A DNA stretch of 49,500 bases, from contig CALVOU010000003.1 in assembly GCA_944350365.1 (NCBI GenBank), positions 1 through 49,500 of the forward strand, in the 5' to 3' direction. The notes beneath the pieces were generated by a model. That model ran no database searches. It was not told the DNA's origin and worked only from the letters and a program-made list of their open reading frames with translations. A program made the position numbers and the translations under genes. The stretch is from an uncultured Bacilli bacterium. GTDB taxonomy: Bacteria > Bacillota_I > Bacilli_A > RF39 > UBA660. Below, in pieces: positions 1-49,500 of this stretch. Positions within the stretch are counted from its first letter, which is position 1. Each line of letters begins with the position of its first letter.

Positions 1-1
1 G

Positions 2-634
2 AAAGTAACGGGGACGATGGCGAACCGTGGAGCGGTAAGTCAGACATTGAATGCCGGAGGAAGTTACACGATCCCTGTAGGTTATCATAATGGAAGTGGA
101 AAAGTAACCGCTGCATCCCTTGCTAGTCAAACCCAAGGAACGGCAACAGCAAATGATATTGTTAGTGGGAAAACAGCATGGGTAAATGGAATCAAGATAA
201 CCGGTACTGGAAAAACTTATAATGATGGCTACAATGATGGTTACAATGCTGGTTATCAGGCAGGTTTAAAAGATGGTGAAACAACAGTTATTAAGAATAT
301 GCAAGTATCTAGTCCGGTTACTTTAGATGATTGGGGGGCTGTTTATACGGCGACAAGTAATTGTATTTTTCTTCTTAGTGGTAGCGCCGTTCCAGGTTCT
401 GATGGTTCATCTAATCCTAAGCCTGAAAATGTTGGTGCTAGAACTAATATTACAACAACCGGTCAAATCGTAAACAGTAGTGGTATTCAGACTTCGTCAA
501 AATATACTGTGAATTTCTCTATGACAGTCAAATTGACACCAGGGCAAGCGGTCAATATTAATGGGAGTACGTGGGGTCATCAATCAAAAAATAATGGAAG
601 TGTTACCTATACTTATTATATTCTTAGTTATTAA
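2..634 (+). CDS. phage tail-fibre-like / Gly-rich surface protein, C-terminal part (frame open to window start)
   Basis: The frame of ORF 17..634 has no stop back to nt 2, so the gene probably begins upstream of the window. The blocks GGSYTIPVGYHNGSGKV, TATANDIVSGKTAWVNG and YNDGYNDGYNAGYQAG resemble conserved blocks I recall from Firmicute phage tail-fibre proteins. No search was run. Confidence 0.4.
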   Translation, partial: KVTGTMANRGAVSQTLNAGGSYTIPVGYHNGSGKVTAASLASQTQGTATANDIVSGKTAWVNGIKITGTGKTYNDGYNDGYNAGYQAGLKDGETTVIKNMQVSSPVTLDDWGAVYTATSNCIFLLSGSAVPGSDGSSNPKPENVGARTNITTTGQIVNSSGIQTSSKYTVNFSMTVKLTPGQAVNINGSTWGHQSKNNGSVTYTYYILSY

Positions 635-688
635 TATAAAAGTCAATTGAAAAAAGTATCCTATAGAAGAGTAATCCTTCTAAATTTT

Positions 689-723
689 TAAGCTAGAATC
701 TAGTATTAGGACTAGCTTTTTTC
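689..723 (+). terminator. rho-independent terminator after the tail-fibre-like gene
   Basis: AAGCTAG (690-696) pairs with CTAGCTT (712-718), with an alternative inner pairing CTAGT/ACTAG. A T-run follows (717-722). Confidence 0.5.
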
Positions 724-760
724 TTCCTTTGATGATACATTAGGATAGGATGGTGGTTTC

Positions 761-1384
761 ATGAAAATAAGAGTAAAACCCAAAATTAAACAAGCGATTA
801 AAGCTTCTTTTTTAGATCTTACGCATGTGGAAGAATTTTTCCAATTAGAGTTTTTTAAACAAACATATCCAGAAGGAATGATTGTAACTGATTTTAACGA
901 GTGTATCTTTCATGATATTATTTTTCAAAAACATGACTTAGATAAAATTAGTTTTATGGATGTGATATTTTATCATTGTGATTTTTCTAATATTGAATTT
1001 GTCGATCGTGCATTTTATCGTGTAGAATTTCATGATTGTAAATTAGTAGGTACTAGTTTTTCTAAAGTTCATTTTTTTGATTGCCTATTTGATAACTGTA
1101 ATTTACAATATAGTAATTTTGCGGATTGTATGTGTAAAGTGATTGAATTTCATCACTGTAATTTTTTAGAAGCTAGATTACAAGGAATGAATTTTTCTGG
1201 TGCAGTTTTTGAAGAAGATGATTTGTCAGAAGTAGAAATTTATACCACACCAATGCACGGAATCGATCTTTCTAGTTGTTTAATTGAAGGAATTCGTATC
1301 GAACCTAATTGTTTAAAGGGGATGATTATTTCTCCTTATCAAGCTGTTTTTCTGATTCAAATTTTAGGAATTAAAGTAAAATAG
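761..1384 (+). CDS. pentapeptide-repeat protein, Qnr/MfpA-like (topoisomerase-protection type)
   Basis: The 207-aa product is almost entirely A(D/N)LXX-type pentapeptides (FSNIEFVDRAFYRVEFHDCKLVGTSFSKVHFFDCLFDNCNLQYSNF...). The C-terminal ISPYQAVFLIQILGIKV aligns by eye with the YQASLLMERLGIAV tail of Qnr proteins. Size is in the Qnr range (~210-220 aa). Confidence 0.75.
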   Translation: MKIRVKPKIKQAIKASFLDLTHVEEFFQLEFFKQTYPEGMIVTDFNECIFHDIIFQKHDLDKISFMDVIFYHCDFSNIEFVDRAFYRVEFHDCKLVGTSFSKVHFFDCLFDNCNLQYSNFADCMCKVIEFHHCNFLEARLQGMNFSGAVFEEDDLSEVEIYTTPMHGIDLSSCLIEGIRIEPNCLKGMIISPYQAVFLIQILGIKVK

Positions 1385-1441
1385 GTTTTCTTCATCGCTA
1401 ATTTGTGGTAAACTTTATGTATAATTGGAAAGGGGTTCTAT

Positions 1442-2047
1442 ATGAAAAAAGTTATGGGTTTATCCATCTTACAATGGATTTTATGTGTTGTTGGGATTTT
1501 GATTTTATCTTCCTTTATTGTACTTCCACCTGTTTTTAGAGCTGTTTTTACGGTTTCTACTGAACCAGGCGAAAATAATCAGCCAGACGTGGAAACTCCA
1601 ACCGATAATGGTTCTTCGACTAGTGATTTGATCGATGATAGTGGGTATGAACGAATTATCTGCACTTATGAGGATGAATCAAATGCCGATTATCGGGATA
1701 GTTTAGGCATTTTATTCTTTCATGAAGATAATCAATTGCGAATTGTTTCTGAAACCGTTAATCGAATTTATCCTCTAGATTCTGAAGATAATGAAGCAAA
1801 ATTTTCGGAAGCTCAACTTGCTTGTCAAGAAATTCCTGCTTCATACCATCAGATCAAAGGGTTTAACTATGAATGTACAACCGGTGGTAATTCTATTTAT
1901 ATTGTAAAAAAATTTGATTTAGCTACTTTCGATCCAACTTCGGTTTCCGCTAGTGATCAAGAAGTGATTACGACCAATTATGCTTTAAATCAAAATGTTT
2001 CAGAGCTTGCTAGTCAATTAGAGTCGGCTGGATATGTTTGTGAATAA
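1442..2047 (+). CDS. membrane-anchored hypothetical protein
   Basis: RBS GGAAAGGGG lies upstream. The N-terminal hydrophobic helix (ILQWILCVVGILILSSFIVL) is followed by an acidic linker and a Cys-containing domain. No family recognised. Confidence 0.55.
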   Translation: MKKVMGLSILQWILCVVGILILSSFIVLPPVFRAVFTVSTEPGENNQPDVETPTDNGSSTSDLIDDSGYERIICTYEDESNADYRDSLGILFFHEDNQLRIVSETVNRIYPLDSEDNEAKFSEAQLACQEIPASYHQIKGFNYECTTGGNSIYIVKKFDLATFDPTSVSASDQEVITTNYALNQNVSELASQLESAGYVCE

Positions 2048-3093
2048 TGAATTTTTAACCGAATTAACACTAATAGGATGAGGATAATGATATTTTCCAT
2101 TAAAAAATAACGGTGGGGAATCGTAAGTAGAGTACCTGCAAATATCAATAATAAGATTAGAAGAGAATAAGAAATGTTCTCTTTTTCTTTTTTTAACGGG
2201 ATAACTTTTTTTATTATCTCGTGTAGACTCCAAAGACTGAAAACAATAATAAAAAGACTGTTTAAGATTTGAGAAAAAGCCAGAGTCGTTTCTAAATGTT
2301 CTAAGATGTTTAAAAATGAAATTTTTTTGTAGACAATCATTTCTGGATAAAGATAAATCTTCGTTAATTGAATTCCAAGAATGGAGATCGTGATTAGTAA
2401 TTCTAAAAAACAAATCAAACTACTATATCTAATCCCTTTAGTAATTGCTTGTTCATATTTCTTTTTTTGACTTAACTCTTCTTTTGGTAACATCGCAATT
2501 AAGAAAAAAGGAATAATTAGACTAGAAAAATAAAGTAAACTGGATTTTGTATTATCTTCAATAGTTGAAGTAAGTAATGGTTTAATGTTTTCTAAGTTTA
2601 GATATTTTAATGTTCCTAAGATCGTGATGATAAAAAGAAATAGATATAGATAAAAACAAATTTCACTTAGTTTAACGATACTGATGATTCCTTTTTTACA
2701 GATATAAAGAATCGTTAATAGTAGAGTAACTGTAATGATAATTAGTTTGGCCTCTTTTAAAATATAATAATTAATAAAAGTAGAAATTTGATGAATAGAG
2801 TAAATTAAATGAGTAAATAAGATGATGATTAGTAGGAAAAAGATTAGAAGCTTAGTTTTAGGAAACAAGATTTCTATTTTTCCTAAAATATCTTGTTTTT
2901 GATGAAACTGATAGATTCCTTTGATCAGTTGAAAGAAAAGAAATAGAAGAAGAAAACCAATTAGGATACTTAGAACACTATCGGTATTATTTTGTTTTGC
3001 TAATCTTTGAATTCCTGTTGTGAAGAGGAAAGAGTTAAAGAGAAAGAAGGTAAGAGTAGTTAATTCAAATGGGGTAATTTTGTTTTTATTCAT
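2014..3093 (-). CDS. spore germination protein, GerxB (amino-acid-permease-like) subunit
   Basis: A 359-aa polytopic membrane protein (~10 hydrophobic segments). It is the last gene of an A-C-B ger operon and its start overlaps the gerC stop by 8 nt. Confidence 0.8.
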   Translation of the reverse strand: MNKNKITPFELTTLTFFLFNSFLFTTGIQRLAKQNNTDSVLSILIGFLLLFLFFQLIKGIYQFHQKQDILGKIEILFPKTKLLIFFLLIIILFTHLIYSIHQISTFINYYILKEAKLIIITVTLLLTILYICKKGIISIVKLSEICFYLYLFLFIITILGTLKYLNLENIKPLLTSTIEDNTKSSLLYFSSLIIPFFLIAMLPKEELSQKKKYEQAITKGIRYSSLICFLELLITISILGIQLTKIYLYPEMIVYKKISFLNILEHLETTLAFSQILNSLFIIVFSLWSLHEIIKKVIPLKKEKENISYSLLILLLIFAGTLLTIPHRYFLMENIIILILLVLIRLKIHYSQTYPADSN

Positions 3094-4069
3094 CAGTAAT
3101 CACCTCTTCTAGATAATTATTTTTAATTGTTGGATGAATTTCGATATGAAACTCTAGTTTACTTAGGATGTCTTTGTTTTTTTTGTAGTAAGAATAGTTA
3201 TTTTGATAGATTTTATGTTCTAGTTTTAATAGATCATATTGTTTTTGCTGGTAGGTAGTAAGTAGGTTTAATAAAGCTTTTTTTAGTTCTTTTTGATAGA
3301 TTTCTGATTGGTCATCAATTGTGGAGTTGATCATAATCTCGATATTATTTTTCTTGCTATTGATGATGGTTTCATTTTCGTAGACAGTGATTCCTTGAAA
3401 AGAAGTTTTTTCGATTTTATTGCTTAGAAAATTGTATAAAATTGCTTCTTCGTTAGATAAACTACCATAGAGTTGATGATCTTTAATGAGAGTAAATCCT
3501 TCTAGAGATAGGGTATCTTCTAGTTTGATGGTAGGAAGAATGGTATTGCGATCGATTAGGATATCTTTTAAAAAGCTTTCAAAATCAATAGATCGAGTAG
3601 TTCCAGATTCTTTTTGATTGATAAGAATGAGTTTATTGATTTCTTCGGCAGTAATTTCTTGATTAAATAAGTCTTCTAAGTTATTTTTGATGGTAACGAT
3701 CTGGAAGTTGTTGCGGTATTCACTGTTTGTTAAGAAGTGTTTAATCATCGTGGTTAATTGTTGATCGATGATGTTTTCGGTAATCACTAATAAATTCATG
3801 TGCGATAGATAGATTTTTTTACTATTTTGAATATAAATATTTTCAAAAGCTTCTTCGAGGGATTTTCCAGTTGCGTGATAGGTTTTATATTTGTCTTTAT
3901 TTTCTTGGTTATCTCTATCTGCGATAATCGTTGTGTAGACAATAAATTTTTCATTTTGATAATCGAGTCCTAACATACTAGTAATTCCTAAATCGCTTAA
4001 TTCTGTATAAGCATTACAACTAGTAGTCAGTAATAGAATAAACACGAGAGTAATAATTTTTTTGATCAT
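3086..4069 (-). CDS. spore germination lipoprotein, Ger(x)C subunit
   Basis: Lipobox LLLTTS-C after an N-terminal signal peptide. Length 327 aa. It lies between the A and B subunits and begins 2 nt after the gerA stop. Confidence 0.8.
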   Translation of the reverse strand: MIKKIITLVFILLLTTSCNAYTELSDLGITSMLGLDYQNEKFIVYTTIIADRDNQENKDKYKTYHATGKSLEEAFENIYIQNSKKIYLSHMNLLVITENIIDQQLTTMIKHFLTNSEYRNNFQIVTIKNNLEDLFNQEITAEEINKLILINQKESGTTRSIDFESFLKDILIDRNTILPTIKLEDTLSLEGFTLIKDHQLYGSLSNEEAILYNFLSNKIEKTSFQGITVYENETIINSKKNNIEIMINSTIDDQSEIYQKELKKALLNLLTTYQQKQYDLLKLEHKIYQNNYSYYKKNKDILSKLEFHIEIHPTIKNNYLEEVITDE

Positions 4070-4070
4070 A

Positions 4071-5495
4071 TTATCGTCCCCTTATTTGATTCTTTTTCGT
4101 GAGTAATGGATTACGTTTTTTTATTGTTTTAGGGTTACTGAGACGGATAAAACTGTCTTTTTGTTCAGAGAAAATAAATGGGGCAAATGGAGCAAGATAG
4201 GGTTTGTTGAAAGCATTGATACTACATAGTTTAGTAGTTAGAAGAATGATGCCTAAAAATATTCCATATATACCTAGTAAAGTAGCTAGAATCATAAAGA
4301 TAATTCGCCACCATCTAATTGCGGCAGTTAGTTCAATTGAGGTAAATACTAATCCGGATATCGCACTGATCGCTACGACGATAATCATAATCGGCGAGAT
4401 AATTCCCGCGCTAACAGCAGCATCTCCTAATACTAAACCACCTAGGATAGAGACTGCGGTTCCCATAGTAGAAGCCATTCGCATATCACTTTCTCTTAGT
4501 ATTTCAAAAGAAATGGTCATGAGTAGTGCTTCTACCAAAGCTGGAAAAGGAACGGTTTTTCGTTGCGCAAGGAAATTAACGAGTAGATCAGTCGTGATGG
4601 AGTCATAATTATGAGTAGTAATCGCAATATAGTAAGCGGGGATTAAAATCGCAATGAAAAAGGCAATTAATCGTACTAAGCGAATGAATGTAATATTAAT
4701 TGGTTTTTGATAATAATCATCGGGAGTATGAAAAAAATCAATAAAGAAACAGGGAAGAATCAAGGCATAGGGACTGTTGTCGATCATGACAATGATCTTT
4801 CCTTCTAGTAGAGCCATACCCGCTAAATCTGGCCTCTCCGTTGTCATAATGGTTGGAAAAATCGCCGATTCTTGATTGAGATATTGTTTTAGATAACTAC
4901 TATCGATGATGCCATCTATATTGATTTTATTTAATTTTTTTTCAATTTCCGTAACTAATTTTTTTTCGGCAATATTCTGTATATAAAGGATACCTACTTT
5001 GGTTTGGGTTTGTTTTCCAATCATGAGTGTTGAAGTCCAAAGATTACTCGTTTTTAATCGTTTTCGTAATAATCCTAAATTAGTATTAAAGTTTTCTGTA
5101 AAGGCATCTTTTGGTCCACGAATAGACACTTCTGCTTCCGCTTTGCCTATTCCTCGATCAAGGGAAGCTCTAATCTCCATTCCAAAACAACTATCATCTG
5201 GTAAGATAAAGATGACATATCCGTTCCATAACTTGGTTTGTAAGTCAGTATAGTCTTCAATTTTTTTGATATTGTGACTAGGTAATGAATTATAAAAGAA
5301 AGTGTAAAGATCAGTAGTAATCGTTATCTTTTCGTCGATAATTTTTGTTAGATTTTTTAATACGAATTCGCTAACATTTGCGCCACTTGTTAGTACTTCG
5401 CTGTAAACTAGTGTGATTTTTTGTTCTTGAATAGTGATGGTTCGATAAATAATATCATCAGCATTATTGGTATCTATTTGTAAACGTGTAATCAT
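4071..5495 (-). CDS. spore germination protein, GerxA subunit
   Basis: 474 aa with GerA-family blocks (RGPKDAFTENFNTNLGLLRKRL, TTERPD, LLEGKIIVMIDNSPYALILP, FEILRES..R) and a C-terminal membrane domain. RBS GAGAGGGAA precedes the ATG. Confidence 0.9.
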   Translation of the reverse strand: MITRLQIDTNNADDIIYRTITIQEQKITLVYSEVLTSGANVSEFVLKNLTKIIDEKITITTDLYTFFYNSLPSHNIKKIEDYTDLQTKLWNGYVIFILPDDSCFGMEIRASLDRGIGKAEAEVSIRGPKDAFTENFNTNLGLLRKRLKTSNLWTSTLMIGKQTQTKVGILYIQNIAEKKLVTEIEKKLNKINIDGIIDSSYLKQYLNQESAIFPTIMTTERPDLAGMALLEGKIIVMIDNSPYALILPCFFIDFFHTPDDYYQKPINITFIRLVRLIAFFIAILIPAYYIAITTHNYDSITTDLLVNFLAQRKTVPFPALVEALLMTISFEILRESDMRMASTMGTAVSILGGLVLGDAAVSAGIISPIMIIVVAISAISGLVFTSIELTAAIRWWRIIFMILATLLGIYGIFLGIILLTTKLCSINAFNKPYLAPFAPFIFSEQKDSFIRLSNPKTIKKRNPLLTKKNQIRGR

Positions 5496-5553
5496 GATTC
5501 TTCCCTCTCTTTATCTTAGTATGGATAAAGTTACCTAAAAATAGTCATTTCTC

Positions 5554-5582
5554 TTTTCAAAAATTAAAAAATATGTTAGAAT
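5554..5582 (+). promoter_or_regulatory. sigma-A-type promoter for the kinase-like gene pair
   Basis: TTTTCA (5554-59), a 17-nt spacer ending in TG, then TAGAAT (5577-82). This is an extended -10 29 nt upstream of the ATG at 5611. Confidence 0.45.
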
Positions 5583-5610
5583 AGCCTTCACTTTTTAAGG
5601 GGATTTAATC

Positions 5611-6333
5611 ATGAAAAAACGAATTGTGATTGCGGGAGTTAAATACGATTTGGAACTTATTGATGAAAAATGTGGGCAAACCACAGTGTGTTATCGTCTA
5701 CAAGTACTGAAAAGAAAAATCGATTATGCGATTAAGCTGTATCGTTCTTTTGATTATTTAGAGTTAGAGGATATCGCTAGGTTGCAGGAGTTTTATCTTG
5801 ATAGTTTTCCCATCTGTCTAAGTGAATATCTGGTCTTTGATGAAGAATGCAATTATATTGGTAGTGCGACTTCTTATATTGAGGAAAAATATGGTCCTAC
5901 GGAAAAAGTGATTTATCAAGTACCGTTAGAAAAAATTTATATGTATCTTTCACAGTTAGAAGAAAAGATTGCGTTAGTCACGATGAAAAAATTAGTTCTT
6001 TGGGATTGGGGAGTTGGGAATTTATTGTATGGAAGGGGACAAGACTTACCATTAGGGCTATATATGATTGATGATAATGGCTATTATTTTGATTCCCAAA
6101 TTACTTTTGAAGAAAATAGACGGGAATTATTCTATTTAATTAATGATATCATCGCTAACTTTGTCTTTCGCTATGCTGAGTCTTTGAAAGATCCTGTCAG
6201 TGAAAGGATTCTTACCCCTTATTTAAAGAGTGAAGATAGTTTTTCTTTATTAAAAACAGAGAGTAGAAATTATTCTTCACTTCAAGATTATTTATTAGAT
6301 AAAGTAGAATTCGTAAAAAGGAGAAGATTTTAA
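5611..6333 (+). CDS. small protein-kinase-like fold protein (paralog 1)
   Basis: The motif order matches the ePK/APH fold: a beta-hairpin then AIKLY (VAIK-like Lys), WDWGVGN (D-x4-N catalytic loop) and LYMIDD (DFG-equivalent Asp). 240 aa. Confidence 0.5.
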   Translation: MKKRIVIAGVKYDLELIDEKCGQTTVCYRLQVLKRKIDYAIKLYRSFDYLELEDIARLQEFYLDSFPICLSEYLVFDEECNYIGSATSYIEEKYGPTEKVIYQVPLEKIYMYLSQLEEKIALVTMKKLVLWDWGVGNLLYGRGQDLPLGLYMIDDNGYYFDSQITFEENRRELFYLINDIIANFVFRYAESLKDPVSERILTPYLKSEDSFSLLKTESRNYSSLQDYLLDKVEFVKRRRF

Positions 6334-7092
6334 ATGAAAAGTTGGCTTAGAATAAATGAGGATATGTATTATTTTGATCCTCAAGAAAAAGGACAGGGTG
6401 GTCGTACATCGGGAACGGTTTATCATCTTTGTCAGGATAATGTGGATTTGGCCGTAAAACTTTATTTAAATCTTGATGAGGTAGAAGATTACCCTGATTT
6501 AGAGACTATCACTTATTTTGGGTCGATTTCTTCTCAGGTATTACCGGTTATTGTTAGTCATTCTCCGGTATTTGATCAAGGAGGAGCTTATATCGGCTGT
6601 TCAGCGCCTTATTTATATGAATCAAAAGGGAATACAAGCAATCTTTTATGTAATTTACCGAAAAGCCAAGTGTTTTCTTATTTACATTCTTTAAATCAAA
6701 CCATAGATATTTTTACAAATCTTCATATTCAATTATGTGATTGGGCAATTTATAATCTTCGTTTTGGAGAAAATGTAAGTTATCAGTTACCTTTTTCCTT
6801 ATATATGATCGATGATAGTTTCTACGAACAGCAAGATGATAGAACTACAAAAGATTTATATTTAATTAATCGAATGGAAATGAACCGTTTAATTGTTTCT
6901 ATTGCGGATGAGTTTTTAAGTGCTAGGGAAGATATCTTACCTAAAGTAGAAAGGGAATATGTAAAGAGATATGAACATGTGAGTGATCCACTTTGTCTTT
7001 TAGAAAAAGATTGTGAACCGTATGCGACATTAGGTGAATTCTTTTCTTCGGTTCATCCAAAGGAAATTCAAAAACAGAAAAAAATGTCGTAA
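6334..7092 (+). CDS. small protein-kinase-like fold protein (paralog 2)
   Basis: GQGGRTSGTVYH (Gly-rich loop), LAVKLY, CDWAIYN (D-x4-N) and LYMIDDS. It is collinear with the upstream paralog, and its ATG directly follows the upstream TAA. Confidence 0.5.
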   Translation: MKSWLRINEDMYYFDPQEKGQGGRTSGTVYHLCQDNVDLAVKLYLNLDEVEDYPDLETITYFGSISSQVLPVIVSHSPVFDQGGAYIGCSAPYLYESKGNTSNLLCNLPKSQVFSYLHSLNQTIDIFTNLHIQLCDWAIYNLRFGENVSYQLPFSLYMIDDSFYEQQDDRTTKDLYLINRMEMNRLIVSIADEFLSAREDILPKVEREYVKRYEHVSDPLCLLEKDCEPYATLGEFFSSVHPKEIQKQKKMS

Positions 7093-7135
7093 TATAAAAT
7101 AAGTTGTAAAGGGAGATTTTTTAACATGCTAAGTT

Positions 7136-7164
7136 TTGTCAATCCTTCCTTTTTATGATACAAT
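7136..7164 (+). promoter_or_regulatory. sigma-A promoter of the XRE regulator gene
   Basis: TTGTCA (7136-41), a 17-nt spacer, then TG-n-TACAAT (7156-64). This shows that the ORF-track start at 7136 is promoter sequence, not coding. Confidence 0.6.
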
Positions 7165-7195
7165 AAAAAAAGATAAGGAAAATTTAGGTGGTAAT

Positions 7196-7915
7196 ATGGA
7201 TCAAGAAAAAGTTGGACAATTAATTAAAGAGCTAAGAATAAAACACCATTTAACGCAAGCAGAATTTGCTAAACGTTACCATGTTACTTATCAAGCAGTA
7301 TCGAAATGGGAAAATGGAAAAAATATGCCTGATTTAGCGCTCTTAAAACAGATTTGTGCTGATTTTCAAATGGATATCGGTGATTTTCTTGATGGCGAAA
7401 TTACAGTAAAGGAATCTCCCAAACAAAAAAAATCCAAGAAAGTAAAGATAGGAATTGGGGTAATTGGAATTTTTGTTTTTTCCTTGCTTATTGGAGGATA
7501 TTTTTTCTTTTTTCAAAACGATGATTTTGAGTTTAAAACGTTATCTACTAGTTGTAGTCATTTTACGATATCGGGTAGTTTAGCTTATAATCGAAGTAAC
7601 TCTCATTTATATATTTCTAATATTGATTATTGTGGTGGCGAAGATAGTACGTTATATCAAGAAATCAGTTGTGTCTTATACGAAGTTCAAGAGGATAGTA
7701 CGACGAAAATTTCTGAAGCGAAATATGAAGGTGAAGAGATGATTACGTTAGAAGAATATCTTCGTGGGATTGATTTTAAAATCGATGATTTTTCTAGCGA
7801 CTGTTCTCGTTATTCGGAAGGAAGTTTATATTTAGAAATTAATGCTTCTAATTCTTTAGAAAAAACAACTACTTATCGCATTCCATTATCGTTTAATGAT
7901 CGTTGTACGAAGTAA
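7196..7915 (+). CDS. membrane-bound XRE-family HTH transcriptional regulator
   Basis: ATG at 7196 follows RBS AGGTGG. The N-terminal part carries an HTH_3 motif (LTQAEFAKRYHVTYQAVSKWENGKNMP). It is followed by a Lys-rich linker, one TM helix (IGIGVIGIFVFSLLIGGYFFFF) and a Cys-containing extracytoplasmic domain. Confidence 0.8.
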   Translation: MDQEKVGQLIKELRIKHHLTQAEFAKRYHVTYQAVSKWENGKNMPDLALLKQICADFQMDIGDFLDGEITVKESPKQKKSKKVKIGIGVIGIFVFSLLIGGYFFFFQNDDFEFKTLSTSCSHFTISGSLAYNRSNSHLYISNIDYCGGEDSTLYQEISCVLYEVQEDSTTKISEAKYEGEEMITLEEYLRGIDFKIDDFSSDCSRYSEGSLYLEINASNSLEKTTTYRIPLSFNDRCTK

Positions 7916-7939
7916 CTCAACTTATGCTTGAGTTTTTTT
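7914..7939 (+). terminator. rho-independent terminator after the XRE gene
   Basis: AACTCAA (7914-20), 7-nt loop, TTGAGTT (7928-34), then a T-run to 7939. Confidence 0.6.
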
Positions 7940-7953
7940 CAACTTCTTGTTTA

Positions 7954-7983
7954 TTGCTTTTTTTGATAGTTTTTTTTTATAAT
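7954..7983 (+). promoter_or_regulatory. candidate sigma-A promoter of the arylsulfotransferase-family gene
   Basis: TTGCTT (7954-59), 18-nt spacer, TATAAT (7978-83). Confidence 0.4.
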
Positions 7984-8004
7984 GGAGTTGTTAGGAGGTT
8001 AAAC

Positions 8005-9984
8005 ATGAAAAAAAAGAAACAAAGAAAAAGATGGGTTTTGGTTGTTATTATCCTTGCGATTATTTTAGTGATTAGTGGCGGAATTATGCTCTATGCTCAC
8101 TTACATTCGATCAATCATCAAGAAGTTGCTTATGTAGAGAGTATGGTAGAAAAGCAACAACACTTAGAAGAAGACTTTGATTTAGATGGATTTACGATAG
8201 ATAACGTTAAGGTAATTTTAAATCCTTACGGAAATTCTCCGCTTACGGCATTGATTGCGTTTGATACAGAAGAAGAAGTTGAAGTCAAAGTAACGATTCC
8301 AGGAAAAGATGAATCAACGACTTATACGCATACTTTTGATCAAACTAAAGAACATCGTTTACCAATCTATGGCCTCTATGCTGGTACGGTAAATCAAGTA
8401 AAAGTAGAATATGAAGAAGAGGAAAAATTAGTTTCTAAAACGATTGAGATTGAAACTGAAGCGTTACCTGATGATATGATTATTCCAGAAGATGTTTATG
8501 CAGACAAAGAGAAATTAGGTAATGAGCTTTATTTTTATACCCCATCTAGTTCAGGATATACATGTGCTTATGATGTAAACGGAGATGTTAGATGGTATTT
8601 TACGAATTATGCTCTTTGGAAGATTGATCGCCTAGAGAATGGTCATCTCTTAGTTAGTACTGAACGACTTGTCAATTCGCCATATTATATGACAGGATTA
8701 TACGAGATGGATTTATTAGGTAAAATTTATACGGAGTATAGTCTAGAAGGTGGCTACCATCACGATTATTATGAGATGCCTAATGGTAATTTGTTAGTCG
8801 CTAGTGATGATTTTAATAATGATGATGGTACGGTTGAAGATTATATTGTCGAACTTGACCGGAAAACAGGAGAAGAAGTTAAACATTTTGATTTGAAAGA
8901 TATTTTACCAATGGAAGATGGAAAAAGTGAAAACTGGTCTTCTTACGATTGGTTCCATAATAACTCAGTATGGTACGATGAAGCTACTAACTCTATTACC
9001 TTATCCGGAAGACATCAAGATGCGGTAATTAATATCGATTATGAAACTGGTGAATTAAACTGGATTATTGGAGATCCTACGAATTGGAGCGAGGAATATC
9101 AGAAATATTTCTTTACCCCAGTAGGAGATGATTTTGAATGGCAGTGGAGTCAGCATGCAGCGATGATTACGCCAGAAGGATATGTATTTATCTTAGATAA
9201 CGGGAATAATAAATCAAAAATTAAAGACGAATATGTACCAGCTGATGAGAGTTACACTAGAGGAGTCATGTATAAGATTGATACTGATAAGATGACAATC
9301 GAACAAGTATGGGAGTATGGGAAAGAACGTGGTAGTGAATTCTATTCCCCTTATATTTCTGATGTTGATTATTTAGGAGAAAATCATTATATTGTTCATT
9401 CTGGTGGGATAGTCTATGTGGATGGTAAAAATTCTAATCAGCCAGCTGGATTTAGTGAAGGAGCTGAATTATTGTCAGACACCGTAGAGGTAATTGATGA
9501 TGAAGTGGTTTTTGAACTAAAGTTACCAACCAACAATTACCGAGTAGAAAAGATGAGTCTATATACTGATCAAGATGAATTTTCTGTCGAAAAGGCAAAA
9601 CGTTTAGGTAGTTTAGGGAAAACAGAAGTTACTCGTAGTGAGATAGGCGCTATTCTGTCTAGTCGAAAGATAGATGACACTTATCAAAACCATGATGTTA
9701 CGTTTGAACAGGAATTTGATCGCTTAGTTGTCAAAGGACAATTTAAACGGGAAAACGAAGTAGAAGTTGTCCTTTATCAGAATTTACAGTCTAATATTTA
9801 TCAAGTTCGCGTCAGTAAGAAACCATATACGGCGTTATGTGTAGATATCTTTACCGAAGAAGAAACAGAGAATGGAATTTCTATTACGAAATATATTAAT
9901 GCGGAAGGATTAAGTGGTAAATATTCTATTTATCTTAGAATCGATGGCGTTTTATACGATACAGGAGAATATGTAGAATTTTAG
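8005..9984 (+). CDS. arylsulfotransferase (ASST) family protein, membrane-anchored
   Basis: ATG at 8005 follows RBS AGGAGG (7994-99). An N-terminal anchor (WVLVVIILAIILVISGGIMLY) is followed by an ASST N-domain-like block (LNPYGNSPLTALIAFDTEEEVEVKVTIPGK). Propeller blocks follow (GGYHHDYYEMPNGNLLV, WFHNNSVWYDE, SGRHQDAVINIDYETGELNWIIGDP, WSQHAAMITPEG). Confidence 0.7.
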   Translation: MKKKKQRKRWVLVVIILAIILVISGGIMLYAHLHSINHQEVAYVESMVEKQQHLEEDFDLDGFTIDNVKVILNPYGNSPLTALIAFDTEEEVEVKVTIPGKDESTTYTHTFDQTKEHRLPIYGLYAGTVNQVKVEYEEEEKLVSKTIEIETEALPDDMIIPEDVYADKEKLGNELYFYTPSSSGYTCAYDVNGDVRWYFTNYALWKIDRLENGHLLVSTERLVNSPYYMTGLYEMDLLGKIYTEYSLEGGYHHDYYEMPNGNLLVASDDFNNDDGTVEDYIVELDRKTGEEVKHFDLKDILPMEDGKSENWSSYDWFHNNSVWYDEATNSITLSGRHQDAVINIDYETGELNWIIGDPTNWSEEYQKYFFTPVGDDFEWQWSQHAAMITPEGYVFILDNGNNKSKIKDEYVPADESYTRGVMYKIDTDKMTIEQVWEYGKERGSEFYSPYISDVDYLGENHYIVHSGGIVYVDGKNSNQPAGFSEGAELLSDTVEVIDDEVVFELKLPTNNYRVEKMSLYTDQDEFSVEKAKRLGSLGKTEVTRSEIGAILSSRKIDDTYQNHDVTFEQEFDRLVVKGQFKRENEVEVVLYQNLQSNIYQVRVSKKPYTALCVDIFTEEETENGISITKYINAEGLSGKYSIYLRIDGVLYDTGEYVEF

Positions 9985-10009
9985 GAATAGTTAAATATTC
10001 CTTTTTTTC
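9983..10009 (+). terminator. rho-independent terminator
   Basis: AGGAATA (9983-89), 6-nt loop, TATTCCT (9996-10002), T-run to 10008. Confidence 0.6.
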
Positions 10010-10031
10010 TTGGGAAAAATTAGTTAACTTC

Positions 10032-10060
10032 TTTTCACTAGTTGATGGTTTTGTTATAAT
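10032..10060 (+). promoter_or_regulatory. sigma-A-type promoter of the LtaS-family gene
   Basis: TTTTCA (10032-37), a 17-nt spacer ending in TG-T, then TATAAT (10055-60). Confidence 0.45.
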
Positions 10061-10106
10061 GATAACAGGATAATATATGGTATAATAAGTTTTATTGGTG
10101 AAGAGT

Positions 10107-12095
10107 ATGAAGAAGTACAAATTAAAGAATTTAAATCTATTCGTATTTACTTTGTTAGTATTAGTGTATTTGGAAATTGTATTTAGACTATTAACTAAAG
10201 GGGCACTATTTAGTATTAGTCTATTGTATGTATTTTTATATAGCGTATTTGTGACTCTACTTGTTTGTTTTTTTGTAACATGGGGTAGTAATCGGGTAAA
10301 TAAAGGGATTTATTATATAACGATTTTTGTTATCACTTGTATCTTTGTGTTGCAGTTATGCATTTTTAAGATATTTGGCTTTTATTTTGATTTATCTCTT
10401 TTAAGTGCTACGGATCAAGTGATGAGTTTTATGGGGGATGGCTTGAAACTTATCTTCAAAAATTTATTGGGAATACTATTCTTGTTTTTACCATTTATCG
10501 GATTATTAGTTTTTCATAAGAAATTAGTCATTGATAAACAGGGAGGAAAAGAACATATTGGAATTTTAGCTGGTTCTATTTTCGTTTATATACTGTTTAT
10601 AGGAAGTCTTTATTTGAATGGTAATACGATTAATTCAGCAAGGGATTTATATTTTAATATCAGTAATAATGAACTTAATATAAGAAAATTTGGTGTTCTT
10701 GATGCTTTCCGAATAGATATCAAAAGAACTATATTTGGTTTTGAAGGAAAACTAAATATTACGGATGATGATATTGATCAAGATGTTGATAAGGATACTG
10801 ATCAAGATGATACTGATGAAGTGGATAATGAAGATAAGGAACCAGAATATGGATATCATCATTTAGATATTGATTTTGATTCTTTGATTGCTAATGAAAG
10901 TAATAGTACTATTCGGATGATGCATGAATATTTTAAGCAAGAAAATGGAACATTAGAAAACGAGTATACGAACTATTTTAAAGGAAAGAACTTAATCTTA
11001 TTTATGGCGGAGAGCTTTAATGAAATTGCGGTAAGAGAAGATGTTACGCCTACACTTTATCAGTTAGTGAATAGTGGCTTTAAGTTTAATAATTTCTATA
11101 CGCCAACGATAAGTAGTACCATTGGTGGTGAGTTTCAAGAACTTACGGGATTAGTCGCCACATCAGGATTTTTGTCTTCGTGGAAGAGTGGGGGAAATGC
11201 TTATCCTTTTGGGATAGCGACTGTATTTCAAGAACTGGGGTATAATACCTATGCTTATCATAATCATACCTATACGTTTCAGAGTCGAAATAAGTATTTA
11301 GCTTCTTTAGGGTTTGAACATTTTTTGGGTTGTCGTAATGGTTTAGAAAGGCGAATGAATTGTAACAAGTGGCCAGAATCGGATGTGGAAATGATCGAAG
11401 CAACTGTTTCTGATTATCTGGGTAAGGATAAGCCGTTCATGGTTTATTATGCGACGGTTAGTGGACATGGTGATTATACTTTCGGTTCTAATGCGATGTC
11501 TCTTAAACATAGAGATGATGTAGCAGGTCTAAATTATTCGGAAAAACCTCTTGCTTATTTAGCTGCTCAAATAGAACTTGATCAAGCATTAGCGTTATTA
11601 ATCGAGAAATTGGATGAAGCTGGTGAATTAAAGGATACAGTGATTGCGTTAGTTGGAGATCATTATCCTTATTATTTATCTCTTGATGAAGTAAATGAAC
11701 TAGCTAGTTATGAAAAAGATAGTGTAGTAGAAATTAACAGAAGTAATTTTATCTTATGGAATAGTGAAATGGAAACGGTAAGTGTAGATAAGGTAGGAAG
11801 TCAGATAGATGTATTACCGACCATTTATAATCTATTTGGCGTAGAATATGATTCTAGACTTATTATTGGAAAAGATATATTAAGTACTGAACCGGGAGTT
11901 GCGATATTTGGTAACTCTTCTTGGGTTAGTGATCAGGGGACGTACTATGCTAGTAGTGGTAAATTTGTAAGTCGTGATGGAATTAGTGTAGATAGTGATT
12001 ATGTTAGAAAAATGAATAATGTCGTTAGTAATAAAATTTTAATCAGTAGATATATTATGCAAAATGATTATTACAGAAAGGTCTTAGGGAAGTAA
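10107..12095 (+). CDS. LtaS-family (sulfatase-fold) phosphoglycerol/alkaline-phosphatase-superfamily transferase
   Basis: Five N-terminal TM helices and an Asp-rich linker (DDDIDQDVDKDTDQDDTDEVDNEDKE). The extracellular sulfatase-fold domain follows (NLILFMAESFN, TPTISSTIGGEFQ, GDHYPYY). Confidence 0.75.
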   Translation: MKKYKLKNLNLFVFTLLVLVYLEIVFRLLTKGALFSISLLYVFLYSVFVTLLVCFFVTWGSNRVNKGIYYITIFVITCIFVLQLCIFKIFGFYFDLSLLSATDQVMSFMGDGLKLIFKNLLGILFLFLPFIGLLVFHKKLVIDKQGGKEHIGILAGSIFVYILFIGSLYLNGNTINSARDLYFNISNNELNIRKFGVLDAFRIDIKRTIFGFEGKLNITDDDIDQDVDKDTDQDDTDEVDNEDKEPEYGYHHLDIDFDSLIANESNSTIRMMHEYFKQENGTLENEYTNYFKGKNLILFMAESFNEIAVREDVTPTLYQLVNSGFKFNNFYTPTISSTIGGEFQELTGLVATSGFLSSWKSGGNAYPFGIATVFQELGYNTYAYHNHTYTFQSRNKYLASLGFEHFLGCRNGLERRMNCNKWPESDVEMIEATVSDYLGKDKPFMVYYATVSGHGDYTFGSNAMSLKHRDDVAGLNYSEKPLAYLAAQIELDQALALLIEKLDEAGELKDTVIALVGDHYPYYLSLDEVNELASYEKDSVVEINRSNFILWNSEMETVSVDKVGSQIDVLPTIYNLFGVEYDSRLIIGKDILSTEPGVAIFGNSSWVSDQGTYYASSGKFVSRDGISVDSDYVRKMNNVVSNKILISRYIMQNDYYRKVLGK

Positions 12096-12164
12096 AGGTG
12101 TTTCCTTCTTTCGTAGCATAAAAATTAGTTTTCCTGTATAATAGTAGATGAGTGTGATTAGTAG

Positions 12165-14015
12165 ATGTTAGAAGAAATTAAGAAACATACGGAATATGAT
12201 GTTGCGATTACGAAACAAGATCACTTTGGTGATGGAATTACCAAAATCGGGGACAAGCTTGTTTTTGTTAAACACGGTTTATCTGGGGATCAATGTCGTA
12301 TTGTGATTACTAATGTGAAGAAGACTTTTGCGGTAGCGAAAATTGAAAAGATGTTTCAACCTTCTTCGGAGAGAGTAAAGCCTATTTGTCCTCATTATGA
12401 AGGATGTGGTGGTTGTAGTTTAATGCATCAAGCCGAGGAGAAACAACTTTCTTTCAAAGAAAACAAAGTGCGTGAACTTTTTTCTCGTTTTGCGGGTATT
12501 TCTGATTTTGAAATAGAAAGTATCTCTCATGGTCAGCTTACTCATTATCGAAATAAAGTTGTGTTTCATGGGTTAAATGGGGAACTGGGTTTCTATCAAG
12601 AAAAAAGTCGTGATTTAACCCCAATTCAACAGTGTTTATTGGTCGATGAAGAAATCGATCAAGTTTATCAACGAATGCGAGATTATCTGATGACTTATCC
12701 AGATGAAGAAGTATTGGAAGTCATGATTCGTAAGACTAGTTTGAAAGAATTAATGTTGGCAGTAAAGGGAAAAGTTAATTCTGAACACTTGTGTTCTTTT
12801 TTTCAAGATTTTCCTTTAGCTTCCCTTCTTTTAAATGGTGAAGTTATATCTGGTAAGCGTTATATTACAGAAAAAATTTTTGATTTCCAATTTCGTATTT
12901 TATCAGAAGCCTTTTTTCAAGTGAATTATGACATGATGCTTAACTTGTACCAGAAAGTAATCAATTATTATCGGGATAAGCACTATCGTAAAGTTTTAGA
13001 TTTATATTCAGGAACTGGGACGATTGGATTATTACTTACGCCGTATGTGGAAGAAGTAGTTGGGATTGAAGTTGTTAAAGATGCTGTCTTGGCGGCTAAA
13101 ATGAATCAAGAGATCAATCAGGTAAAAAATATTTCTTTTATTCATGGAAAAGTAGAAGATTATATTGATGAGTTTGAACAGATCGATTCTTTAGTTGTCG
13201 ATCCACCACGTAGTGGATTAGATAGTAAGACAATCGCAACGATTCTTAAAATTTCACCAGATAGTATGGTTTATATTTCTTGTGATCCTGTCACTTTAGC
13301 ACGGGATTTAAAGAGTTTACTTTCTAATTATCAACTTTCTCATGTTCATTTAGTCGATATGTTTCCCAATACTTATCATATCGAAACTGTTGTGATTTTA
13401 GAAAAAAGAAGAGATTCTCTTTTTGATCATTATGATGTTTTAGTGAATCGCCTTCATCCTTATCAAGCAGAAGATTATCTGGGAATAGAAATGGTAAAAA
13501 CAAAGGATATCAACGGTCAGGATGTTTATGTAGAAAAAGAAACGTATGAGCATTATTTACTTTTTCGCACCAAATTACAAGAATTAGGAATTCAAGTTTC
13601 CATCTCTAGTGGTTATCGAACGCTTGCTGAACAACAACAAATTATCGATGAGTTTTATTCTCGATATCCTGAAGAGAAAGTAGCTCAGAAAGTCGCTCCT
13701 GTTGGAACGAGTGAACATCACACGGGACTTGCCTTAGATATTACTGTACGGACTCAGGACGATTATTTATCTAATCAATTAGATAGTGAAAAACAAAAAG
13801 AATATGGAGAACAATATCAAATTATGGAAACGCTTTGTGCAGATTATGGATTTATTTTACGTTATCCTAAAGATAAGGAAGAGGTGACAGGGGTAAATTA
13901 TGAACCTTGGCATTTTCGTTATGTGGGATATCCGCTTTCTAGAAAAATTATGAGTCAAAAGCTCACATTAGAAGAATATTTAGAAGAAAATTATATAATG
14001 GAGGAAATAAAATGA
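12165..14015 (+). CDS. fusion protein: RumA/TrmA-family RNA (uracil-5)-methyltransferase (aa 1-416) + VanY/VanXY-type M15B D,D-peptidase domain (aa 417-616)
   Basis: N-terminal part: TRAM-like region, 4-Cys cluster (C..CPHYEGCGGCSLMH), SAM motif LDLYSGTGTIGL, DPPRSG, catalytic SCDP, and the family's usual C-terminal MFPNTYHIETVVILEKR. C-terminal part: LVNRLHP, SGYRTLAEQ, SEHHTGLALDI and EPWHFRYVG, which are the M15B zinc and catalytic motifs. The frame is continuous with no internal stop. Confidence 0.8.
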   Translation: MLEEIKKHTEYDVAITKQDHFGDGITKIGDKLVFVKHGLSGDQCRIVITNVKKTFAVAKIEKMFQPSSERVKPICPHYEGCGGCSLMHQAEEKQLSFKENKVRELFSRFAGISDFEIESISHGQLTHYRNKVVFHGLNGELGFYQEKSRDLTPIQQCLLVDEEIDQVYQRMRDYLMTYPDEEVLEVMIRKTSLKELMLAVKGKVNSEHLCSFFQDFPLASLLLNGEVISGKRYITEKIFDFQFRILSEAFFQVNYDMMLNLYQKVINYYRDKHYRKVLDLYSGTGTIGLLLTPYVEEVVGIEVVKDAVLAAKMNQEINQVKNISFIHGKVEDYIDEFEQIDSLVVDPPRSGLDSKTIATILKISPDSMVYISCDPVTLARDLKSLLSNYQLSHVHLVDMFPNTYHIETVVILEKRRDSLFDHYDVLVNRLHPYQAEDYLGIEMVKTKDINGQDVYVEKETYEHYLLFRTKLQELGIQVSISSGYRTLAEQQQIIDEFYSRYPEEKVAQKVAPVGTSEHHTGLALDITVRTQDDYLSNQLDSEKQKEYGEQYQIMETLCADYGFILRYPKDKEEVTGVNYEPWHFRYVGYPLSRKIMSQKLTLEEYLEENYIMEEIK

Positions 14016-14590
14016 AAAAAATAGGTTTAATGTTCGTTATTGTATTAGTTGGTGTTTTTATGGTAACGGGATGTGGAAAAACAGAATATTTAACGGGAAA
14101 GATCAATGTAGAAATAGAAGTAAAAGATTATGGAACGATTGCGGTAGAGCTCGATGCGGATGAAGCACCGATTACGGTGACAAATTTTGTTGATTTAGTA
14201 GAAGAAGGATTCTATGATGGGTTAACTTTTCATCGAATTATTGATGGCTTTATGATCCAAGGTGGAGACCCTAATGGTGATGGTAGTGGCGGTAGTAGCC
14301 GAACGATTAAGGGAGAATTCTCTTCTAATGGAGTAGATAATTCGATCGATCACGTAAGAGGAGTAATTTCGATGGCTCGTTCTAGTTTGCCTAACAGTGC
14401 TTCTAGTCAATTTTTTATTGTTCAAGAAGATAGCCCACATTTAAATGGTGAGTATGCTGCGTTTGGTCATGTAACGAGTGGAATGGAAATAGTTGACGCA
14501 ATTTGTGAAGATGTTCAAGTTGAAGATACAAATGGTACTGTCCTTCCTGAAAATCAACCAGTCATTACGTCTATTAAAGTTGTAGAGTAA
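14012..14590 (+). CDS. cyclophilin-type peptidyl-prolyl cis-trans isomerase, lipoprotein
   Basis: Lipobox VTG-C, FHRIIDGFMIQGGDP and SMARS...NSASSQFFI. The start overlaps the upstream stop (ATGA). Confidence 0.9.
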   Translation: MKKIGLMFVIVLVGVFMVTGCGKTEYLTGKINVEIEVKDYGTIAVELDADEAPITVTNFVDLVEEGFYDGLTFHRIIDGFMIQGGDPNGDGSGGSSRTIKGEFSSNGVDNSIDHVRGVISMARSSLPNSASSQFFIVQEDSPHLNGEYAAFGHVTSGMEIVDAICEDVQVEDTNGTVLPENQPVITSIKVVE

Positions 14591-15090
14591 TGGAAAGGGA
14601 AGTTGTAACGCATACTTTTCCGCCCTTTTTTGATGAAAACTCAAAAATATTGATTTTAGGAAGTATTCCTTCTGTTGTATCGAGAGAAGAGGGGTTTTAT
14701 TATATGCACCCCTCCAATCGATTTTGGAAAGTATTGGCTACTTTATATGAAGAAGAAGTTCCTGAGACTATTTCGTTAAAAAAGAAATTTTTAACTCGTC
14801 ACCAAATTGCTTTGTGGGATGTGATTGCTTCCTGTCGGATTCATGCTTCTAGTGATGCCTCTATTACTGATGTTCAAGTAAATGACATTTCATCACTATT
14901 AGCGAAAACCAAAGTCAAACGTATTTTTGTGACAGGGAAACGTGCTTATGAATTATATCAGAGGTATCTTTACCCAGTCGTGAAGAAAGAGGCTATTTTG
15001 CTTCCTTCTCCTAGTTCAGCCAATGCGAGTTGTTCATTCGATTATTTAGTTCAAGCATATTCTATTCTTAGAGAGGAGAATGTTTCATGA
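14590..15090 (+). CDS. DNA-deoxyinosine glycosylase (uracil-DNA glycosylase superfamily)
   Basis: ILILGSIPS..S, FYYMHPSNRFW and LPSPSSAN are the blocks I associate with the hypoxanthine-DNA glycosylase branch of the UDG superfamily. TAATG overlap with the PPIase stop. Confidence 0.65.
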   Translation: MEREVVTHTFPPFFDENSKILILGSIPSVVSREEGFYYMHPSNRFWKVLATLYEEEVPETISLKKKFLTRHQIALWDVIASCRIHASSDASITDVQVNDISSLLAKTKVKRIFVTGKRAYELYQRYLYPVVKKEAILLPSPSSANASCSFDYLVQAYSILREENVS

Positions 15091-15935
15091 TGGTTTTATC
15101 AGTTCAACAAGAGATGAAATTACTTGATTTCTTGTCTACTCATACAAATTATTCGAAAAAAAAGATTAAAAGTTTATTTAAGTTTCATGCGATTACTTTA
15201 GAAAATGGCAAAGTACTTAACTTTGATGATATGGTGAAAAAAGGAGAAAAGATCGTTATTTCTACTGAAAAGAAAGAAACAAAGATTGGTAACATTGATA
15301 TTGTCTATGAAGATGATTATTATTTGGTTGTCGATAAGCCATGTGGAATGCTTACTGTTTCTACTGATAAAGAGCGAAATCGAACTTTATATCACTTTGT
15401 ACGAGAGTATGCGAATAATAAGAATAAAAAAGAGAAGATTTTTATTGTTCACCGACTTGATCGAGAAACTTCAGGATTAGTTTTGTTTGTCAAGGACGAG
15501 AAATTGAAACAAAAGTTACAAGAAGATTGGGAGAATGTGGCACTTACTAGGGAGTATACAGCGGTAGCTAGTGGTATTTTAGAACCTAAAGAGGGTCGCT
15601 TAGTTCATTACTTAAAAGAAAATAGACAACATAAGGTATATGTTAGTCCTACTAATGATAATGGAAAAAAGGCAATTACCAATTACCAAGTTCTTTCTGA
15701 AGATAAAAATAGTTTACTAAGTCTTTCCTTGATGACTGGTCGTAAAAATCAGATTCGTGTTCAATTATCTTATCTTGGTCATCCTTTAATTGGAGATAGT
15801 AAATACGGAGGATGTAAAGCCAAACGTTTATATTTACATGCTAATAAATTGGTTATTTATGATCCAATTACTAAGAAAAAAATTACTTTTATTTCTAAAG
15901 TTCCTAAAGATTTTAAACAAATGCTTTCTATTTAA
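15087..15935 (+). CDS. RluA-family pseudouridine synthase
   Basis: S4-like N-terminus, catalytic HRLDRETSGLVLF, and GRKNQIRVQL. ATGA overlap with the upstream gene. Genes 12165-15935 look like one operon. Confidence 0.85.
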   Translation: MMVLSVQQEMKLLDFLSTHTNYSKKKIKSLFKFHAITLENGKVLNFDDMVKKGEKIVISTEKKETKIGNIDIVYEDDYYLVVDKPCGMLTVSTDKERNRTLYHFVREYANNKNKKEKIFIVHRLDRETSGLVLFVKDEKLKQKLQEDWENVALTREYTAVASGILEPKEGRLVHYLKENRQHKVYVSPTNDNGKKAITNYQVLSEDKNSLLSLSLMTGRKNQIRVQLSYLGHPLIGDSKYGGCKAKRLYLHANKLVIYDPITKKKITFISKVPKDFKQMLSI

Positions 15936-15993
15936 TTGCTTCTTGTGTTCACAAAAGAAGAAAAATGTTTTATACTTATAATGGAGGGTAGAT

Positions 15994-16551
15994 ATGGAAT
16001 ATTTAAAGGATAAAATAAAAGGATTATTTGTTAGTTCACTGATTTCTTCAATCATTATGTTTGTTTTAGGTGTTTTATTACTGATTGAACCAGATTTTAT
16101 TCTAGGAACGATTTCTTTTATTATTGGACTAGTTATTTTGGTGCCTGGGCTTGTTTCTTTAGTAGATTATTTTAAAAATAAGTATAACGCAAATTTAGTT
16201 GTTGGAGTTATTGCTTGTATCTTAGGATTAATTTTTATTTTTAATTCTGAGTTTGTAGTAAGTATTTTACCATTCGTTTTGGGGATTTATTTTATTATTA
16301 GTGGTATTAGTAAATTACAGTATGGTTTAACTTTACGTAGTAATCAAATACCTAATTACATGCGTGCAATTATTGCCTCTATTTTGACTTTAGCTTGTGG
16401 GATTTTATTGATGATTAATCCTTTTGGTGGAGCCATTGCGTTTACGCAAGTGGCAGGGATTTTTACAATTATTTATGCAGTTTTAGATATTTATAATGCT
16501 TGTTTTATTCGTAAAGAAATGAAACAAGTGATAAAGAGAATAGAAAAGTAG
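15994..16551 (+). CDS. HdeD/DUF308-like integral membrane protein
   Basis: 185 aa with six evenly spaced Gly-rich TM helices carrying the repeated G..L(I)..G pattern typical of DUF308. Confidence 0.55.
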   Translation: MEYLKDKIKGLFVSSLISSIIMFVLGVLLLIEPDFILGTISFIIGLVILVPGLVSLVDYFKNKYNANLVVGVIACILGLIFIFNSEFVVSILPFVLGIYFIISGISKLQYGLTLRSNQIPNYMRAIIASILTLACGILLMINPFGGAIAFTQVAGIFTIIYAVLDIYNACFIRKEMKQVIKRIEK

Positions 16552-16559
16552 GGATATTG

Positions 16560-16799
16560 ATGAAGGAAAGAAAACGAAGACAACAAACAATTACAAACGA
16601 TGAAAAGTTAAAGCGATTAAAAAAGAGAAAGTTTTTGTGGTACGGGATTATCTTTTTTGGTATTATGACGATTGTTTTATCACTTTTTTCATTGCTCCAT
16701 GATCTTTCCCCTCTTTACGCAGTATTTTGTTTTTTAATCGAGGCCGTACTTTCTAAATGTCGAAATAGTATAGACCCGGAAATAGGTAAGAGGAGTTGA
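16560..16799 (+). CDS. small membrane protein, hypothetical
   Basis: A basic N-terminus (KERKRRQQ) then two hydrophobic segments. The coding call is weak (poor RBS). Confidence 0.35.
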   Translation: MKERKRRQQTITNDEKLKRLKKRKFLWYGIIFFGIMTIVLSLFSLLHDLSPLYAVFCFLIEAVLSKCRNSIDPEIGKRS

Positions 16800-16804
16800 A
16801 ATAA

Positions 16805-18121
16805 ATGAGAAGATGGATAAAGAAGTTGAAGAAAATCAGAGGAAAATTGATAAGTTCTTTAGTTGTAGTTATCATATTTTTAATTGTAATTTTAGTGGGA
16901 TTAGCTATTTTTATTAGTTCAAAATTGGCAAGCGAACGAAATGAAAATTTCAAGAATTATGAGGAAAAATTTTTGGAAAGTGTAATCTTGTTAGTAGATA
17001 ATTGCCTTTATGGGGATGAGAAGAATGAACTTTGTTCAAAATATGTTTTACCTCGTAATATAGGAAGATATGAATTTTTTTATTTACAAGACTTAGTAGA
17101 TAGTAATTTATTAGAGAGTTTTACTAATCCCTATGATAAAAGTGAACAGTGTAATCTAGAATCTTATGTTTACGTAGACAGTCGTTCTGATACCACAAAT
17201 TCTGCTTATGATTATGATTTAGATTATCATGTATGTTTGATGTGTGGAGACAAGAAAAGTAAAGATTGTTTAGGAGATTATCAGGAAGAGCAAAAATATA
17301 ATTTGGCTTGCCAAGTTGCTTACGATCAAGAGGGAACTCAACCCTATGATGGCGAGTGGACAGATCAAGACTTGTATTTGATACTAAAAGCAAGTGGAGA
17401 TGTTGCTTCTAAAATTTCTCAATTCCGCTATTATATAGGTGATCATTATCCATATAGTGATGTGACAATGTTATCTGATCTTGAAGGAGTTATTCAACTA
17501 AAAGATAGTATTTCTAGTGAATTTGTTACAGTTGAAGCCTATGATGAAAAGGATAATAAAGCTACGGCAAATTGTGGTAATTACCCAATTCGGATAGATA
17601 AAGATGAATTAAGATATGCGATTGTTACAGGTGTATTGAGTAATCCTGATCGTGATCTAGTCGCAAGTGGTGATTACAGTCCAATGGAAGTGATATTAGA
17701 AGTTACTACTGATCCTGCAAATAGTACATCTGGATATACTTATACATGGTATCGAAATGATGAATTTTATAAAGAAACAACACTTCCTAATATTACTGTT
17801 GATGAAAATGGTACTTATGTTGTCCATGTAACGAATGAGATTGGAAACCAAGAAGTAACCTCTGATGAGTTTGTTGTTTATATAGATAAGCAAAAACCAA
17901 AAGTTAAAGTATTGGAAGATACGCTTACTTTAGATTTTGGCCAAGAATATGATTTCAAGAATAATCTAGAAGTTACTTTTGGTTCAAGTGGTGGTACTTA
18001 TAGTTGTGATCCTTCTAATAATAATTATTTAGGTACAGAGGATCAAAAGATTACTTGTATCGCAACCGGTAAGAATGGTTTAGAAACCAAGGTTACTTTC
18101 CAGGTAAAACGAGAACAATAA
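16805..18121 (+). CDS. membrane-anchored extracellular protein, hypothetical (Cys-rich plus beta-rich C-terminal regions)
   Basis: Basic N-terminus and one TM helix (LVVVIIFLIVILVGLAIFI). The long extracytoplasmic region carries paired Cys residues and Ig-like beta patterns. No family recognised. Confidence 0.55.
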   Translation: MRRWIKKLKKIRGKLISSLVVVIIFLIVILVGLAIFISSKLASERNENFKNYEEKFLESVILLVDNCLYGDEKNELCSKYVLPRNIGRYEFFYLQDLVDSNLLESFTNPYDKSEQCNLESYVYVDSRSDTTNSAYDYDLDYHVCLMCGDKKSKDCLGDYQEEQKYNLACQVAYDQEGTQPYDGEWTDQDLYLILKASGDVASKISQFRYYIGDHYPYSDVTMLSDLEGVIQLKDSISSEFVTVEAYDEKDNKATANCGNYPIRIDKDELRYAIVTGVLSNPDRDLVASGDYSPMEVILEVTTDPANSTSGYTYTWYRNDEFYKETTLPNITVDENGTYVVHVTNEIGNQEVTSDEFVVYIDKQKPKVKVLEDTLTLDFGQEYDFKNNLEVTFGSSGGTYSCDPSNNNYLGTEDQKITCIATGKNGLETKVTFQVKREQ

Positions 18122-18239
18122 TTATGGGAAAGTATGGGATTAGAAAAAAAGTCTTTCTATTTTTCTAATTTCGTGTATAATGTAATTAAGTTTAAATATG
18201 ATTTAAACAGTAAGATATTAAAATAAGGAGAGAAGATAA

Positions 18240-18518
18240 ATGAAAAAGAAAACGGCAGTAATTACTGGACTTACAGTAACAGGAGTAGCAGCGTTAGTTG
18301 GTGCTGGTGTTGCATTAAAAAAGAGAAAAAAGAAAAAAGGAAATGTCAATGTTGAGAAATTGGTGGATGACTATAACGACAATCATGGTAACGGACATCT
18401 TTCTTCTTCTAAGAAAAAAGGAGAAGACGATGAAGAAGAACATGAACAGTCTCGCAAATATATAATGTTGAAAAAATTTACAAACCAAGATCTTTCACAA
18501 AATAAAAATAGGGACTAG
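18240..18518 (+). CDS. small membrane-anchored, highly charged protein, hypothetical
   Basis: RBS AAGGAGAG, an N-terminal TM helix (VITGLTVTGVAALVGAGVAL), then a K/E/D-rich tail. Confidence 0.45.
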   Translation: MKKKTAVITGLTVTGVAALVGAGVALKKRKKKKGNVNVEKLVDDYNDNHGNGHLSSSKKKGEDDEEEHEQSRKYIMLKKFTNQDLSQNKNRD

Positions 18519-18551
18519 TTAAAAAGTGATTAACTAGTTCCTTTCTTTTTT
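18514..18551 (+). terminator. rho-independent terminator
   Basis: ACTAGTTAA (18514-22), 7-nt loop, TTAACTAGT (18530-38), then the T-rich tract TCCTTTCTTTTTT. Confidence 0.5.
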
Positions 18552-18582
18552 GGGTATACTATTAAGAAATAGGAGGGGTTCT

Positions 18583-21282
18583 ATGGAAAAGAAGTGGTTT
18601 CAACAGGAAGTTACAGATATTTATCAAAAACTTTCTACTAGTGAGCAAGGACTTACGACGCAAGAAGCAAAGAAACGTTTAGCACAATATGGTCGTAACG
18701 AATTACCAAAGAAAAAAACAGATGGATTTTGGAAACTGTTTTTTAAAGGAATATTAGATCCAATTGTTTTATTGTTGTTGGTTACGGTAATTTTTTCGTT
18801 GATTATTCAGGAATATGTCGATGCGATTGCGATTGGTTTTATCATTTTGGTCGATTTATTGTTAGGGGCTTTTCAGGAATGGAAAGCAGAGAAAAATGCC
18901 GAAGGACTAGCTAATTTGATTCGTGTTCGTTGTAAAGTATTACGAGATGGTAGAGAAGTAGAGATTGATTCTAGTGAGTTAGTAGTTGGAGATATTGTCT
19001 TATTAGAATCAGGAAATAAGATCAGTGCTGATTTACGACTAGTTGATTGTCATAATTTACAGATTGATGAGTCGGTGTTAACAGGAGAAAGTTTACCAAT
19101 TGTAAAGAGTAATCTTTTGTTGGATGGCGAAGTGAATTTAGCTGATCGAAAGAATATGGCCTTTGCGGGTACTAGTGTCACAACTGGTCGAGGAAAAAGT
19201 GTCGTTGTCGCTACTGCGATGGCAACAGAAATTGGAGCGATTGCGTCTCGAGTAAACAACACGAAAGAAACTAAATCTCCCCTTACGATTCGAATGGACA
19301 AGTTTTCTAAACAGATCAGTTTATTGATTATTGTCATTGCGATAATTCTTACGATTTTATTATTCTATAAAGGTGTAACAGGTACAGAGATCTTCCTTTC
19401 GGTAATTGCGTTATCCGTATCCGCAATGCCTGAAGGGTTGCCACTTGCTCTTACGATGGCATTAACGATTGCCTCTAACCGGATGGCAAAGAAAAATGTC
19501 ATTGTCAAGAAGTTAAATGCGGTCGAGAGTCTAGGTAGTTGTACTGTAATCGCTTCTGATAAAACAGGTACGCTTACGGTTAATGAACAGACAGCAAAGA
19601 AAATTTTACTACCTAACGGGGATTGTTATACGATTACCGGGACGGGTTATAATGGAAAAGGGGAAGTTGTTCCTGTAGGAGATGCCAAGGTAGAAGAGGT
19701 TACTTTTTTAGCTCAACTTGGTAAGATAAATAACGAAGCTAAATTAGAAAAAGTAGCAGGGGATAAGTGGACAAGCTTTGGTGACTCGATCGATATTGCC
19801 TTTTTGGCTTTAGCTGAGAAGTTAGGCGTAAGTAGTGAAGACTTTGAAATTTTAGCGGAAATTCCTTATGAATCAGAAAATAAGTATTCAGCGGTATTTT
19901 ATCGCTTAAATGGTGAGGTACGTTGTACTGTTAAGGGTTCTTTTGAAAAGGTATTAGAGTTTTCGTCAAAGATGATTGATCAACAAGAAGAAAAAGAACT
20001 AGATGCCACTTTATTAGCTAAACAAAATGAAGATTTGGCTCGTGAAGGGTATCGCGTGATTGCTATTGCGGATGGGGTTTGTTCTTCTTTTCAACCCAAA
20101 GAGATGGTTGAAACTAGCGATATTCCGAGTCTTATTTTTCAAGGAATGGTAGCCTTTATCGATCCAATCAGAGAAGAAGTAAAAGACTCTATTCTAGAAT
20201 GTGAAAGTGCGGGTATTAAAGTGTTGATGATTACCGGTGATCATCCTTTAACGGCATTTGCGATTGCGAAAGAATTACATTTGGTTACTTCTTATGAAGA
20301 AGTCGCTACTGGACAGGAAGTCGCCGAAGCTTTTTCTAAAGGTCAAGATGCATTTGACCATTTTGTGCGAGGAAAACGTGTTTTTTCACGAGTAACGCCA
20401 ATCGATAAAAACGAAATTATTCATTCGTTAAAACGGCAAGGGGAATTTGTTGCCGTGACTGGTGATGGTGTGAATGATGCTCCGGCGATTCGTGGGGCTA
20501 ATATCGGAATCGCAATGGGTAGTGGAACTGATGTTGCCAAAGAGACGGCTTCAATGATTATTATCGATGATAATTTTAAGTCGATTGTTGCGGGTGTCAA
20601 GGAAGGGCGTTGTGCATACAGTAACATTCGAAAAGTCAGTTATATGTTACTGTCTTGTGGTTTAGCGGAAGTATTATTTTTCGTTTTATCGATATTGCTT
20701 GACTTACCGATGCCACTCGTTGCCATTCAATTATTGTGGTTAAATATCGTAACAGATGGTTTACAAGATTTTGCGTTATCTTTCGAAAGAGCTGAAGAGG
20801 GTATTATGAAAGAAAAACCTAGAAGTACGAAAGAAACCATTTTCAATAAAGAACTATTAACCGAAGTAGGAATAGCGGGTGCTTCTATTGGTCTTATCGT
20901 CTTTGGTGTTTGGTATTACTTGATTAAGGTAGTTGGTATGGATGTTGCGCTAGCTCGTGGATATATTATGGCTCTTATGGTATTTATGCAGAATGTTCAT
21001 GTCTTTAACTGTCGTAGTGAAAAGCAATCCACCTTCAAAATACCCTTAAGAAGTAACATGTTTATTCCTATTGTTATCGTCTGTTCCATACTTTTACAGA
21101 TTGTTGTCATGGAAGTCGATTTCTTCAGTCACTTTTTACAAACTTCAACAGTACCTGTTTTACACTTAGTTTACTTATTGTTACTCGCTTTGATTATTTT
21201 AGTGGTCATGGAAGTATACAAGGAACTTCGCTATCAGAATCATCGAAAGAGTAGAAGACAAAGAAAAGGCATCTCTAAATAG
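18583..21282 (+). CDS. P-type (type IIA/IIB-like) calcium-transporting ATPase
   Basis: ATG at 18583 follows RBS AGGAGG (18571-76). Motifs: TGES, PEGLP, DKTGTLT, KGS, MITGDH, TGDGVNDAPA. About 10 TM helices. Confidence 0.9.
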   Translation: MEKKWFQQEVTDIYQKLSTSEQGLTTQEAKKRLAQYGRNELPKKKTDGFWKLFFKGILDPIVLLLLVTVIFSLIIQEYVDAIAIGFIILVDLLLGAFQEWKAEKNAEGLANLIRVRCKVLRDGREVEIDSSELVVGDIVLLESGNKISADLRLVDCHNLQIDESVLTGESLPIVKSNLLLDGEVNLADRKNMAFAGTSVTTGRGKSVVVATAMATEIGAIASRVNNTKETKSPLTIRMDKFSKQISLLIIVIAIILTILLFYKGVTGTEIFLSVIALSVSAMPEGLPLALTMALTIASNRMAKKNVIVKKLNAVESLGSCTVIASDKTGTLTVNEQTAKKILLPNGDCYTITGTGYNGKGEVVPVGDAKVEEVTFLAQLGKINNEAKLEKVAGDKWTSFGDSIDIAFLALAEKLGVSSEDFEILAEIPYESENKYSAVFYRLNGEVRCTVKGSFEKVLEFSSKMIDQQEEKELDATLLAKQNEDLAREGYRVIAIADGVCSSFQPKEMVETSDIPSLIFQGMVAFIDPIREEVKDSILECESAGIKVLMITGDHPLTAFAIAKELHLVTSYEEVATGQEVAEAFSKGQDAFDHFVRGKRVFSRVTPIDKNEIIHSLKRQGEFVAVTGDGVNDAPAIRGANIGIAMGSGTDVAKETASMIIIDDNFKSIVAGVKEGRCAYSNIRKVSYMLLSCGLAEVLFFVLSILLDLPMPLVAIQLLWLNIVTDGLQDFALSFERAEEGIMKEKPRSTKETIFNKELLTEVGIAGASIGLIVFGVWYYLIKVVGMDVALARGYIMALMVFMQNVHVFNCRSEKQSTFKIPLRSNMFIPIVIVCSILLQIVVMEVDFFSHFLQTSTVPVLHLVYLLLLALIILVVMEVYKELRYQNHRKSRRQRKGISK

Positions 21283-21290
21283 GGATGCCT
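21257..21290 (-). terminator. terminator hairpin for the minus-strand gene 21289..21738 (overlaps the ATPase 3' end)
   Basis: AGGCATC (21267-73) pairs with GATGCCT (21284-90). On the minus strand the hairpin is followed by TTTTCTTTG. Confidence 0.45.
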
Positions 21291-21738
21291 ATAAATATTC
21301 CTTTAACTCTTCGATGGTATCTTCTTGAAACTTGAGAAACTTTTTAGCTAATTTTAAATCTTCTTTGTTACAGCTTTCTTCATAATCTTTGATCTTCTTT
21401 TCCATATTGATCGAGCCCATCGATATACCTTTAATTAAAAGATCGGCAATACTCGAATCACTGTTATCACTATCTACTTCTTTTTTGATTCCCATTTTGG
21501 CCATCCATTTTGTCATCATCGCTTCTGGAACTACTTCTTGTTTATCTTTTTTTAGATGACTTTCTGCTTGTTGCATAAATTTCTGATATTCTATTTTTAT
21601 CTCTTCAACTAGTCCTTTAATTTTGTTATCCTTTTCTTTTAAGAACTCTTCTAGTTTTTCTAGGGTGTAGTACGCCATTTCCGCATCTTGATAGATGTGT
21701 TCTAATAATTCATTATTTTCTTTCATTTTTATCACCAT
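21289..21738 (-). CDS. helical cytoplasmic protein, hypothetical
   Basis: A 149-aa (or 145-aa from the second ATG at 21726) K/E-rich, all-helical-looking sequence. No family recognised. Confidence 0.5.
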   Translation of the reverse strand: MVIKMKENNELLEHIYQDAEMAYYTLEKLEEFLKEKDNKIKGLVEEIKIEYQKFMQQAESHLKKDKQEVVPEAMMTKWMAKMGIKKEVDSDNSDSSIADLLIKGISMGSINMEKKIKDYEESCNKEDLKLAKKFLKFQEDTIEELKEYL

Positions 21739-21849
21739 ATATAATATGAAAAGATAAGTGTTTTTTTATTCAAAACAAAGAAAAAAAGTTATTTATGAAG
21801 AGTTTTTGGTATAATAGTATAGAGTGTTGGTTAGAAAGGAGTAGAATGC

Positions 21850-24444
21850 ATGTTAGAAATAAAAAACATTACTAAAGTCTATGTGACTGCTGGGTTAGAA
21901 CAGAAGGCTTTAGATGATGTCAGTATTCAATTTCGTGAGAATGAATTTGTCTCTATTTTGGGTCCTTCAGGAAGTGGAAAGACAACGCTATTAAATATTG
22001 TCGGTGGTTTAGATGATTACACTAGTGGTGATTTAATTATCAATGGTGTTTCGACAAAAAAATATCGTGATCGTGATTGGGATACTTATCGAAATCATTC
22101 CATAGGTTTTGTTTTTCAAAGTTATAATTTGATTCCTCATCAGACGGCTTTATCGAACGTTGAATTAGCGCTTACTTTATCTGGCGTCTCTAAAGAGGAA
22201 AGAAGAAGACGTTCTATTGAAGTATTGAAAAAAGTTGGCTTAGAGACACAGATGCATAAAAAGCCTAATCAAATGTCTGGTGGACAGATGCAGAGAGTAG
22301 CAATTGCTAGAGCGTTAGTCAATGATCCAGATATTTTACTTGCTGATGAGCCAACTGGTGCTTTGGATTCAGAAACAAGTATTCAGATTATGGAATTATT
22401 GAAAGAAATTGCTAAAGACAAGCTAGTTATTATGGTAACTCATAATCCAGATTTAGCCACTACTTATTCAACACGAATTGTGAAATTGTTGGATGGTAAA
22501 ATTATTGATGATTCAGATCCAGTAAAAGAAAATATTAAAGTGGATAAGGCGAAGAAAGAGCGAACAAAAAAACGTTCTTCTAAGAAGACTTCGATGTCAT
22601 TTATGACGGCATTATCGCTTAGTTTAAATAATTTAATGACCAAAAAAGGACGGACGATTTTAACAGCATTTGCTGGTTCTATTGGAATTATCGGTATTGC
22701 GTTAATTTTGTCTTTATCAAGTGGAGTTCAAAATTATATTTCACGAGTCGAGGAGGATACTCTTTCTTCTTATCCACTTACTGTTGAAGAACAATCTGTC
22801 GATACCGCTAGTATGATTACAACACTAATGGGGGAACAAAATGATGAAGAACACGAGCTGGACAAGGTTTATTCTAGTAATATTATGACGGATCTTATCA
22901 ATTCGATGACCACTCAACTAGATACCAATAATTTGGAGGAATTTAAAAAGTTTTTAGATGGTGATGAGACGAATATCCGCGATTATACGACGGATATTCA
23001 ATATACTTACCGTCTTCCTATCGAGCTTTATAAGAGTGATACGAGCGAGGAAGTTCTTCGTGTCAATCCTTCGTCGGTTTTTGATTCCTTTAATATCGAT
23101 GGAATGAGTGAGATGATGGAAATGCAGAACACGATGGGTTCTGGTATTTCTTCTACTAATGTTTTCCAAGAATTGTTGAATAATCAAGAGTTACTTTCTA
23201 GTCAGTATGATGTTTTAGCGGGACGGTTTCCTGAAGCGTATAATGAAGTAGTGATGATTGTCAATGAAGATAACGAAATTAGTGATTATGCTTTATATGC
23301 TTTAGGATTAAAAGATCAAGATGAACTAGCTAATTTAATGGATAAAATGAAAAATGGAGAAGAAATTGAAACGGAAAATACGAGTTATTCTTATGAAGAA
23401 ATTTTAGATTTGACGTTTAAACTTGTTCTTCCTACGGATTATTATCAAAAAAGTGATGGTATTTGGCTAGATAAAAGTGGAGATACTACTTATATGAAAG
23501 AACTTGTTGATTCATCCCCAGAAATAAAACTGGTTGGTATTCTTCGTCCAAATGAAGAGGCAGCTGTAACTAGTGTATCAGGTACAATCGGATATACTCA
23601 TGCTTTAACTGAACATGTTATCGAAGAAGTAAATCAAACAGAAATTGCGAAAGAACAACTTGCTACTCCAGATGTTAATATCTTTACTGGATTACCTTTT
23701 TCTGATTCTAATGATAAGTTTTCAATCGATCAATTAACCGATGAACAAAAAGCTTATCTTGCGACATTGTCTCAAGAAGAATTATCCCTTTTACTCACTC
23801 AGTATTCTGAAAATGCAAATGCGAGTTACGAAGATAATTTATTGACTTTGGGTGTAGTCGATATCAATAAACCATCTTCGATAAGAATTTATCCAAAAGA
23901 TTTTGATTCGAAAGAAGAAATTATTCAGATTATCGAAGATTATAACCAGGATAAAGAAACATCAGGCAATGAAGCCGATGTGATTCGCTATACCGATATC
24001 GTTGGGGTAATGATGTCTAGTGTTTCTACGATTATCGATACAATCAGTTATATTTTAATTGCCTTTGTGGCTATTAGTTTGATTGTTTCTAGTATCATGA
24101 TTGGTATTATTACTTATATTTCTGTTTTGGAAAGAACCAAAGAAATTGGAATCTTACGAGCAATTGGTGCTTCTAAGAAAGATGTTTCTCGAGTATTTAA
24201 TGCTGAAACCTTTATCGAAGGTCTAGTAGCTGGTACTATGGGAATCTTAATTACCGTATTATTAAATATCCCAATTAATATGATAATTAAACATGTAGTT
24301 GGTATTTCTGGTATTGCTTCTCTTCCAATTGTTGGTGCGATTATTTTAGTCATTATCAGTATGACTTTGACCGTTATAGCTGGATTAGTTCCATCACGTA
24401 TGGCTAGTAAGAAAGATCCAGTTGAAGCATTAAGAACAGAATAG
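21850..24444 (+). CDS. fused ABC transporter ATP-binding protein / FtsX-family permease (MacB-like)
   Basis: Walker A GPSGSGKTT, signature MSGGQMQR, Walker B ILLADEPT. A TM helix, a ~430-aa extracytoplasmic domain and a C-terminal FtsX 3-TM bundle follow (ERTKEIGILRAIGASKKD). Confidence 0.9.
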   Translation: MLEIKNITKVYVTAGLEQKALDDVSIQFRENEFVSILGPSGSGKTTLLNIVGGLDDYTSGDLIINGVSTKKYRDRDWDTYRNHSIGFVFQSYNLIPHQTALSNVELALTLSGVSKEERRRRSIEVLKKVGLETQMHKKPNQMSGGQMQRVAIARALVNDPDILLADEPTGALDSETSIQIMELLKEIAKDKLVIMVTHNPDLATTYSTRIVKLLDGKIIDDSDPVKENIKVDKAKKERTKKRSSKKTSMSFMTALSLSLNNLMTKKGRTILTAFAGSIGIIGIALILSLSSGVQNYISRVEEDTLSSYPLTVEEQSVDTASMITTLMGEQNDEEHELDKVYSSNIMTDLINSMTTQLDTNNLEEFKKFLDGDETNIRDYTTDIQYTYRLPIELYKSDTSEEVLRVNPSSVFDSFNIDGMSEMMEMQNTMGSGISSTNVFQELLNNQELLSSQYDVLAGRFPEAYNEVVMIVNEDNEISDYALYALGLKDQDELANLMDKMKNGEEIETENTSYSYEEILDLTFKLVLPTDYYQKSDGIWLDKSGDTTYMKELVDSSPEIKLVGILRPNEEAAVTSVSGTIGYTHALTEHVIEEVNQTEIAKEQLATPDVNIFTGLPFSDSNDKFSIDQLTDEQKAYLATLSQEELSLLLTQYSENANASYEDNLLTLGVVDINKPSSIRIYPKDFDSKEEIIQIIEDYNQDKETSGNEADVIRYTDIVGVMMSSVSTIIDTISYILIAFVAISLIVSSIMIGIITYISVLERTKEIGILRAIGASKKDVSRVFNAETFIEGLVAGTMGILITVLLNIPINMIIKHVVGISGIASLPIVGAIILVIISMTLTVIAGLVPSRMASKKDPVEALRTE

Positions 24445-24470
24445 AAATAAAAATGAAGTTAATGAAGTAT

Positions 24471-24519
24471 AGAAAACTTTCTTATTTATGAAAATAATAA
24501 AGAGAGTTTTCTTTTTTTC
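24471..24519 (+). terminator. rho-independent terminator (long imperfect hairpin)
   Basis: AGAAAACT (24471-78) pairs with AGTTTTCT (24505-12), followed by a T-run to 24518. Confidence 0.45.
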
Positions 24520-24559
24520 TAAAATGTTCTATAATGAACTTTGTTAGGATGTGAAAGAA

Positions 24560-25594
24560 ATGCTATTCATTCATTATCTTTTATTTATTCCTCCGGCTTT
24601 TTTATTTGGGTATTATTTAAGACGAAAATTACGACAATTAGTTCCCGATCCTAAGAGTAAGTGGAGTAATCTTTTCTATTATTTGATTATCTTTAGTATT
24701 TTTATTATTTCTATTTTGACGTTATCTTACTTTGCGGTTTTCTTCTTCTATGTTATTTTCTTTTACATTTTATTTGATCTTATTTTTTTCCTTTTTCATC
24801 GTCAAAAGAATAGTAAGATTTACAAAGTTATTTCTAAGTTATACGCTCGTGGAATTACCGTATTTGTTTTGGCGTTACTTGTTACATGTTATGGTTTATA
24901 TATGGCAAATCATCCTGTAGTTCATCACTATCGATATGACATTTCTAAGATAGATGAACCACTTTCTATTGCGATGATATCGGATTTACACTTGGGAACT
25001 GGAACGACAGAATATACAGTTGATGAAATTATTGAAACAGTAGAAAAAGAGAATGTGGATCTTCTTGTATTGGTTGGTGATATTTTCGATGAGATGACGC
25101 CGGATTCTTTAAAAGAATATGCGTATTCGCAGTTTGGAAAGGTTGCGGTTTCTCATGGTGTTTATTATGTTGAAGGAAATCATGACCGTTTGACTGAAGA
25201 ATCAAGGACTTCTTGGGAAAAGGAAAATGTTCAAGTATTAGCGGATGATGTTACTTTGGTAGATAATTCATTTTATTTGGTTGGTCGTAAAGATTATTCT
25301 CGTTCTAATCGGCTTCCGCTCACCACTTTATTAAAAGATATGGATTCTAGTTATCCCATTATTTTATTAGATCATCAACCGCAAGATGAGAATCAAGCTT
25401 ACCAACTAGGCGTTGATTTACAGCTATCTGGTCATACTCATGGAGGTCAATTATTTCCTGGAAGTTTCTTTGTCAAAAGTGGAGCCAAAACAAAAGATAA
25501 CTATCATCTAGTTATCTCAAATGGTTATGGAACCTGGGGAATTCCTATTCGTACTGCGGGAAAAAGTGAATTGGTTGTCGTTACTTTATATTAA
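24560..25594 (+). CDS. membrane-anchored metallophosphoesterase (YkuE-like)
   Basis: N-terminal TM helices, then SDLHLG, GDIFD, GNHD and GHTHGGQ, the calcineurin-like phosphoesterase motifs. An alternative GTG start is at 24551. Confidence 0.8.
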   Translation: MLFIHYLLFIPPAFLFGYYLRRKLRQLVPDPKSKWSNLFYYLIIFSIFIISILTLSYFAVFFFYVIFFYILFDLIFFLFHRQKNSKIYKVISKLYARGITVFVLALLVTCYGLYMANHPVVHHYRYDISKIDEPLSIAMISDLHLGTGTTEYTVDEIIETVEKENVDLLVLVGDIFDEMTPDSLKEYAYSQFGKVAVSHGVYYVEGNHDRLTEESRTSWEKENVQVLADDVTLVDNSFYLVGRKDYSRSNRLPLTTLLKDMDSSYPIILLDHQPQDENQAYQLGVDLQLSGHTHGGQLFPGSFFVKSGAKTKDNYHLVISNGYGTWGIPIRTAGKSELVVVTLY

Positions 25595-25640
25595 TAATCT
25601 CTTTTTTCTTTTCATAAGAATAACTAGGAGGTTATTTTTT

Positions 25641-26108
25641 ATGCGTCGAAGAAATCAAAAAGCATTATTTTTCTTTTTAGCGATTCCCCTTGGTTTAGGA
25701 TTTCTGATCGGTTTTTTGTCACAACCTACAGCTTCTTATGAAGCGTTAGTTAAACCTTTTTTTGCGCCACCTGGTTTTGTTTTCCCGATTGTTTGGACAA
25801 TTCTTTATCTTTTGATGGGAATTTCTAGTTATCTGATTGCGCAAAGCAACAACCCTAGACGTTATCCAGCTTTAATTACGTATATGGAACAATTATTCGT
25901 TAACTTGGCTTGGTCGCCAATTTTCTTTACATTGAATTTTCGTTTTCTTGCGTTCTTATGGATTTTATTTTTGATTTATCTAGTAGTGAAGATGATCGTT
26001 CAATTTAAACGGGTTTCTCATCGGGCGGCTTATTTACAGATTCCTTATCTTTTGTGGTTAATATTTGCTGCTTTGTTGAATTTTTCGATTGTGATTTTAA
26101 ATCTTTAA
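25641..26108 (+). CDS. tspO: TspO/MBR family tryptophan-rich sensory protein
   Basis: ATG at 25641 follows RBS AGGAGG (25626-31). Five TM helices with PPGFVFPIVWTILYLLMG and NLAWSPIFF blocks. Confidence 0.85.
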   Translation: MRRRNQKALFFFLAIPLGLGFLIGFLSQPTASYEALVKPFFAPPGFVFPIVWTILYLLMGISSYLIAQSNNPRRYPALITYMEQLFVNLAWSPIFFTLNFRFLAFLWILFLIYLVVKMIVQFKRVSHRAAYLQIPYLLWLIFAALLNFSIVILNL

Positions 26109-26962
26109 TCTTGTAGCTTGAAGGTCCAAAGATTTTTGATTTGAGGAGCAAGGGTATCATAGCTCCAAAGCTTATTACTTCTTTCTTTACTGTTTGAGTC
26201 GCGGATAATAAATTTTCCATCTTTAATTCCTACGATAGAGATAAAATGTCCAGTCGTGGTAAAATCACCTGGTTTCATACTAGTGATAATGGGATGATTC
26301 TGTTTTAACTCTTTGGTCATATTACTTTTGGATAATGTGATTTGTTTTCCTATAATTCCGTATTCATTAACGCCTTCTGTCATTAGTGACCAACTTGTTC
26401 CAATTCCCTCTACATAATAGCCTTTTTCTTCAGCAAGTGAAGCTACTTTTGAAGGGGTTACATCATTTCTTCCGGTTAGACCAGCTACTATGATGGATAT
26501 CGCAGTAGGGCCACAGCCATTTATCGCTATGACACTATTTCCATAACTAGCATATCCCCATCTAGTATCGTATTGGAGGAGAAGGGGATAGGTGCCTTTT
26601 TTTATGCCTTCTAACTCTGTTGTATAAACGTTTCCTTTCTTTTCTGGATAGCCAAGCATATAGTCAATCATATCGATATTTCTTCCTAACATTTCTAATA
26701 AAATATCTGGATATTCTTCTTTATTTTCGATAATCGTTAGTATTCGTTCATCTTCTAAGGATAAAGGGTAGAGATTATCGATTAGTGGATCACCAGTTTG
26801 CGGAAAGACTTCTTCATGAATCGTTGATATGGTTTCTTCTTGAACGGGGTTGGTATTTTCAGATAATAAATATGTTGAAATTCCAAAGTAACTTCCATAA
26901 CACACTACAACTAAAAGTAAAATTCTTTTTAATGCACTTTTCTTTTTCTTCTTTTTTGCCAT
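26105..26962 (-). CDS. membrane-anchored C39-like (papain-fold) cysteine peptidase domain protein
   Basis: N-terminal anchor. NGCGPTAISIIVAGL carries the nucleophile Cys. TTTGHFISIVG...IIRDSN carries the His/Asp. The layout is Peptidase_C39_2-like. RBS AAAGGAGAA. Confidence 0.6.
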   Translation of the reverse strand: MAKKKKKKSALKRILLLVVVCYGSYFGISTYLLSENTNPVQEETISTIHEEVFPQTGDPLIDNLYPLSLEDERILTIIENKEEYPDILLEMLGRNIDMIDYMLGYPEKKGNVYTTELEGIKKGTYPLLLQYDTRWGYASYGNSVIAINGCGPTAISIIVAGLTGRNDVTPSKVASLAEEKGYYVEGIGTSWSLMTEGVNEYGIIGKQITLSKSNMTKELKQNHPIITSMKPGDFTTTGHFISIVGIKDGKFIIRDSNSKERSNKLWSYDTLAPQIKNLWTFKLQD

Positions 26963-27018
26963 TTTGTTCTCCTTTAGAAATAATCATTTTATAGGATTAT
27001 TGTAGTCGTTATTTTCTT

Positions 27019-27064
27019 TTTATACTTTGAAAAATTCCTAGGAAAGTCTTAAGTTTTTCTTAAT
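27019..27064 (-). promoter_or_regulatory. candidate response-regulator box plus -10 upstream of the C39-like gene
   Basis: The minus strand reads ATTAAGA-AAAA-CTTAAGA. This is a direct repeat with 11-bp period (plus-strand 27058-64 and 27047-53). A 22-nt gap and then TATAAA (27019-24) follow. The same architecture is found upstream of the regulator gene (28877-28921). Confidence 0.35.
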
Positions 27065-28172
27065 TTTCTTCTAATGGTAGAATAATTTGAAAAGTTGTTT
27101 TGTCTTTATTACTTGTAACTATTATTTTTCCGTCATGAAGCTCGACGATTTCTTTAGCTATGGCGAGACCTAATCCACTTCCTCCAGTTTTTGTTGTTCT
27201 AGAAGAGTCGAGACGATAGAACTTTTCGAATATTTTATTTAATTTTTCTTCAGGGATTTGTTTTCCATAGTTTTCAATAAAAATTTCTGCAGTTGTTTCT
27301 TTTTTGACTAGTGTTATCGTAATGGTACTGTTTTCACTACTGTAGTAAAGAGCGTTTTTGATTACGTTATTGAAGACTCGGGCGAGTCGATCAGAATCTG
27401 CATATAACATGATTTTTTCTGTCGCATTTAATACAATCTTTTTATTCAATTCGATCAAGGTAGGATAGAAATCATCGATGATTTGGTCAAACATCAAATT
27501 TAGATTGATCATTTCTTTTTCAAGAATAATCTTTTCAGAATTAAATCTAGTAATATCGAATAGTTCATTGGTTAATTCTTCTAGTTTATAGGCTTTATCT
27601 AAGGCAATTTGGATATATTTTTCTCGCTGTTTTTTAGGCATATCGTTAATTTCATCCAAAAGAGATAAGTAACCAATCATCGAAGTTAATGGTGTTTTGA
27701 TATCGTGGGCTAGATAGACGACGAGTTCATCTTTTCGTTGTTCATTTTCTTTGGCTAGTCGTTCATTTTTTTCTGCTTCTCGTTTTACATGATTTAATTT
27801 TTTCTCTAGATATTCTAATCCTTCTGGTAAAGAAATATATTCACTATTTTTATCGAATAGGGAATCTATTCCTTCCGCAAGAAAATCGATATCTGTAAAT
27901 GTTTTTTTAAATTTATGATGAAAGACAAGAAGAAATCCAATAAACCAAATAGATAAAAGAATAAGAAGATAGATCACGTTATCATTATATAGATTTTGTC
28001 CTAGGGTTCGTAAAAAATAATATAGGTCAGGAGAATAACGATATAACCAATCGAAATCCAGGTATTTTAAAACAGTACCCGCAATTAGAATTAAGACAGT
28101 AAATAAAATGGTGTAGATACAAAGACGAATTAAAAAGCGATGATATGGATTTTTTCTTTTTTTATTTTTCAA
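27060..28172 (-). CDS. VanS-like sensor histidine kinase
   Basis: Two N-terminal TM helices. The H-box YLAHDIKTPLTSMIGYLSLLDE, plus DKAYKLEEL, RLARVFNNVIKNALYYS, FEKFYRLDSSR and GGSGLGLAIAKEIV, are collinear with VanS of VanA-type clusters as I remember it. Identity was not computed. Confidence 0.85.
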   Translation of the reverse strand: MKNKKRKNPYHRFLIRLCIYTILFTVLILIAGTVLKYLDFDWLYRYSPDLYYFLRTLGQNLYNDNVIYLLILLSIWFIGFLLVFHHKFKKTFTDIDFLAEGIDSLFDKNSEYISLPEGLEYLEKKLNHVKREAEKNERLAKENEQRKDELVVYLAHDIKTPLTSMIGYLSLLDEINDMPKKQREKYIQIALDKAYKLEELTNELFDITRFNSEKIILEKEMINLNLMFDQIIDDFYPTLIELNKKIVLNATEKIMLYADSDRLARVFNNVIKNALYYSSENSTITITLVKKETTAEIFIENYGKQIPEEKLNKIFEKFYRLDSSRTTKTGGSGLGLAIAKEIVELHDGKIIVTSNKDKTTFQIILPLEEN

Positions 28173-28851
28173 TTTTATATCCTACTCCCCAAACGGTTTT
28201 AATATATTTTGGTTGTTTACCGTTATCTTTCATTTTTTCTCTTAGATGTCTAATATGTACCATGACGGTATTGTTGTCTTTTTCAAAATATTTTTCTTTC
28301 CATATCATCAGAAATAAATCTTCGCTTTTTATTACTTTTCCCCGATTTTCACATAATATCCAAAGAATAGAAAATTCAGTTTTGGTTAGATTTAGTTTTT
28401 TCTCATTTAATTTACATTCATAAGTATCTTTATCGATCACTAATCCTCTAAATTCAATTCGATTTTGATGATGATTAGAAGAATTATATTTTTGGTATCG
28501 TCGTAATTGTGCTTTTACTCTAGCGACTAATTCTAGTGGTTGGAATGGTTTAGTAACATAGTCATCTCCACCGATAGTAAGGCCATCTATCTTATCGATA
28601 TCTTCTACTTTAGCGGTCACGAAGATAATCGGAAAGTTATAGGTTTCTCGAATTTTCTTACATAGCGAAAAACCGTCTATTTCTGGCATCATGACATCTA
28701 ATATCGCAAGATCAATTGTGAGATGATCGATGTCTTCTAGTAGCTTTTTACTAGAATAATATTTATAGACGGTAAAGTTTTCATTTTTTAGATAGATTTC
28801 TATTAAATCAGCAATTTCTTGTTCATCGTCGACGATAAGTATATTAGCCAT
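28162..28851 (-). CDS. VanR-like OmpR-family response regulator
   Basis: ILIVDDEQEIADLIEIYLKNENFTVYKYY, DLAILDVMMP, GGDDYVTKPF, VARVKAQLRRY and the C-terminal KYIKTVWGVGYKIEK closely follow VanR. An alternative ATG is at 28860. An 11-nt overlap with the kinase gene suggests translational coupling. Confidence 0.9.
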   Translation of the reverse strand: MANILIVDDEQEIADLIEIYLKNENFTVYKYYSSKKLLEDIDHLTIDLAILDVMMPEIDGFSLCKKIRETYNFPIIFVTAKVEDIDKIDGLTIGGDDYVTKPFQPLELVARVKAQLRRYQKYNSSNHHQNRIEFRGLVIDKDTYECKLNEKKLNLTKTEFSILWILCENRGKVIKSEDLFLMIWKEKYFEKDNNTVMVHIRHLREKMKDNGKQPKYIKTVWGVGYKIEK

Positions 28852-28876
28852 AATGATCATTCTTTCCTTTTTGTTT

Positions 28877-28921
28877 ATTATATCATAGGAAATTATGATT
28901 ATTTCTTAAGAAAATCTTAAG
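28877..28921 (-). promoter_or_regulatory. candidate autoregulated promoter: direct-repeat box plus extended -10
   Basis: The minus strand reads CTTAAGA-TTTT-CTTAAGA (plus-strand 28915-21 and 28904-10, 11-bp period). A 21-nt gap and then TG-A-TATAAT (28877-85) follow. Confidence 0.4.
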
Positions 28922-28955
28922 TTTACAAAGAATAATTTTAATGATAGATAAAAAG

Positions 28956-29864
28956 TCACTTTCTTTTCTTCTTAGAATATGTGCAGGAAGTGGCATAATT
29001 TTCTTTAAATAAATTTTCTATTTCTAATGTTTGTTGATAAGCATCTCGAATGTGTTGACAATCGATCTGAATGTCTTGGTAAAAACGCATGATGGTGTCA
29101 TTTTTTTCTTTGATCGTTTTTTTGGCATTTACATAATCAGTCGCAATTTCTACTTGTTCTTCTATGGTTAAAGGCTGAATAGTTTCACAATCTGTTTTGG
29201 CATTAAATATCGGCAATAATTTTTTGGTACAATTGTATAAGGTTAAAAGGGAAGAGTTAGTTTCGTCTTCTGTAAAAAAAAGATAACATAATTGCTGATT
29301 GACATAGGAAAGTACTCCTGTATACTGCATAGAAAACTCAAAGATATATTCTAAGCCATTATCGTTAATGTAGTTTACTATGTGATGGCTTGGAGGGCAA
29401 ATTTGAAATCGTCGATTAAGGTCAATCCAAATTTTTTTTAAGTCATCACTAGGGTTATTCTCCTCAGAATATCCTTCGGCAAGAACAATAGAATTAGTAA
29501 TCATCAATCGATCTAAAAGAAGATGCAAAAAGGTAGCAATATGGCGACATACTCCATAACCATTAAATATAGTGTAAGCGAGGTATTGTTCATTTTTAAA
29601 CGATATAATATCTCCATTTGATTGATCGTATTCAAAAGAACCTTGTGAAAAAACACCCGATTGAATGAGAGTAGAAGTAAGTAATAGATATTCTACTGGT
29701 TTAGTAAATCCTAATCCCTTTCCTAAAGAGATAAGCTTGTCTAAGACAATTTCAAAATTCTCTTTCATTATCTGGTGGTTGAAGTCACTAGAAAATGTTA
29801 AAAGATAATGCTCGAACTCCTGCCTATGTTTTTTTATTTTGATTTTTTCTTGCCATTTTATCAT
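28956..29864 (-). CDS. hypothetical protein, possible transglutaminase-like Cys-His core
   Basis: GYGVCRHIATFLHLLLD followed ~55 aa later by PSHHIVNYIND resembles the Cys ... His spacing of transglutaminase-like cysteine peptidases. The third catalytic residue is unclear. Confidence 0.35.
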   Translation of the reverse strand: MIKWQEKIKIKKHRQEFEHYLLTFSSDFNHQIMKENFEIVLDKLISLGKGLGFTKPVEYLLLTSTLIQSGVFSQGSFEYDQSNGDIISFKNEQYLAYTIFNGYGVCRHIATFLHLLLDRLMITNSIVLAEGYSEENNPSDDLKKIWIDLNRRFQICPPSHHIVNYINDNGLEYIFEFSMQYTGVLSYVNQQLCYLFFTEDETNSSLLTLYNCTKKLLPIFNAKTDCETIQPLTIEEQVEIATDYVNAKKTIKEKNDTIMRFYQDIQIDCQHIRDAYQQTLEIENLFKENYATSCTYSKKKRK

Positions 29865-29937
29865 ATTTTGTCCTTTCTTTGATAATTGATTATATCATGT
29901 CTATTGGTGCTAGACAAATTATTTTCATATAAAAACC

Positions 29938-29975
29938 TTCCTGTTTTCATCATACGGGAAGGTTTCTTCTATTTA
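29938..29975 (-). terminator. rho-independent terminator of the DUF2935-like gene
   Basis: AAACCTTCC (29943-51) pairs with GGAAGGTTT (29967-75). On the minus strand the hairpin is followed by TTTTTATAT. Confidence 0.6.
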
Positions 29976-30044
29976 AGAAAAGTTTTCTATATACGTGTTG
30001 CAGAATGTAATGACTGGGATATGAAAATTTATTTTTACTTATCT

Positions 30045-30938
30045 TTATCTTTTCGCACTTCTTAATATTCTAATAAAGTGATTAGCTTCTCTTAGAACGT
30101 GATCGGCTAGTAGAGGAACAATTATACTTCTAATTTTACAATTTAGTATACCTTCTTCTCCCGCTATTTTAAAGTTTCTAAAATTAATCGTCTCATTTAA
30201 ACTGACATTGGTAAGATTAGCAGGGTAGTTATTAGCTTGTTGAATAATTGCTTCGTATTCTTGAGCAAATCTATTGGCCGTTAGGATTAATTCTTTTTCA
30301 CTTGGATCAAGTAACCCTCTAATAAATTCCGCATGTTCTTTCATGATATCGTTCCAGAATAATTCTTGTTCATGAATATAGTGTTCATCAAAAAATTGTC
30401 TATTTTCTATTCTAGTTAGTAGGTTATAGTACATTTTTGCTTCATGGATGATATGTTCTATTAATAATGGATAATTGGTTGTATACATTTTACAAGATAG
30501 AACACTATTTAATATATCGGTTTTAAATTCTATTAAATTTTTAATTAGTGGTAGTGTCTGTTGATTGATATTACTAATGGTATTTACTAATTGCCGGTTA
30601 ACATTCGTTACTCCACTTGTTAAGTGTTGTTGTTTTTGTGTGATGTTGGTATCGATTTTTATTGCGGATAAATCACTTGTTTTCCTTTCTGCTTCTAGTG
30701 TATTTTTAGTAATCATTTCGTTAGCCATTAGAAAATCTTCACTAACATTATTGTTGGCTAGATTTGTGATTTCTGCCAGTAATAGGGAAAAGTTTTGTTG
30801 AAAGTCACCAGCTATATTTTTAAAATTTTTATTTTTTTCCGTAAAAGCTGTTTCTAAAAAGAAACTGTGTTCTTTCATGATACGATCAAAAAATAAGTGT
30901 AATTCTAAAGATAATCTTACATAATCATTTTGATTCAT
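30045..30938 (-). CDS. DUF2935-like two-repeat helical protein
   Basis: An internal duplication is visible (IMKEHSFFLE near the N-terminus and IMKEHAEFIRGLLDPSE in the second half). I associate it with the Firmicute-restricted DUF2935 family. Confidence 0.5.
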   Translation of the reverse strand: MNQNDYVRLSLELHLFFDRIMKEHSFFLETAFTEKNKNFKNIAGDFQQNFSLLLAEITNLANNNVSEDFLMANEMITKNTLEAERKTSDLSAIKIDTNITQKQQHLTSGVTNVNRQLVNTISNINQQTLPLIKNLIEFKTDILNSVLSCKMYTTNYPLLIEHIIHEAKMYYNLLTRIENRQFFDEHYIHEQELFWNDIMKEHAEFIRGLLDPSEKELILTANRFAQEYEAIIQQANNYPANLTNVSLNETINFRNFKIAGEEGILNCKIRSIIVPLLADHVLREANHFIRILRSAKR

Positions 30939-31096
30939 TTATTTTCCTTCTAGTACATGTATATGTATATTAAGTGGGGAAAATCAACAAAGTTGTATTT
31001 AGGATAAACAATAAGATTTAAAAGACTAGAGTAAAAAGTATATACTAGTTATTGTTTAAGTTAGAAAGAAATGACACTAAAAGTGGGAGGTGGGCT

Positions 31097-31583
31097 ATGA
31101 GTTTTACTATTCAAGAAGGAAGTATCTTAGATATAGAGAAAATAATCGATACGATTAAGTATCTTTATGATTTATTAGAAAATAAAGAATGGTATGCGAT
31201 TGGTTTAGCGGATTACGATAGGTTAGTAGAGATGTTTAATGGCGGAATGGTAATGATTAAAGCTTTATATCAGGAGGATTTAGCCGGATTTTTGTTGGTG
31301 GAGGATCATATAGATCCAGATAGAAGAAATTCCTTTTTCTATTGAGATGGATAACGCAGGGGTTCTTCCTTTATATAGGGGAAATCACTTAGAACAAAAA
31401 ATGATTTTAGAAGCGGAATCTATTTTAAAGAAGAAAAATCCTACTATTCGTTATTCTTATGCTACAGTTCATCCTGATAATTTAGCAAGTTTTAACAGTT
31501 TAGAACATATAGGTTATCAGAAGTATAAAAAGAAACTTATGTATGGAGGAAAGAACTGTTACATTATGCGAAAAGAATTATAG
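31097..31583 (+). pseudogene. GNAT-family N-acetyltransferase disrupted by a frameshift
   Basis: The first ORF (ATG 31097, RBS GGGAGGTGG) ends at TGA 31343-45. The acetyl-CoA motif-A region (VLPLYRGNHLEQKM) lies in a different frame, open from 31314 with ATG 31347. The indel must lie in 31314-31345, where A3 and T5 runs occur. Confidence 0.55.
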
Positions 31584-31696
31584 AAATAGATAGATTTTAG
31601 CTGATACTTTTCCTTGTCTTGGATTATGCATAGTTAATTTTTTCTTGCGTTAAATAGAAGAGTATGATAAAGAGGTGTTTATGAGGATAGGTCATT

Positions 31697-32266
31697 GTGA
31701 CAGAAAGAATAGTAAATTTTGCAAATAGAGAAAATCAATTGATTGATTGGAATGAAGGTAAACATTTTTTTACTGTTGGTTTTTTAGAAAGCCCTATAGG
31801 GATTAAATATGATCATGCAACTAGTATTCAGCATGATTTAGAAAAATTGTTAGCCCAATTAAATTTGTTGTTAGAAAAGTATCCTAATGCGTTAAAAGAA
31901 GAAACAATGTTGAAAAAAACGAAAGCTTTAGTGGAATATGCTAAGAAAAATGGCTTTACTTTAAGTAATTGTTATTCTTATTTTCATGAGGAAACAAAGG
32001 ATAATGCTTTGTTTAGAGACGTTAAAAAGACGACCTATGGAATCAGAACGTTAGTGGATATTGAGGGCAATAAAAATATTGTTATAACTGGATATGCTAG
32101 TACCGCATCTGGTGTTATCTATGACAAAGAACAATTGAGTTTAAAATTAGAGAATAATACAATAGGGTATTCGGAAATGGTTCAGCGAGATCCATCAGGT
32201 GTTTTCTATAGTGAAGAAGAAGTTCTTTCCTATGTAAAACCTAATATTTTGACAAAACATTTGTAA
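31697..32266 (+). CDS. hypothetical protein
   Basis: 189-aa ORF with a GTG start and a strong downstream terminator. No family recognised. Confidence 0.45.
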   Translation: MTERIVNFANRENQLIDWNEGKHFFTVGFLESPIGIKYDHATSIQHDLEKLLAQLNLLLEKYPNALKEETMLKKTKALVEYAKKNGFTLSNCYSYFHEETKDNALFRDVKKTTYGIRTLVDIEGNKNIVITGYASTASGVIYDKEQLSLKLENNTIGYSEMVQRDPSGVFYSEEEVLSYVKPNILTKHL

Positions 32267-32281
32267 AATTTGTATTATGAT

Positions 32282-32315
32282 AATCGAGTTTTAATGTAAC
32301 TCGATTTTATTTTAT
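32282..32315 (+). terminator. rho-independent terminator
   Basis: AATCGAGTT (32282-90), 7-nt loop, AACTCGATT (32298-306), then TTATTTTATTT. Confidence 0.6.
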
Positions 32316-32607
32316 TTAATAGTTACCAATTTTTTAATGTTTTTTTCTTTTTGATTTCTAGTATTCCGATAGCTCTAGCCGGTATGGTTTATGTAGTAAA
32401 AATTAGTCAAACTGTTTTTTGAAATGCTAAATTGTGAGTTAGAAGATCATAAGTTTTCTACTATTTATGAGGAGAATCAAGATGTAGAACTTGAATGTAA
32501 TCGTTTATTCAAAAAGCTTTAGTTACTTTCGTAATTGATTAACCTGCTTTTACTATCTTTTTTGATAAGAAAATGTTAAGCTTATATTAAGTAAAGGAGT
32601 GAATTTT

Positions 32608-33555
32608 ATGCAAAAGGTCAGTATAAGAAAGGCTTCAAAGACTTTAACGCGAAATATAGAAGTTAGATATGAAGGATTAGCTTATCAAGATATTAATATT
32701 GGTAAACTCGAGTCTTTATTAGAAGAATTTGTCGATACTAAATGTCGTAATGATATGTTAAAAAACATTATGATGATTAGAACAATATTAGATTCTATTG
32801 AGGAGAAGAGTTTAGTTGTTTCTTATGAAGATGAAAATACTTTAGAAATAGTAAAATACGATTGTACGAATTTGTACTTTTGTCAAAAACAGAGAAAGGA
32901 TAAAACTCTAGAAATCACATATATACCTAATCATGGTGGTTTGCAGATAAAAGATGATTATCGTGATTTAGAGGACTATTCGACTGTTCAAACCGTTTCT
33001 AAAGAGGTAGCTGAAGCGATAGATCATATTTATGATTTGACTAAAGTGAAGAAAATCACTCTTGATGAAAATTCTAAGCGAATGATTGAAATCTATAAAG
33101 TGTTTTATCAAGAAAATCCTAATTTTCAAAGTAAAGATATTAATATTAGAATGCAGACGATGATGTCGATACTTAGTTATTTTGATCTTTCTGTTGGTTA
33201 TGATTTTTGTTTGTTAGGAAAAATGATGATGCCAATTTCTTTACAACTAAAACAAGAGGTAGAAAGATTATACCCTTTTGGCGAAGTCGATGAAGTGGAA
33301 GATAATATCTCGTTAGTTCAAGAAGCACAGAAGGAAATTGGGATTATCGGAAAGACAATTAGAGAAGATGTTCTTGATGAAAATGAGTTAAATGAGAAAT
33401 TAATTACGATCAGTAAGTTATTACATGCTAAGAGGTACAATCTTCCTTCTCATTGTCGGGTTGATGAAATATCTAAGTTTATAGGACGTACACCTAGTGA
33501 AGTAAAGTCTAATATAAAATTAGTTAAACAAATTAATAATAAAATTTATCGCTAA
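32608..33555 (+). CDS. hypothetical protein
   Basis: ATG at 32608 follows RBS AAGGAG. 315 aa. The only hint is a very weak resemblance of aa ~180-230 (IRMQTMMSILSYF...GKMMMPISLQL) to SocA/Panacea-type domains, and it is not reliable. Confidence 0.5.
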   Translation: MQKVSIRKASKTLTRNIEVRYEGLAYQDINIGKLESLLEEFVDTKCRNDMLKNIMMIRTILDSIEEKSLVVSYEDENTLEIVKYDCTNLYFCQKQRKDKTLEITYIPNHGGLQIKDDYRDLEDYSTVQTVSKEVAEAIDHIYDLTKVKKITLDENSKRMIEIYKVFYQENPNFQSKDINIRMQTMMSILSYFDLSVGYDFCLLGKMMMPISLQLKQEVERLYPFGEVDEVEDNISLVQEAQKEIGIIGKTIREDVLDENELNEKLITISKLLHAKRYNLPSHCRVDEISKFIGRTPSEVKSNIKLVKQINNKIYR

Positions 33556-33604
33556 GTATTAATTGTAATTTATGGATTTTAGTTAAAGAGTATTATTGTA
33601 AATA

Positions 33605-33646
33605 AAAAGGAAATACTTGATTATTTGTTTGGTATTTCCTTTTTTA
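33605..33646 (+). terminator. rho-independent terminator
   Basis: AAAAGGAAATAC (33605-16) pairs with GTATTTCCTTTT (33632-43), followed by TTTAT. Confidence 0.65.
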
Positions 33647-33745
33647 TCTATATTTTTGTAAATAAGTTGGATTATGGAAAATGACTATTGGTTATTTTTA
33701 AAATATGATATAATGGACATAGAATAGTAGTAGGAGTGGTAGACA

Positions 33746-34822
33746 TTGAAAAAGATAAAGATTCATTTAAATAGGAAATCAAAGATTATTTTGTGGAGTG
33801 TTTTGGTTGTTTTATTAATTGTACTAGTGATTTTGTTTTTTGTATTTGGAACTGGAAAAAAGGATTTAGTGGATAAACAGGAAGAAGATCCTAAAACGGA
33901 AGAACCTGAAGCTACACCAGAACCAGCTCCACCGAAGGTACAGATTATCGACTTGGATTCTAAGAGTCGTAATGTTGCGGTAATGATTAATAATATTCGT
34001 ACTGTATGGGGATATCAATCTGGACTACAAGATGCTTATTTAGTTTATGAGATGATTGTTGAAGGTGGATATACTCGTTTGATGGCTATTTATAAAGATA
34101 AAATGCCAGAACGGATTGGTTCGGTTCGAAGTGCTCGTCCTTATTATTTGGATTATGCTCTAGAAAATGATGCGTTATATATTCATTTTGGTGGTAGTGA
34201 TCAGGCACTTCGAGATGTTCGTACTTTAGGTATTCAAAATGTAAATTTCTTGTATGATAGTGGTTTTTGGCGTGATCGATCACTAGGACTTGCTACTGAG
34301 CATACTGCCTTTACTTCAATGGAGAACATCAATCAACAAGTCTCTAAAAAGGGTTATCGTACAACTACTGAAACATCTCCTGTTTTCCATTATAGTGCAG
34401 TTGAAGTAGATTTAGCTACGCATGGTACGGTGATTCCAGCTAATCGTGTTTATATTGATTATTCGGGAAGTCGTAATACTAGTTTCGATTATGATCCGGT
34501 AAATAAAGTATATTACCGTAGCCAAAATGGGGTTGCGCATAAAGATTACATCACGGGTAATCAGTATACAACGAAAAATATTATCACTTATCAAGTGAGA
34601 AATTATAGCTTGGATAGTTACGGTCGTCAAGCATTAGAGAATATTGGTAGTGGTAAAGGTTACTATATTACTAATGGTCAGGCAGTCGAGATTACTTGGG
34701 AGAAGAAGAGTAGAGGAGAAAAAACTATTTATCGCTATATGGATGGTACCGAAATTGAACTTAATGATGGAAATACTTATGTAGAAATTCAGCCATTAGG
34801 TAGAACGTTGACGATCGAGTAG
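33746..34822 (+). CDS. DUF3048 (YerB-like) extracytoplasmic protein
   Basis: TTG start follows RBS AGGAGTGG. A signal-anchor is followed by the blocks VAVMINN, GLQDAYLVYEMIVEGGYTRLMAIY and VRSARPYY, which are characteristic of DUF3048. Confidence 0.75.
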   Translation: MKKIKIHLNRKSKIILWSVLVVLLIVLVILFFVFGTGKKDLVDKQEEDPKTEEPEATPEPAPPKVQIIDLDSKSRNVAVMINNIRTVWGYQSGLQDAYLVYEMIVEGGYTRLMAIYKDKMPERIGSVRSARPYYLDYALENDALYIHFGGSDQALRDVRTLGIQNVNFLYDSGFWRDRSLGLATEHTAFTSMENINQQVSKKGYRTTTETSPVFHYSAVEVDLATHGTVIPANRVYIDYSGSRNTSFDYDPVNKVYYRSQNGVAHKDYITGNQYTTKNIITYQVRNYSLDSYGRQALENIGSGKGYYITNGQAVEITWEKKSRGEKTIYRYMDGTEIELNDGNTYVEIQPLGRTLTIE

Positions 34823-34829
34823 GACTTTT

Positions 34830-35132
34830 ATGGAAGAGGAACTTGCTTATTCTGTTTTGGAGTTTGTTTCGGAAATTCCTAAGGGGAAAGTAGTGACCTA
34901 TGGTCAAGTGGCGAAAATGGTAGGGTATCCTAATTATGCTCGATTAGTAGGAAGAATTTTAAGTCATGCCGTGTATTATGGTGAGTATCCTTGTCATCGA
35001 GTGGTTGGACATGATGGTAGAACAGCTTTTCATTTTTCTAATCAAAGAGAGTTATTAGAAAGTGAAGGTGTCACCTTTCTTCCTAACGGTAAAGTCGATA
35101 TGGTGAACTATCAATGTAGTTTTAAGGAGTAG
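34830..35132 (+). CDS. MGMT-family DNA-binding domain protein (single-domain alkyltransferase-like, Cys retained)
   Basis: IPKGKVVTYGQVAKMVG and the PCHRVV active-site motif. Only ~100 aa, so there is no N-terminal Ada/Ogt domain. Confidence 0.8.
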   Translation: MEEELAYSVLEFVSEIPKGKVVTYGQVAKMVGYPNYARLVGRILSHAVYYGEYPCHRVVGHDGRTAFHFSNQRELLESEGVTFLPNGKVDMVNYQCSFKE

Positions 35133-35386
35133 AGATACTTCTTTTTTCTGAAGAAATTTCAGATAAAGACTTGATTTTTCTTTTTAAAAATAGTATCTTG
35201 ATTCATATATTTATTTTTTGAGAGGGTCAGTTATGAACATTGGAGCAAATGAAGATATTGTTTATGTACTTAATAAAATCATCTTTTGGGTAAAGATGTT
35301 TTCTTGCTGTTTCCTTTTGAAAATGTTTATGGGTATAGAAAGTATGACGAGTGAGCGCGGTCATGCTTTTTTGTTGGGAGGAAAAG

Positions 35387-36829
35387 ATGGAAAAGAAGTT
35401 AACATTACAAAGTTTACTGGTTATCGTCAAGACATATGATCCTGATGCAGTTGATATGGTTACTAAAGCGTATAATTATGCTGAAGATTTACATGCTGGA
35501 ACCTTTAGGCAAAGTGGAGAACCTTATATTACTCATCCGCTTGAGGTTGCCTATATTTTAGCAGAGATGCATGCCGATCGAGATACGATCTGTGCGGGTC
35601 TTTTACACGACGTATGTGAAGATACAAAGGCCACGTTGGAAGATATATGTGTTGATTTTAATGAAACCGTTGCGCATTTGGTGGATGGAGTAACGAAAAT
35701 TAGTAAAATGAATTTTTCTTCTAAACAAGCACAAAATTTAGCGAATACTAGAAAAATTATTACGGGTTTAACGAGTGATGTACGAATTATTATCATTAAG
35801 TTAGCTGATCGACTTCATAATATGAGAACCCTACAATTTAAGACAGAGTTCAAACAAAAAGAAAACTCTATGGAAACGATGGATATTTTTGTTCCTTTGG
35901 CTTACTATATTGGTGCTTATCGAATTAAATCAGAATTAGAAGACTTGTCTCTTCGCTATCTTTATCCAGAAAAATATTTTCGAATTGAAGAGATTAAGTG
36001 GCGAGTCGAAGAAGAAAGTAAGCATTGTCTCATGGAGATGCTACAAACGATTCAAGAGATATTAAATCATGAACAAATTCCTCATGAGATTAAGGTACGG
36101 ACTAAAAATATTTATGGAATTTATAAACGTCTAACAGAAGGTCATAAGTTATCTGATATTCATGATCTTTTGGCTCTTAAAGTTATGGTAGATAATATTA
36201 AAAATTGTTATCAAACATTGGGGTTAGTTCATTCTAAATATCATCCGATTAATGATAAGTTTAAAGATTATATTTATAATCCTAAAACGAATATGTACCG
36301 TTCTTTACATACGACTGTTTTTGGAGAAGATGATCGTTTAGTACAGACTCAAATTAGAACTTTTGAAATGGATAAAATTGCTTCCTTTGGTTTAACGGCT
36401 TATTGGGATATTCATAAAGGACAAGCCCGGGATGAAATGCAGAAGGAACTAAAGAATAAGTATCAATTTTTTCAATCATTAGTAGAGATTAACAGTATGT
36501 TTTCTGATAATCAAGAGTTTGTTCATCAAGTAAAAACGGAACTATTTTCTGATAAAGTTTATGTTTATACGACAAAAGGGGAAGTGATCGAATTACCGAA
36601 AGGGGCAACGGTTATTGATTTTGCTTATCGTATTCATTCTGATATTGGCAATCAAATGGTTGGAGCGATTGTCAATGATAAAGAAGTAAATTTAGATTAT
36701 ATATTACAGAATAAGGATCGGGTTCGGATTATTACGGATATTCTATCATTCGGTCCTCGCGAAGAATGGTTGGGAAAAGTACACACTACAACAGCTAAGC
36801 GAAAAATTAAAGAATTTATGCGAAAATAG
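35387..36829 (+). CDS. RelA/SpoT homolog (RSH), short form: HD hydrolase + synthetase-like + TGS domains only
   Basis: ATG at 35387 follows RBS GGGAGG. Hydrolase motifs HPLEVA, LLHDVCEDT and ADRLHNMRTL are present. The synthetase-region blocks are RTKNIYGIYKRL, DLLALKVMV, YRSLHTTV and VQTQIRT. The TGS block is KVYVYTTKGEVIELPKGATVIDFAY. The protein stops at aa 480, directly followed by a terminator. Confidence 0.85.
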   Translation: MEKKLTLQSLLVIVKTYDPDAVDMVTKAYNYAEDLHAGTFRQSGEPYITHPLEVAYILAEMHADRDTICAGLLHDVCEDTKATLEDICVDFNETVAHLVDGVTKISKMNFSSKQAQNLANTRKIITGLTSDVRIIIIKLADRLHNMRTLQFKTEFKQKENSMETMDIFVPLAYYIGAYRIKSELEDLSLRYLYPEKYFRIEEIKWRVEEESKHCLMEMLQTIQEILNHEQIPHEIKVRTKNIYGIYKRLTEGHKLSDIHDLLALKVMVDNIKNCYQTLGLVHSKYHPINDKFKDYIYNPKTNMYRSLHTTVFGEDDRLVQTQIRTFEMDKIASFGLTAYWDIHKGQARDEMQKELKNKYQFFQSLVEINSMFSDNQEFVHQVKTELFSDKVYVYTTKGEVIELPKGATVIDFAYRIHSDIGNQMVGAIVNDKEVNLDYILQNKDRVRIITDILSFGPREEWLGKVHTTTAKRKIKEFMRK

Positions 36830-36835
36830 AAAATA

Positions 36836-36864
36836 AAAAAGATCGTTCTGACGATCTTTATTCA
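36836..36864. terminator. bidirectional terminator between the convergent RSH and ABC-permease genes
   Basis: AAAAGATCGT (36837-46), loop TCTG, ACGATCTTT (36851-59). An A-run lies upstream and a T-rich tract downstream. Confidence 0.6.
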
Positions 36865-38009
36865 TTGAACAATACTTTTTCTGATTTATATTGTTTAATA
36901 ATGATGTAAAGGGTTATCCCGATAATGATGATTGTCGATAATAACATCACACCAATTTCTAAAATATTGATACTTCCTGCTGTGATGTCTGTAAATAGTA
37001 GAGTAAAGTTTAAGAATGGAATTAAAGCAAGTAATAAGCTACTTTTTACATTAATCATAAAAGCAATCATGCCTGGAAAGAAAGAAATAAAGGTAAGTGG
37101 TGTTAAGGCACTTTGTGCTTCTTTAAAGGTTTTGCACTTACTAGCAATCGCGATACATAAGCCACTGATTAAGAAAGAGTAAGCAATGATGACAATAAGA
37201 GCAAAGATAAAGCTTGCACTTGGTAACATAAGATTTACGCCTTCATAGATTGTGAACATATCTTGAACGATGACTAAAGAGATGATCATTAAGATTAAGC
37301 TGATTAATCCAGTAATGACAGAAGATAGAGATACACTTAAGAATTTACCAATGATGATATCTTTACTTTTGATCGGAAAAGTAAGTAATGTCTCTAAAGT
37401 TCCTCTTTCTTTTTCGCCAGCTGTTGTATCCGTTGCAGGATAAGTTGCGGATACAGTGATTGCCATGATGATAAATAAAAAGGCATAGTTGGTAATATAG
37501 GAAGCATAGAAATTATCTACTTCTTTGATGTCTCTATCTATCGTAATGATATTGATGACGTCACTAGATACGATATCCTTATCTGTTAAGTACTGTGTTT
37601 GAAGATATTCCTTATATGTATTGAGGTAACTTTCTACTAAACTACTAGCGTAACTTGTGGTTTCGTTATCTTCGCCATGAATGGTATAAAGCTGATCTTT
37701 CTTGGTAACGTATAAATCAATTTCGCCATTTTGGTAAGCAGATTCTATATCTTCTAGATTTTCATAGTAAATGACGTTAATTCCACTCTCTTCAGCGAGT
37801 TTTTCTTCTTCTTCACTCATTTCATAGTTAAACCCAATTTTGTTGTATTCTTCTAATGCTTTATTCGTTTGTGCTTCGAATAAAGCACTCATTCCAATTA
37901 CGAGTAGGGGAATCATAACGGGAATAATCAACATCATCGATAAGGATTTCTTATCGTTAAACATCTCTCGTAATTCTTTTTTTAAGATATTCCATAAATT
38001 ACTCTTCAT
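36858..38009 (-). CDS. ABC-2-type transporter permease (NatB-like)
   Basis: ATG at 38009 follows RBS GGAGGTGG and overlaps the stop of the upstream ATPase gene (ATGAAGAGTAA). An N-terminal TM helix, a ~130-aa loop and 5 C-terminal TM helices give the ABC2_membrane_3-like layout. Confidence 0.7.
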   Translation of the reverse strand: MKSNLWNILKKELREMFNDKKSLSMMLIIPVMIPLLVIGMSALFEAQTNKALEEYNKIGFNYEMSEEEEKLAEESGINVIYYENLEDIESAYQNGEIDLYVTKKDQLYTIHGEDNETTSYASSLVESYLNTYKEYLQTQYLTDKDIVSSDVINIITIDRDIKEVDNFYASYITNYAFLFIIMAITVSATYPATDTTAGEKERGTLETLLTFPIKSKDIIIGKFLSVSLSSVITGLISLILMIISLVIVQDMFTIYEGVNLMLPSASFIFALIVIIAYSFLISGLCIAIASKCKTFKEAQSALTPLTFISFFPGMIAFMINVKSSLLLALIPFLNFTLLFTDITAGSINILEIGVMLLSTIIIIGITLYIIIKQYKSEKVLFNE

Positions 38010-38757
38010 GCTCGCCACCTCCAATCAAGGCAAAGAAGGCATCTCTCAAGTTCGTAGTTTTGGTTTTCTTTTTGATTTCATTCGGTGTTCCTTCTTGAAT
38101 GATGACGCCTTTGTTAATCATGATGACATAGTCACAGATGTTTTCTGCTTCTTCCATATAGTGAGTCGAGTAGAGAATCGTTTTTTTCTGTTTCTTTTCT
38201 TGTTTAATGAAATCTAAGATTACTTGACTCGAGATGATATCTAATCCACTTGTTGCTTCATCTAGAATGTAGTATTTTGGATTATGAACCATACATCTAG
38301 CGATATTTACTCGTTGTGTCTGTCCTGTTGAAAGTTTTTCAATTTTATTGTATAGAAACTCATTCATATGGAGAGTATCTGCGATTTTTTTGATTCTTTT
38401 TTCACTTGTTTTTTTATCTACTCCATAGATATCACAACACATTTTGAGTAGTTGATAAGTAGAGAAAGTATTATAGATTTTGGTATTACCAGATAAATAG
38501 GCAATACTTTTTTTAATTTTTATCTCATCGTTTTGATAGGTTAATCCATCAAAATCAATTTCTCCTTCCGTTGGTTCTAGAATTCCCGCAATCATCCGTA
38601 ATAAAGTTGTTTTTCCCGCACCATTCGGTCCTAGAATTCCGATAATTTCTCCCTCTCTTGCTTGAAAAGTGATTCCATTATCGGCATAGAATTCTTCTTT
38701 TTGTTTTTTCTTGTTGTATCTTACAAATTTCTTTTTCAAGTTTTTTACTGTTAACAT
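37999..38757 (-). CDS. ABC transporter ATP-binding protein (NatA-like)
   Basis: Walker A GPNGAGKTT, signature LSTGQTQR, Walker B YILDEATSGLD. Confidence 0.85.
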   Translation of the reverse strand: MLTVKNLKKKFVRYNKKKQKEEFYADNGITFQAREGEIIGILGPNGAGKTTLLRMIAGILEPTEGEIDFDGLTYQNDEIKIKKSIAYLSGNTKIYNTFSTYQLLKMCCDIYGVDKKTSEKRIKKIADTLHMNEFLYNKIEKLSTGQTQRVNIARCMVHNPKYYILDEATSGLDIISSQVILDFIKQEKKQKKTILYSTHYMEEAENICDYVIMINKGVIIQEGTPNEIKKKTKTTNLRDAFFALIGGGEHEE

Positions 38758-38814
38758 ATTTTTTCCTCCGTTCTTGATTATACTATATTTCTTTCAAAAA
38801 CACTCGAAAAAAGT

Positions 38815-39213
38815 TTATTTTTCTTGATTTTTCTTTTTGAAGTAATTATCGATATTTTCTTGCATGCTTTCTTTTTGTTTTTCTTTTTTGGGAACCATGA
38901 GAAAAAGTTCTATGATATCGGTTACGATGAAAACTAACCACGTAATTTGAGGATTTGATATTAAACTATCTTTAATGAATAATAGAATTAGACTAATACA
39001 GATAGTGGTAAATAAAATTAACTTAACTAAATTATTTCGATAACTGATTCCTTTTTCCTGTAGTGGTTTTCTAATTCCATAGTTGATGGCTAAATAATTA
39101 AAGGGAATAAGAACAAAGGTTGGTAAATTATAGATACTAGGGATATAAAGAATATAAATGAAGTGGGCAAGTAACAGAATTAAAGGATAACGATATAAAA
39201 CAGTAATTTTCAT
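38815..39213 (-). CDS. small integral membrane protein, hypothetical
   Basis: ATG at 39213 follows RBS GGAGAGG and sits next to the stop of the upstream opu gene. Four hydrophobic segments. Confidence 0.5.
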   Translation of the reverse strand: MKITVLYRYPLILLLAHFIYILYIPSIYNLPTFVLIPFNYLAINYGIRKPLQEKGISYRNNLVKLILFTTICISLILLFIKDSLISNPQITWLVFIVTDIIELFLMVPKKEKQKESMQENIDNYFKKKNQEK

Positions 39214-39214
39214 C

Positions 39215-40783
39215 TTACCTCTCCTCAATTAGATTATTTTCTAGTAAGAAGTTTTTGGCTACTTCACTTGGTGTTTTTTTATTTTCATCTACTTGGTAAT
39301 TTAGATTACGGATTACTTCGTCATTTAAATAATGACTTAATTCTTCTAAAAGAGGTTCTACTTCAGGAAATTCTTGGATTAAGCGATTATTTGTAACGGG
39401 TACTGCTTGATAAGGTAAGAAGAAGTTTTGATCATCTTCTAAGACAACAAGATCATATTTTTGAATTAATCCATCGGTAGAGTAGGCATCAACCACGTCA
39501 CTTTCTTGGTTTGTTAAGGCAACATAGCGAGGAGAACCATCTATTGGGATAATATCTCGGAAAGATAAGTTGTAGTGTTTTTCTAGACCTAGCCAACAAT
39601 CTTGCCTTTCCATACAAGTAAGAGTTGGGGAAAAGACTAAATTAGGAGCAACTACACTTAAATCACTAATGGTTTTTAAGTTGTATTTTTCGGCAGTTTC
39701 TTTGGTTACTGTTAAGGTATAGGTATTATTGAAGTTTAAATCATTTAAAAGGTTTAATTGGTATTGTTCTTTTAATTCTTGTTTTGAAATATCGTATACT
39801 TCTTGAATATTAGAATTTGGTTCATGTTTTAAAATATTTCCATAGATTGTTCCTGTATAATCGATATAAAGGTCGATATCCCCTGTCTGTAAGGCACCAA
39901 GTACAATGGATGAAGAACCTAAAGATAAGCGTTGATTTACCGTAATATCACTGTTATCTTCGACTAAGTATTTTACCATGTAGGACAAGATTTCTTGTTC
40001 AGTAAAATCCATACTACCAATGGTAATTTCTTTGTCACTTGTCGTTGTACCTAAGTGATTAAATAAAATCATGAGGATAATGAGAACAGTAGCTAGAAGT
40101 AAGATGATTTTTTGAAATAGTGGTTGTTTAAAGAAACTTTTCTTGGTGTTTTGTCTCATACTGGCAGGTGTTACTAGATTTTCAACTAAGGAAGCAAGAT
40201 AGTCAATAATTAAGGCTAATAGGCAAGCCGGAATCGCTCCTGCTAGGATTTGGATATTGTTTACGGAACGAATTCCCGCGTATACCAAGTAACCTAATCC
40301 TCCCGCCCCAACAAAGGCAGCTAGCGTCATTAATCCTACTGCGCTAACACTAGAGATACGAATACCAGCCATAATCATAGGTAAGGCTTGAGGAATTTGT
40401 ACTTTAGTTAGTACTTGCCAATTGGTTAACCCAATTCCTTTTGCGGCTTCGACAATTTGAGGGGAGATATTTTTGATTCCTGTATAAGTGTTTTTTACGA
40501 TTGGAAGTAAAGAATATAGGATGACCATCACAATAGCGGGTTTACTACCGATTCCTAAAAAAGGAATCACAAACCCTAGGAGTGCCATCGAAGGAATAGC
40601 TTGAATCACATTCGTTAATCCTAAGATAGGTTTACCTAAGGGCTTAATATAACTAATTAATATTCCTAATGGAATACCAATCAATATAGCTAGTCCTACA
40701 GATAGAAAAGTTAGTTCAATATGTTCAATGAATAGAGAAATAATTTCACTGTGATTATCGATTAAGTAATTGATGAACTCCAT
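39215..40783 (-). CDS. glycine betaine/choline-type osmoprotectant ABC transporter, fused permease + substrate-binding domain
   Basis: The N-terminal BPD-type permease carries an EAA-like loop (EAAKGIGLTNWQVLTKVQIP). A TM helix and an OpuCC/OpuAC-like binding domain follow (ITIGSMDFTEQEIL, GDIDLYIDYTGT). Confidence 0.85.
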   Translation of the reverse strand: MEFINYLIDNHSEIISLFIEHIELTFLSVGLAILIGIPLGILISYIKPLGKPILGLTNVIQAIPSMALLGFVIPFLGIGSKPAIVMVILYSLLPIVKNTYTGIKNISPQIVEAAKGIGLTNWQVLTKVQIPQALPMIMAGIRISSVSAVGLMTLAAFVGAGGLGYLVYAGIRSVNNIQILAGAIPACLLALIIDYLASLVENLVTPASMRQNTKKSFFKQPLFQKIILLLATVLIILMILFNHLGTTTSDKEITIGSMDFTEQEILSYMVKYLVEDNSDITVNQRLSLGSSSIVLGALQTGDIDLYIDYTGTIYGNILKHEPNSNIQEVYDISKQELKEQYQLNLLNDLNFNNTYTLTVTKETAEKYNLKTISDLSVVAPNLVFSPTLTCMERQDCWLGLEKHYNLSFRDIIPIDGSPRYVALTNQESDVVDAYSTDGLIQKYDLVVLEDDQNFFLPYQAVPVTNNRLIQEFPEVEPLLEELSHYLNDEVIRNLNYQVDENKKTPSEVAKNFLLENNLIEER

Positions 40784-41901
40784 TATTCTTCCTCCTCTAA
40801 AAATTGTTGGCTGAGTGATGTGATTAAACTACTTCTGGTAATTAAGCCTTTTAAAATTCCATTTTTATCAACAACCGGCATGGTCGAAAGTTTATTTTCT
40901 TCGACAAGTTTTAATACATCGACGATAGAGTCTTTAGGATGGGTAGTGATTACGTCATTTTCAATAAAGTCAGAGACTTTTTTTCCCTCATAGTTGATCC
41001 CATTTAACATTTCGGCATATAAGATACCTAATAATTTTTTATTTTCATCGACAACCATTAGACTATCTACTTTTGACATTTTCATTTTATTGAGACAGTA
41101 GAAACAAGAAAAATTAGGACGACAAGTAACGGGGTTAGTGATCATGATATCTTCTACTTTGATTAATTTAGGAGAAGTCCAGATTCTTTTGTTACCGACA
41201 AAATTTCTCACAAAGTCATTGGCTGGATGTTTCAAAATTTGTTCAGGTGTATCATATTGGATGATTTTCCCATTATCCATAATCGCAATTTTATCCGATA
41301 TTTTGATGGCTTCATCCATATCGTGAGTGACGAAGACAATTGTCTTTTTGTATGTTTCTTGAAGGCGCAATAATTCTTCTTGTAAACTGCTTCTTGTTAG
41401 GGGATCCAAAGCGCTAAAGGGTTCATCCATCAGGATAATTTCTGGATCATTTTCGAAAGCTCTAGCGATTCCTATTCGTTGTTGTTGACCTCCAGATAAT
41501 TCCGTAGGATATCTATCTAGATATTCTTCCTCTAAACCAACCATACGAAGCATTTCTTTTGTTCTTGCTTCGATATCTTTTTCGTTTTTCTTTTCGAGTC
41601 TAGGAATAATTTCGATATTTTGCCGAATAGTCATATGAGAAAACAAACCAGTTTGTTGAATGACGTATCCAATACTACGTCTTAAGGCAATGGTTTTTTT
41701 CTTCTTGATATTCACAGAATCAATGAGAATTTCTCCACTTGTTGGTTCAATGAGACGGTTAATCATTTTTAATGTTGTGGTCTTTCCACAACCACTTTCT
41801 CCAATTAGCGAAGTAATTTTATTTTTTTCAATCACAAAGGAAATATTATCAAGTACTTTTGTATTTTTATATTTTTTAGTTACATTTTTAAATTCGATCA
41901 T
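40783..41901 (-). CDS. osmoprotectant ABC transporter ATP-binding protein with tandem CBS domains
   Basis: Walker A GESGCGKTT, LSGGQQQR and ILMDEPFSALD. The C-terminal ~120 aa show a CBS-pair pattern. The stop overlaps the ATG of the permease gene. Confidence 0.9.
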   Translation of the reverse strand: MIEFKNVTKKYKNTKVLDNISFVIEKNKITSLIGESGCGKTTTLKMINRLIEPTSGEILIDSVNIKKKKTIALRRSIGYVIQQTGLFSHMTIRQNIEIIPRLEKKNEKDIEARTKEMLRMVGLEEEYLDRYPTELSGGQQQRIGIARAFENDPEIILMDEPFSALDPLTRSSLQEELLRLQETYKKTIVFVTHDMDEAIKISDKIAIMDNGKIIQYDTPEQILKHPANDFVRNFVGNKRIWTSPKLIKVEDIMITNPVTCRPNFSCFYCLNKMKMSKVDSLMVVDENKKLLGILYAEMLNGINYEGKKVSDFIENDVITTHPKDSIVDVLKLVEENKLSTMPVVDKNGILKGLITRSSLITSLSQQFLEEEE

Positions 41902-42129
41902 GTTAGTCTCCTTATCTATTCTTTTTCATTATACCATGTTGATATTTTTTTGAAAACGACTAGCTATATTTCCTTGTCGAATAGACACTTATTTTTTTTG
42001 AAAGTGAAAATGAAATTGAAAAGCTACTTATCTTATTTTTTTCAAGACTTATTAAAAAAAAGATGATAGAATAGTACTGAGTCATCGAAAAAGTTTTTAA
42101 TTAAATAAAAATTAGGAAGGGAGAAAAAA

Positions 42130-42843
42130 ATGTTAGAGTTAATTGATATTTGTTTTACTCGTGATCATAAGAAAATATTGGATCATGTTAGTTTACAATT
42201 AGAAAAAGAAAAATTTTATGCGATAACAGGGCCAAATGGTAGTGGAAAGAGTACGTTAGCGAAAATTATTATGGGAATAGAAAGACCAGATTCGGGACGT
42301 ATTTTATTAGACGGTGTCGATATTACTGAAAAAACGATTGATGAGAGAGCGAGACTTGGTTTTGGATTTGCTTTTCAACAACCGGTTTGTTTTAAAGGAA
42401 TTACGGTTTATGATTTATTGAAAATCGCAACTGGAAAGGAAATTGATAAGAAAGAAGCGTGTTCGATTTTATCTAAAGTGGGTTTATGTGCTTTGGATTA
42501 TATTGATCGTGAGGTGAATAACTCTCTGTCTGGTGGTGAGTTAAAACGAACCGAAATTGCGACTGTTTTGGCACGTGAACCAAAATTAGCGATTTTTGAT
42601 GAGCCAGAAGCGGGAATTGATTTATGGAGTTTTCGCTCTTTGAATCGTGTTTTTCAACAACTCGGACGTAGTAACTCAGGAATTACTTTGGTGATTTCTC
42701 ATCAGGAGCGAATTTTAAATATTGCTGATACTATTATCTTGATGGAAGAGGGACATATCACTAAGATGGATACGCGAGAAAATATGGTATCTTGTATTTT
42801 TCAGGAAGTTAAATGTTGTAGTGGGGGTGAGATGAATGGATAA
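42130..42843 (+). CDS. sufC: SufC-like Fe-S cluster assembly ATPase
   Basis: GPNGSGKST, LSGGELKR, IFDEPEAGIDL, and the H-loop region ISHQERIL typical of SufC. It is coupled to a SufB/D gene by an 8-nt overlap. Confidence 0.8.
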   Translation: MLELIDICFTRDHKKILDHVSLQLEKEKFYAITGPNGSGKSTLAKIIMGIERPDSGRILLDGVDITEKTIDERARLGFGFAFQQPVCFKGITVYDLLKIATGKEIDKKEACSILSKVGLCALDYIDREVNNSLSGGELKRTEIATVLAREPKLAIFDEPEAGIDLWSFRSLNRVFQQLGRSNSGITLVISHQERILNIADTIILMEEGHITKMDTRENMVSCIFQEVKCCSGGEMNG

Positions 42844-43756
42844 GGTAGAAAAGAATTTATTGAATGAAGTTTTGAATCACGATTCCATCGAACAGGCAGA
42901 TGCTTATAATATTCGCGCAAATGGGCACCTTCAAAAGAGAAAAGAAAACCCTTACATTCATATTCGCTCCAAAAAGGATGGAACTGGAATCGATATTGAA
43001 GTGTTACCTGACACTTTATTTGGCATTATCGATATTCCAGTTATCATTACTGAAAGTGGTCTTACGGATATTGTTTATAATGACTTTTACATTGGAAAAA
43101 ATGCGAATGTAACGATCGTAGCTGGTTGTGGGATTCATAATCATGCAGAGAAACAATCTCAACACAATGGAATTCATCGTTTCTTTTTAGAAGAAAATGC
43201 TAAAGTTCGATATATTGAAAGACATTATGCCGAAGGCAAGGGAGAAGGAAAAAAAGTATTAAATCCTACTACTGAGATTTCGATGAAAAAGGGTTCTTAT
43301 TTGATGATGGATACGATTCAGTTAAAGGGAGTAGATGAATCGATTAGAATTACAAAAGCGAATGTTGAGGACGGGGCAACCTTAGTGATCAATGAGAAAA
43401 TTTTAACGAATAATCATCAAACAGCTACTACAGATTTTCAGGTTACATTAGGTGGAGGTAATGCGAGCTGTCATGTGGTTTCTCGTTCTGTTGCCAAGGA
43501 TGATTCTTATCAGGAATTTTCTTCTAATATTATCGGAAAAGATTTGTGTTATGGTCATGTAGAATGTGATGCGATTATTCAAGAAAACGGACGCGTAAAA
43601 GCGATACCTGAAATTGATGCTCAAAGTGTCGATGCAAATTTGATTCATGAAGCTACTATTGGAAAAATAGCTGGCAGTCAATTGATGAAATTGATGTCGC
43701 TTGGCTTAAGTGAAAAAGAAGCGGAAAATGCTATTATTACAGGATTTTTAAAATAA
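42836..43756 (+). CDS. SufB/SufD-family Fe-S assembly scaffold protein (short, 306 aa)
   Basis: Beta-helix repeat region and the C-terminal family signature DANLIHEATIGKIAGSQLMKLMSLGLSEKEAENAIITGFL. Confidence 0.8.
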   Translation: MDKVEKNLLNEVLNHDSIEQADAYNIRANGHLQKRKENPYIHIRSKKDGTGIDIEVLPDTLFGIIDIPVIITESGLTDIVYNDFYIGKNANVTIVAGCGIHNHAEKQSQHNGIHRFFLEENAKVRYIERHYAEGKGEGKKVLNPTTEISMKKGSYLMMDTIQLKGVDESIRITKANVEDGATLVINEKILTNNHQTATTDFQVTLGGGNASCHVVSRSVAKDDSYQEFSSNIIGKDLCYGHVECDAIIQENGRVKAIPEIDAQSVDANLIHEATIGKIAGSQLMKLMSLGLSEKEAENAIITGFLK

Positions 43757-43770
43757 TAATATAGATATAA

Positions 43771-43798
43771 GAAGTTAGTGTGACTAATTTCTTTTTTT
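43771..43798 (+). terminator. rho-independent terminator of the suf pair
   Basis: GAAGTTAGT (43771-79), loop GTG, ACTAATTTC (43783-91, one G-U pair), T-run 43792-98. Confidence 0.6.
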
Positions 43799-43854
43799 GG
43801 TACACATAACCTATATTGCCTTTTTTTTGTTCATATGATGTAGTAGGAGGTTGT

Positions 43855-44106
43855 ATGAAAGATCAATGTCAATCGAACATAGAGAAAAAAATTGCTGATT
43901 TTGAAAAGTGTAAATCTCGGTTTATCTTTTGTCTTGGTGCGACGGGTCCCATCGGCCCAACAGGGCCAACAGGTTCAACAGGAATGACTGGTTCCACCGG
44001 CCCAACAGGTCCGACAGGCTCGACTGGACCGACTGGTCCAGCAGGAGGTCCACCTGGAGCGACAGGTCCGACAGGTCCAACCTTTCCATATTCTAATTTC
44101 ATCTAA
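43855..44106 (+). CDS. collagen-like (Gly-X-Y) protein gene, 5' segment, interrupted after codon 75/76
   Basis: RBS AGGAGG (43845-50) precedes ATG 43855. A 27-aa Cys-containing head is followed by about 16 G-X-Y triplets ([19 protein letters not shown]...GATGPTGPT). After 44082 the repeat ends abruptly in FPYSNFI-stop. Confidence 0.75.
43936..44082 (+). repeat. Gly-X-Y (mostly GPT/GST) coding triplet repeat, left block
   Basis: A 9-nt periodic GGN-CCN-ACN coding repeat with one single-residue interruption (GPA-G-GPP). Confidence 0.85.
44075..44081 (+). repeat. GTCCAAC, left copy of the 7-bp direct repeat (putative attL core)
   Basis: An identical heptamer is at 46426-32. Both copies sit in the same codon phase ((G/C)GT CCA AC(C/T)) and exactly at the points where collagen-like coding stops and resumes. 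Confidence 0.6.
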
Positions 44107-44133
44107 ATGGGAATAGAATGAATCAGGTTGGTG

Positions 44134-44271
44134 ATGAAGTTGAGAAAAGATAAAATTCATTATGTTTGTTTAGAAACTATTCAAATGGCTGATGAAACAA
44201 AAAATTTTATCGAATGTTTTAATCTTAAATATTATCAGACAATTATGAAATTAGAACAGTTAGAAGCTTGA
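44134..44271 (+). CDS. 45-codon ORF upstream of the recombinase (candidate directionality factor; coding status unproven)
   Basis: The ORF reads MKLRKDKIHYVCLETIQMADETKNFIECFNLKYYQTIMKLEQLEA. It is the only ORF in the leader. The RBS is weak (AGGTTGGTG). It is below the ORF-track length cut-off. Confidence 0.2.
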   Translation: MKLRKDKIHYVCLETIQMADETKNFIECFNLKYYQTIMKLEQLEA

Positions 44272-44316
44272 ATTCTATAGTTCAAAATAAAATTAGATTT
44301 GGTAATAGGAGGGATT

Positions 44317-46386
44317 ATGGAACGGGTAGTGTTATATTTACGGTTATCGGATGAAGATCGTGATAAGTTAACCCCCAAAGAACGATCAGAAAGTATCAAG
44401 AATCAAGAAAAGATGTTAACGGATTACGCTCTTCGTCAGAATTGGAGAATTGTTGCCATCTATGATGATGAAGATTGGTCGGGAGCGGATATTACTCGTC
44501 CTAATTTTAATCGGATGATTGAGGCTTGCCGAAAAAAAGAAGTTGACATTGTCTTAGTCAAATCTCAAGCTAGATTTGCGCGTGATATTGAGATTGTCGA
44601 GAAATATGTTCACGATAAATTTTTGGAGTGGAATGTTCGCTTTGTTTCTTTGATGGAAAAGATTGATAATACTCGACGAGAGACGAAAAAAATGAGTCAG
44701 ATTATTGGCCTTACAGACGAATGGTTCTTGGAGGATACTTCTCATAATATTCGTGAGACTTTGAAAACCAAACGACAAAATGGAGAATTTACTGGAAGTT
44801 TTGCTCCCTATGGTTATCAGAAAGATCCAGAAAATAAAAATCATTTACTTCCTGATGAGAGAGTGAGAAGGTATATCATCCGTATCTTTCAAGAATATAA
44901 TCGAGGGATGGGAATGGGAAAAATTGCGCAACGTTTAACAGAAGATAAAGTTCCTAGTCCATTAGAATATAAACTTTCTAATGGTAGTCATTTAAAGATT
45001 CCTACTTTAAATACTCACTTTCTTTTTGATAAAATTACTGAACCGGGTGGGTACGTTATCCGAATTTCTTATACTAATTGGAGTAGGAAGGTCATTCAAT
45101 CCTTATACACTTTAGAATATTTATCGAATTTTGCTTTTTTTCAAGGCGAAATTACTTTCTATGCTTTAAAAGATTCAAAAAGCAAAGTATATTATTCGTG
45201 TTGTCCTTTAGAAGAAGTGATGAAGAAGTGGAAATCAGAAGAATATTCTAAAATTTTTTCTTCTTTAGAAACAAACGACACTTGGCAATCTTTAAGTGTA
45301 GGAGAAATTCTTCCTAAGGAAGCTACTTGTCTTATGGTGTATACCCCTAAGTTAGATAGATTGAATGAGATCTATTATGAATTTCGTCTTCATCTAAAAG
45401 AGAATAAGCAACATTTAGAATATCAATATATTGTACATTGTCTTTCTCCGTATGAAAAATTAATCAATGATTATCAAATTCAGATTCGCAAAGAATTTGA
45501 GTGGAGTATGACAACAATAAGAAAAATTTTACAAGATGAAGTCTATTTAGGACATTTGGTTCAGTTTAAGACCACAACAGTAAGTTATAAGAATAAAAAG
45601 GTAATTTATCATGCTAAAGAAAGACAGATTCGGGTAGAAAATACACATGAGCCAATAATTGAAGAAAAGCTTTGGTATCAGGTTCAAACACGGTTGACTA
45701 ATCATAAGAAAGTAAGTAACAATGGAAAAGTGCACTTACTAGCAGGTAAAGTCTTTTGTCGTTCTTGTGGTCGTCCTTTTTATAAATGTGGGAAGAAGGA
45801 TGGTCACCAATTACGTTATTTGTGTTGTAAAGATAAAGTAAATAAATGGGTTAATTGTACTAATCGTAAGTATATTTCTGAATTTGAATTACATGAGGAG
45901 ATATTAAAGCGTTTTAATGAACTATTAAAAAAGTATTATCGAGTGGAGTTTCAAATTTCTCTTTATCAAAAAAATAATTTAAAGGGATGTTTAGATGAAA
46001 AAGTAGAAGTTTTAAGGAAAAGTAAAGGAGAAATTGAACAAGATTTAGAAAAGCAAAATCAGTATCTTCAAACTTTATATGAAGATTTTAAGAGGGGATA
46101 TCTTAATCGAGAAGAATATTTTTCTTTTCGAGAACGATATCGTACTAGTATAGAAAAAATAAAGAGGGAACTTCAGTACTTAGAAAGTGAACTAGCTGTT
46201 TTAGAACAACGGCAAATGGAAGAAAAAACGGATACTTTATATCTGGAAAAGTTATTTGCTAAGTATTGTTCTTTATCGCAATTAGATGTAGAAGTTGTAA
46301 ATGATTTTATTAAAAAGATAAAGATTGGTGAATATCATGCGTCGACTAAAAAACGAGAAATTGAAATTGTTTGGAATTTCGATTAG
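44317..46386 (+). CDS. large serine recombinase (689 aa)
   Basis: ATG at 44317 follows RBS AGGAGGG. The N-terminal resolvase domain carries the catalytic-Ser motif VLYLRLSDED..ESIKNQ, plus DDEDWSGADITRPNFNRMI and VLVKSQARFARD. The recombinase-domain blocks are GSFAPYGY and TIRKILQDEVYLGH. A Cys-rich zinc-ribbon region (CRSCGRPFYKCG...LCC...C) and a long C-terminal coiled coil follow. Confidence 0.9.
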   Translation: MERVVLYLRLSDEDRDKLTPKERSESIKNQEKMLTDYALRQNWRIVAIYDDEDWSGADITRPNFNRMIEACRKKEVDIVLVKSQARFARDIEIVEKYVHDKFLEWNVRFVSLMEKIDNTRRETKKMSQIIGLTDEWFLEDTSHNIRETLKTKRQNGEFTGSFAPYGYQKDPENKNHLLPDERVRRYIIRIFQEYNRGMGMGKIAQRLTEDKVPSPLEYKLSNGSHLKIPTLNTHFLFDKITEPGGYVIRISYTNWSRKVIQSLYTLEYLSNFAFFQGEITFYALKDSKSKVYYSCCPLEEVMKKWKSEEYSKIFSSLETNDTWQSLSVGEILPKEATCLMVYTPKLDRLNEIYYEFRLHLKENKQHLEYQYIVHCLSPYEKLINDYQIQIRKEFEWSMTTIRKILQDEVYLGHLVQFKTTTVSYKNKKVIYHAKERQIRVENTHEPIIEEKLWYQVQTRLTNHKKVSNNGKVHLLAGKVFCRSCGRPFYKCGKKDGHQLRYLCCKDKVNKWVNCTNRKYISEFELHEEILKRFNELLKKYYRVEFQISLYQKNNLKGCLDEKVEVLRKSKGEIEQDLEKQNQYLQTLYEDFKRGYLNREEYFSFRERYRTSIEKIKRELQYLESELAVLEQRQMEEKTDTLYLEKLFAKYCSLSQLDVEVVNDFIKKIKIGEYHASTKKREIEIVWNFD

Positions 46387-46425
46387 GAGTGGTAGAAAAT
46401 TGAATAAGCAGGGACAGGTCTAACC

Positions 46426-46432
46426 GTCCAAC
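46426..46432 (+). repeat. GTCCAAC, right copy of the 7-bp direct repeat (putative attR core)
   Basis: See the left copy at 44075-81. Confidence 0.6.
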
Positions 46433-46433
46433 T

Positions 46434-46505
46434 GGGCCAATGGGAATAACGGGACCGACAGGACCAACGGGAATAACCGGACCAACGGGATCGACTGGTG
46501 CGACA
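46434..46505 (+). repeat. Gly-X-Y coding triplet repeat, right block
   Basis: Eight consecutive GGN-NNN-ACN/ATG triplet units that continue the left block in phase. Confidence 0.85.
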
Positions 46506-47012
46506 GGTAGTTTAGAAAATACGATGACTTGTTTTTGTGTTCAACAGATGCGAAACATTTTAGAACAAATTATTTCTTTATATCCTAACGATGTTTTATC
46601 CATTACCATGGAAAGTGGAAATAATGTAAGTGGTCGTCCGGATTCTTTACTGCCTAGTAATAGTCCTGATGCTGGCTTATTCCAATTAAAAAATAATCAA
46701 AGCGCTTTAGAAGAAGCAGTTTCTATCTGTCGAATCGCGGCAATTACGGTAACAAGTTCAGTATATAATGATACGATAACCTTTTTACCAGAGCCTGTCT
46801 TAGCTAGTGGATGTGATCAAAATTGTGAAAATGCTCTTCGTAGTTATTTGCCAGTTGGCACTTCTAGTGTCTCCATTCAAGCAGGTACCAGAACTGTCGC
46901 AACAGGAACCATTTTAAAGAGTGAGCCAGGTATGGTCGTTGTGGTTTCTAATAATAATCAAAATCCAACTTTTGTTTCTTTATGTAAGGTAGAAATAGTG
47001 AATAAGTTTTAA
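46434..47012 (+). CDS. collagen-like protein gene, 3' segment (8 G-X-Y triplets + ~168-aa Cys-containing C-terminal domain)
   Basis: The frame is open from 46404 but becomes G-X-Y only from 46434 ([25 protein letters not shown]). No RBS precedes the ATG at 46440 used by the ORF track, so independent translation is unlikely. Confidence 0.7.
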   Translation, partial: GPMGITGPTGPTGITGPTGSTGATGSLENTMTCFCVQQMRNILEQIISLYPNDVLSITMESGNNVSGRPDSLLPSNSPDAGLFQLKNNQSALEEAVSICRIAAITVTSSVYNDTITFLPEPVLASGCDQNCENALRSYLPVGTSSVSIQAGTRTVATGTILKSEPGMVVVVSNNNQNPTFVSLCKVEIVNKF

Positions 47013-47094
47013 TCACTATTTCTTTTCTATTGTCTATAGTGTTTCTATCTAAATTTATGATATACTTGAATTAAGTAATCTAGGAGTTGATTAT

Positions 47095-47892
47095 ATGCGT
47101 GAAAAAATGAGAAATTTAATTAAGGGAAACGATAAAAAATCGGTATTTGTTTATTTTTTACTTCGTACGTTGATTATTATTTGTATGATCCGTGAGATCA
47201 TGAATGGCAATTTTCAGAATGCAGCACTTTGTGTGTTATCATTAGTTTTATTTTTATTACCTTTTTTTATTGAGAAAAAGATGAAGATCGAGTTACCTAG
47301 TGTATTAGAAATTATTATCTTTTGTTTTATTTTTGCCGCCGAGATTTTAGGAGAAATCAATAATTTTTATGGTACTTTTCCTTATTGGGATACTATTTTA
47401 CATACCTTAAATGGCTTTTTATGTGCGAGTGTTGGTTTTTCTTTAGTGTATTTACTTAATGAAAACAGTAAATCCTTTCATTTAGCCCCAGTATTTGTTG
47501 CGTTAGTTGCGTTTTGTTTTTCGATGACAATTGGGGTTGCGTGGGAATTTTTCGAGTATGGAATGGATACTTTATTTGGTTTGGATATGCAAAAAGATGA
47601 GATTGTGGATCATATCAATACGGTAACTTTTGATCCTGAACAAGATAATCAGGTGGTTTCTATTTCTAGTATTACCCATACCGTATTATATGGACAAGAA
47701 GATGTTTTACTAGAGATGAATGGATATTTAGATATTGGATTACATGATACGATGAAAGATATGTTTGTCAATTGTATCGGGGCTTTTGTCTTTAGTATAT
47801 TTGGTTATCTTTATATGATTAATAAGAAAAAGTTTGGTTTAGCTGGTGAATTTATTACTAAGCGGGCAACTTTACATAAAAGTGAGAATTAA
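47095..47892 (+). CDS. integral membrane protein, possibly YjdF/DUF2238-like
   Basis: About 6 TM helices. The WDTILHTLNGF and GVAWEFFEYGMD blocks recall DUF2238. The assignment is uncertain. Confidence 0.45.
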   Translation: MREKMRNLIKGNDKKSVFVYFLLRTLIIICMIREIMNGNFQNAALCVLSLVLFLLPFFIEKKMKIELPSVLEIIIFCFIFAAEILGEINNFYGTFPYWDTILHTLNGFLCASVGFSLVYLLNENSKSFHLAPVFVALVAFCFSMTIGVAWEFFEYGMDTLFGLDMQKDEIVDHINTVTFDPEQDNQVVSISSITHTVLYGQEDVLLEMNGYLDIGLHDTMKDMFVNCIGAFVFSIFGYLYMINKKKFGLAGEFITKRATLHKSEN

Positions 47893-47903
47893 GGATATAG
47901 TAT

Positions 47904-47931
47904 AAAAGAGTAGTTGGGTACTATTCTTTTT
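47904..47931 (+). terminator. candidate rho-independent terminator
   Basis: AAAAGAGTAG (47904-13) pairs with CTATTCTTTT (47921-30, one G-U pair). The T-tract is part of the stem. Confidence 0.35.
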
Positions 47932-47942
47932 AAATTTAGGAG

Positions 47943-49500
47943 ATGATGATTTTGCGAACACTTTATTATCAAGGAACAATTATTACGTTAGAAGAACCTC
48001 TTTATGCGTTAGGTGTTTTAGTGGAAAATGGTTTGGTTAAGGAAGTCTATTATGACCAAGTTCCATTAGATCTTAAGGATACGGAATATGTCGATTTACA
48101 GGGAAAGACGTTAATGCCATCTTTTATGGATAGTCATAGTCATATTACTCAAGTAGCGACCGTTTTAGATATGGTTGATTTATCTAATTGTCAGAACTTT
48201 TCGGATTTAGTTACTACTTTATCTTCTCAATTAACCCCGGATAAGACTTGTTTGATTGCCTTTGGTTATGATCATAATCAATTACAAGAAAAGAAACATC
48301 CTAATCGTGAAGTTTTGGACAAAGTTTCTTGTGATATTCCTATTTTAATTACGCATAAGTCTGGGCATATGGGAGTGGGGAACGGAAAGTTTTTGGAATT
48401 AGCGGGAATTACGGAAGAAAAAGAAAATCCTACTGGTGGTTTGATTGGTCGAGATGATACTGGGCATTTGACAGGTTATTTAGAGGAAGCGGCTTTTATG
48501 GAAGCAACTTCTTATTTACCAGAAGTTTCCTTTGATACTTTATATACGGCTTATCAAAAAGCGGAAGATTGGTATTTGGCTCATGGAATTACGACTGCAC
48601 AGGATGGGAAAACAGGAGAGAAAGATTTTCAGTTATTAAGTATGTTAGCAAAAAATCAGAGTTTACGCTTAGATATTGTAAGTTACATCGATATGAAGAC
48701 AAGTGGGCATTTACTGCTTGAGCATCCTGAATATAAAGATTATCAAAATCATTACCGAATTGGTGGTTATAAATTATTTTTAGATGGTTCTCCTCAAGGA
48801 AAAACTGCTTGGTTATCACGACCTTACGAGAAAGAAGCTACTTATTGTGGTTACCCTGTATATACAGATTTAGAATTAGAAAATTATTTAAAGAAAGTAG
48901 TAGAAGATAAAAAGCAAGTACTTGTTCATTGTAATGGTGATGCTGCCTGTGAACAATTTATTCGTATTTGTAGTCGACTAGATTCTATTAGTAAGTATCG
49001 GCCAATTATGATTCATGCCCAATTGGTTAGAGAAGACCAATTAAAGAAAATGGCGAGTCTTGGCATTATTCCTTCCTTTTTTGTTGAGCATGTCTATCAT
49101 TGGGGTGATGTTCATCTTGAAAATTTAGGGGATCGTGCTTATAGGATTAGTCCTTGCCATACCGCAAATCTACTTGGTTTACCTTTTACTCTTCACCAAG
49201 ATACTCCAGTATTGCCACCAGACATGTTTCATAGTATTTGGTGTAGTGTAAAGAGGGAGACTTCTTCAGGCGTTGTTTTAGGAAAAGAAGAACGAATCAC
49301 CGTTCTTGATGCTATAAAAGCAGTCACCCTTCATGCCGCGTATTCTTATTTTGAGGAAAATGAGAAAGGAAGTATTTTACCTGGCAAATATGCAGATTTT
49401 ATTATTCTCGATAAGAATCCACTTGAAGTAGATGTTGACTCACTTTTAACTATTCAAATATTAGAGACGATAATTAGAGGTAAAACGGTATTTGTTCAAT
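47943..49500 (+). CDS. amidohydrolase-family (Amidohydro_3 / YtcJ-like) metal-dependent hydrolase, 3' end beyond the window
   Basis: It is absent from the ORF track because no stop occurs before nt 49500. The frame reads (MM)ILRTLYYQGTIITLEEP...LMPSFMDSHSHITQ (H-x-H metal motif)...GITTAQDGK...HCNGDAA...IMIHAQL. The start could be ATG 47943/47946 or TTG 47952. Confidence 0.8.
   Translation, partial: MMILRTLYYQGTIITLEEPLYALGVLVENGLVKEVYYDQVPLDLKDTEYVDLQGKTLMPSFMDSHSHITQVATVLDMVDLSNCQNFSDLVTTLSSQLTPDKTCLIAFGYDHNQLQEKKHPNREVLDKVSCDIPILITHKSGHMGVGNGKFLELAGITEEKENPTGGLIGRDDTGHLTGYLEEAAFMEATSYLPEVSFDTLYTAYQKAEDWYLAHGITTAQDGKTGEKDFQLLSMLAKNQSLRLDIVSYIDMKTSGHLLLEHPEYKDYQNHYRIGGYKLFLDGSPQGKTAWLSRPYEKEATYCGYPVYTDLELENYLKKVVEDKKQVLVHCNGDAACEQFIRICSRLDSISKYRPIMIHAQLVREDQLKKMASLGIIPSFFVEHVYHWGDVHLENLGDRAYRISPCHTANLLGLPFTLHQDTPVLPPDMFHSIWCSVKRETSSGVVLGKEERITVLDAIKAVTLHAAYSYFEENEKGSILPGKYADFIILDKNPLEVDVDSLLTIQILETIIRGKTVFVQ

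Follow-up and report, generated by a model that had tools for sequence, protein, structure and literature searches.

Enzymes related to either half of the gene analysed here are well described. RumA/RlmD from E. coli (1uwv) and RlmCD from S. pneumoniae (SP_1029, 5xj1) have a common organisation with a TRAM domain, a central domain and a SAM-dependent methyltransferase domain. The VanXY peptidases VanXYc and VanXYg (4mur, 4f78) are anchor-less and have about 190 residues. E. coli DdpX, a VanX homologue for D-Ala-D-Ala scavenging, is a precedent for a cytoplasmic peptidase of the D-Ala-D-Ala type that serves nutrition or recycling instead of resistance, but it is a member of a different M15 subfamily (VanX type), is unfused and is starvation-regulated. 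LdcB/YodJ (4ox3, 4ox5) have the M15B fold and its Zn motif, and LdcB enzymes are described as extracellular and anchored, acting on cell-wall tetrapeptides (PMC4087270).

The gene reported here combines both types of enzyme. A full-text literature search returned no description of an architecture consisting of TRAM, U5-methyltransferase and VanY domains. The fusion of VanY with TruB, which is far commoner, and a single fusion of C26 with VanY seem to be likewise undescribed. Both halves belong to well-known families, and we regard the gene as a case of known parts in a new architecture. The host is an uncultured chicken-gut member of the Bacilli with a small genome, the assembly of which has 80 contigs and is 95.8% complete. 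The window, i.e. the whole stretch of 49,500 nucleotides that was analysed, contains the following features:

12165 to 14015, plus strand: fusion gene, RumA/RlmCD-type m5U RNA methyltransferase and VanXY-like M15B peptidase (from the ORF, its domains and the architecture in relatives)
12189 to 12341, plus strand: TRAM domain, residues 9-59 (Pfam PF01938, 27.6 bits, cut-off 21)
12387 to 12635, plus strand: Cys cluster C75, C81, C84 and C157, putative 4Fe-4S site of RumA-type enzymes (all four conserved in each of the 18 fused proteins)
12882 to 13409, plus strand: SAM-dependent U5-methyltransferase catalytic domain, residues 240-415 (Pfam PF05958, tRNA_U5-meth_tr, 100.2 bits)
13401 to 13425, plus strand: junction, residues ~413-420 (...LEKRRDSLF...); the frame runs through with no stop and no in-frame ATG
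13413 to 14012, plus strand: anchor-less VanXY-like M15B peptidase domain, residues 417-616 (from Pfam, NCBIfam and PDB 4mur)
14012 to 14590, plus strand: next gene, lipoprotein cyclophilin-type PPIase, the start of which overlaps the fusion stop
14590 to 15935: DNA-deoxyinosine glycosylase, then RluA-family pseudouridine synthase, downstream of the PPIase in a tightly packed operon

The fusion gene is a single open frame of 616 codons, as read in the preliminary description. It starts with ATG and ends with a TGA stop. This stop and the ATG of the cyclophilin gene overlap as ATGA. The order of PPIase, glycosylase and RluA genes 3′ of rumA is kept in relatives, with the peptidase present or absent. 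A promoter and terminator scan revealed no excess over shuffled sequences (21 sites versus 17.8 in shuffles; 1 terminator-like site versus 1.8).

For the methyltransferase half (residues 1-416), the RumA/RlmCD hallmarks named earlier (TRAM domain, Cys cluster, SAM motif and catalytic Cys) are borne out by Pfam, NCBIfam and motif analysis. The rumA model TIGR00479 (NCBIfam) is matched with 288.6 bits at a cut-off of 183.55, which assigns the protein to this family. RlmCD (5xj1) is the best PDB match with 187.8 bits, and RumA (1uwv) scores 135.2 bits. The methyltransferase domain carries DPPR at 346-349, C373 and E407, all invariant in an alignment of 18 fused proteins. C373 (ISCDP) and E407 (HIET) have their counterparts in the SCN and HVET motifs of RlmCD in the alignment; following the RumA literature, we take C373 to be the catalytic nucleophile and E407 the general base. 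E. coli RumA has a similar Cys cluster, and by this analogy the one seen here presumably binds an Fe-S cluster. In two respects the protein is unlike RlmCD and RumA: a 200-residue peptidase domain has been added after the normal C-terminus, and the fusion is the only PF05958 gene and the sole m5U methyltransferase found in its genome, in which no TrmFO scored above cut-off either. It may act on rRNA, on tRNA or on both.

The peptidase half (residues 417-616) matches VanY PF02557 at residues 455-588 (109.9 bits, cut-off 25); the match extends over positions 3-131 of the 132 in the profile. SGYRT is found at 482, SEHHTGLALD at 516 and EPWHFRYVG at 580. The best PDB match is VanXYc (4mur; 100.7 bits, E 8.5e-28), with a near full-length alignment (domain residues 10-191), the common motifs SxHxxGxAxD, ExxH and YR, and R485, the Zn ligands H518, D525 and H583 and the catalytic E580 all present and aligned. 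No hydrophobic segment, and hence no signal or anchor, was detected in residues 417-616 by Kyte-Doolittle analysis; the highest 19-residue mean of the whole protein (1.36) lies at residue 286, in the SAM-binding region. The M15B domain is thus complete and lacks a signal peptide and TM segment, as had been stated, and its reading as a VanXY-like, cytoplasmic domain with intact Zn and catalytic residues is supported at the sequence level. The vanXY equivalog model of NCBIfam (NF000380) is covered over positions 4-177 of 179 but scores 125.7 bits, below the cut-off of 250. Further differences from VanXYc and VanXYg are that the domain is joined to an RNA enzyme and is located outside any van operon, with no alternative ligase found in the genome. 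The fold and Zn motif are also those of LdcB/YodJ (YodJ 91.5 bits), but unlike LdcB the domain has neither signal nor anchor, and the LdcB model NF041194 scores 66.7 bits, below its cut-off of 275. The other VanY protein of this genome has a lipoprotein-type signal at its start and scores 152 bits on the LdcB model.

Two explanations had been offered for this gene, a genuine fusion or a frameshift or assembly artefact. The junction indeed lies within an A-rich run, GAAAAAAGAAGAG at 13401-13413, and the assembly is fragmented, so that an indel in this run might have merged two separate genes. As proposed earlier, the region 13395-13420 was checked, for which we used assembled contigs of three other studies rather than raw reads. 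All three span the junction with 0 gaps: one covers 13.4 kb with 1 difference (X3 record 9), the others extend over 12504-13871 (X5 record 19) and 13050-13799 (X7 record 24), and no indel is seen near 13401-13413. A fourth set (X10) leaves 13367-13427 uncovered by the pieces listed, and one of its contigs skips 13159-13353. The architecture was moreover found in relatives, the other check that had been proposed. Four more species of the genus have it, and so do 17 other protein clusters, with 48-69% identity. The junction codons vary by species at the same joining position, and some of these junctions are not homopolymeric (GAG AAA ACG CAG AAA CGA in G017). In addition, there is no in-frame ATG after the junction. 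We therefore reject the artefact, which is extremely improbable, and regard the fusion ORF as confirmed.

The fused form was found in four of the 40 other genomes searched. Three of the matches (G024, G002 and G017) are in frame and full-length without internal stops, while that of G009 contains one TGA, which we interpret as an earlier stop of the fused gene itself (P0002, 603 aa). Among the best 120 protein clusters, 18 have a length of 603-617 aa and carry both PF02557 and PF05958, with sources in NCBI, ENA, Logan and JGI. The large clusters of a protein-atlas search do not include the fused architecture; only plain RlmD was returned (score 0.85). In three other genomes (G010, G018 and G005) the peptidase is encoded by a separate gene. 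There are also cases of loss: in the nearest species rumA has been kept while the peptidase has been deleted to a decayed remnant, and an intact copy is absent from 19 of the 29 species of the genus. In two relatives, foreign DNA has been inserted at the 3′ end of rumA. The replaced rumA tails are accompanied by accessory genes (an ISAzo13-type transposase, a DUF1016 fragment, RhuM and DUF5131), which suggests integration by a site-specific recombinase at this position; the stretches examined contained no integrase gene. Two candidates were dropped. A match to residues 417-451 downstream of rumA in G005 continues into unrelated DNA, and in G025, from another family, the VanY gene that precedes rumA is of the membrane-anchored type.

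All 27 peptidase domains of the genus (17 fused and 10 split or standalone) group in a single clade with 99% SH-aLRT support, separate in the peptidase tree from TruB-fused and other standalone forms, and on this basis the peptidase of the genus would have a single origin. The number of changes between fused and split states on the trees is an upper estimate, as some "standalone" clusters of 195-223 aa may be fusions cut at contig ends. For the window and G009, dN/dS is 0.18 for the peptidase half (at a dS of 0.57) and 0.23 for the RumA half, and the ratio of peptidase to RumA identity is about 1 across fused pairs. This supports purifying selection on both halves. In the alignment of 18 fused proteins R485 is nearly invariant. 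H518, D525, E580 and H583 are found in 13 of them; the exceptions are P0021 and four proteins of a dead-site subclade (P0011, P0017, P0022 and P0023), to which G002 and G017 also belong. In this subclade, neither the Zn ligands nor the catalytic Glu have been preserved. Nevertheless, its peptidase domains are 50-73% identical (RumA halves 63-74%) and no stops occur in the six sequences seen; judged from these sequences, the dead-site domain is retained under purifying selection. We conclude that the fusion is old and evolutionarily unstable across the genus.

Outside the genus, the same peptidase family is represented by standalone cytoplasmic forms of 180-200 aa across the bacterial family. 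Most members stand alone beside unrelated genes (PcrA, LigA, PolA/Fpg, EzrA, SpoIVB). Of 29 loci in the sampled genera, nine have the peptidase behind PcrA/UvrD, six have it fused to TruB, and in two it is fused or adjacent to a C26 peptidase, with one actual fusion. The TruB fusions, 76 clusters among the matches listed, are found in sister genera and have 463-472 aa. They combine the same anchor-less peptidase family (43-49% identity) with an enzyme that modifies RNA uridines, through a very short linker, but the peptidase is N-terminal, the partner is tRNA pseudouridine-55 synthase, and the peptidase domains form a clade apart from that of the genus described here. Catalytic motifs are intact in all 76.

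We consider it likely that the gene is a bifunctional housekeeping fusion with two independent enzymatic modules, which arose by stop loss between neighbours. In the ancestor of the genus, a peptidase gene would have been located directly 3′ of rumA in a dense housekeeping operon, and the stop codon between the two would then have been lost. This origin is indicated by G010, which still has an in-frame stop plus a start at exactly this position (...LERK-TGA-AAG-GAA-ATG-F...); in its fused relative G024 the corresponding codons, in register, are ...LERK-AGA-AAG-GGA-ACA-F... The product would be a single polypeptide of about 71 kDa, with a RumA/RlmCD-type SAM-dependent RNA uridine-C5 methyltransferase as the N-terminal module and, as the C-terminal one, a Zn peptidase from the VanY/VanXY (M15B) family that is cytoplasmic and lacks an anchor. 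As the window offers no separate start codon for the peptidase, it would be made only as part of the fusion. Most likely it trims the C-terminal D-Ala off cytoplasmic substrates, either D-Ala-D-Ala or imported or recycled stem peptides, as a housekeeping or scavenging activity which probably does not need the methyltransferase. We infer the substrates of both halves as well as the independence of the two activities. The peptidase substrate is uncertain, since the domain scores below the vanXY equivalog cut-off and the YodJ/LdcB type is nearly as close (91.5 versus 100.7 bits). Also, a free cytoplasmic D-Ala-D-Ala hydrolase would counteract the only Ddl, so that the true substrate or its control may differ.

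In a role in vancomycin resistance, the peptidase would deplete precursors ending in D-Ala-D-Ala under the control of VanR/VanS-like regulators, as in VanC/E/G/L/N clusters. Among NCBIfam models and PDB entries the domain is matched best by VanXY and VanXYc, respectively, and the VanR/VanS-like system mentioned in the preliminary description is present in the window (27063-28860, minus strand), with a VanR-like regulator of 375.6 bits (cut-off 350) and a VanS-like kinase of 343 bits (cut-off 400). However, this pair is encoded on the opposite strand at a distance of about 13 kb, behind unrelated genes that include a P-type ATPase and an ABC transporter, and it is followed by a C39-like peptidase rather than by van genes. 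The one Ddl-family gene found belongs to the ordinary D-Ala-D-Ala ligase subfamily (311 bits, above cut-off) and adjoins murF, and no Van-type ligase was found in the 95.8%-complete genome, where the respective models score 126-207 bits at cut-offs of 495-775. The fusion gene has other gene contexts in G024, G002 and G017, and the domain itself is below the vanXY cut-off. As there is no Van-type ligase and the two-component pair is unlinked, the hinted connection to vancomycin resistance is unsupported, and we consider such a role highly improbable. Functional coupling of the two halves, where the peptidase fold would be a structural, regulatory or substrate-recruiting module of the RNA enzyme with catalysis being secondary or dispensable, is more probable than this but still unlikely. 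The loss of Zn ligands and catalytic Glu in four of 18 RumA-fused proteins was not seen in any of the 226 relatives of other architectures examined, and together with the constraint on these domains this suggests that the domain within the fusion can have a value beyond catalysis. The linkers have only about 4-5 residues. In one genome (G330) the peptidase gene is located directly upstream of a rumA-type gene with a gap of 4 nt, and the occurrence of RNA uridine-modifying partners in two cases, RumA and TruB, argues against complete independence. With a sole m5U methyltransferase and no TrmFO above cut-off, the target could, speculatively, be tRNA U54, beside the U55 modified by TruB. On the other hand, the nearest species has dropped the domain and kept rumA, most species have no intact copy, separate genes exist in the genus, the family is mostly standalone, and AF2 assigns the whole protein a pTM of only 0.62. 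Complex prediction for residues 1-416 versus 417-616 gave a score of 0.00, which we count neither for nor against coupling. That a VanXY-like fold has been recruited more generally as a partner of RNA uridine-modifying enzymes (RumA here, TruB in sister genera), turning into a pseudo-peptidase in one RumA-fused lineage, is in our view quite doubtful; if true, the domain would serve the RNA enzyme or link the status of cell-wall precursors to RNA modification.

With the bifunctional housekeeping fusion as the preferred reading, a "VanXY-like" annotation in gut Bacilli need not mean glycopeptide resistance. A single genus provides a natural series that comprises separate genes, a stop-separated pair, a fusion, a dead-site fusion, a fusion split by DNA, and a deleted remnant, so that one can test what gene fusion costs a reduced genome and what is gained by it. 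The dead peptidase domain, which is kept only in the fused context, is the one observation that possibly points to new biology.

The fusion gene is a single uninterrupted frame. Every point of its preliminary description as a RumA-type half joined to an anchor-less VanY/VanXY-type half could be reproduced (ORF, Pfam, NCBIfam and hydrophobicity), and the A-rich run (13401-13413) lies at the junction as claimed. The features are:

12165-14015, + strand: fusion ORF, single open frame, ATG start, 616 codons
Residues 9-59: TRAM (Pfam)
Residues 240-415: tRNA_U5-meth_tr (Pfam)
Residues 455-588: VanY (Pfam, 109.9 bits)

Residues 1-415 pass the NCBIfam rumA cut-off (288.6 versus 183.55 bits), while residues 426-607 cover positions 4-177 of the 179 positions of the vanXY profile with 125.7 bits, below its cut-off of 250. 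No hydrophobic segment was found in the peptidase half; the sole other VanY-family protein of the genome has a lipoprotein-type signal at its start. There is no in-frame ATG at the junction or shortly downstream, and thus the peptidase can be made in this organism only within the fusion. The TGA stop of the gene shares ATGA with the start of the next gene.

A frameshift or assembly error at the A-rich run had been put forward as the alternative to a genuine fusion. At least 20 sequencing runs, from 10 studies of chicken-gut and related metagenomes, contain the stretch. The likely source set aside, assembled contigs (not raw reads) of three studies span the junction without a gap: X3 record 9 (13.4 kb, 1 difference), X5 record 19 (12504-13871) and X7 record 24 (13050-13799). 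No indel near the A-run is listed in the contigs from these other studies. The same architecture, which was to be sought in relatives, turned up in a search of 40 other genomes. In-frame matches of at least 600 residues (50-53% identity) without internal stop occur in G024, G002 and G017. The match in G009 (601 residues, 68% identity) contains one TGA, which we read as the earlier stop of G009's own fused gene, with P0002 (603 aa) as product. PF02557 (VanY) and PF05958 (tRNA_U5-meth_tr) occur together in 18 of the best 120 protein clusters (603-617 aa, four source collections), and the 17 besides the window's own are 48-69% identical to the window protein. The residue position of the junction is constant across the fused proteins but its codons differ (GAG AAA ACG CAG AAA CGA in G017), so that continuity of the frame is independent of the homopolymer. 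Independent contigs, species genomes and the protein catalogue rule out an artefact; the fusion is genuine and conserved.

Both halves look functional in the window protein, as judged from conserved residues and substitution rates. In the alignment of the 18 fused proteins, C75, C81, C84, C157, DPPR (346-349), C373 and E407 are invariant, and R485, H518, D525, E580 and H583 of the window protein occupy the M15 active-site positions. Among solved structures, the N-terminal part is nearest to Streptococcus pneumoniae RlmCD (5xj1, 187.8 bits), followed by Escherichia coli RumA (1uwv, 135.2 bits). The C-terminal part aligns with VanXYc (4mur) over residues 10-191 (100.7 bits, E 8.5e-28), but Bacillus subtilis YodJ/LdcB is almost as near (91.5 bits), and therefore the precise substrate cannot be read from the sequence. 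No PF05958 gene besides that of the methyltransferase was found in the genome, and no TrmFO reaches its cut-off; 23S U747/U1939, tRNA U54 or both are candidate targets. Between the window and G009, dN/dS is 0.18 in the peptidase half (dS 0.57) and 0.23 in the methyltransferase half. In this comparison (12165-14012 versus L002), dS of the peptidase half is about half of that of the RumA half (1.09), and protein identity is 83% and 63%, respectively; intragenic recombination or unequal constraints are possible reasons for these differences. An AlphaFold2 model of the fusion (18-row alignment) has a mean pLDDT of 86.6 and a pTM of 0.62; the individual domains are predicted with confidence, their relative placement much less so.

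Within the genus, represented by 29 species genomes, the fusion is in frame in five (the window's own G000, G009, G024, G002 and G017). In G010 both parts are in one frame with a TGA between them and an ATG two codons on (...AAG TGA AAG GAA ATG...), while its fused relative G024 has ...AAG AGA AAG GGA ACA... at the same place. A single substitution lies between 'two genes' and 'one gene'. G018 and G005 have standalone copies of the peptidase. In G022 and G044 a remnant of the rumA tail stands before an intact peptidase ORF; foreign DNA has been inserted, with a replacement rumA tail on its far side, and a DUF1016 fragment and an ISAzo13-type transposase are among the genes inserted or adjoining. 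Foreign tails also end several close rumA clusters (78-93% identity). The nearest species, G042 (rumA part 95% identical), has a short new tail on rumA; what follows of the peptidase is its 3′ end in a decayed state, with a deletion of ~360-400 nt, a 7-nt deletion and stops. No peptidase copy was found at E ≤ 1e-35 in the remaining 18 of the 29 genomes (completeness 53-95%).

In this genus, changes cluster at the rumA 3′ end (L003/L111 in G022, L107 and L110 in G044, L009 in G008, L019 in G018, L106 in G042), with swapped C-terminal tails, accessory-gene inserts (ISAzo13-type transposase, DUF1016 fragment, RhuM, DUF5131) and, in one case, clean decay of the domain downstream. For streptococci, PMC4701971 describes serine-integrase ICEs which integrate in rumA and swap its 3′ part. 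By analogy, ICE-like integration is suggested here, and only suggested, because no integrase gene was seen in the fetched stretches around the rumA 3′ ends.

On the peptidase-domain tree, a single clade (99% SH-aLRT), separate from the other forms, takes in all 27 copies from the genus, of which 17 are fused and 10 split or standalone. On the rumA-core tree, the fused forms split into two well-separated groups, and at least 7 state changes are forced. This count is to be taken as an upper estimate because some of the short 'standalone' clusters may be contig-end truncations of fused genes. Together with the states in the genus, the trees indicate a single old association with rumA and, after it, many splits and losses.

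Outside the genus, a domain-only search retrieved many anchor-less proteins of 180-220 aa; some standalone relatives, from Bacilli or Tenericutes MAGs, are annotated 'M15 family metallopeptidase'. At least 76 of the clusters listed have the VanXY-like domain followed immediately by a complete TruB (tRNA pseudouridine-55 synthase; 463-472 aa, 63 of exactly 465 aa), and in a class-wide sample of 200 genomes this full form is confined to one genus of the same family. This widespread type of VanXY-like::TruB protein (463-476 aa) was noted at L119-L125 (G316, G252, G277, G248, G288, G297), L026, L028, L029 and L033 and in P0256-P0346; RbfA is upstream at one such locus, as in the ordinary rbfA-truB operon. 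A VanY-family match at E ≤ 1e-40 is present in 98 of 121 genomes, which comprise the window's own and one per genus for 120 further genera of the same taxonomic family.

Contexts of the peptidase at the best 29 loci, one per other genus. Categories overlap (L131 and L140 are counted twice); the rest are in assorted contexts.
TruB fusion: 6/29 loci
C26-peptidase::VanY fusion (421 aa): 1/29 loci; C26 gene adjacent in 1 more
Directly behind PcrA/UvrD helicase, often then LigA: 9/29 loci
Between PolA and Fpg: 2/29 loci
Directly upstream of a TRAM + U5-methyltransferase gene, 4 nt gap: 1/29 loci
Beside RsuA-type pseudouridine synthase: single case
Beside PP-loop (TilS-like) gene: single case

At L131:781-2043 (G250), Peptidase_C26 (gamma-glutamyl-type hydrolase) is N-terminal to the VanXY-like domain, and at L135 (G245) a C26 gene is immediately upstream of a standalone peptidase; this partnership hints at a common peptide-degrading role. 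The peptidase family is thus widespread among these gut Bacilli with small genomes (0.5-1.8 Mb), as a cytoplasmic gene situated in tightly packed housekeeping operons. It has formed fusions with neighbours on at least three occasions, two of them involving RNA uridine-modifying enzymes.

A hinted tie to a VanR/VanS-like system could not be upheld. Between that pair (27063-28860, - strand) and the fusion gene lie genes for a PPIase, a glycosylase, RluA, a P-type ATPase, an ABC transporter and others, and neither a van ligase nor a VanH, VanX or VanT-type gene was seen next to the pair. The genome, 95.8% complete, carries a single gene of the Ddl family. It adjoins murF and passes the cut-off for the ordinary D-Ala-D-Ala ligase with 311 bits; Van-ligase models score far under their cut-offs. 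With one ordinary Ddl and no Van-type ligase above cut-off, a glycopeptide-resistance role of the fusion seems unlikely, and a van-resistance element was rejected.

Several other features were noted. At 26108-28860 (- strand), a VanR-like response regulator that passes its NCBIfam cut-off and a VanS-like kinase that falls short of its own are followed by a C39-like (Peptidase_C39_2) protein. The Ddl (L023:1375-2601, G000:C15), immediately after the murF-like gene, has 408 aa, unusually long for a D-Ala-D-Ala ligase. The window also codes for a Qnr/MfpA-like pentapeptide-repeat protein (761-1384, + strand, 207 aa; 55 bits versus a Qnr cut-off of 240) and a large arylsulfotransferase (ASST) with an Ig-like N-domain (7903-9984, + strand, 339.6 bits). 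A spore-germination receptor operon (2014-5495, - strand; GerXA-like, Ger(x)C-like, germination permease) makes it probable that this small-genome gut bacterium sporulates.

One fused subclade has lost the peptidase active site. P0011, P0017, P0022 and P0023, with G002 and G017 included, group as a clade both on the rumA-core tree (97% local support) and on the domain tree (100% SH-aLRT). SEHHTGLALD reads SEFHTGLxxE in them (SDFH in P0017), and in place of EPWH they have NNRH, KKDQ, QPHQ or HPNV. All four clusters have Phe for the first Zn-binding His and Glu for the Zn-binding Asp, and all lack the catalytic Glu; three lack the last Zn ligand. No such loss of zinc or catalytic residues was seen among the 226 relatives of other architectures examined (120 short, 76 TruB-fused, 30 other long). 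The six dead-site sequences nevertheless contain no stops. Among the clusters, the peptidase domain is 50-73% and the RumA half 63-74% identical, with an identity ratio of 0.83; for the largest active group the ratio is 0.99. When G002 is compared with G017, non-synonymous differences make up a proportion of 0.29 in the peptidase domain and 0.23 in the RumA half, with saturated synonymous divergence. Retention of this apparently dead domain is the main result that speaks against simple independence of the halves.

It is also what favours a coupled function, in which the peptidase-fold domain works with its RNA-modifying partner; the recurrence of RNA uridine-modifying partners (RumA, TruB) points the same way. 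We nevertheless regard such coupling as rather improbable. A limited literature set yielded no description of proteins combining VanY with TruB, VanY with TRAM/methyltransferase, or pseudouridine synthase with D-alanyl-D-alanine carboxypeptidase. Our preferred reading is that loss of a stop codon in a compact operon would have produced a bifunctional protein. Its cytoplasmic peptidase may cleave D-Ala off D-Ala-D-Ala or off stem peptides that have been imported or recycled, a role that would fit the C26 partner in two genera and the lack of a signal sequence.

Follow-up and report, generated by a model that had tools for sequence, protein, structure and literature searches.

What does it mean when a collagen-like gene is found in two pieces with the gene of a large serine recombinase (LSR) lying between them, and is such a gene simply broken or can it be rebuilt? 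The question is raised by positions 43855-47012 of the window, i.e. of the whole 49.5-kb stretch of DNA that was analyzed, where a reading of the open reading frames (ORFs) finds a 5' ORF, an LSR gene and a 3' piece all present:

43855..44081, plus strand: 5' collagen-like segment, with a Cys-containing leader and then Gly-X-Y (GXY) repeats, through the proposed crossover AC
44134..44271 (from 44128 if a TTG start is used), plus strand: small conserved ORF of 45 aa (47 aa from the TTG)
44317..46386, plus strand: LSR of 689 aa, with Resolvase, Recombinase, zinc ribbon, coiled coil and DUF4368
46416..47012, plus strand: 3' collagen-like segment, with GXY repeats, C-terminal domain and stop codon (47010-12)
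46509-47009, plus strand: C-terminal domain of the collagen-like protein, about 167 aa

As it stands, the 5' ORF runs from the ATG at 43855 to a stop codon at 44104-06 and encodes 83 aa, and the last triplets of its Gly-X-Y run are GGT CCA ACC (44074-82). In the window allele, GXY is readable again from 46433, and the 3' ORF, which ends at 47012, contains an internal ATG at 46440 that lacks an upstream Shine-Dalgarno sequence, as had been stated in the first-pass annotation of this DNA. On recomputing, the coordinates and the arithmetic of that annotation (83-aa ORF, two GTCCAAC copies, a 2,351-bp deletion resulting in 268 codons) were also correct. The collagen region matches PF01391 (E=5e-10), and the leader and GXY repeats of the 5' segment have homologous counterparts at the N-termini of family members without an interruption. 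These uninterrupted homologues of the joined protein, for which a search had been recommended, have the same three-part layout of leader, GXY repeats and C-terminal domain, a length of 230-450 aa and about 55-65% identity. The observation as a whole thus stands with respect to the split gene, the LSR and the uninterrupted homologues, but its crossover site and its gene count had to be revised.

The 689-aa protein is indeed the full-length LSR that it had been taken for, as borne out by its domain matches. The catalytic domain (PF00239, E=3e-23, residues 4-157) contains R9 and S11, which are invariant in 21 homologues; PF07508 and PF13408 match C-terminally thereof, long helices at 522-651 of the structural model correspond to the coiled coil, and DUF4368 (PF14287) is recognized at residues 638-688 with 29.8 bits, the cut-off being 25. 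DUF4368 defines a clade of multi-targeting LSRs (PMC10083194), and by its sequence the recombinase is assigned to this TndX-like, multi-targeting clade. Its Recombinase domain is in two parts, with a beta-rich stretch of about 160 aa inserted between them (about residues 235-392). Plasmid and phage relatives are at most 39% identical and leave the stretch of this insertion uncovered, and among IMG/VR viral contigs there was no member of the element family but only six distant LSRs, all without the insertion. We are dealing with a non-phage integrative element that is one member of a large family from uncultured gut Bacilli. The recombinase is under purifying selection, its dN/dS being 0.11-0.23, with 0.11 within the window lineage.

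The element had been thought to carry a single gene, but it contains two conserved ones, as the 45/47-aa ORF accompanies the recombinase. In the related loci that were examined, the recombinase gene is immediately preceded by this small ORF (41/88 by an automated motif screen), which shares the family motif ..IFNxKY[FY]xxI[KM]+xE and is without any match in Pfam or PHROG. Its conservation beside the recombinase suggests that the partner may be used, and it is a candidate for a recombination directionality or accessory factor.

Where exactly does the element begin and end? Arm symmetry and the att layout of the family indicate that the ACs at 44080-81 and 46414-15 are the most likely crossover pair, and the element therefore comprises 44082-46415, which revises its length from the initially given 2,351 bp to 2,334 bp:

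44080..44081, plus strand: crossover dinucleotide AC of attL, at positions 1 and 2 of a Thr codon (CCA ACn), assigned by symmetry scan and family att architecture
44082..44101, plus strand: P' arm, left end of the element, CTTTCCATATTCTAATTTCA, identical to the reverse-complemented P arm in 13/20 positions
46394..46413, plus strand: P arm, right end of the element, equal to GTAGAAAATTGAATAAGCAGGG without its first two bases
46414..46415, plus strand: attR crossover dinucleotide AC, assigned by symmetry scan and family att architecture
46416..46438, plus strand: B' arm, host collagen repeat, bearing the two changes of the window allele

Att sites of the LSR type, with imperfect inverted arms and a 2-bp crossover, are thus recognizable with 13/20 in the window and with 15-20/20 in relatives, always around AC (L046 20/20, L041 18/20, L057 and L065 17/20, five loci 16/20, four more 15/20). 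The same layout, with two palindromic arms of 20 nt that adjoin the AC of the Thr codon in GGN-CCN-ACN-GGN, is found in at least 15 related elements. By chance, a score of at least 13 has a probability of 7e-4 per pair, with 12 candidate pairs considered; the other 11 pairs in the window reach at most 10/20, and the 13/20 pair is positioned exactly at the boundary between collagen and non-collagen DNA. The P' arm, which contains CATATTCTA at 44087-95, occurs only once within the window.

The two copies of the heptamer GTCCAAC (44075-81 and 46426-32), which had been regarded as the boundaries, are both present, but they are most likely not the crossover. A crossover at this heptamer would release 2,351 bp and give an in-frame product of 268 aa in the window allele; it would make use of a 7-bp identity at both boundaries, and it would account for the high frequency of the allele in which 1 nt is deleted. 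However, the arm symmetry of this pair is 4/20 as compared to 13/20, the crossover would be 44 nt past the recombinase stop codon (27 nt for the attR AC; family range 12-34 nt) and separated from the P arm by 17 nt, and the 18 nt that are additionally ascribed to the element encode in-frame GXY in all other alleles, which makes this position very unlikely. It predicts the junction ACAGGTCCAACTGGGCCAATGG, and a junction in which CCAAC is directly followed by AGGTCTAACC would contradict it.

With the AC/AC crossover, rejoining in silico has different outcomes in different alleles. Relative to near-identical contigs, the window allele has a C>T change at 46421 and a 1-nt deletion after 46425, and due to these changes its rejoined gene is out of frame and encodes 86 aa. 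This frameshifted allele is real and common, as it is also found on 9 other independent contigs. In the sister alleles L011 (274 aa) and L001/L002 (241 aa), AC/AC rejoining is in frame, and GXY continues through the joint at 16/16 other collagen attB sites that were rebuilt. The joined ORF of 268 codons is therefore correct as arithmetic for a 2,351-bp deletion, but neither the junction nor, with it, the claim that the window allele is restored in frame is supported. The idea that an LSR element interrupts a collagen ORF which precise excision would rebuild is supported in silico by the sister alleles; in the window allele, the system is probably decaying or yielding two polypeptides.

The family to which the element belongs was previously undescribed, and its natural target is collagen-triplet DNA. 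At 42/69 family loci, the recombinase gene leads directly into GXY DNA, and, for the family as a whole and not for the window enzyme alone, among the genes hit are collagen-like ones that differ in their C-terminal domains, ABC-ATPase genes ('PTGALD' motif) and others, with insertions in both orientations. In the searched literature, no paper links collagen-like genes with large serine recombinases, which agrees with the earlier impression that such genes are not among the described targets. An LSR of another type shows a presence/absence polymorphism in a homologous collagen gene (L136 vs L128). Related elements have sizes of 2.9-6.5 kb and carry APH-family and NUDIX cargo. The window element is the smallest family member seen here and hence stripped-down, though not "to its recombinase", as had been proposed, because the small ORF is kept as well; its 2,334 bp hold only these two genes, without relaxase or oriT.

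Is the split state merely tolerated, or is it maintained? The C-terminal domain has a dN/dS of 0.056 at a dS of 0.14, i.e. it is under strong purifying selection, and the 3' piece is in frame in 12/12 other contigs of the same lineage, despite three repeat-number variants. The window lineage has conserved att arms and has conserved the two halves of the gene as well; two sub-lineages, about 93% identical in DNA, have the element at one and the same site in all of their contigs, and every inspected contig with the 3' piece has the recombinase upstream. The cluster of the 3' piece has 33 members from about 130 contigs, and the 15 members listed are all fragments of at most 190 aa. Among 5.8 billion proteins, there was no joined allele of the window lineage, the best match to the joined protein being 62% identical. 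An attP search gave no match in metagenome contigs, a collection from which the window lineage is seemingly absent. The occurrence of split alleles only, together with purifying selection, is as predicted by an excision that is confined to a terminal cell. In combination with the gerAA/AC/AB (gerA) operon, which is present in the window as had been noted before, the fixed split state and the selection would fit a programmed excision in such a cell.

The collagen-like protein itself was compared to the spore-surface protein BclA in the initial interpretation. Its C-terminal domain is modeled confidently (pLDDT 85.5) as two units of helix and five-strand barrel, for which a fold search gave no PDB match at E<1e-3, and a PDB profile search matched only the collagen region, including BclA (1wck) over the GXY part. 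The C-terminal domain is thus not of the BclA type, i.e. not C1q/TNF-like and trimeric, as neither profile nor fold gave a C1q/BclA-like match, and the analogy does not extend to this domain. Upstream of the gene, there is a further feature:

43804..43812, plus strand: -10-like box CATAACCTA as used by mother-cell-type sigma factors (CATAnnnTA), 43 nt upstream of the collagen ATG

A CATAnnnTA box at -28 to -50 is found in 5/13 promoter groups of the collagen family, as compared to 7/94 control upstream regions, and this is a weak lead to a mother-cell promoter of the collagen gene. No plus-strand terminator was found between the 5' piece and the recombinase gene.

On balance, these data are best explained by a 2.3-kb LSR element that is excisable and would thereby rebuild the collagen gene, an explanation in which we have moderate confidence. 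Recombinase dimers would bind attL and attR, cut at AC and exchange the strands, and a 2.3-kb circle would be released, while the chromosome would be resealed with a single collagen-like ORF. The resealed chromosome would be 2,334 bp shorter and would read GACAGGTCCAAC directly joined to AGGTCTAACCGTCC, and the joint of the circle would read AATAAGCAGGGAC directly joined to CTTTCCATATTC. The promoter of the collagen gene may drive read-through into the small ORF and the recombinase gene. That excision takes place we regard as quite likely. That it serves the host, with the gene being rebuilt in a cell without descendants, most plausibly the sporulating mother cell as for skin, SPbeta and gin, could well be the case, with slightly less than even odds. 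Against the explanation speak the common window allele, which is out of frame after AC/AC joining, the mobile and multi-targeting look of the family (DUF4368, insertion in both orientations and in ABC-ATPase genes, APH/NUDIX cargo), and close relatives (L014, L015, L091, L016) that have small ORF and recombinase at this locus but no collagen gene. The initial interpretation persists with regard to a stripped-down element, an ORF that it interrupts and that excision would rebuild, and a host with a ger operon, but not with regard to the junction, the recombinase as sole gene, and the BclA analogy.

What alternatives exist for such a host-serving excision? The element could be a purely selfish serine-recombinase transposon, or the remnant of an integrative mobilizable element with a Tn4451/Tn5397-like logic, in which case the gene would simply be inactivated and any excision would serve the element alone. 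The insertion into collagen-repeat DNA would then result from the match of this DNA to the target motif, and the multi-targeting TndX-like clade marked by DUF4368, the insertion either way round and also into the ABC-ATPase motif, the cargo genes of relatives, the L136/L128 polymorphism of the other LSR type and the frameshifted window allele all agree with this. However, the strong purifying selection on the split C-terminal domain and a reading frame that 12/12 sister alleles have kept despite changes in repeat number speak against it, nor are the same site in both sub-lineages, the lack of an empty site among the proteins and clusters searched, and the absence of relaxase and oriT from the 2.3 kb in favor of it, and we consider a purely selfish element unlikely. 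Collagen-like proteins are typical surface and antigenic structures, and a vegetative ON/OFF phase variation of such a surface protein by reversible exit and re-integration could be envisaged. Also in favor of it, TndX/TnpX-type LSRs work in both directions without RDF (PMC5704250). But a 2.3-kb circle without replication function would be lost on division, and heritable empty sites would hence be expected, none of which were seen in the protein and cluster searches, so that phase variation appears improbable. Equally doubtful is a domestication in which the host retains recombinase and small ORF for a main job elsewhere in the genome and the collagen insertion is a relic: L014, L015/L091 and L016 do keep the pair at the same locus, between the same SufBD and DUF2238 genes, with intact ORFs (dN/dS 0.15-0.24, including the L015-L091 pair) but without collagen halves or palindromic arms (at most 8/18), so that the collagen gene is dispensable there, but the window lineage conserves att arms and both gene halves, and the 49.5-kb window has no second att-like site.

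Returning to the excisable, gene-rebuilding element, a more far-reaching proposal can be made tentatively. The family may be specialized on one codon phase of collagen-triplet DNA, and in uncultured gut Bacilli it might perhaps have become a programmed switch, retained in the germ line, by which collagen-like genes of the spore surface are restored in the mother cell, driven by read-through from the target promoter, with recombinase and partner outliving the target gene under selection in related species. If true, the target would be new, namely a class of repeat-encoded structural genes in a fixed codon phase, and the self-contained rebuilding unit would be very small, with a length of 2.3 kb, two genes and a 42-bp site, which is far below the prophage-type elements. 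The recombinase family is present in hundreds of uncultured gut species. Where a selfish element ends and a domesticated one begins can be tested directly with such data, as they comprise split alleles that are fixed and under selection, an allele with a frameshift, and recombinases that have been left stranded. For practical use, the LSRs of the family are compact, their target is defined and spans about 40 bp (GGNCCA-AC-NGGNCC type), and the small ORF is a candidate for their directionality factor. In metagenome-assembled genomes, collagen-like genes will wrongly be annotated as fragments, and contigs will often break beside such recombinases.

How does this system compare to known ones? The known gene-intervening elements (skin, SPbeta, vfbin, vrin, gin, yin) have only a few known targets, each of them a unique sporulation gene (sigK, spsM, spoVFB, spoVR, gerE and yabG are examples). 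For gin in gerE of Bacillus cereus ATCC 10987, excision in sporulation by GirC and GirX has been shown experimentally, which makes it a precedent for non-phage intervening elements with LSR and RDF (PMC5595907). Like the window element, gin is non-phage, lies inside a small ORF, combines a serine recombinase with a small extra factor, and has inverted-repeat att arms around a central dinucleotide, and its precise excision rebuilds the gene, as would be the case here; it differs in having girA, girB and girC as well as regulator and metalloprotease genes, as compared to one recombinase and a small ORF (PMC5595907). Its target is a regulator gene and not a repeat-encoded structural gene, and its excision has been demonstrated whereas ours is deduced. 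In skin (SpoIVCA, sigK) and SPbeta (SprA/SprB, spsM) of Bacillus subtilis and in skinCd of C. difficile, an LSR rejoins a split gene (PMC4191935, PMC5499854, PMC5025042). These elements are kept in the germ line because excision takes place in the terminal mother cell, and the fixation and selection pattern of the window element fits the same logic. In contrast to this 2.3-kb member of a non-phage family, whose target motif recurs in many collagen-like genes, they are prophages or prophage remnants of tens of kb, each with a unique attB.

The crossover core of Tn4451-type elements is GA, whereas it is AC in the window element, which also lacks a Mob/oriT module, targets a coding repeat in a fixed codon phase, and encodes a recombinase with the beta-rich insertion that is absent from plasmid and phage relatives. 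Apart from this, Tn4451/Tn4453 (TnpX) and Tn5397 (TndX) are similar in many respects, as they are small non-phage elements, sometimes with resistance-type cargo, that use an LSR of about 700 aa with a C-terminal DUF4368, a 2-bp crossover, a circular intermediate and many target loci with a common motif (PMC5704250, PMC10083194). With BclA, finally, the collagen-like protein shares a short N-terminal leader, a Gly-X-Y (mostly GPT) triple-helix region, a globular C-terminal domain and a spore-forming host, but its C-terminal domain is not a C1q/TNF-like jelly roll, and its location on the spore is putative.

The collagen-like gene of the window is split by an element that consists of a large serine recombinase (LSR) and a small ORF, and the split gene is laid out as follows:

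43855 to 44106, forward strand: 5' collagen-like ORF (ATG 43855, GGAGG box ahead, stop 44104-06), a 28-aa leader followed by Gly-X-Y triplets, 83 aa
44134 to 44271, forward strand: small ORF directly upstream of the recombinase, with the conserved motif ..IFNxKY[FY]xxI[KM]+xE
44317 to 46386, forward strand: recombinase ORF, 689 aa
near 46433 to 47012, forward strand: 3' collagen piece, Gly-X-Y triplets followed by a C-terminal domain of ~167 aa, stop 47010-12

The Gly-X-Y pattern of the 5' ORF is lost past GGT CCA ACC (44074-82), and the parts described in the first-pass annotation (the ORF at 43855, the 689-aa ORF, the resumption of the repeats and the end at 47012) are all present. Only one gene had been seen inside the element, and this has to be corrected: in the related loci examined, an ORF of 45-57 aa with the above motif adjoins the upstream side of the recombinase, and the intervening DNA thus holds two conserved genes. 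Searches of Pfam, NCBIfam and PHROGs gave no match for the small ORF, which is a candidate for a directionality or accessory factor. Resolvase, Recombinase, zinc-ribbon and DUF4368 domains are present in the 689-aa protein, and it retains the catalytic Arg and Ser, which are invariant among 21 homologues. A beta-rich insertion interrupts its Recombinase domain; this insertion is one of ~160 aa (residues ~235-392, pLDDT of the block mostly 82-91) that is conserved across the family. DUF4368 has been linked by Durrant et al. to the multi-targeting, TndX-like LSR clade (PMC10083194), for whose members integration and excision are possible in the absence of such a factor (PMC5704250). When joined in silico, the two collagen pieces give an ordinary family member: the leader, the GPT-rich repeats and the C-terminal domain are arranged as in many uninterrupted proteins of 230-450 aa (~55-65% identity), which are the uninterrupted homologues that had been proposed as a check.

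Where exactly would the recombinase act? The crossover had been placed at two GTCCAAC copies (44075-81 and 46426-32), and it is arithmetically correct that deletion of the 2,351 bp between them yields a 268-codon ORF; the resulting junction (ACAGGTCCAACTGGGCCAATGG) is most likely misplaced. In relatives with both ends in collagen DNA, each element end is an arm of 20 nt that abuts an AC dinucleotide, the two arms being inverted repeats of each other. The arm symmetry is 20/20 in L046, 18/20 in L041 and 17/20 in L057 and L065; another five loci reach 16/20 and another four 15/20. The host flanks of these related loci read GGNCC(A/T)-AC-NGGNCC, with AC at positions 1 and 2 of a Thr codon, and Gly-X-Y reads across the joint in 16/16 other reconstructed collagen attB sites. 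Near the boundaries in the window, the ACs can be combined into twelve pairs, of which only 44080-81 with 46414-15 shows arm symmetry (13/20; null probability of at least 13 being 7e-4 per pair, with 12 pairs), compared to 4/20 for the GTCCAAC pair. The AC at 46414-15 lies 27 nt past the recombinase stop (family range 12-34 nt), the previously assumed site 44 nt past it. The stretch of 18 nt that separates the two right-hand candidates encodes in-frame TGPTGP or TGPSGP in every sister allele, as would be expected for host coding DNA and not for an element arm. Arm symmetry, the distance to the recombinase stop and these in-frame 18 nt place the putative element at 44082-46415, with a predicted length of 2,334 bp. 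Excision at AC/AC would shorten the chromosome by 2,334 bp, leaving a junction of GACAGGTCCAAC and AGGTCTAACCGTCCAAC and a circle joint of AATAAGCAGGGAC and CTTTCCATATTC, and the attP predicted from this placement reads ...AATAAGCAGGG-AC-CTTTCCATATTC... Within the 49.5-kb window, no further copies of either att arm are found, and the attP circle joint had 0 matches in metagenome contigs, in a collection without any contig of the window lineage (>70% identity). Metagenomes in which the lineage is present include ERR4835858, SRR13801629, SRR32391972 and ERZ24773251.

That excision would rebuild the gene in frame, as had been supposed, holds for the sister alleles and not for the allele of the window. 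The AC/AC join would give 274 aa in L011-L013, near-identical contigs with an identical recombinase, and 241 aa in L001 and L002, which belong to a clade of ~93% identity, whereas it gives an 86-aa product in the window. Window and L011 have four differences in 7 kb, two of which are in the B' arm (C>T at 46421 and the loss of 1 nt after 46425), and the two B' arm alleles read AGGTCCAACCGG and AGGTCTAACCG. A sequencing or assembly error is ruled out, as nine more contigs from independent samples and assemblers share the allele. The allele could be null and of recent origin, it could excise poorly, or a 190-aa ORF starting at ATG 46440 could be translated by re-initiation. The latter is thinkable because this ATG overlaps the shifted-frame stop that would be used after excision (TAA 46447-49, 7 nt past the first base of the ATG). 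Such a geometry would allow termination-reinitiation, and the C-terminal domain might then be a separate polypeptide in the frameshift allele.

Is the split gene maintained? In the window lineage, the gene is seen in split form only, and the best database match of the joined protein is 62% identical. The 3' piece belongs to a 33-member cluster with sequences on ~130 contigs, of which the 15 listed members are without exception fragments (at most 190 aa), and the recombinase is found upstream at the same site in every contig inspected. No start is conserved for the 3' piece itself, and the Met found at 46440 in the window is missing from the L001 clade. From AC to its stop, however variable the repeat number (three variants), the 3' piece is in frame in 12/12 other alleles. 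Between the two clades, the C-terminal domain has a dN/dS of 0.056 at a dS of 0.14, and the recombinases have a dN/dS of 0.11 at a dS of 0.31. These data are most simply read as a gene that is rebuilt and translated on a regular basis and an element that the germ line never loses, a pattern that is the signature of terminal-cell excision. The proposal that the element is an excisable, gene-intervening one reduced to its recombination unit is supported in part, its population-genetic side resting on the fixed split state, the in-frame alleles and the low dN/dS of the C-terminal domain.

As for the cell in which excision could take place, the ger operon that had been noticed is a complete gerA-type germinant receptor operon (2014-5495, reverse strand; GerAA 473 aa, GerAC 326 aa, GerAB/spore permease 358 aa), which makes the sporulating mother cell the obvious candidate. 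When 43600-47200 was scanned for sigma-70 promoters and terminators, nothing exceeded shuffled expectation, and no forward-strand terminator separates the 5' piece from the small ORF and recombinase. As the element moreover has only ~50 bp of own DNA upstream of its genes, the promoter of the target gene may drive the excision genes. A CATAnnnTA box, the -10 type of mother-cell sigma factors, is located 43 nt ahead of the collagen gene ATG. Boxes of this kind are found at -28 to -50 in 5/13 promoter groups of the collagen family versus 7/94 control upstream regions, an enrichment that is suggestive only and would point to a mother-cell-type promoter. A promoter at the circle joint (TTGAAT-17-TATTCT), considered by analogy with Tn4451, was dropped, as it is not conserved in relatives. 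The C-terminal domain is modelled (pLDDT 85.5) as two units of a helix and a five-strand barrel; by fold it has no match in the PDB at E<1e-3, and a sequence profile matches PDB entries through the collagen part only. The suggested analogy to BclA, and with it a C1q-like reading, was rejected on these grounds. The collagen-like protein may have a role at the spore surface.

Full-length relatives of the recombinase (42-93% identity) are found in at least 120 protein clusters, and 458 matches occur among GTDB species-representative genomes, nearly all of them uncultured gut Bacilli labelled "Tenericutes" or "Mollicutes". In 42 of the 69 loci that were fetched with enough downstream DNA, the recombinase stop is directly followed by at least four Gly-X-Y triplets (36 co-oriented, 6 opposite). 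Other family members are located in the "PTGALD" region of ABC-ATPase genes; in four loci (L064, L086, L088, L090), the insertion in ABC-transporter ATPase genes lies right after the recombinase stop, between ...CCAAC and NGGNGC... of DNA coding for PTGALD/PTSALD, which resembles the collagen target. The family is clearly mobile. Related elements have 2.9-6.5 kb, that of the window being the smallest, and some carry genes for an APH-family phosphotransferase, possibly an aminoglycoside kinase, or for NUDIX proteins. In L031 (4020-4796) and L041 (2979-4690), an APH-family phosphotransferase gene and two NUDIX hydrolase genes lie between the left arm and the small ORF. Many MAG contigs (L032, L034, L042, L055, L067, L083, L084, L087, L093) end 2-60 nt past the recombinase stop, exactly at the att site, which could be due to assemblies broken by the collagen repeats or to mixed integrated and excised molecules in the samples.

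Among phage, plasmid and IMG/VR records, no family member was found, only distant LSRs without the ~160-aa insertion (plasmid and phage matches at most 39% identical, IMG/VR matches 45-49% over the best segment), and therefore no named element can be assigned. A second LSR type (563 aa, 36% identical, likewise without the insertion) interrupts a homologous collagen gene at GCC-AC-CGG in a GC-rich gut species, with empty (L128) and occupied (L136) alleles coexisting. The element in L136 (2163-3873, compared to ~3873 in L128; human gut) has >3.8 kb and carries the 563-aa LSR and a DUF6870 gene; the collagen C-terminal domain is 58% identical, and uninterrupted alleles with 99.9% identity downstream are found in other samples. 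LSRs thus target collagen-triplet DNA repeatedly, presumably owing to the inverted repeat that GGNCC...GGNCC itself forms.

In the closest relatives, SufBD and DUF2238 genes flank the small ORF and the recombinase as in the window, and the collagen halves are missing:

L014, 4849-7067: recombinase 78% identical; host Ca. (Allo)scybalousia intestinigallinarum
L016, 4820-7061
L015 and L091, ~4850-7060

Palindromic att arms are absent from these loci (at most 8/18), and their recombinases and small ORFs are intact (dN/dS 0.15-0.24). The flanks of L015 are 88-97% identical to the window and its recombinase only 61%, so that alternative alleles of deep divergence exist at this locus. Collagen-less relatives include UMGS592 besides Ca. 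(Allo)scybalousia intestinigallinarum, and parallel loss, an ancestral state or allele exchange are candidate origins of the collagen-less loci.

Elsewhere in the window, a single 616-aa ORF (12165-14015) combines TRAM and RumA-type RNA uracil-5-methyltransferase domains with a C-terminal VanY D-Ala-D-Ala carboxypeptidase domain, being either an unusual fusion or the result of a missed stop codon, and at 7903-12095 an arylsulfotransferase gene (ASST, 693 aa) adjoins one for a membrane protein with a sulfatase domain (666 aa).

How does the element compare with known systems? In the literature searched, no paper connects collagen-like genes with large serine recombinases. The recombinase belongs to the same clade as those of Tn4451 and Tn5397, and the proposed logic of an intervening element whose removal rebuilds a gene matches that of skin, SPbeta and the non-phage gin element, for which it has been shown experimentally (PMC4191935, PMC5499854, PMC5025042, PMC5595907). 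New in comparison to these systems are the target class, the fixed codon phase of the target, the minimal element and the large unannotated family.
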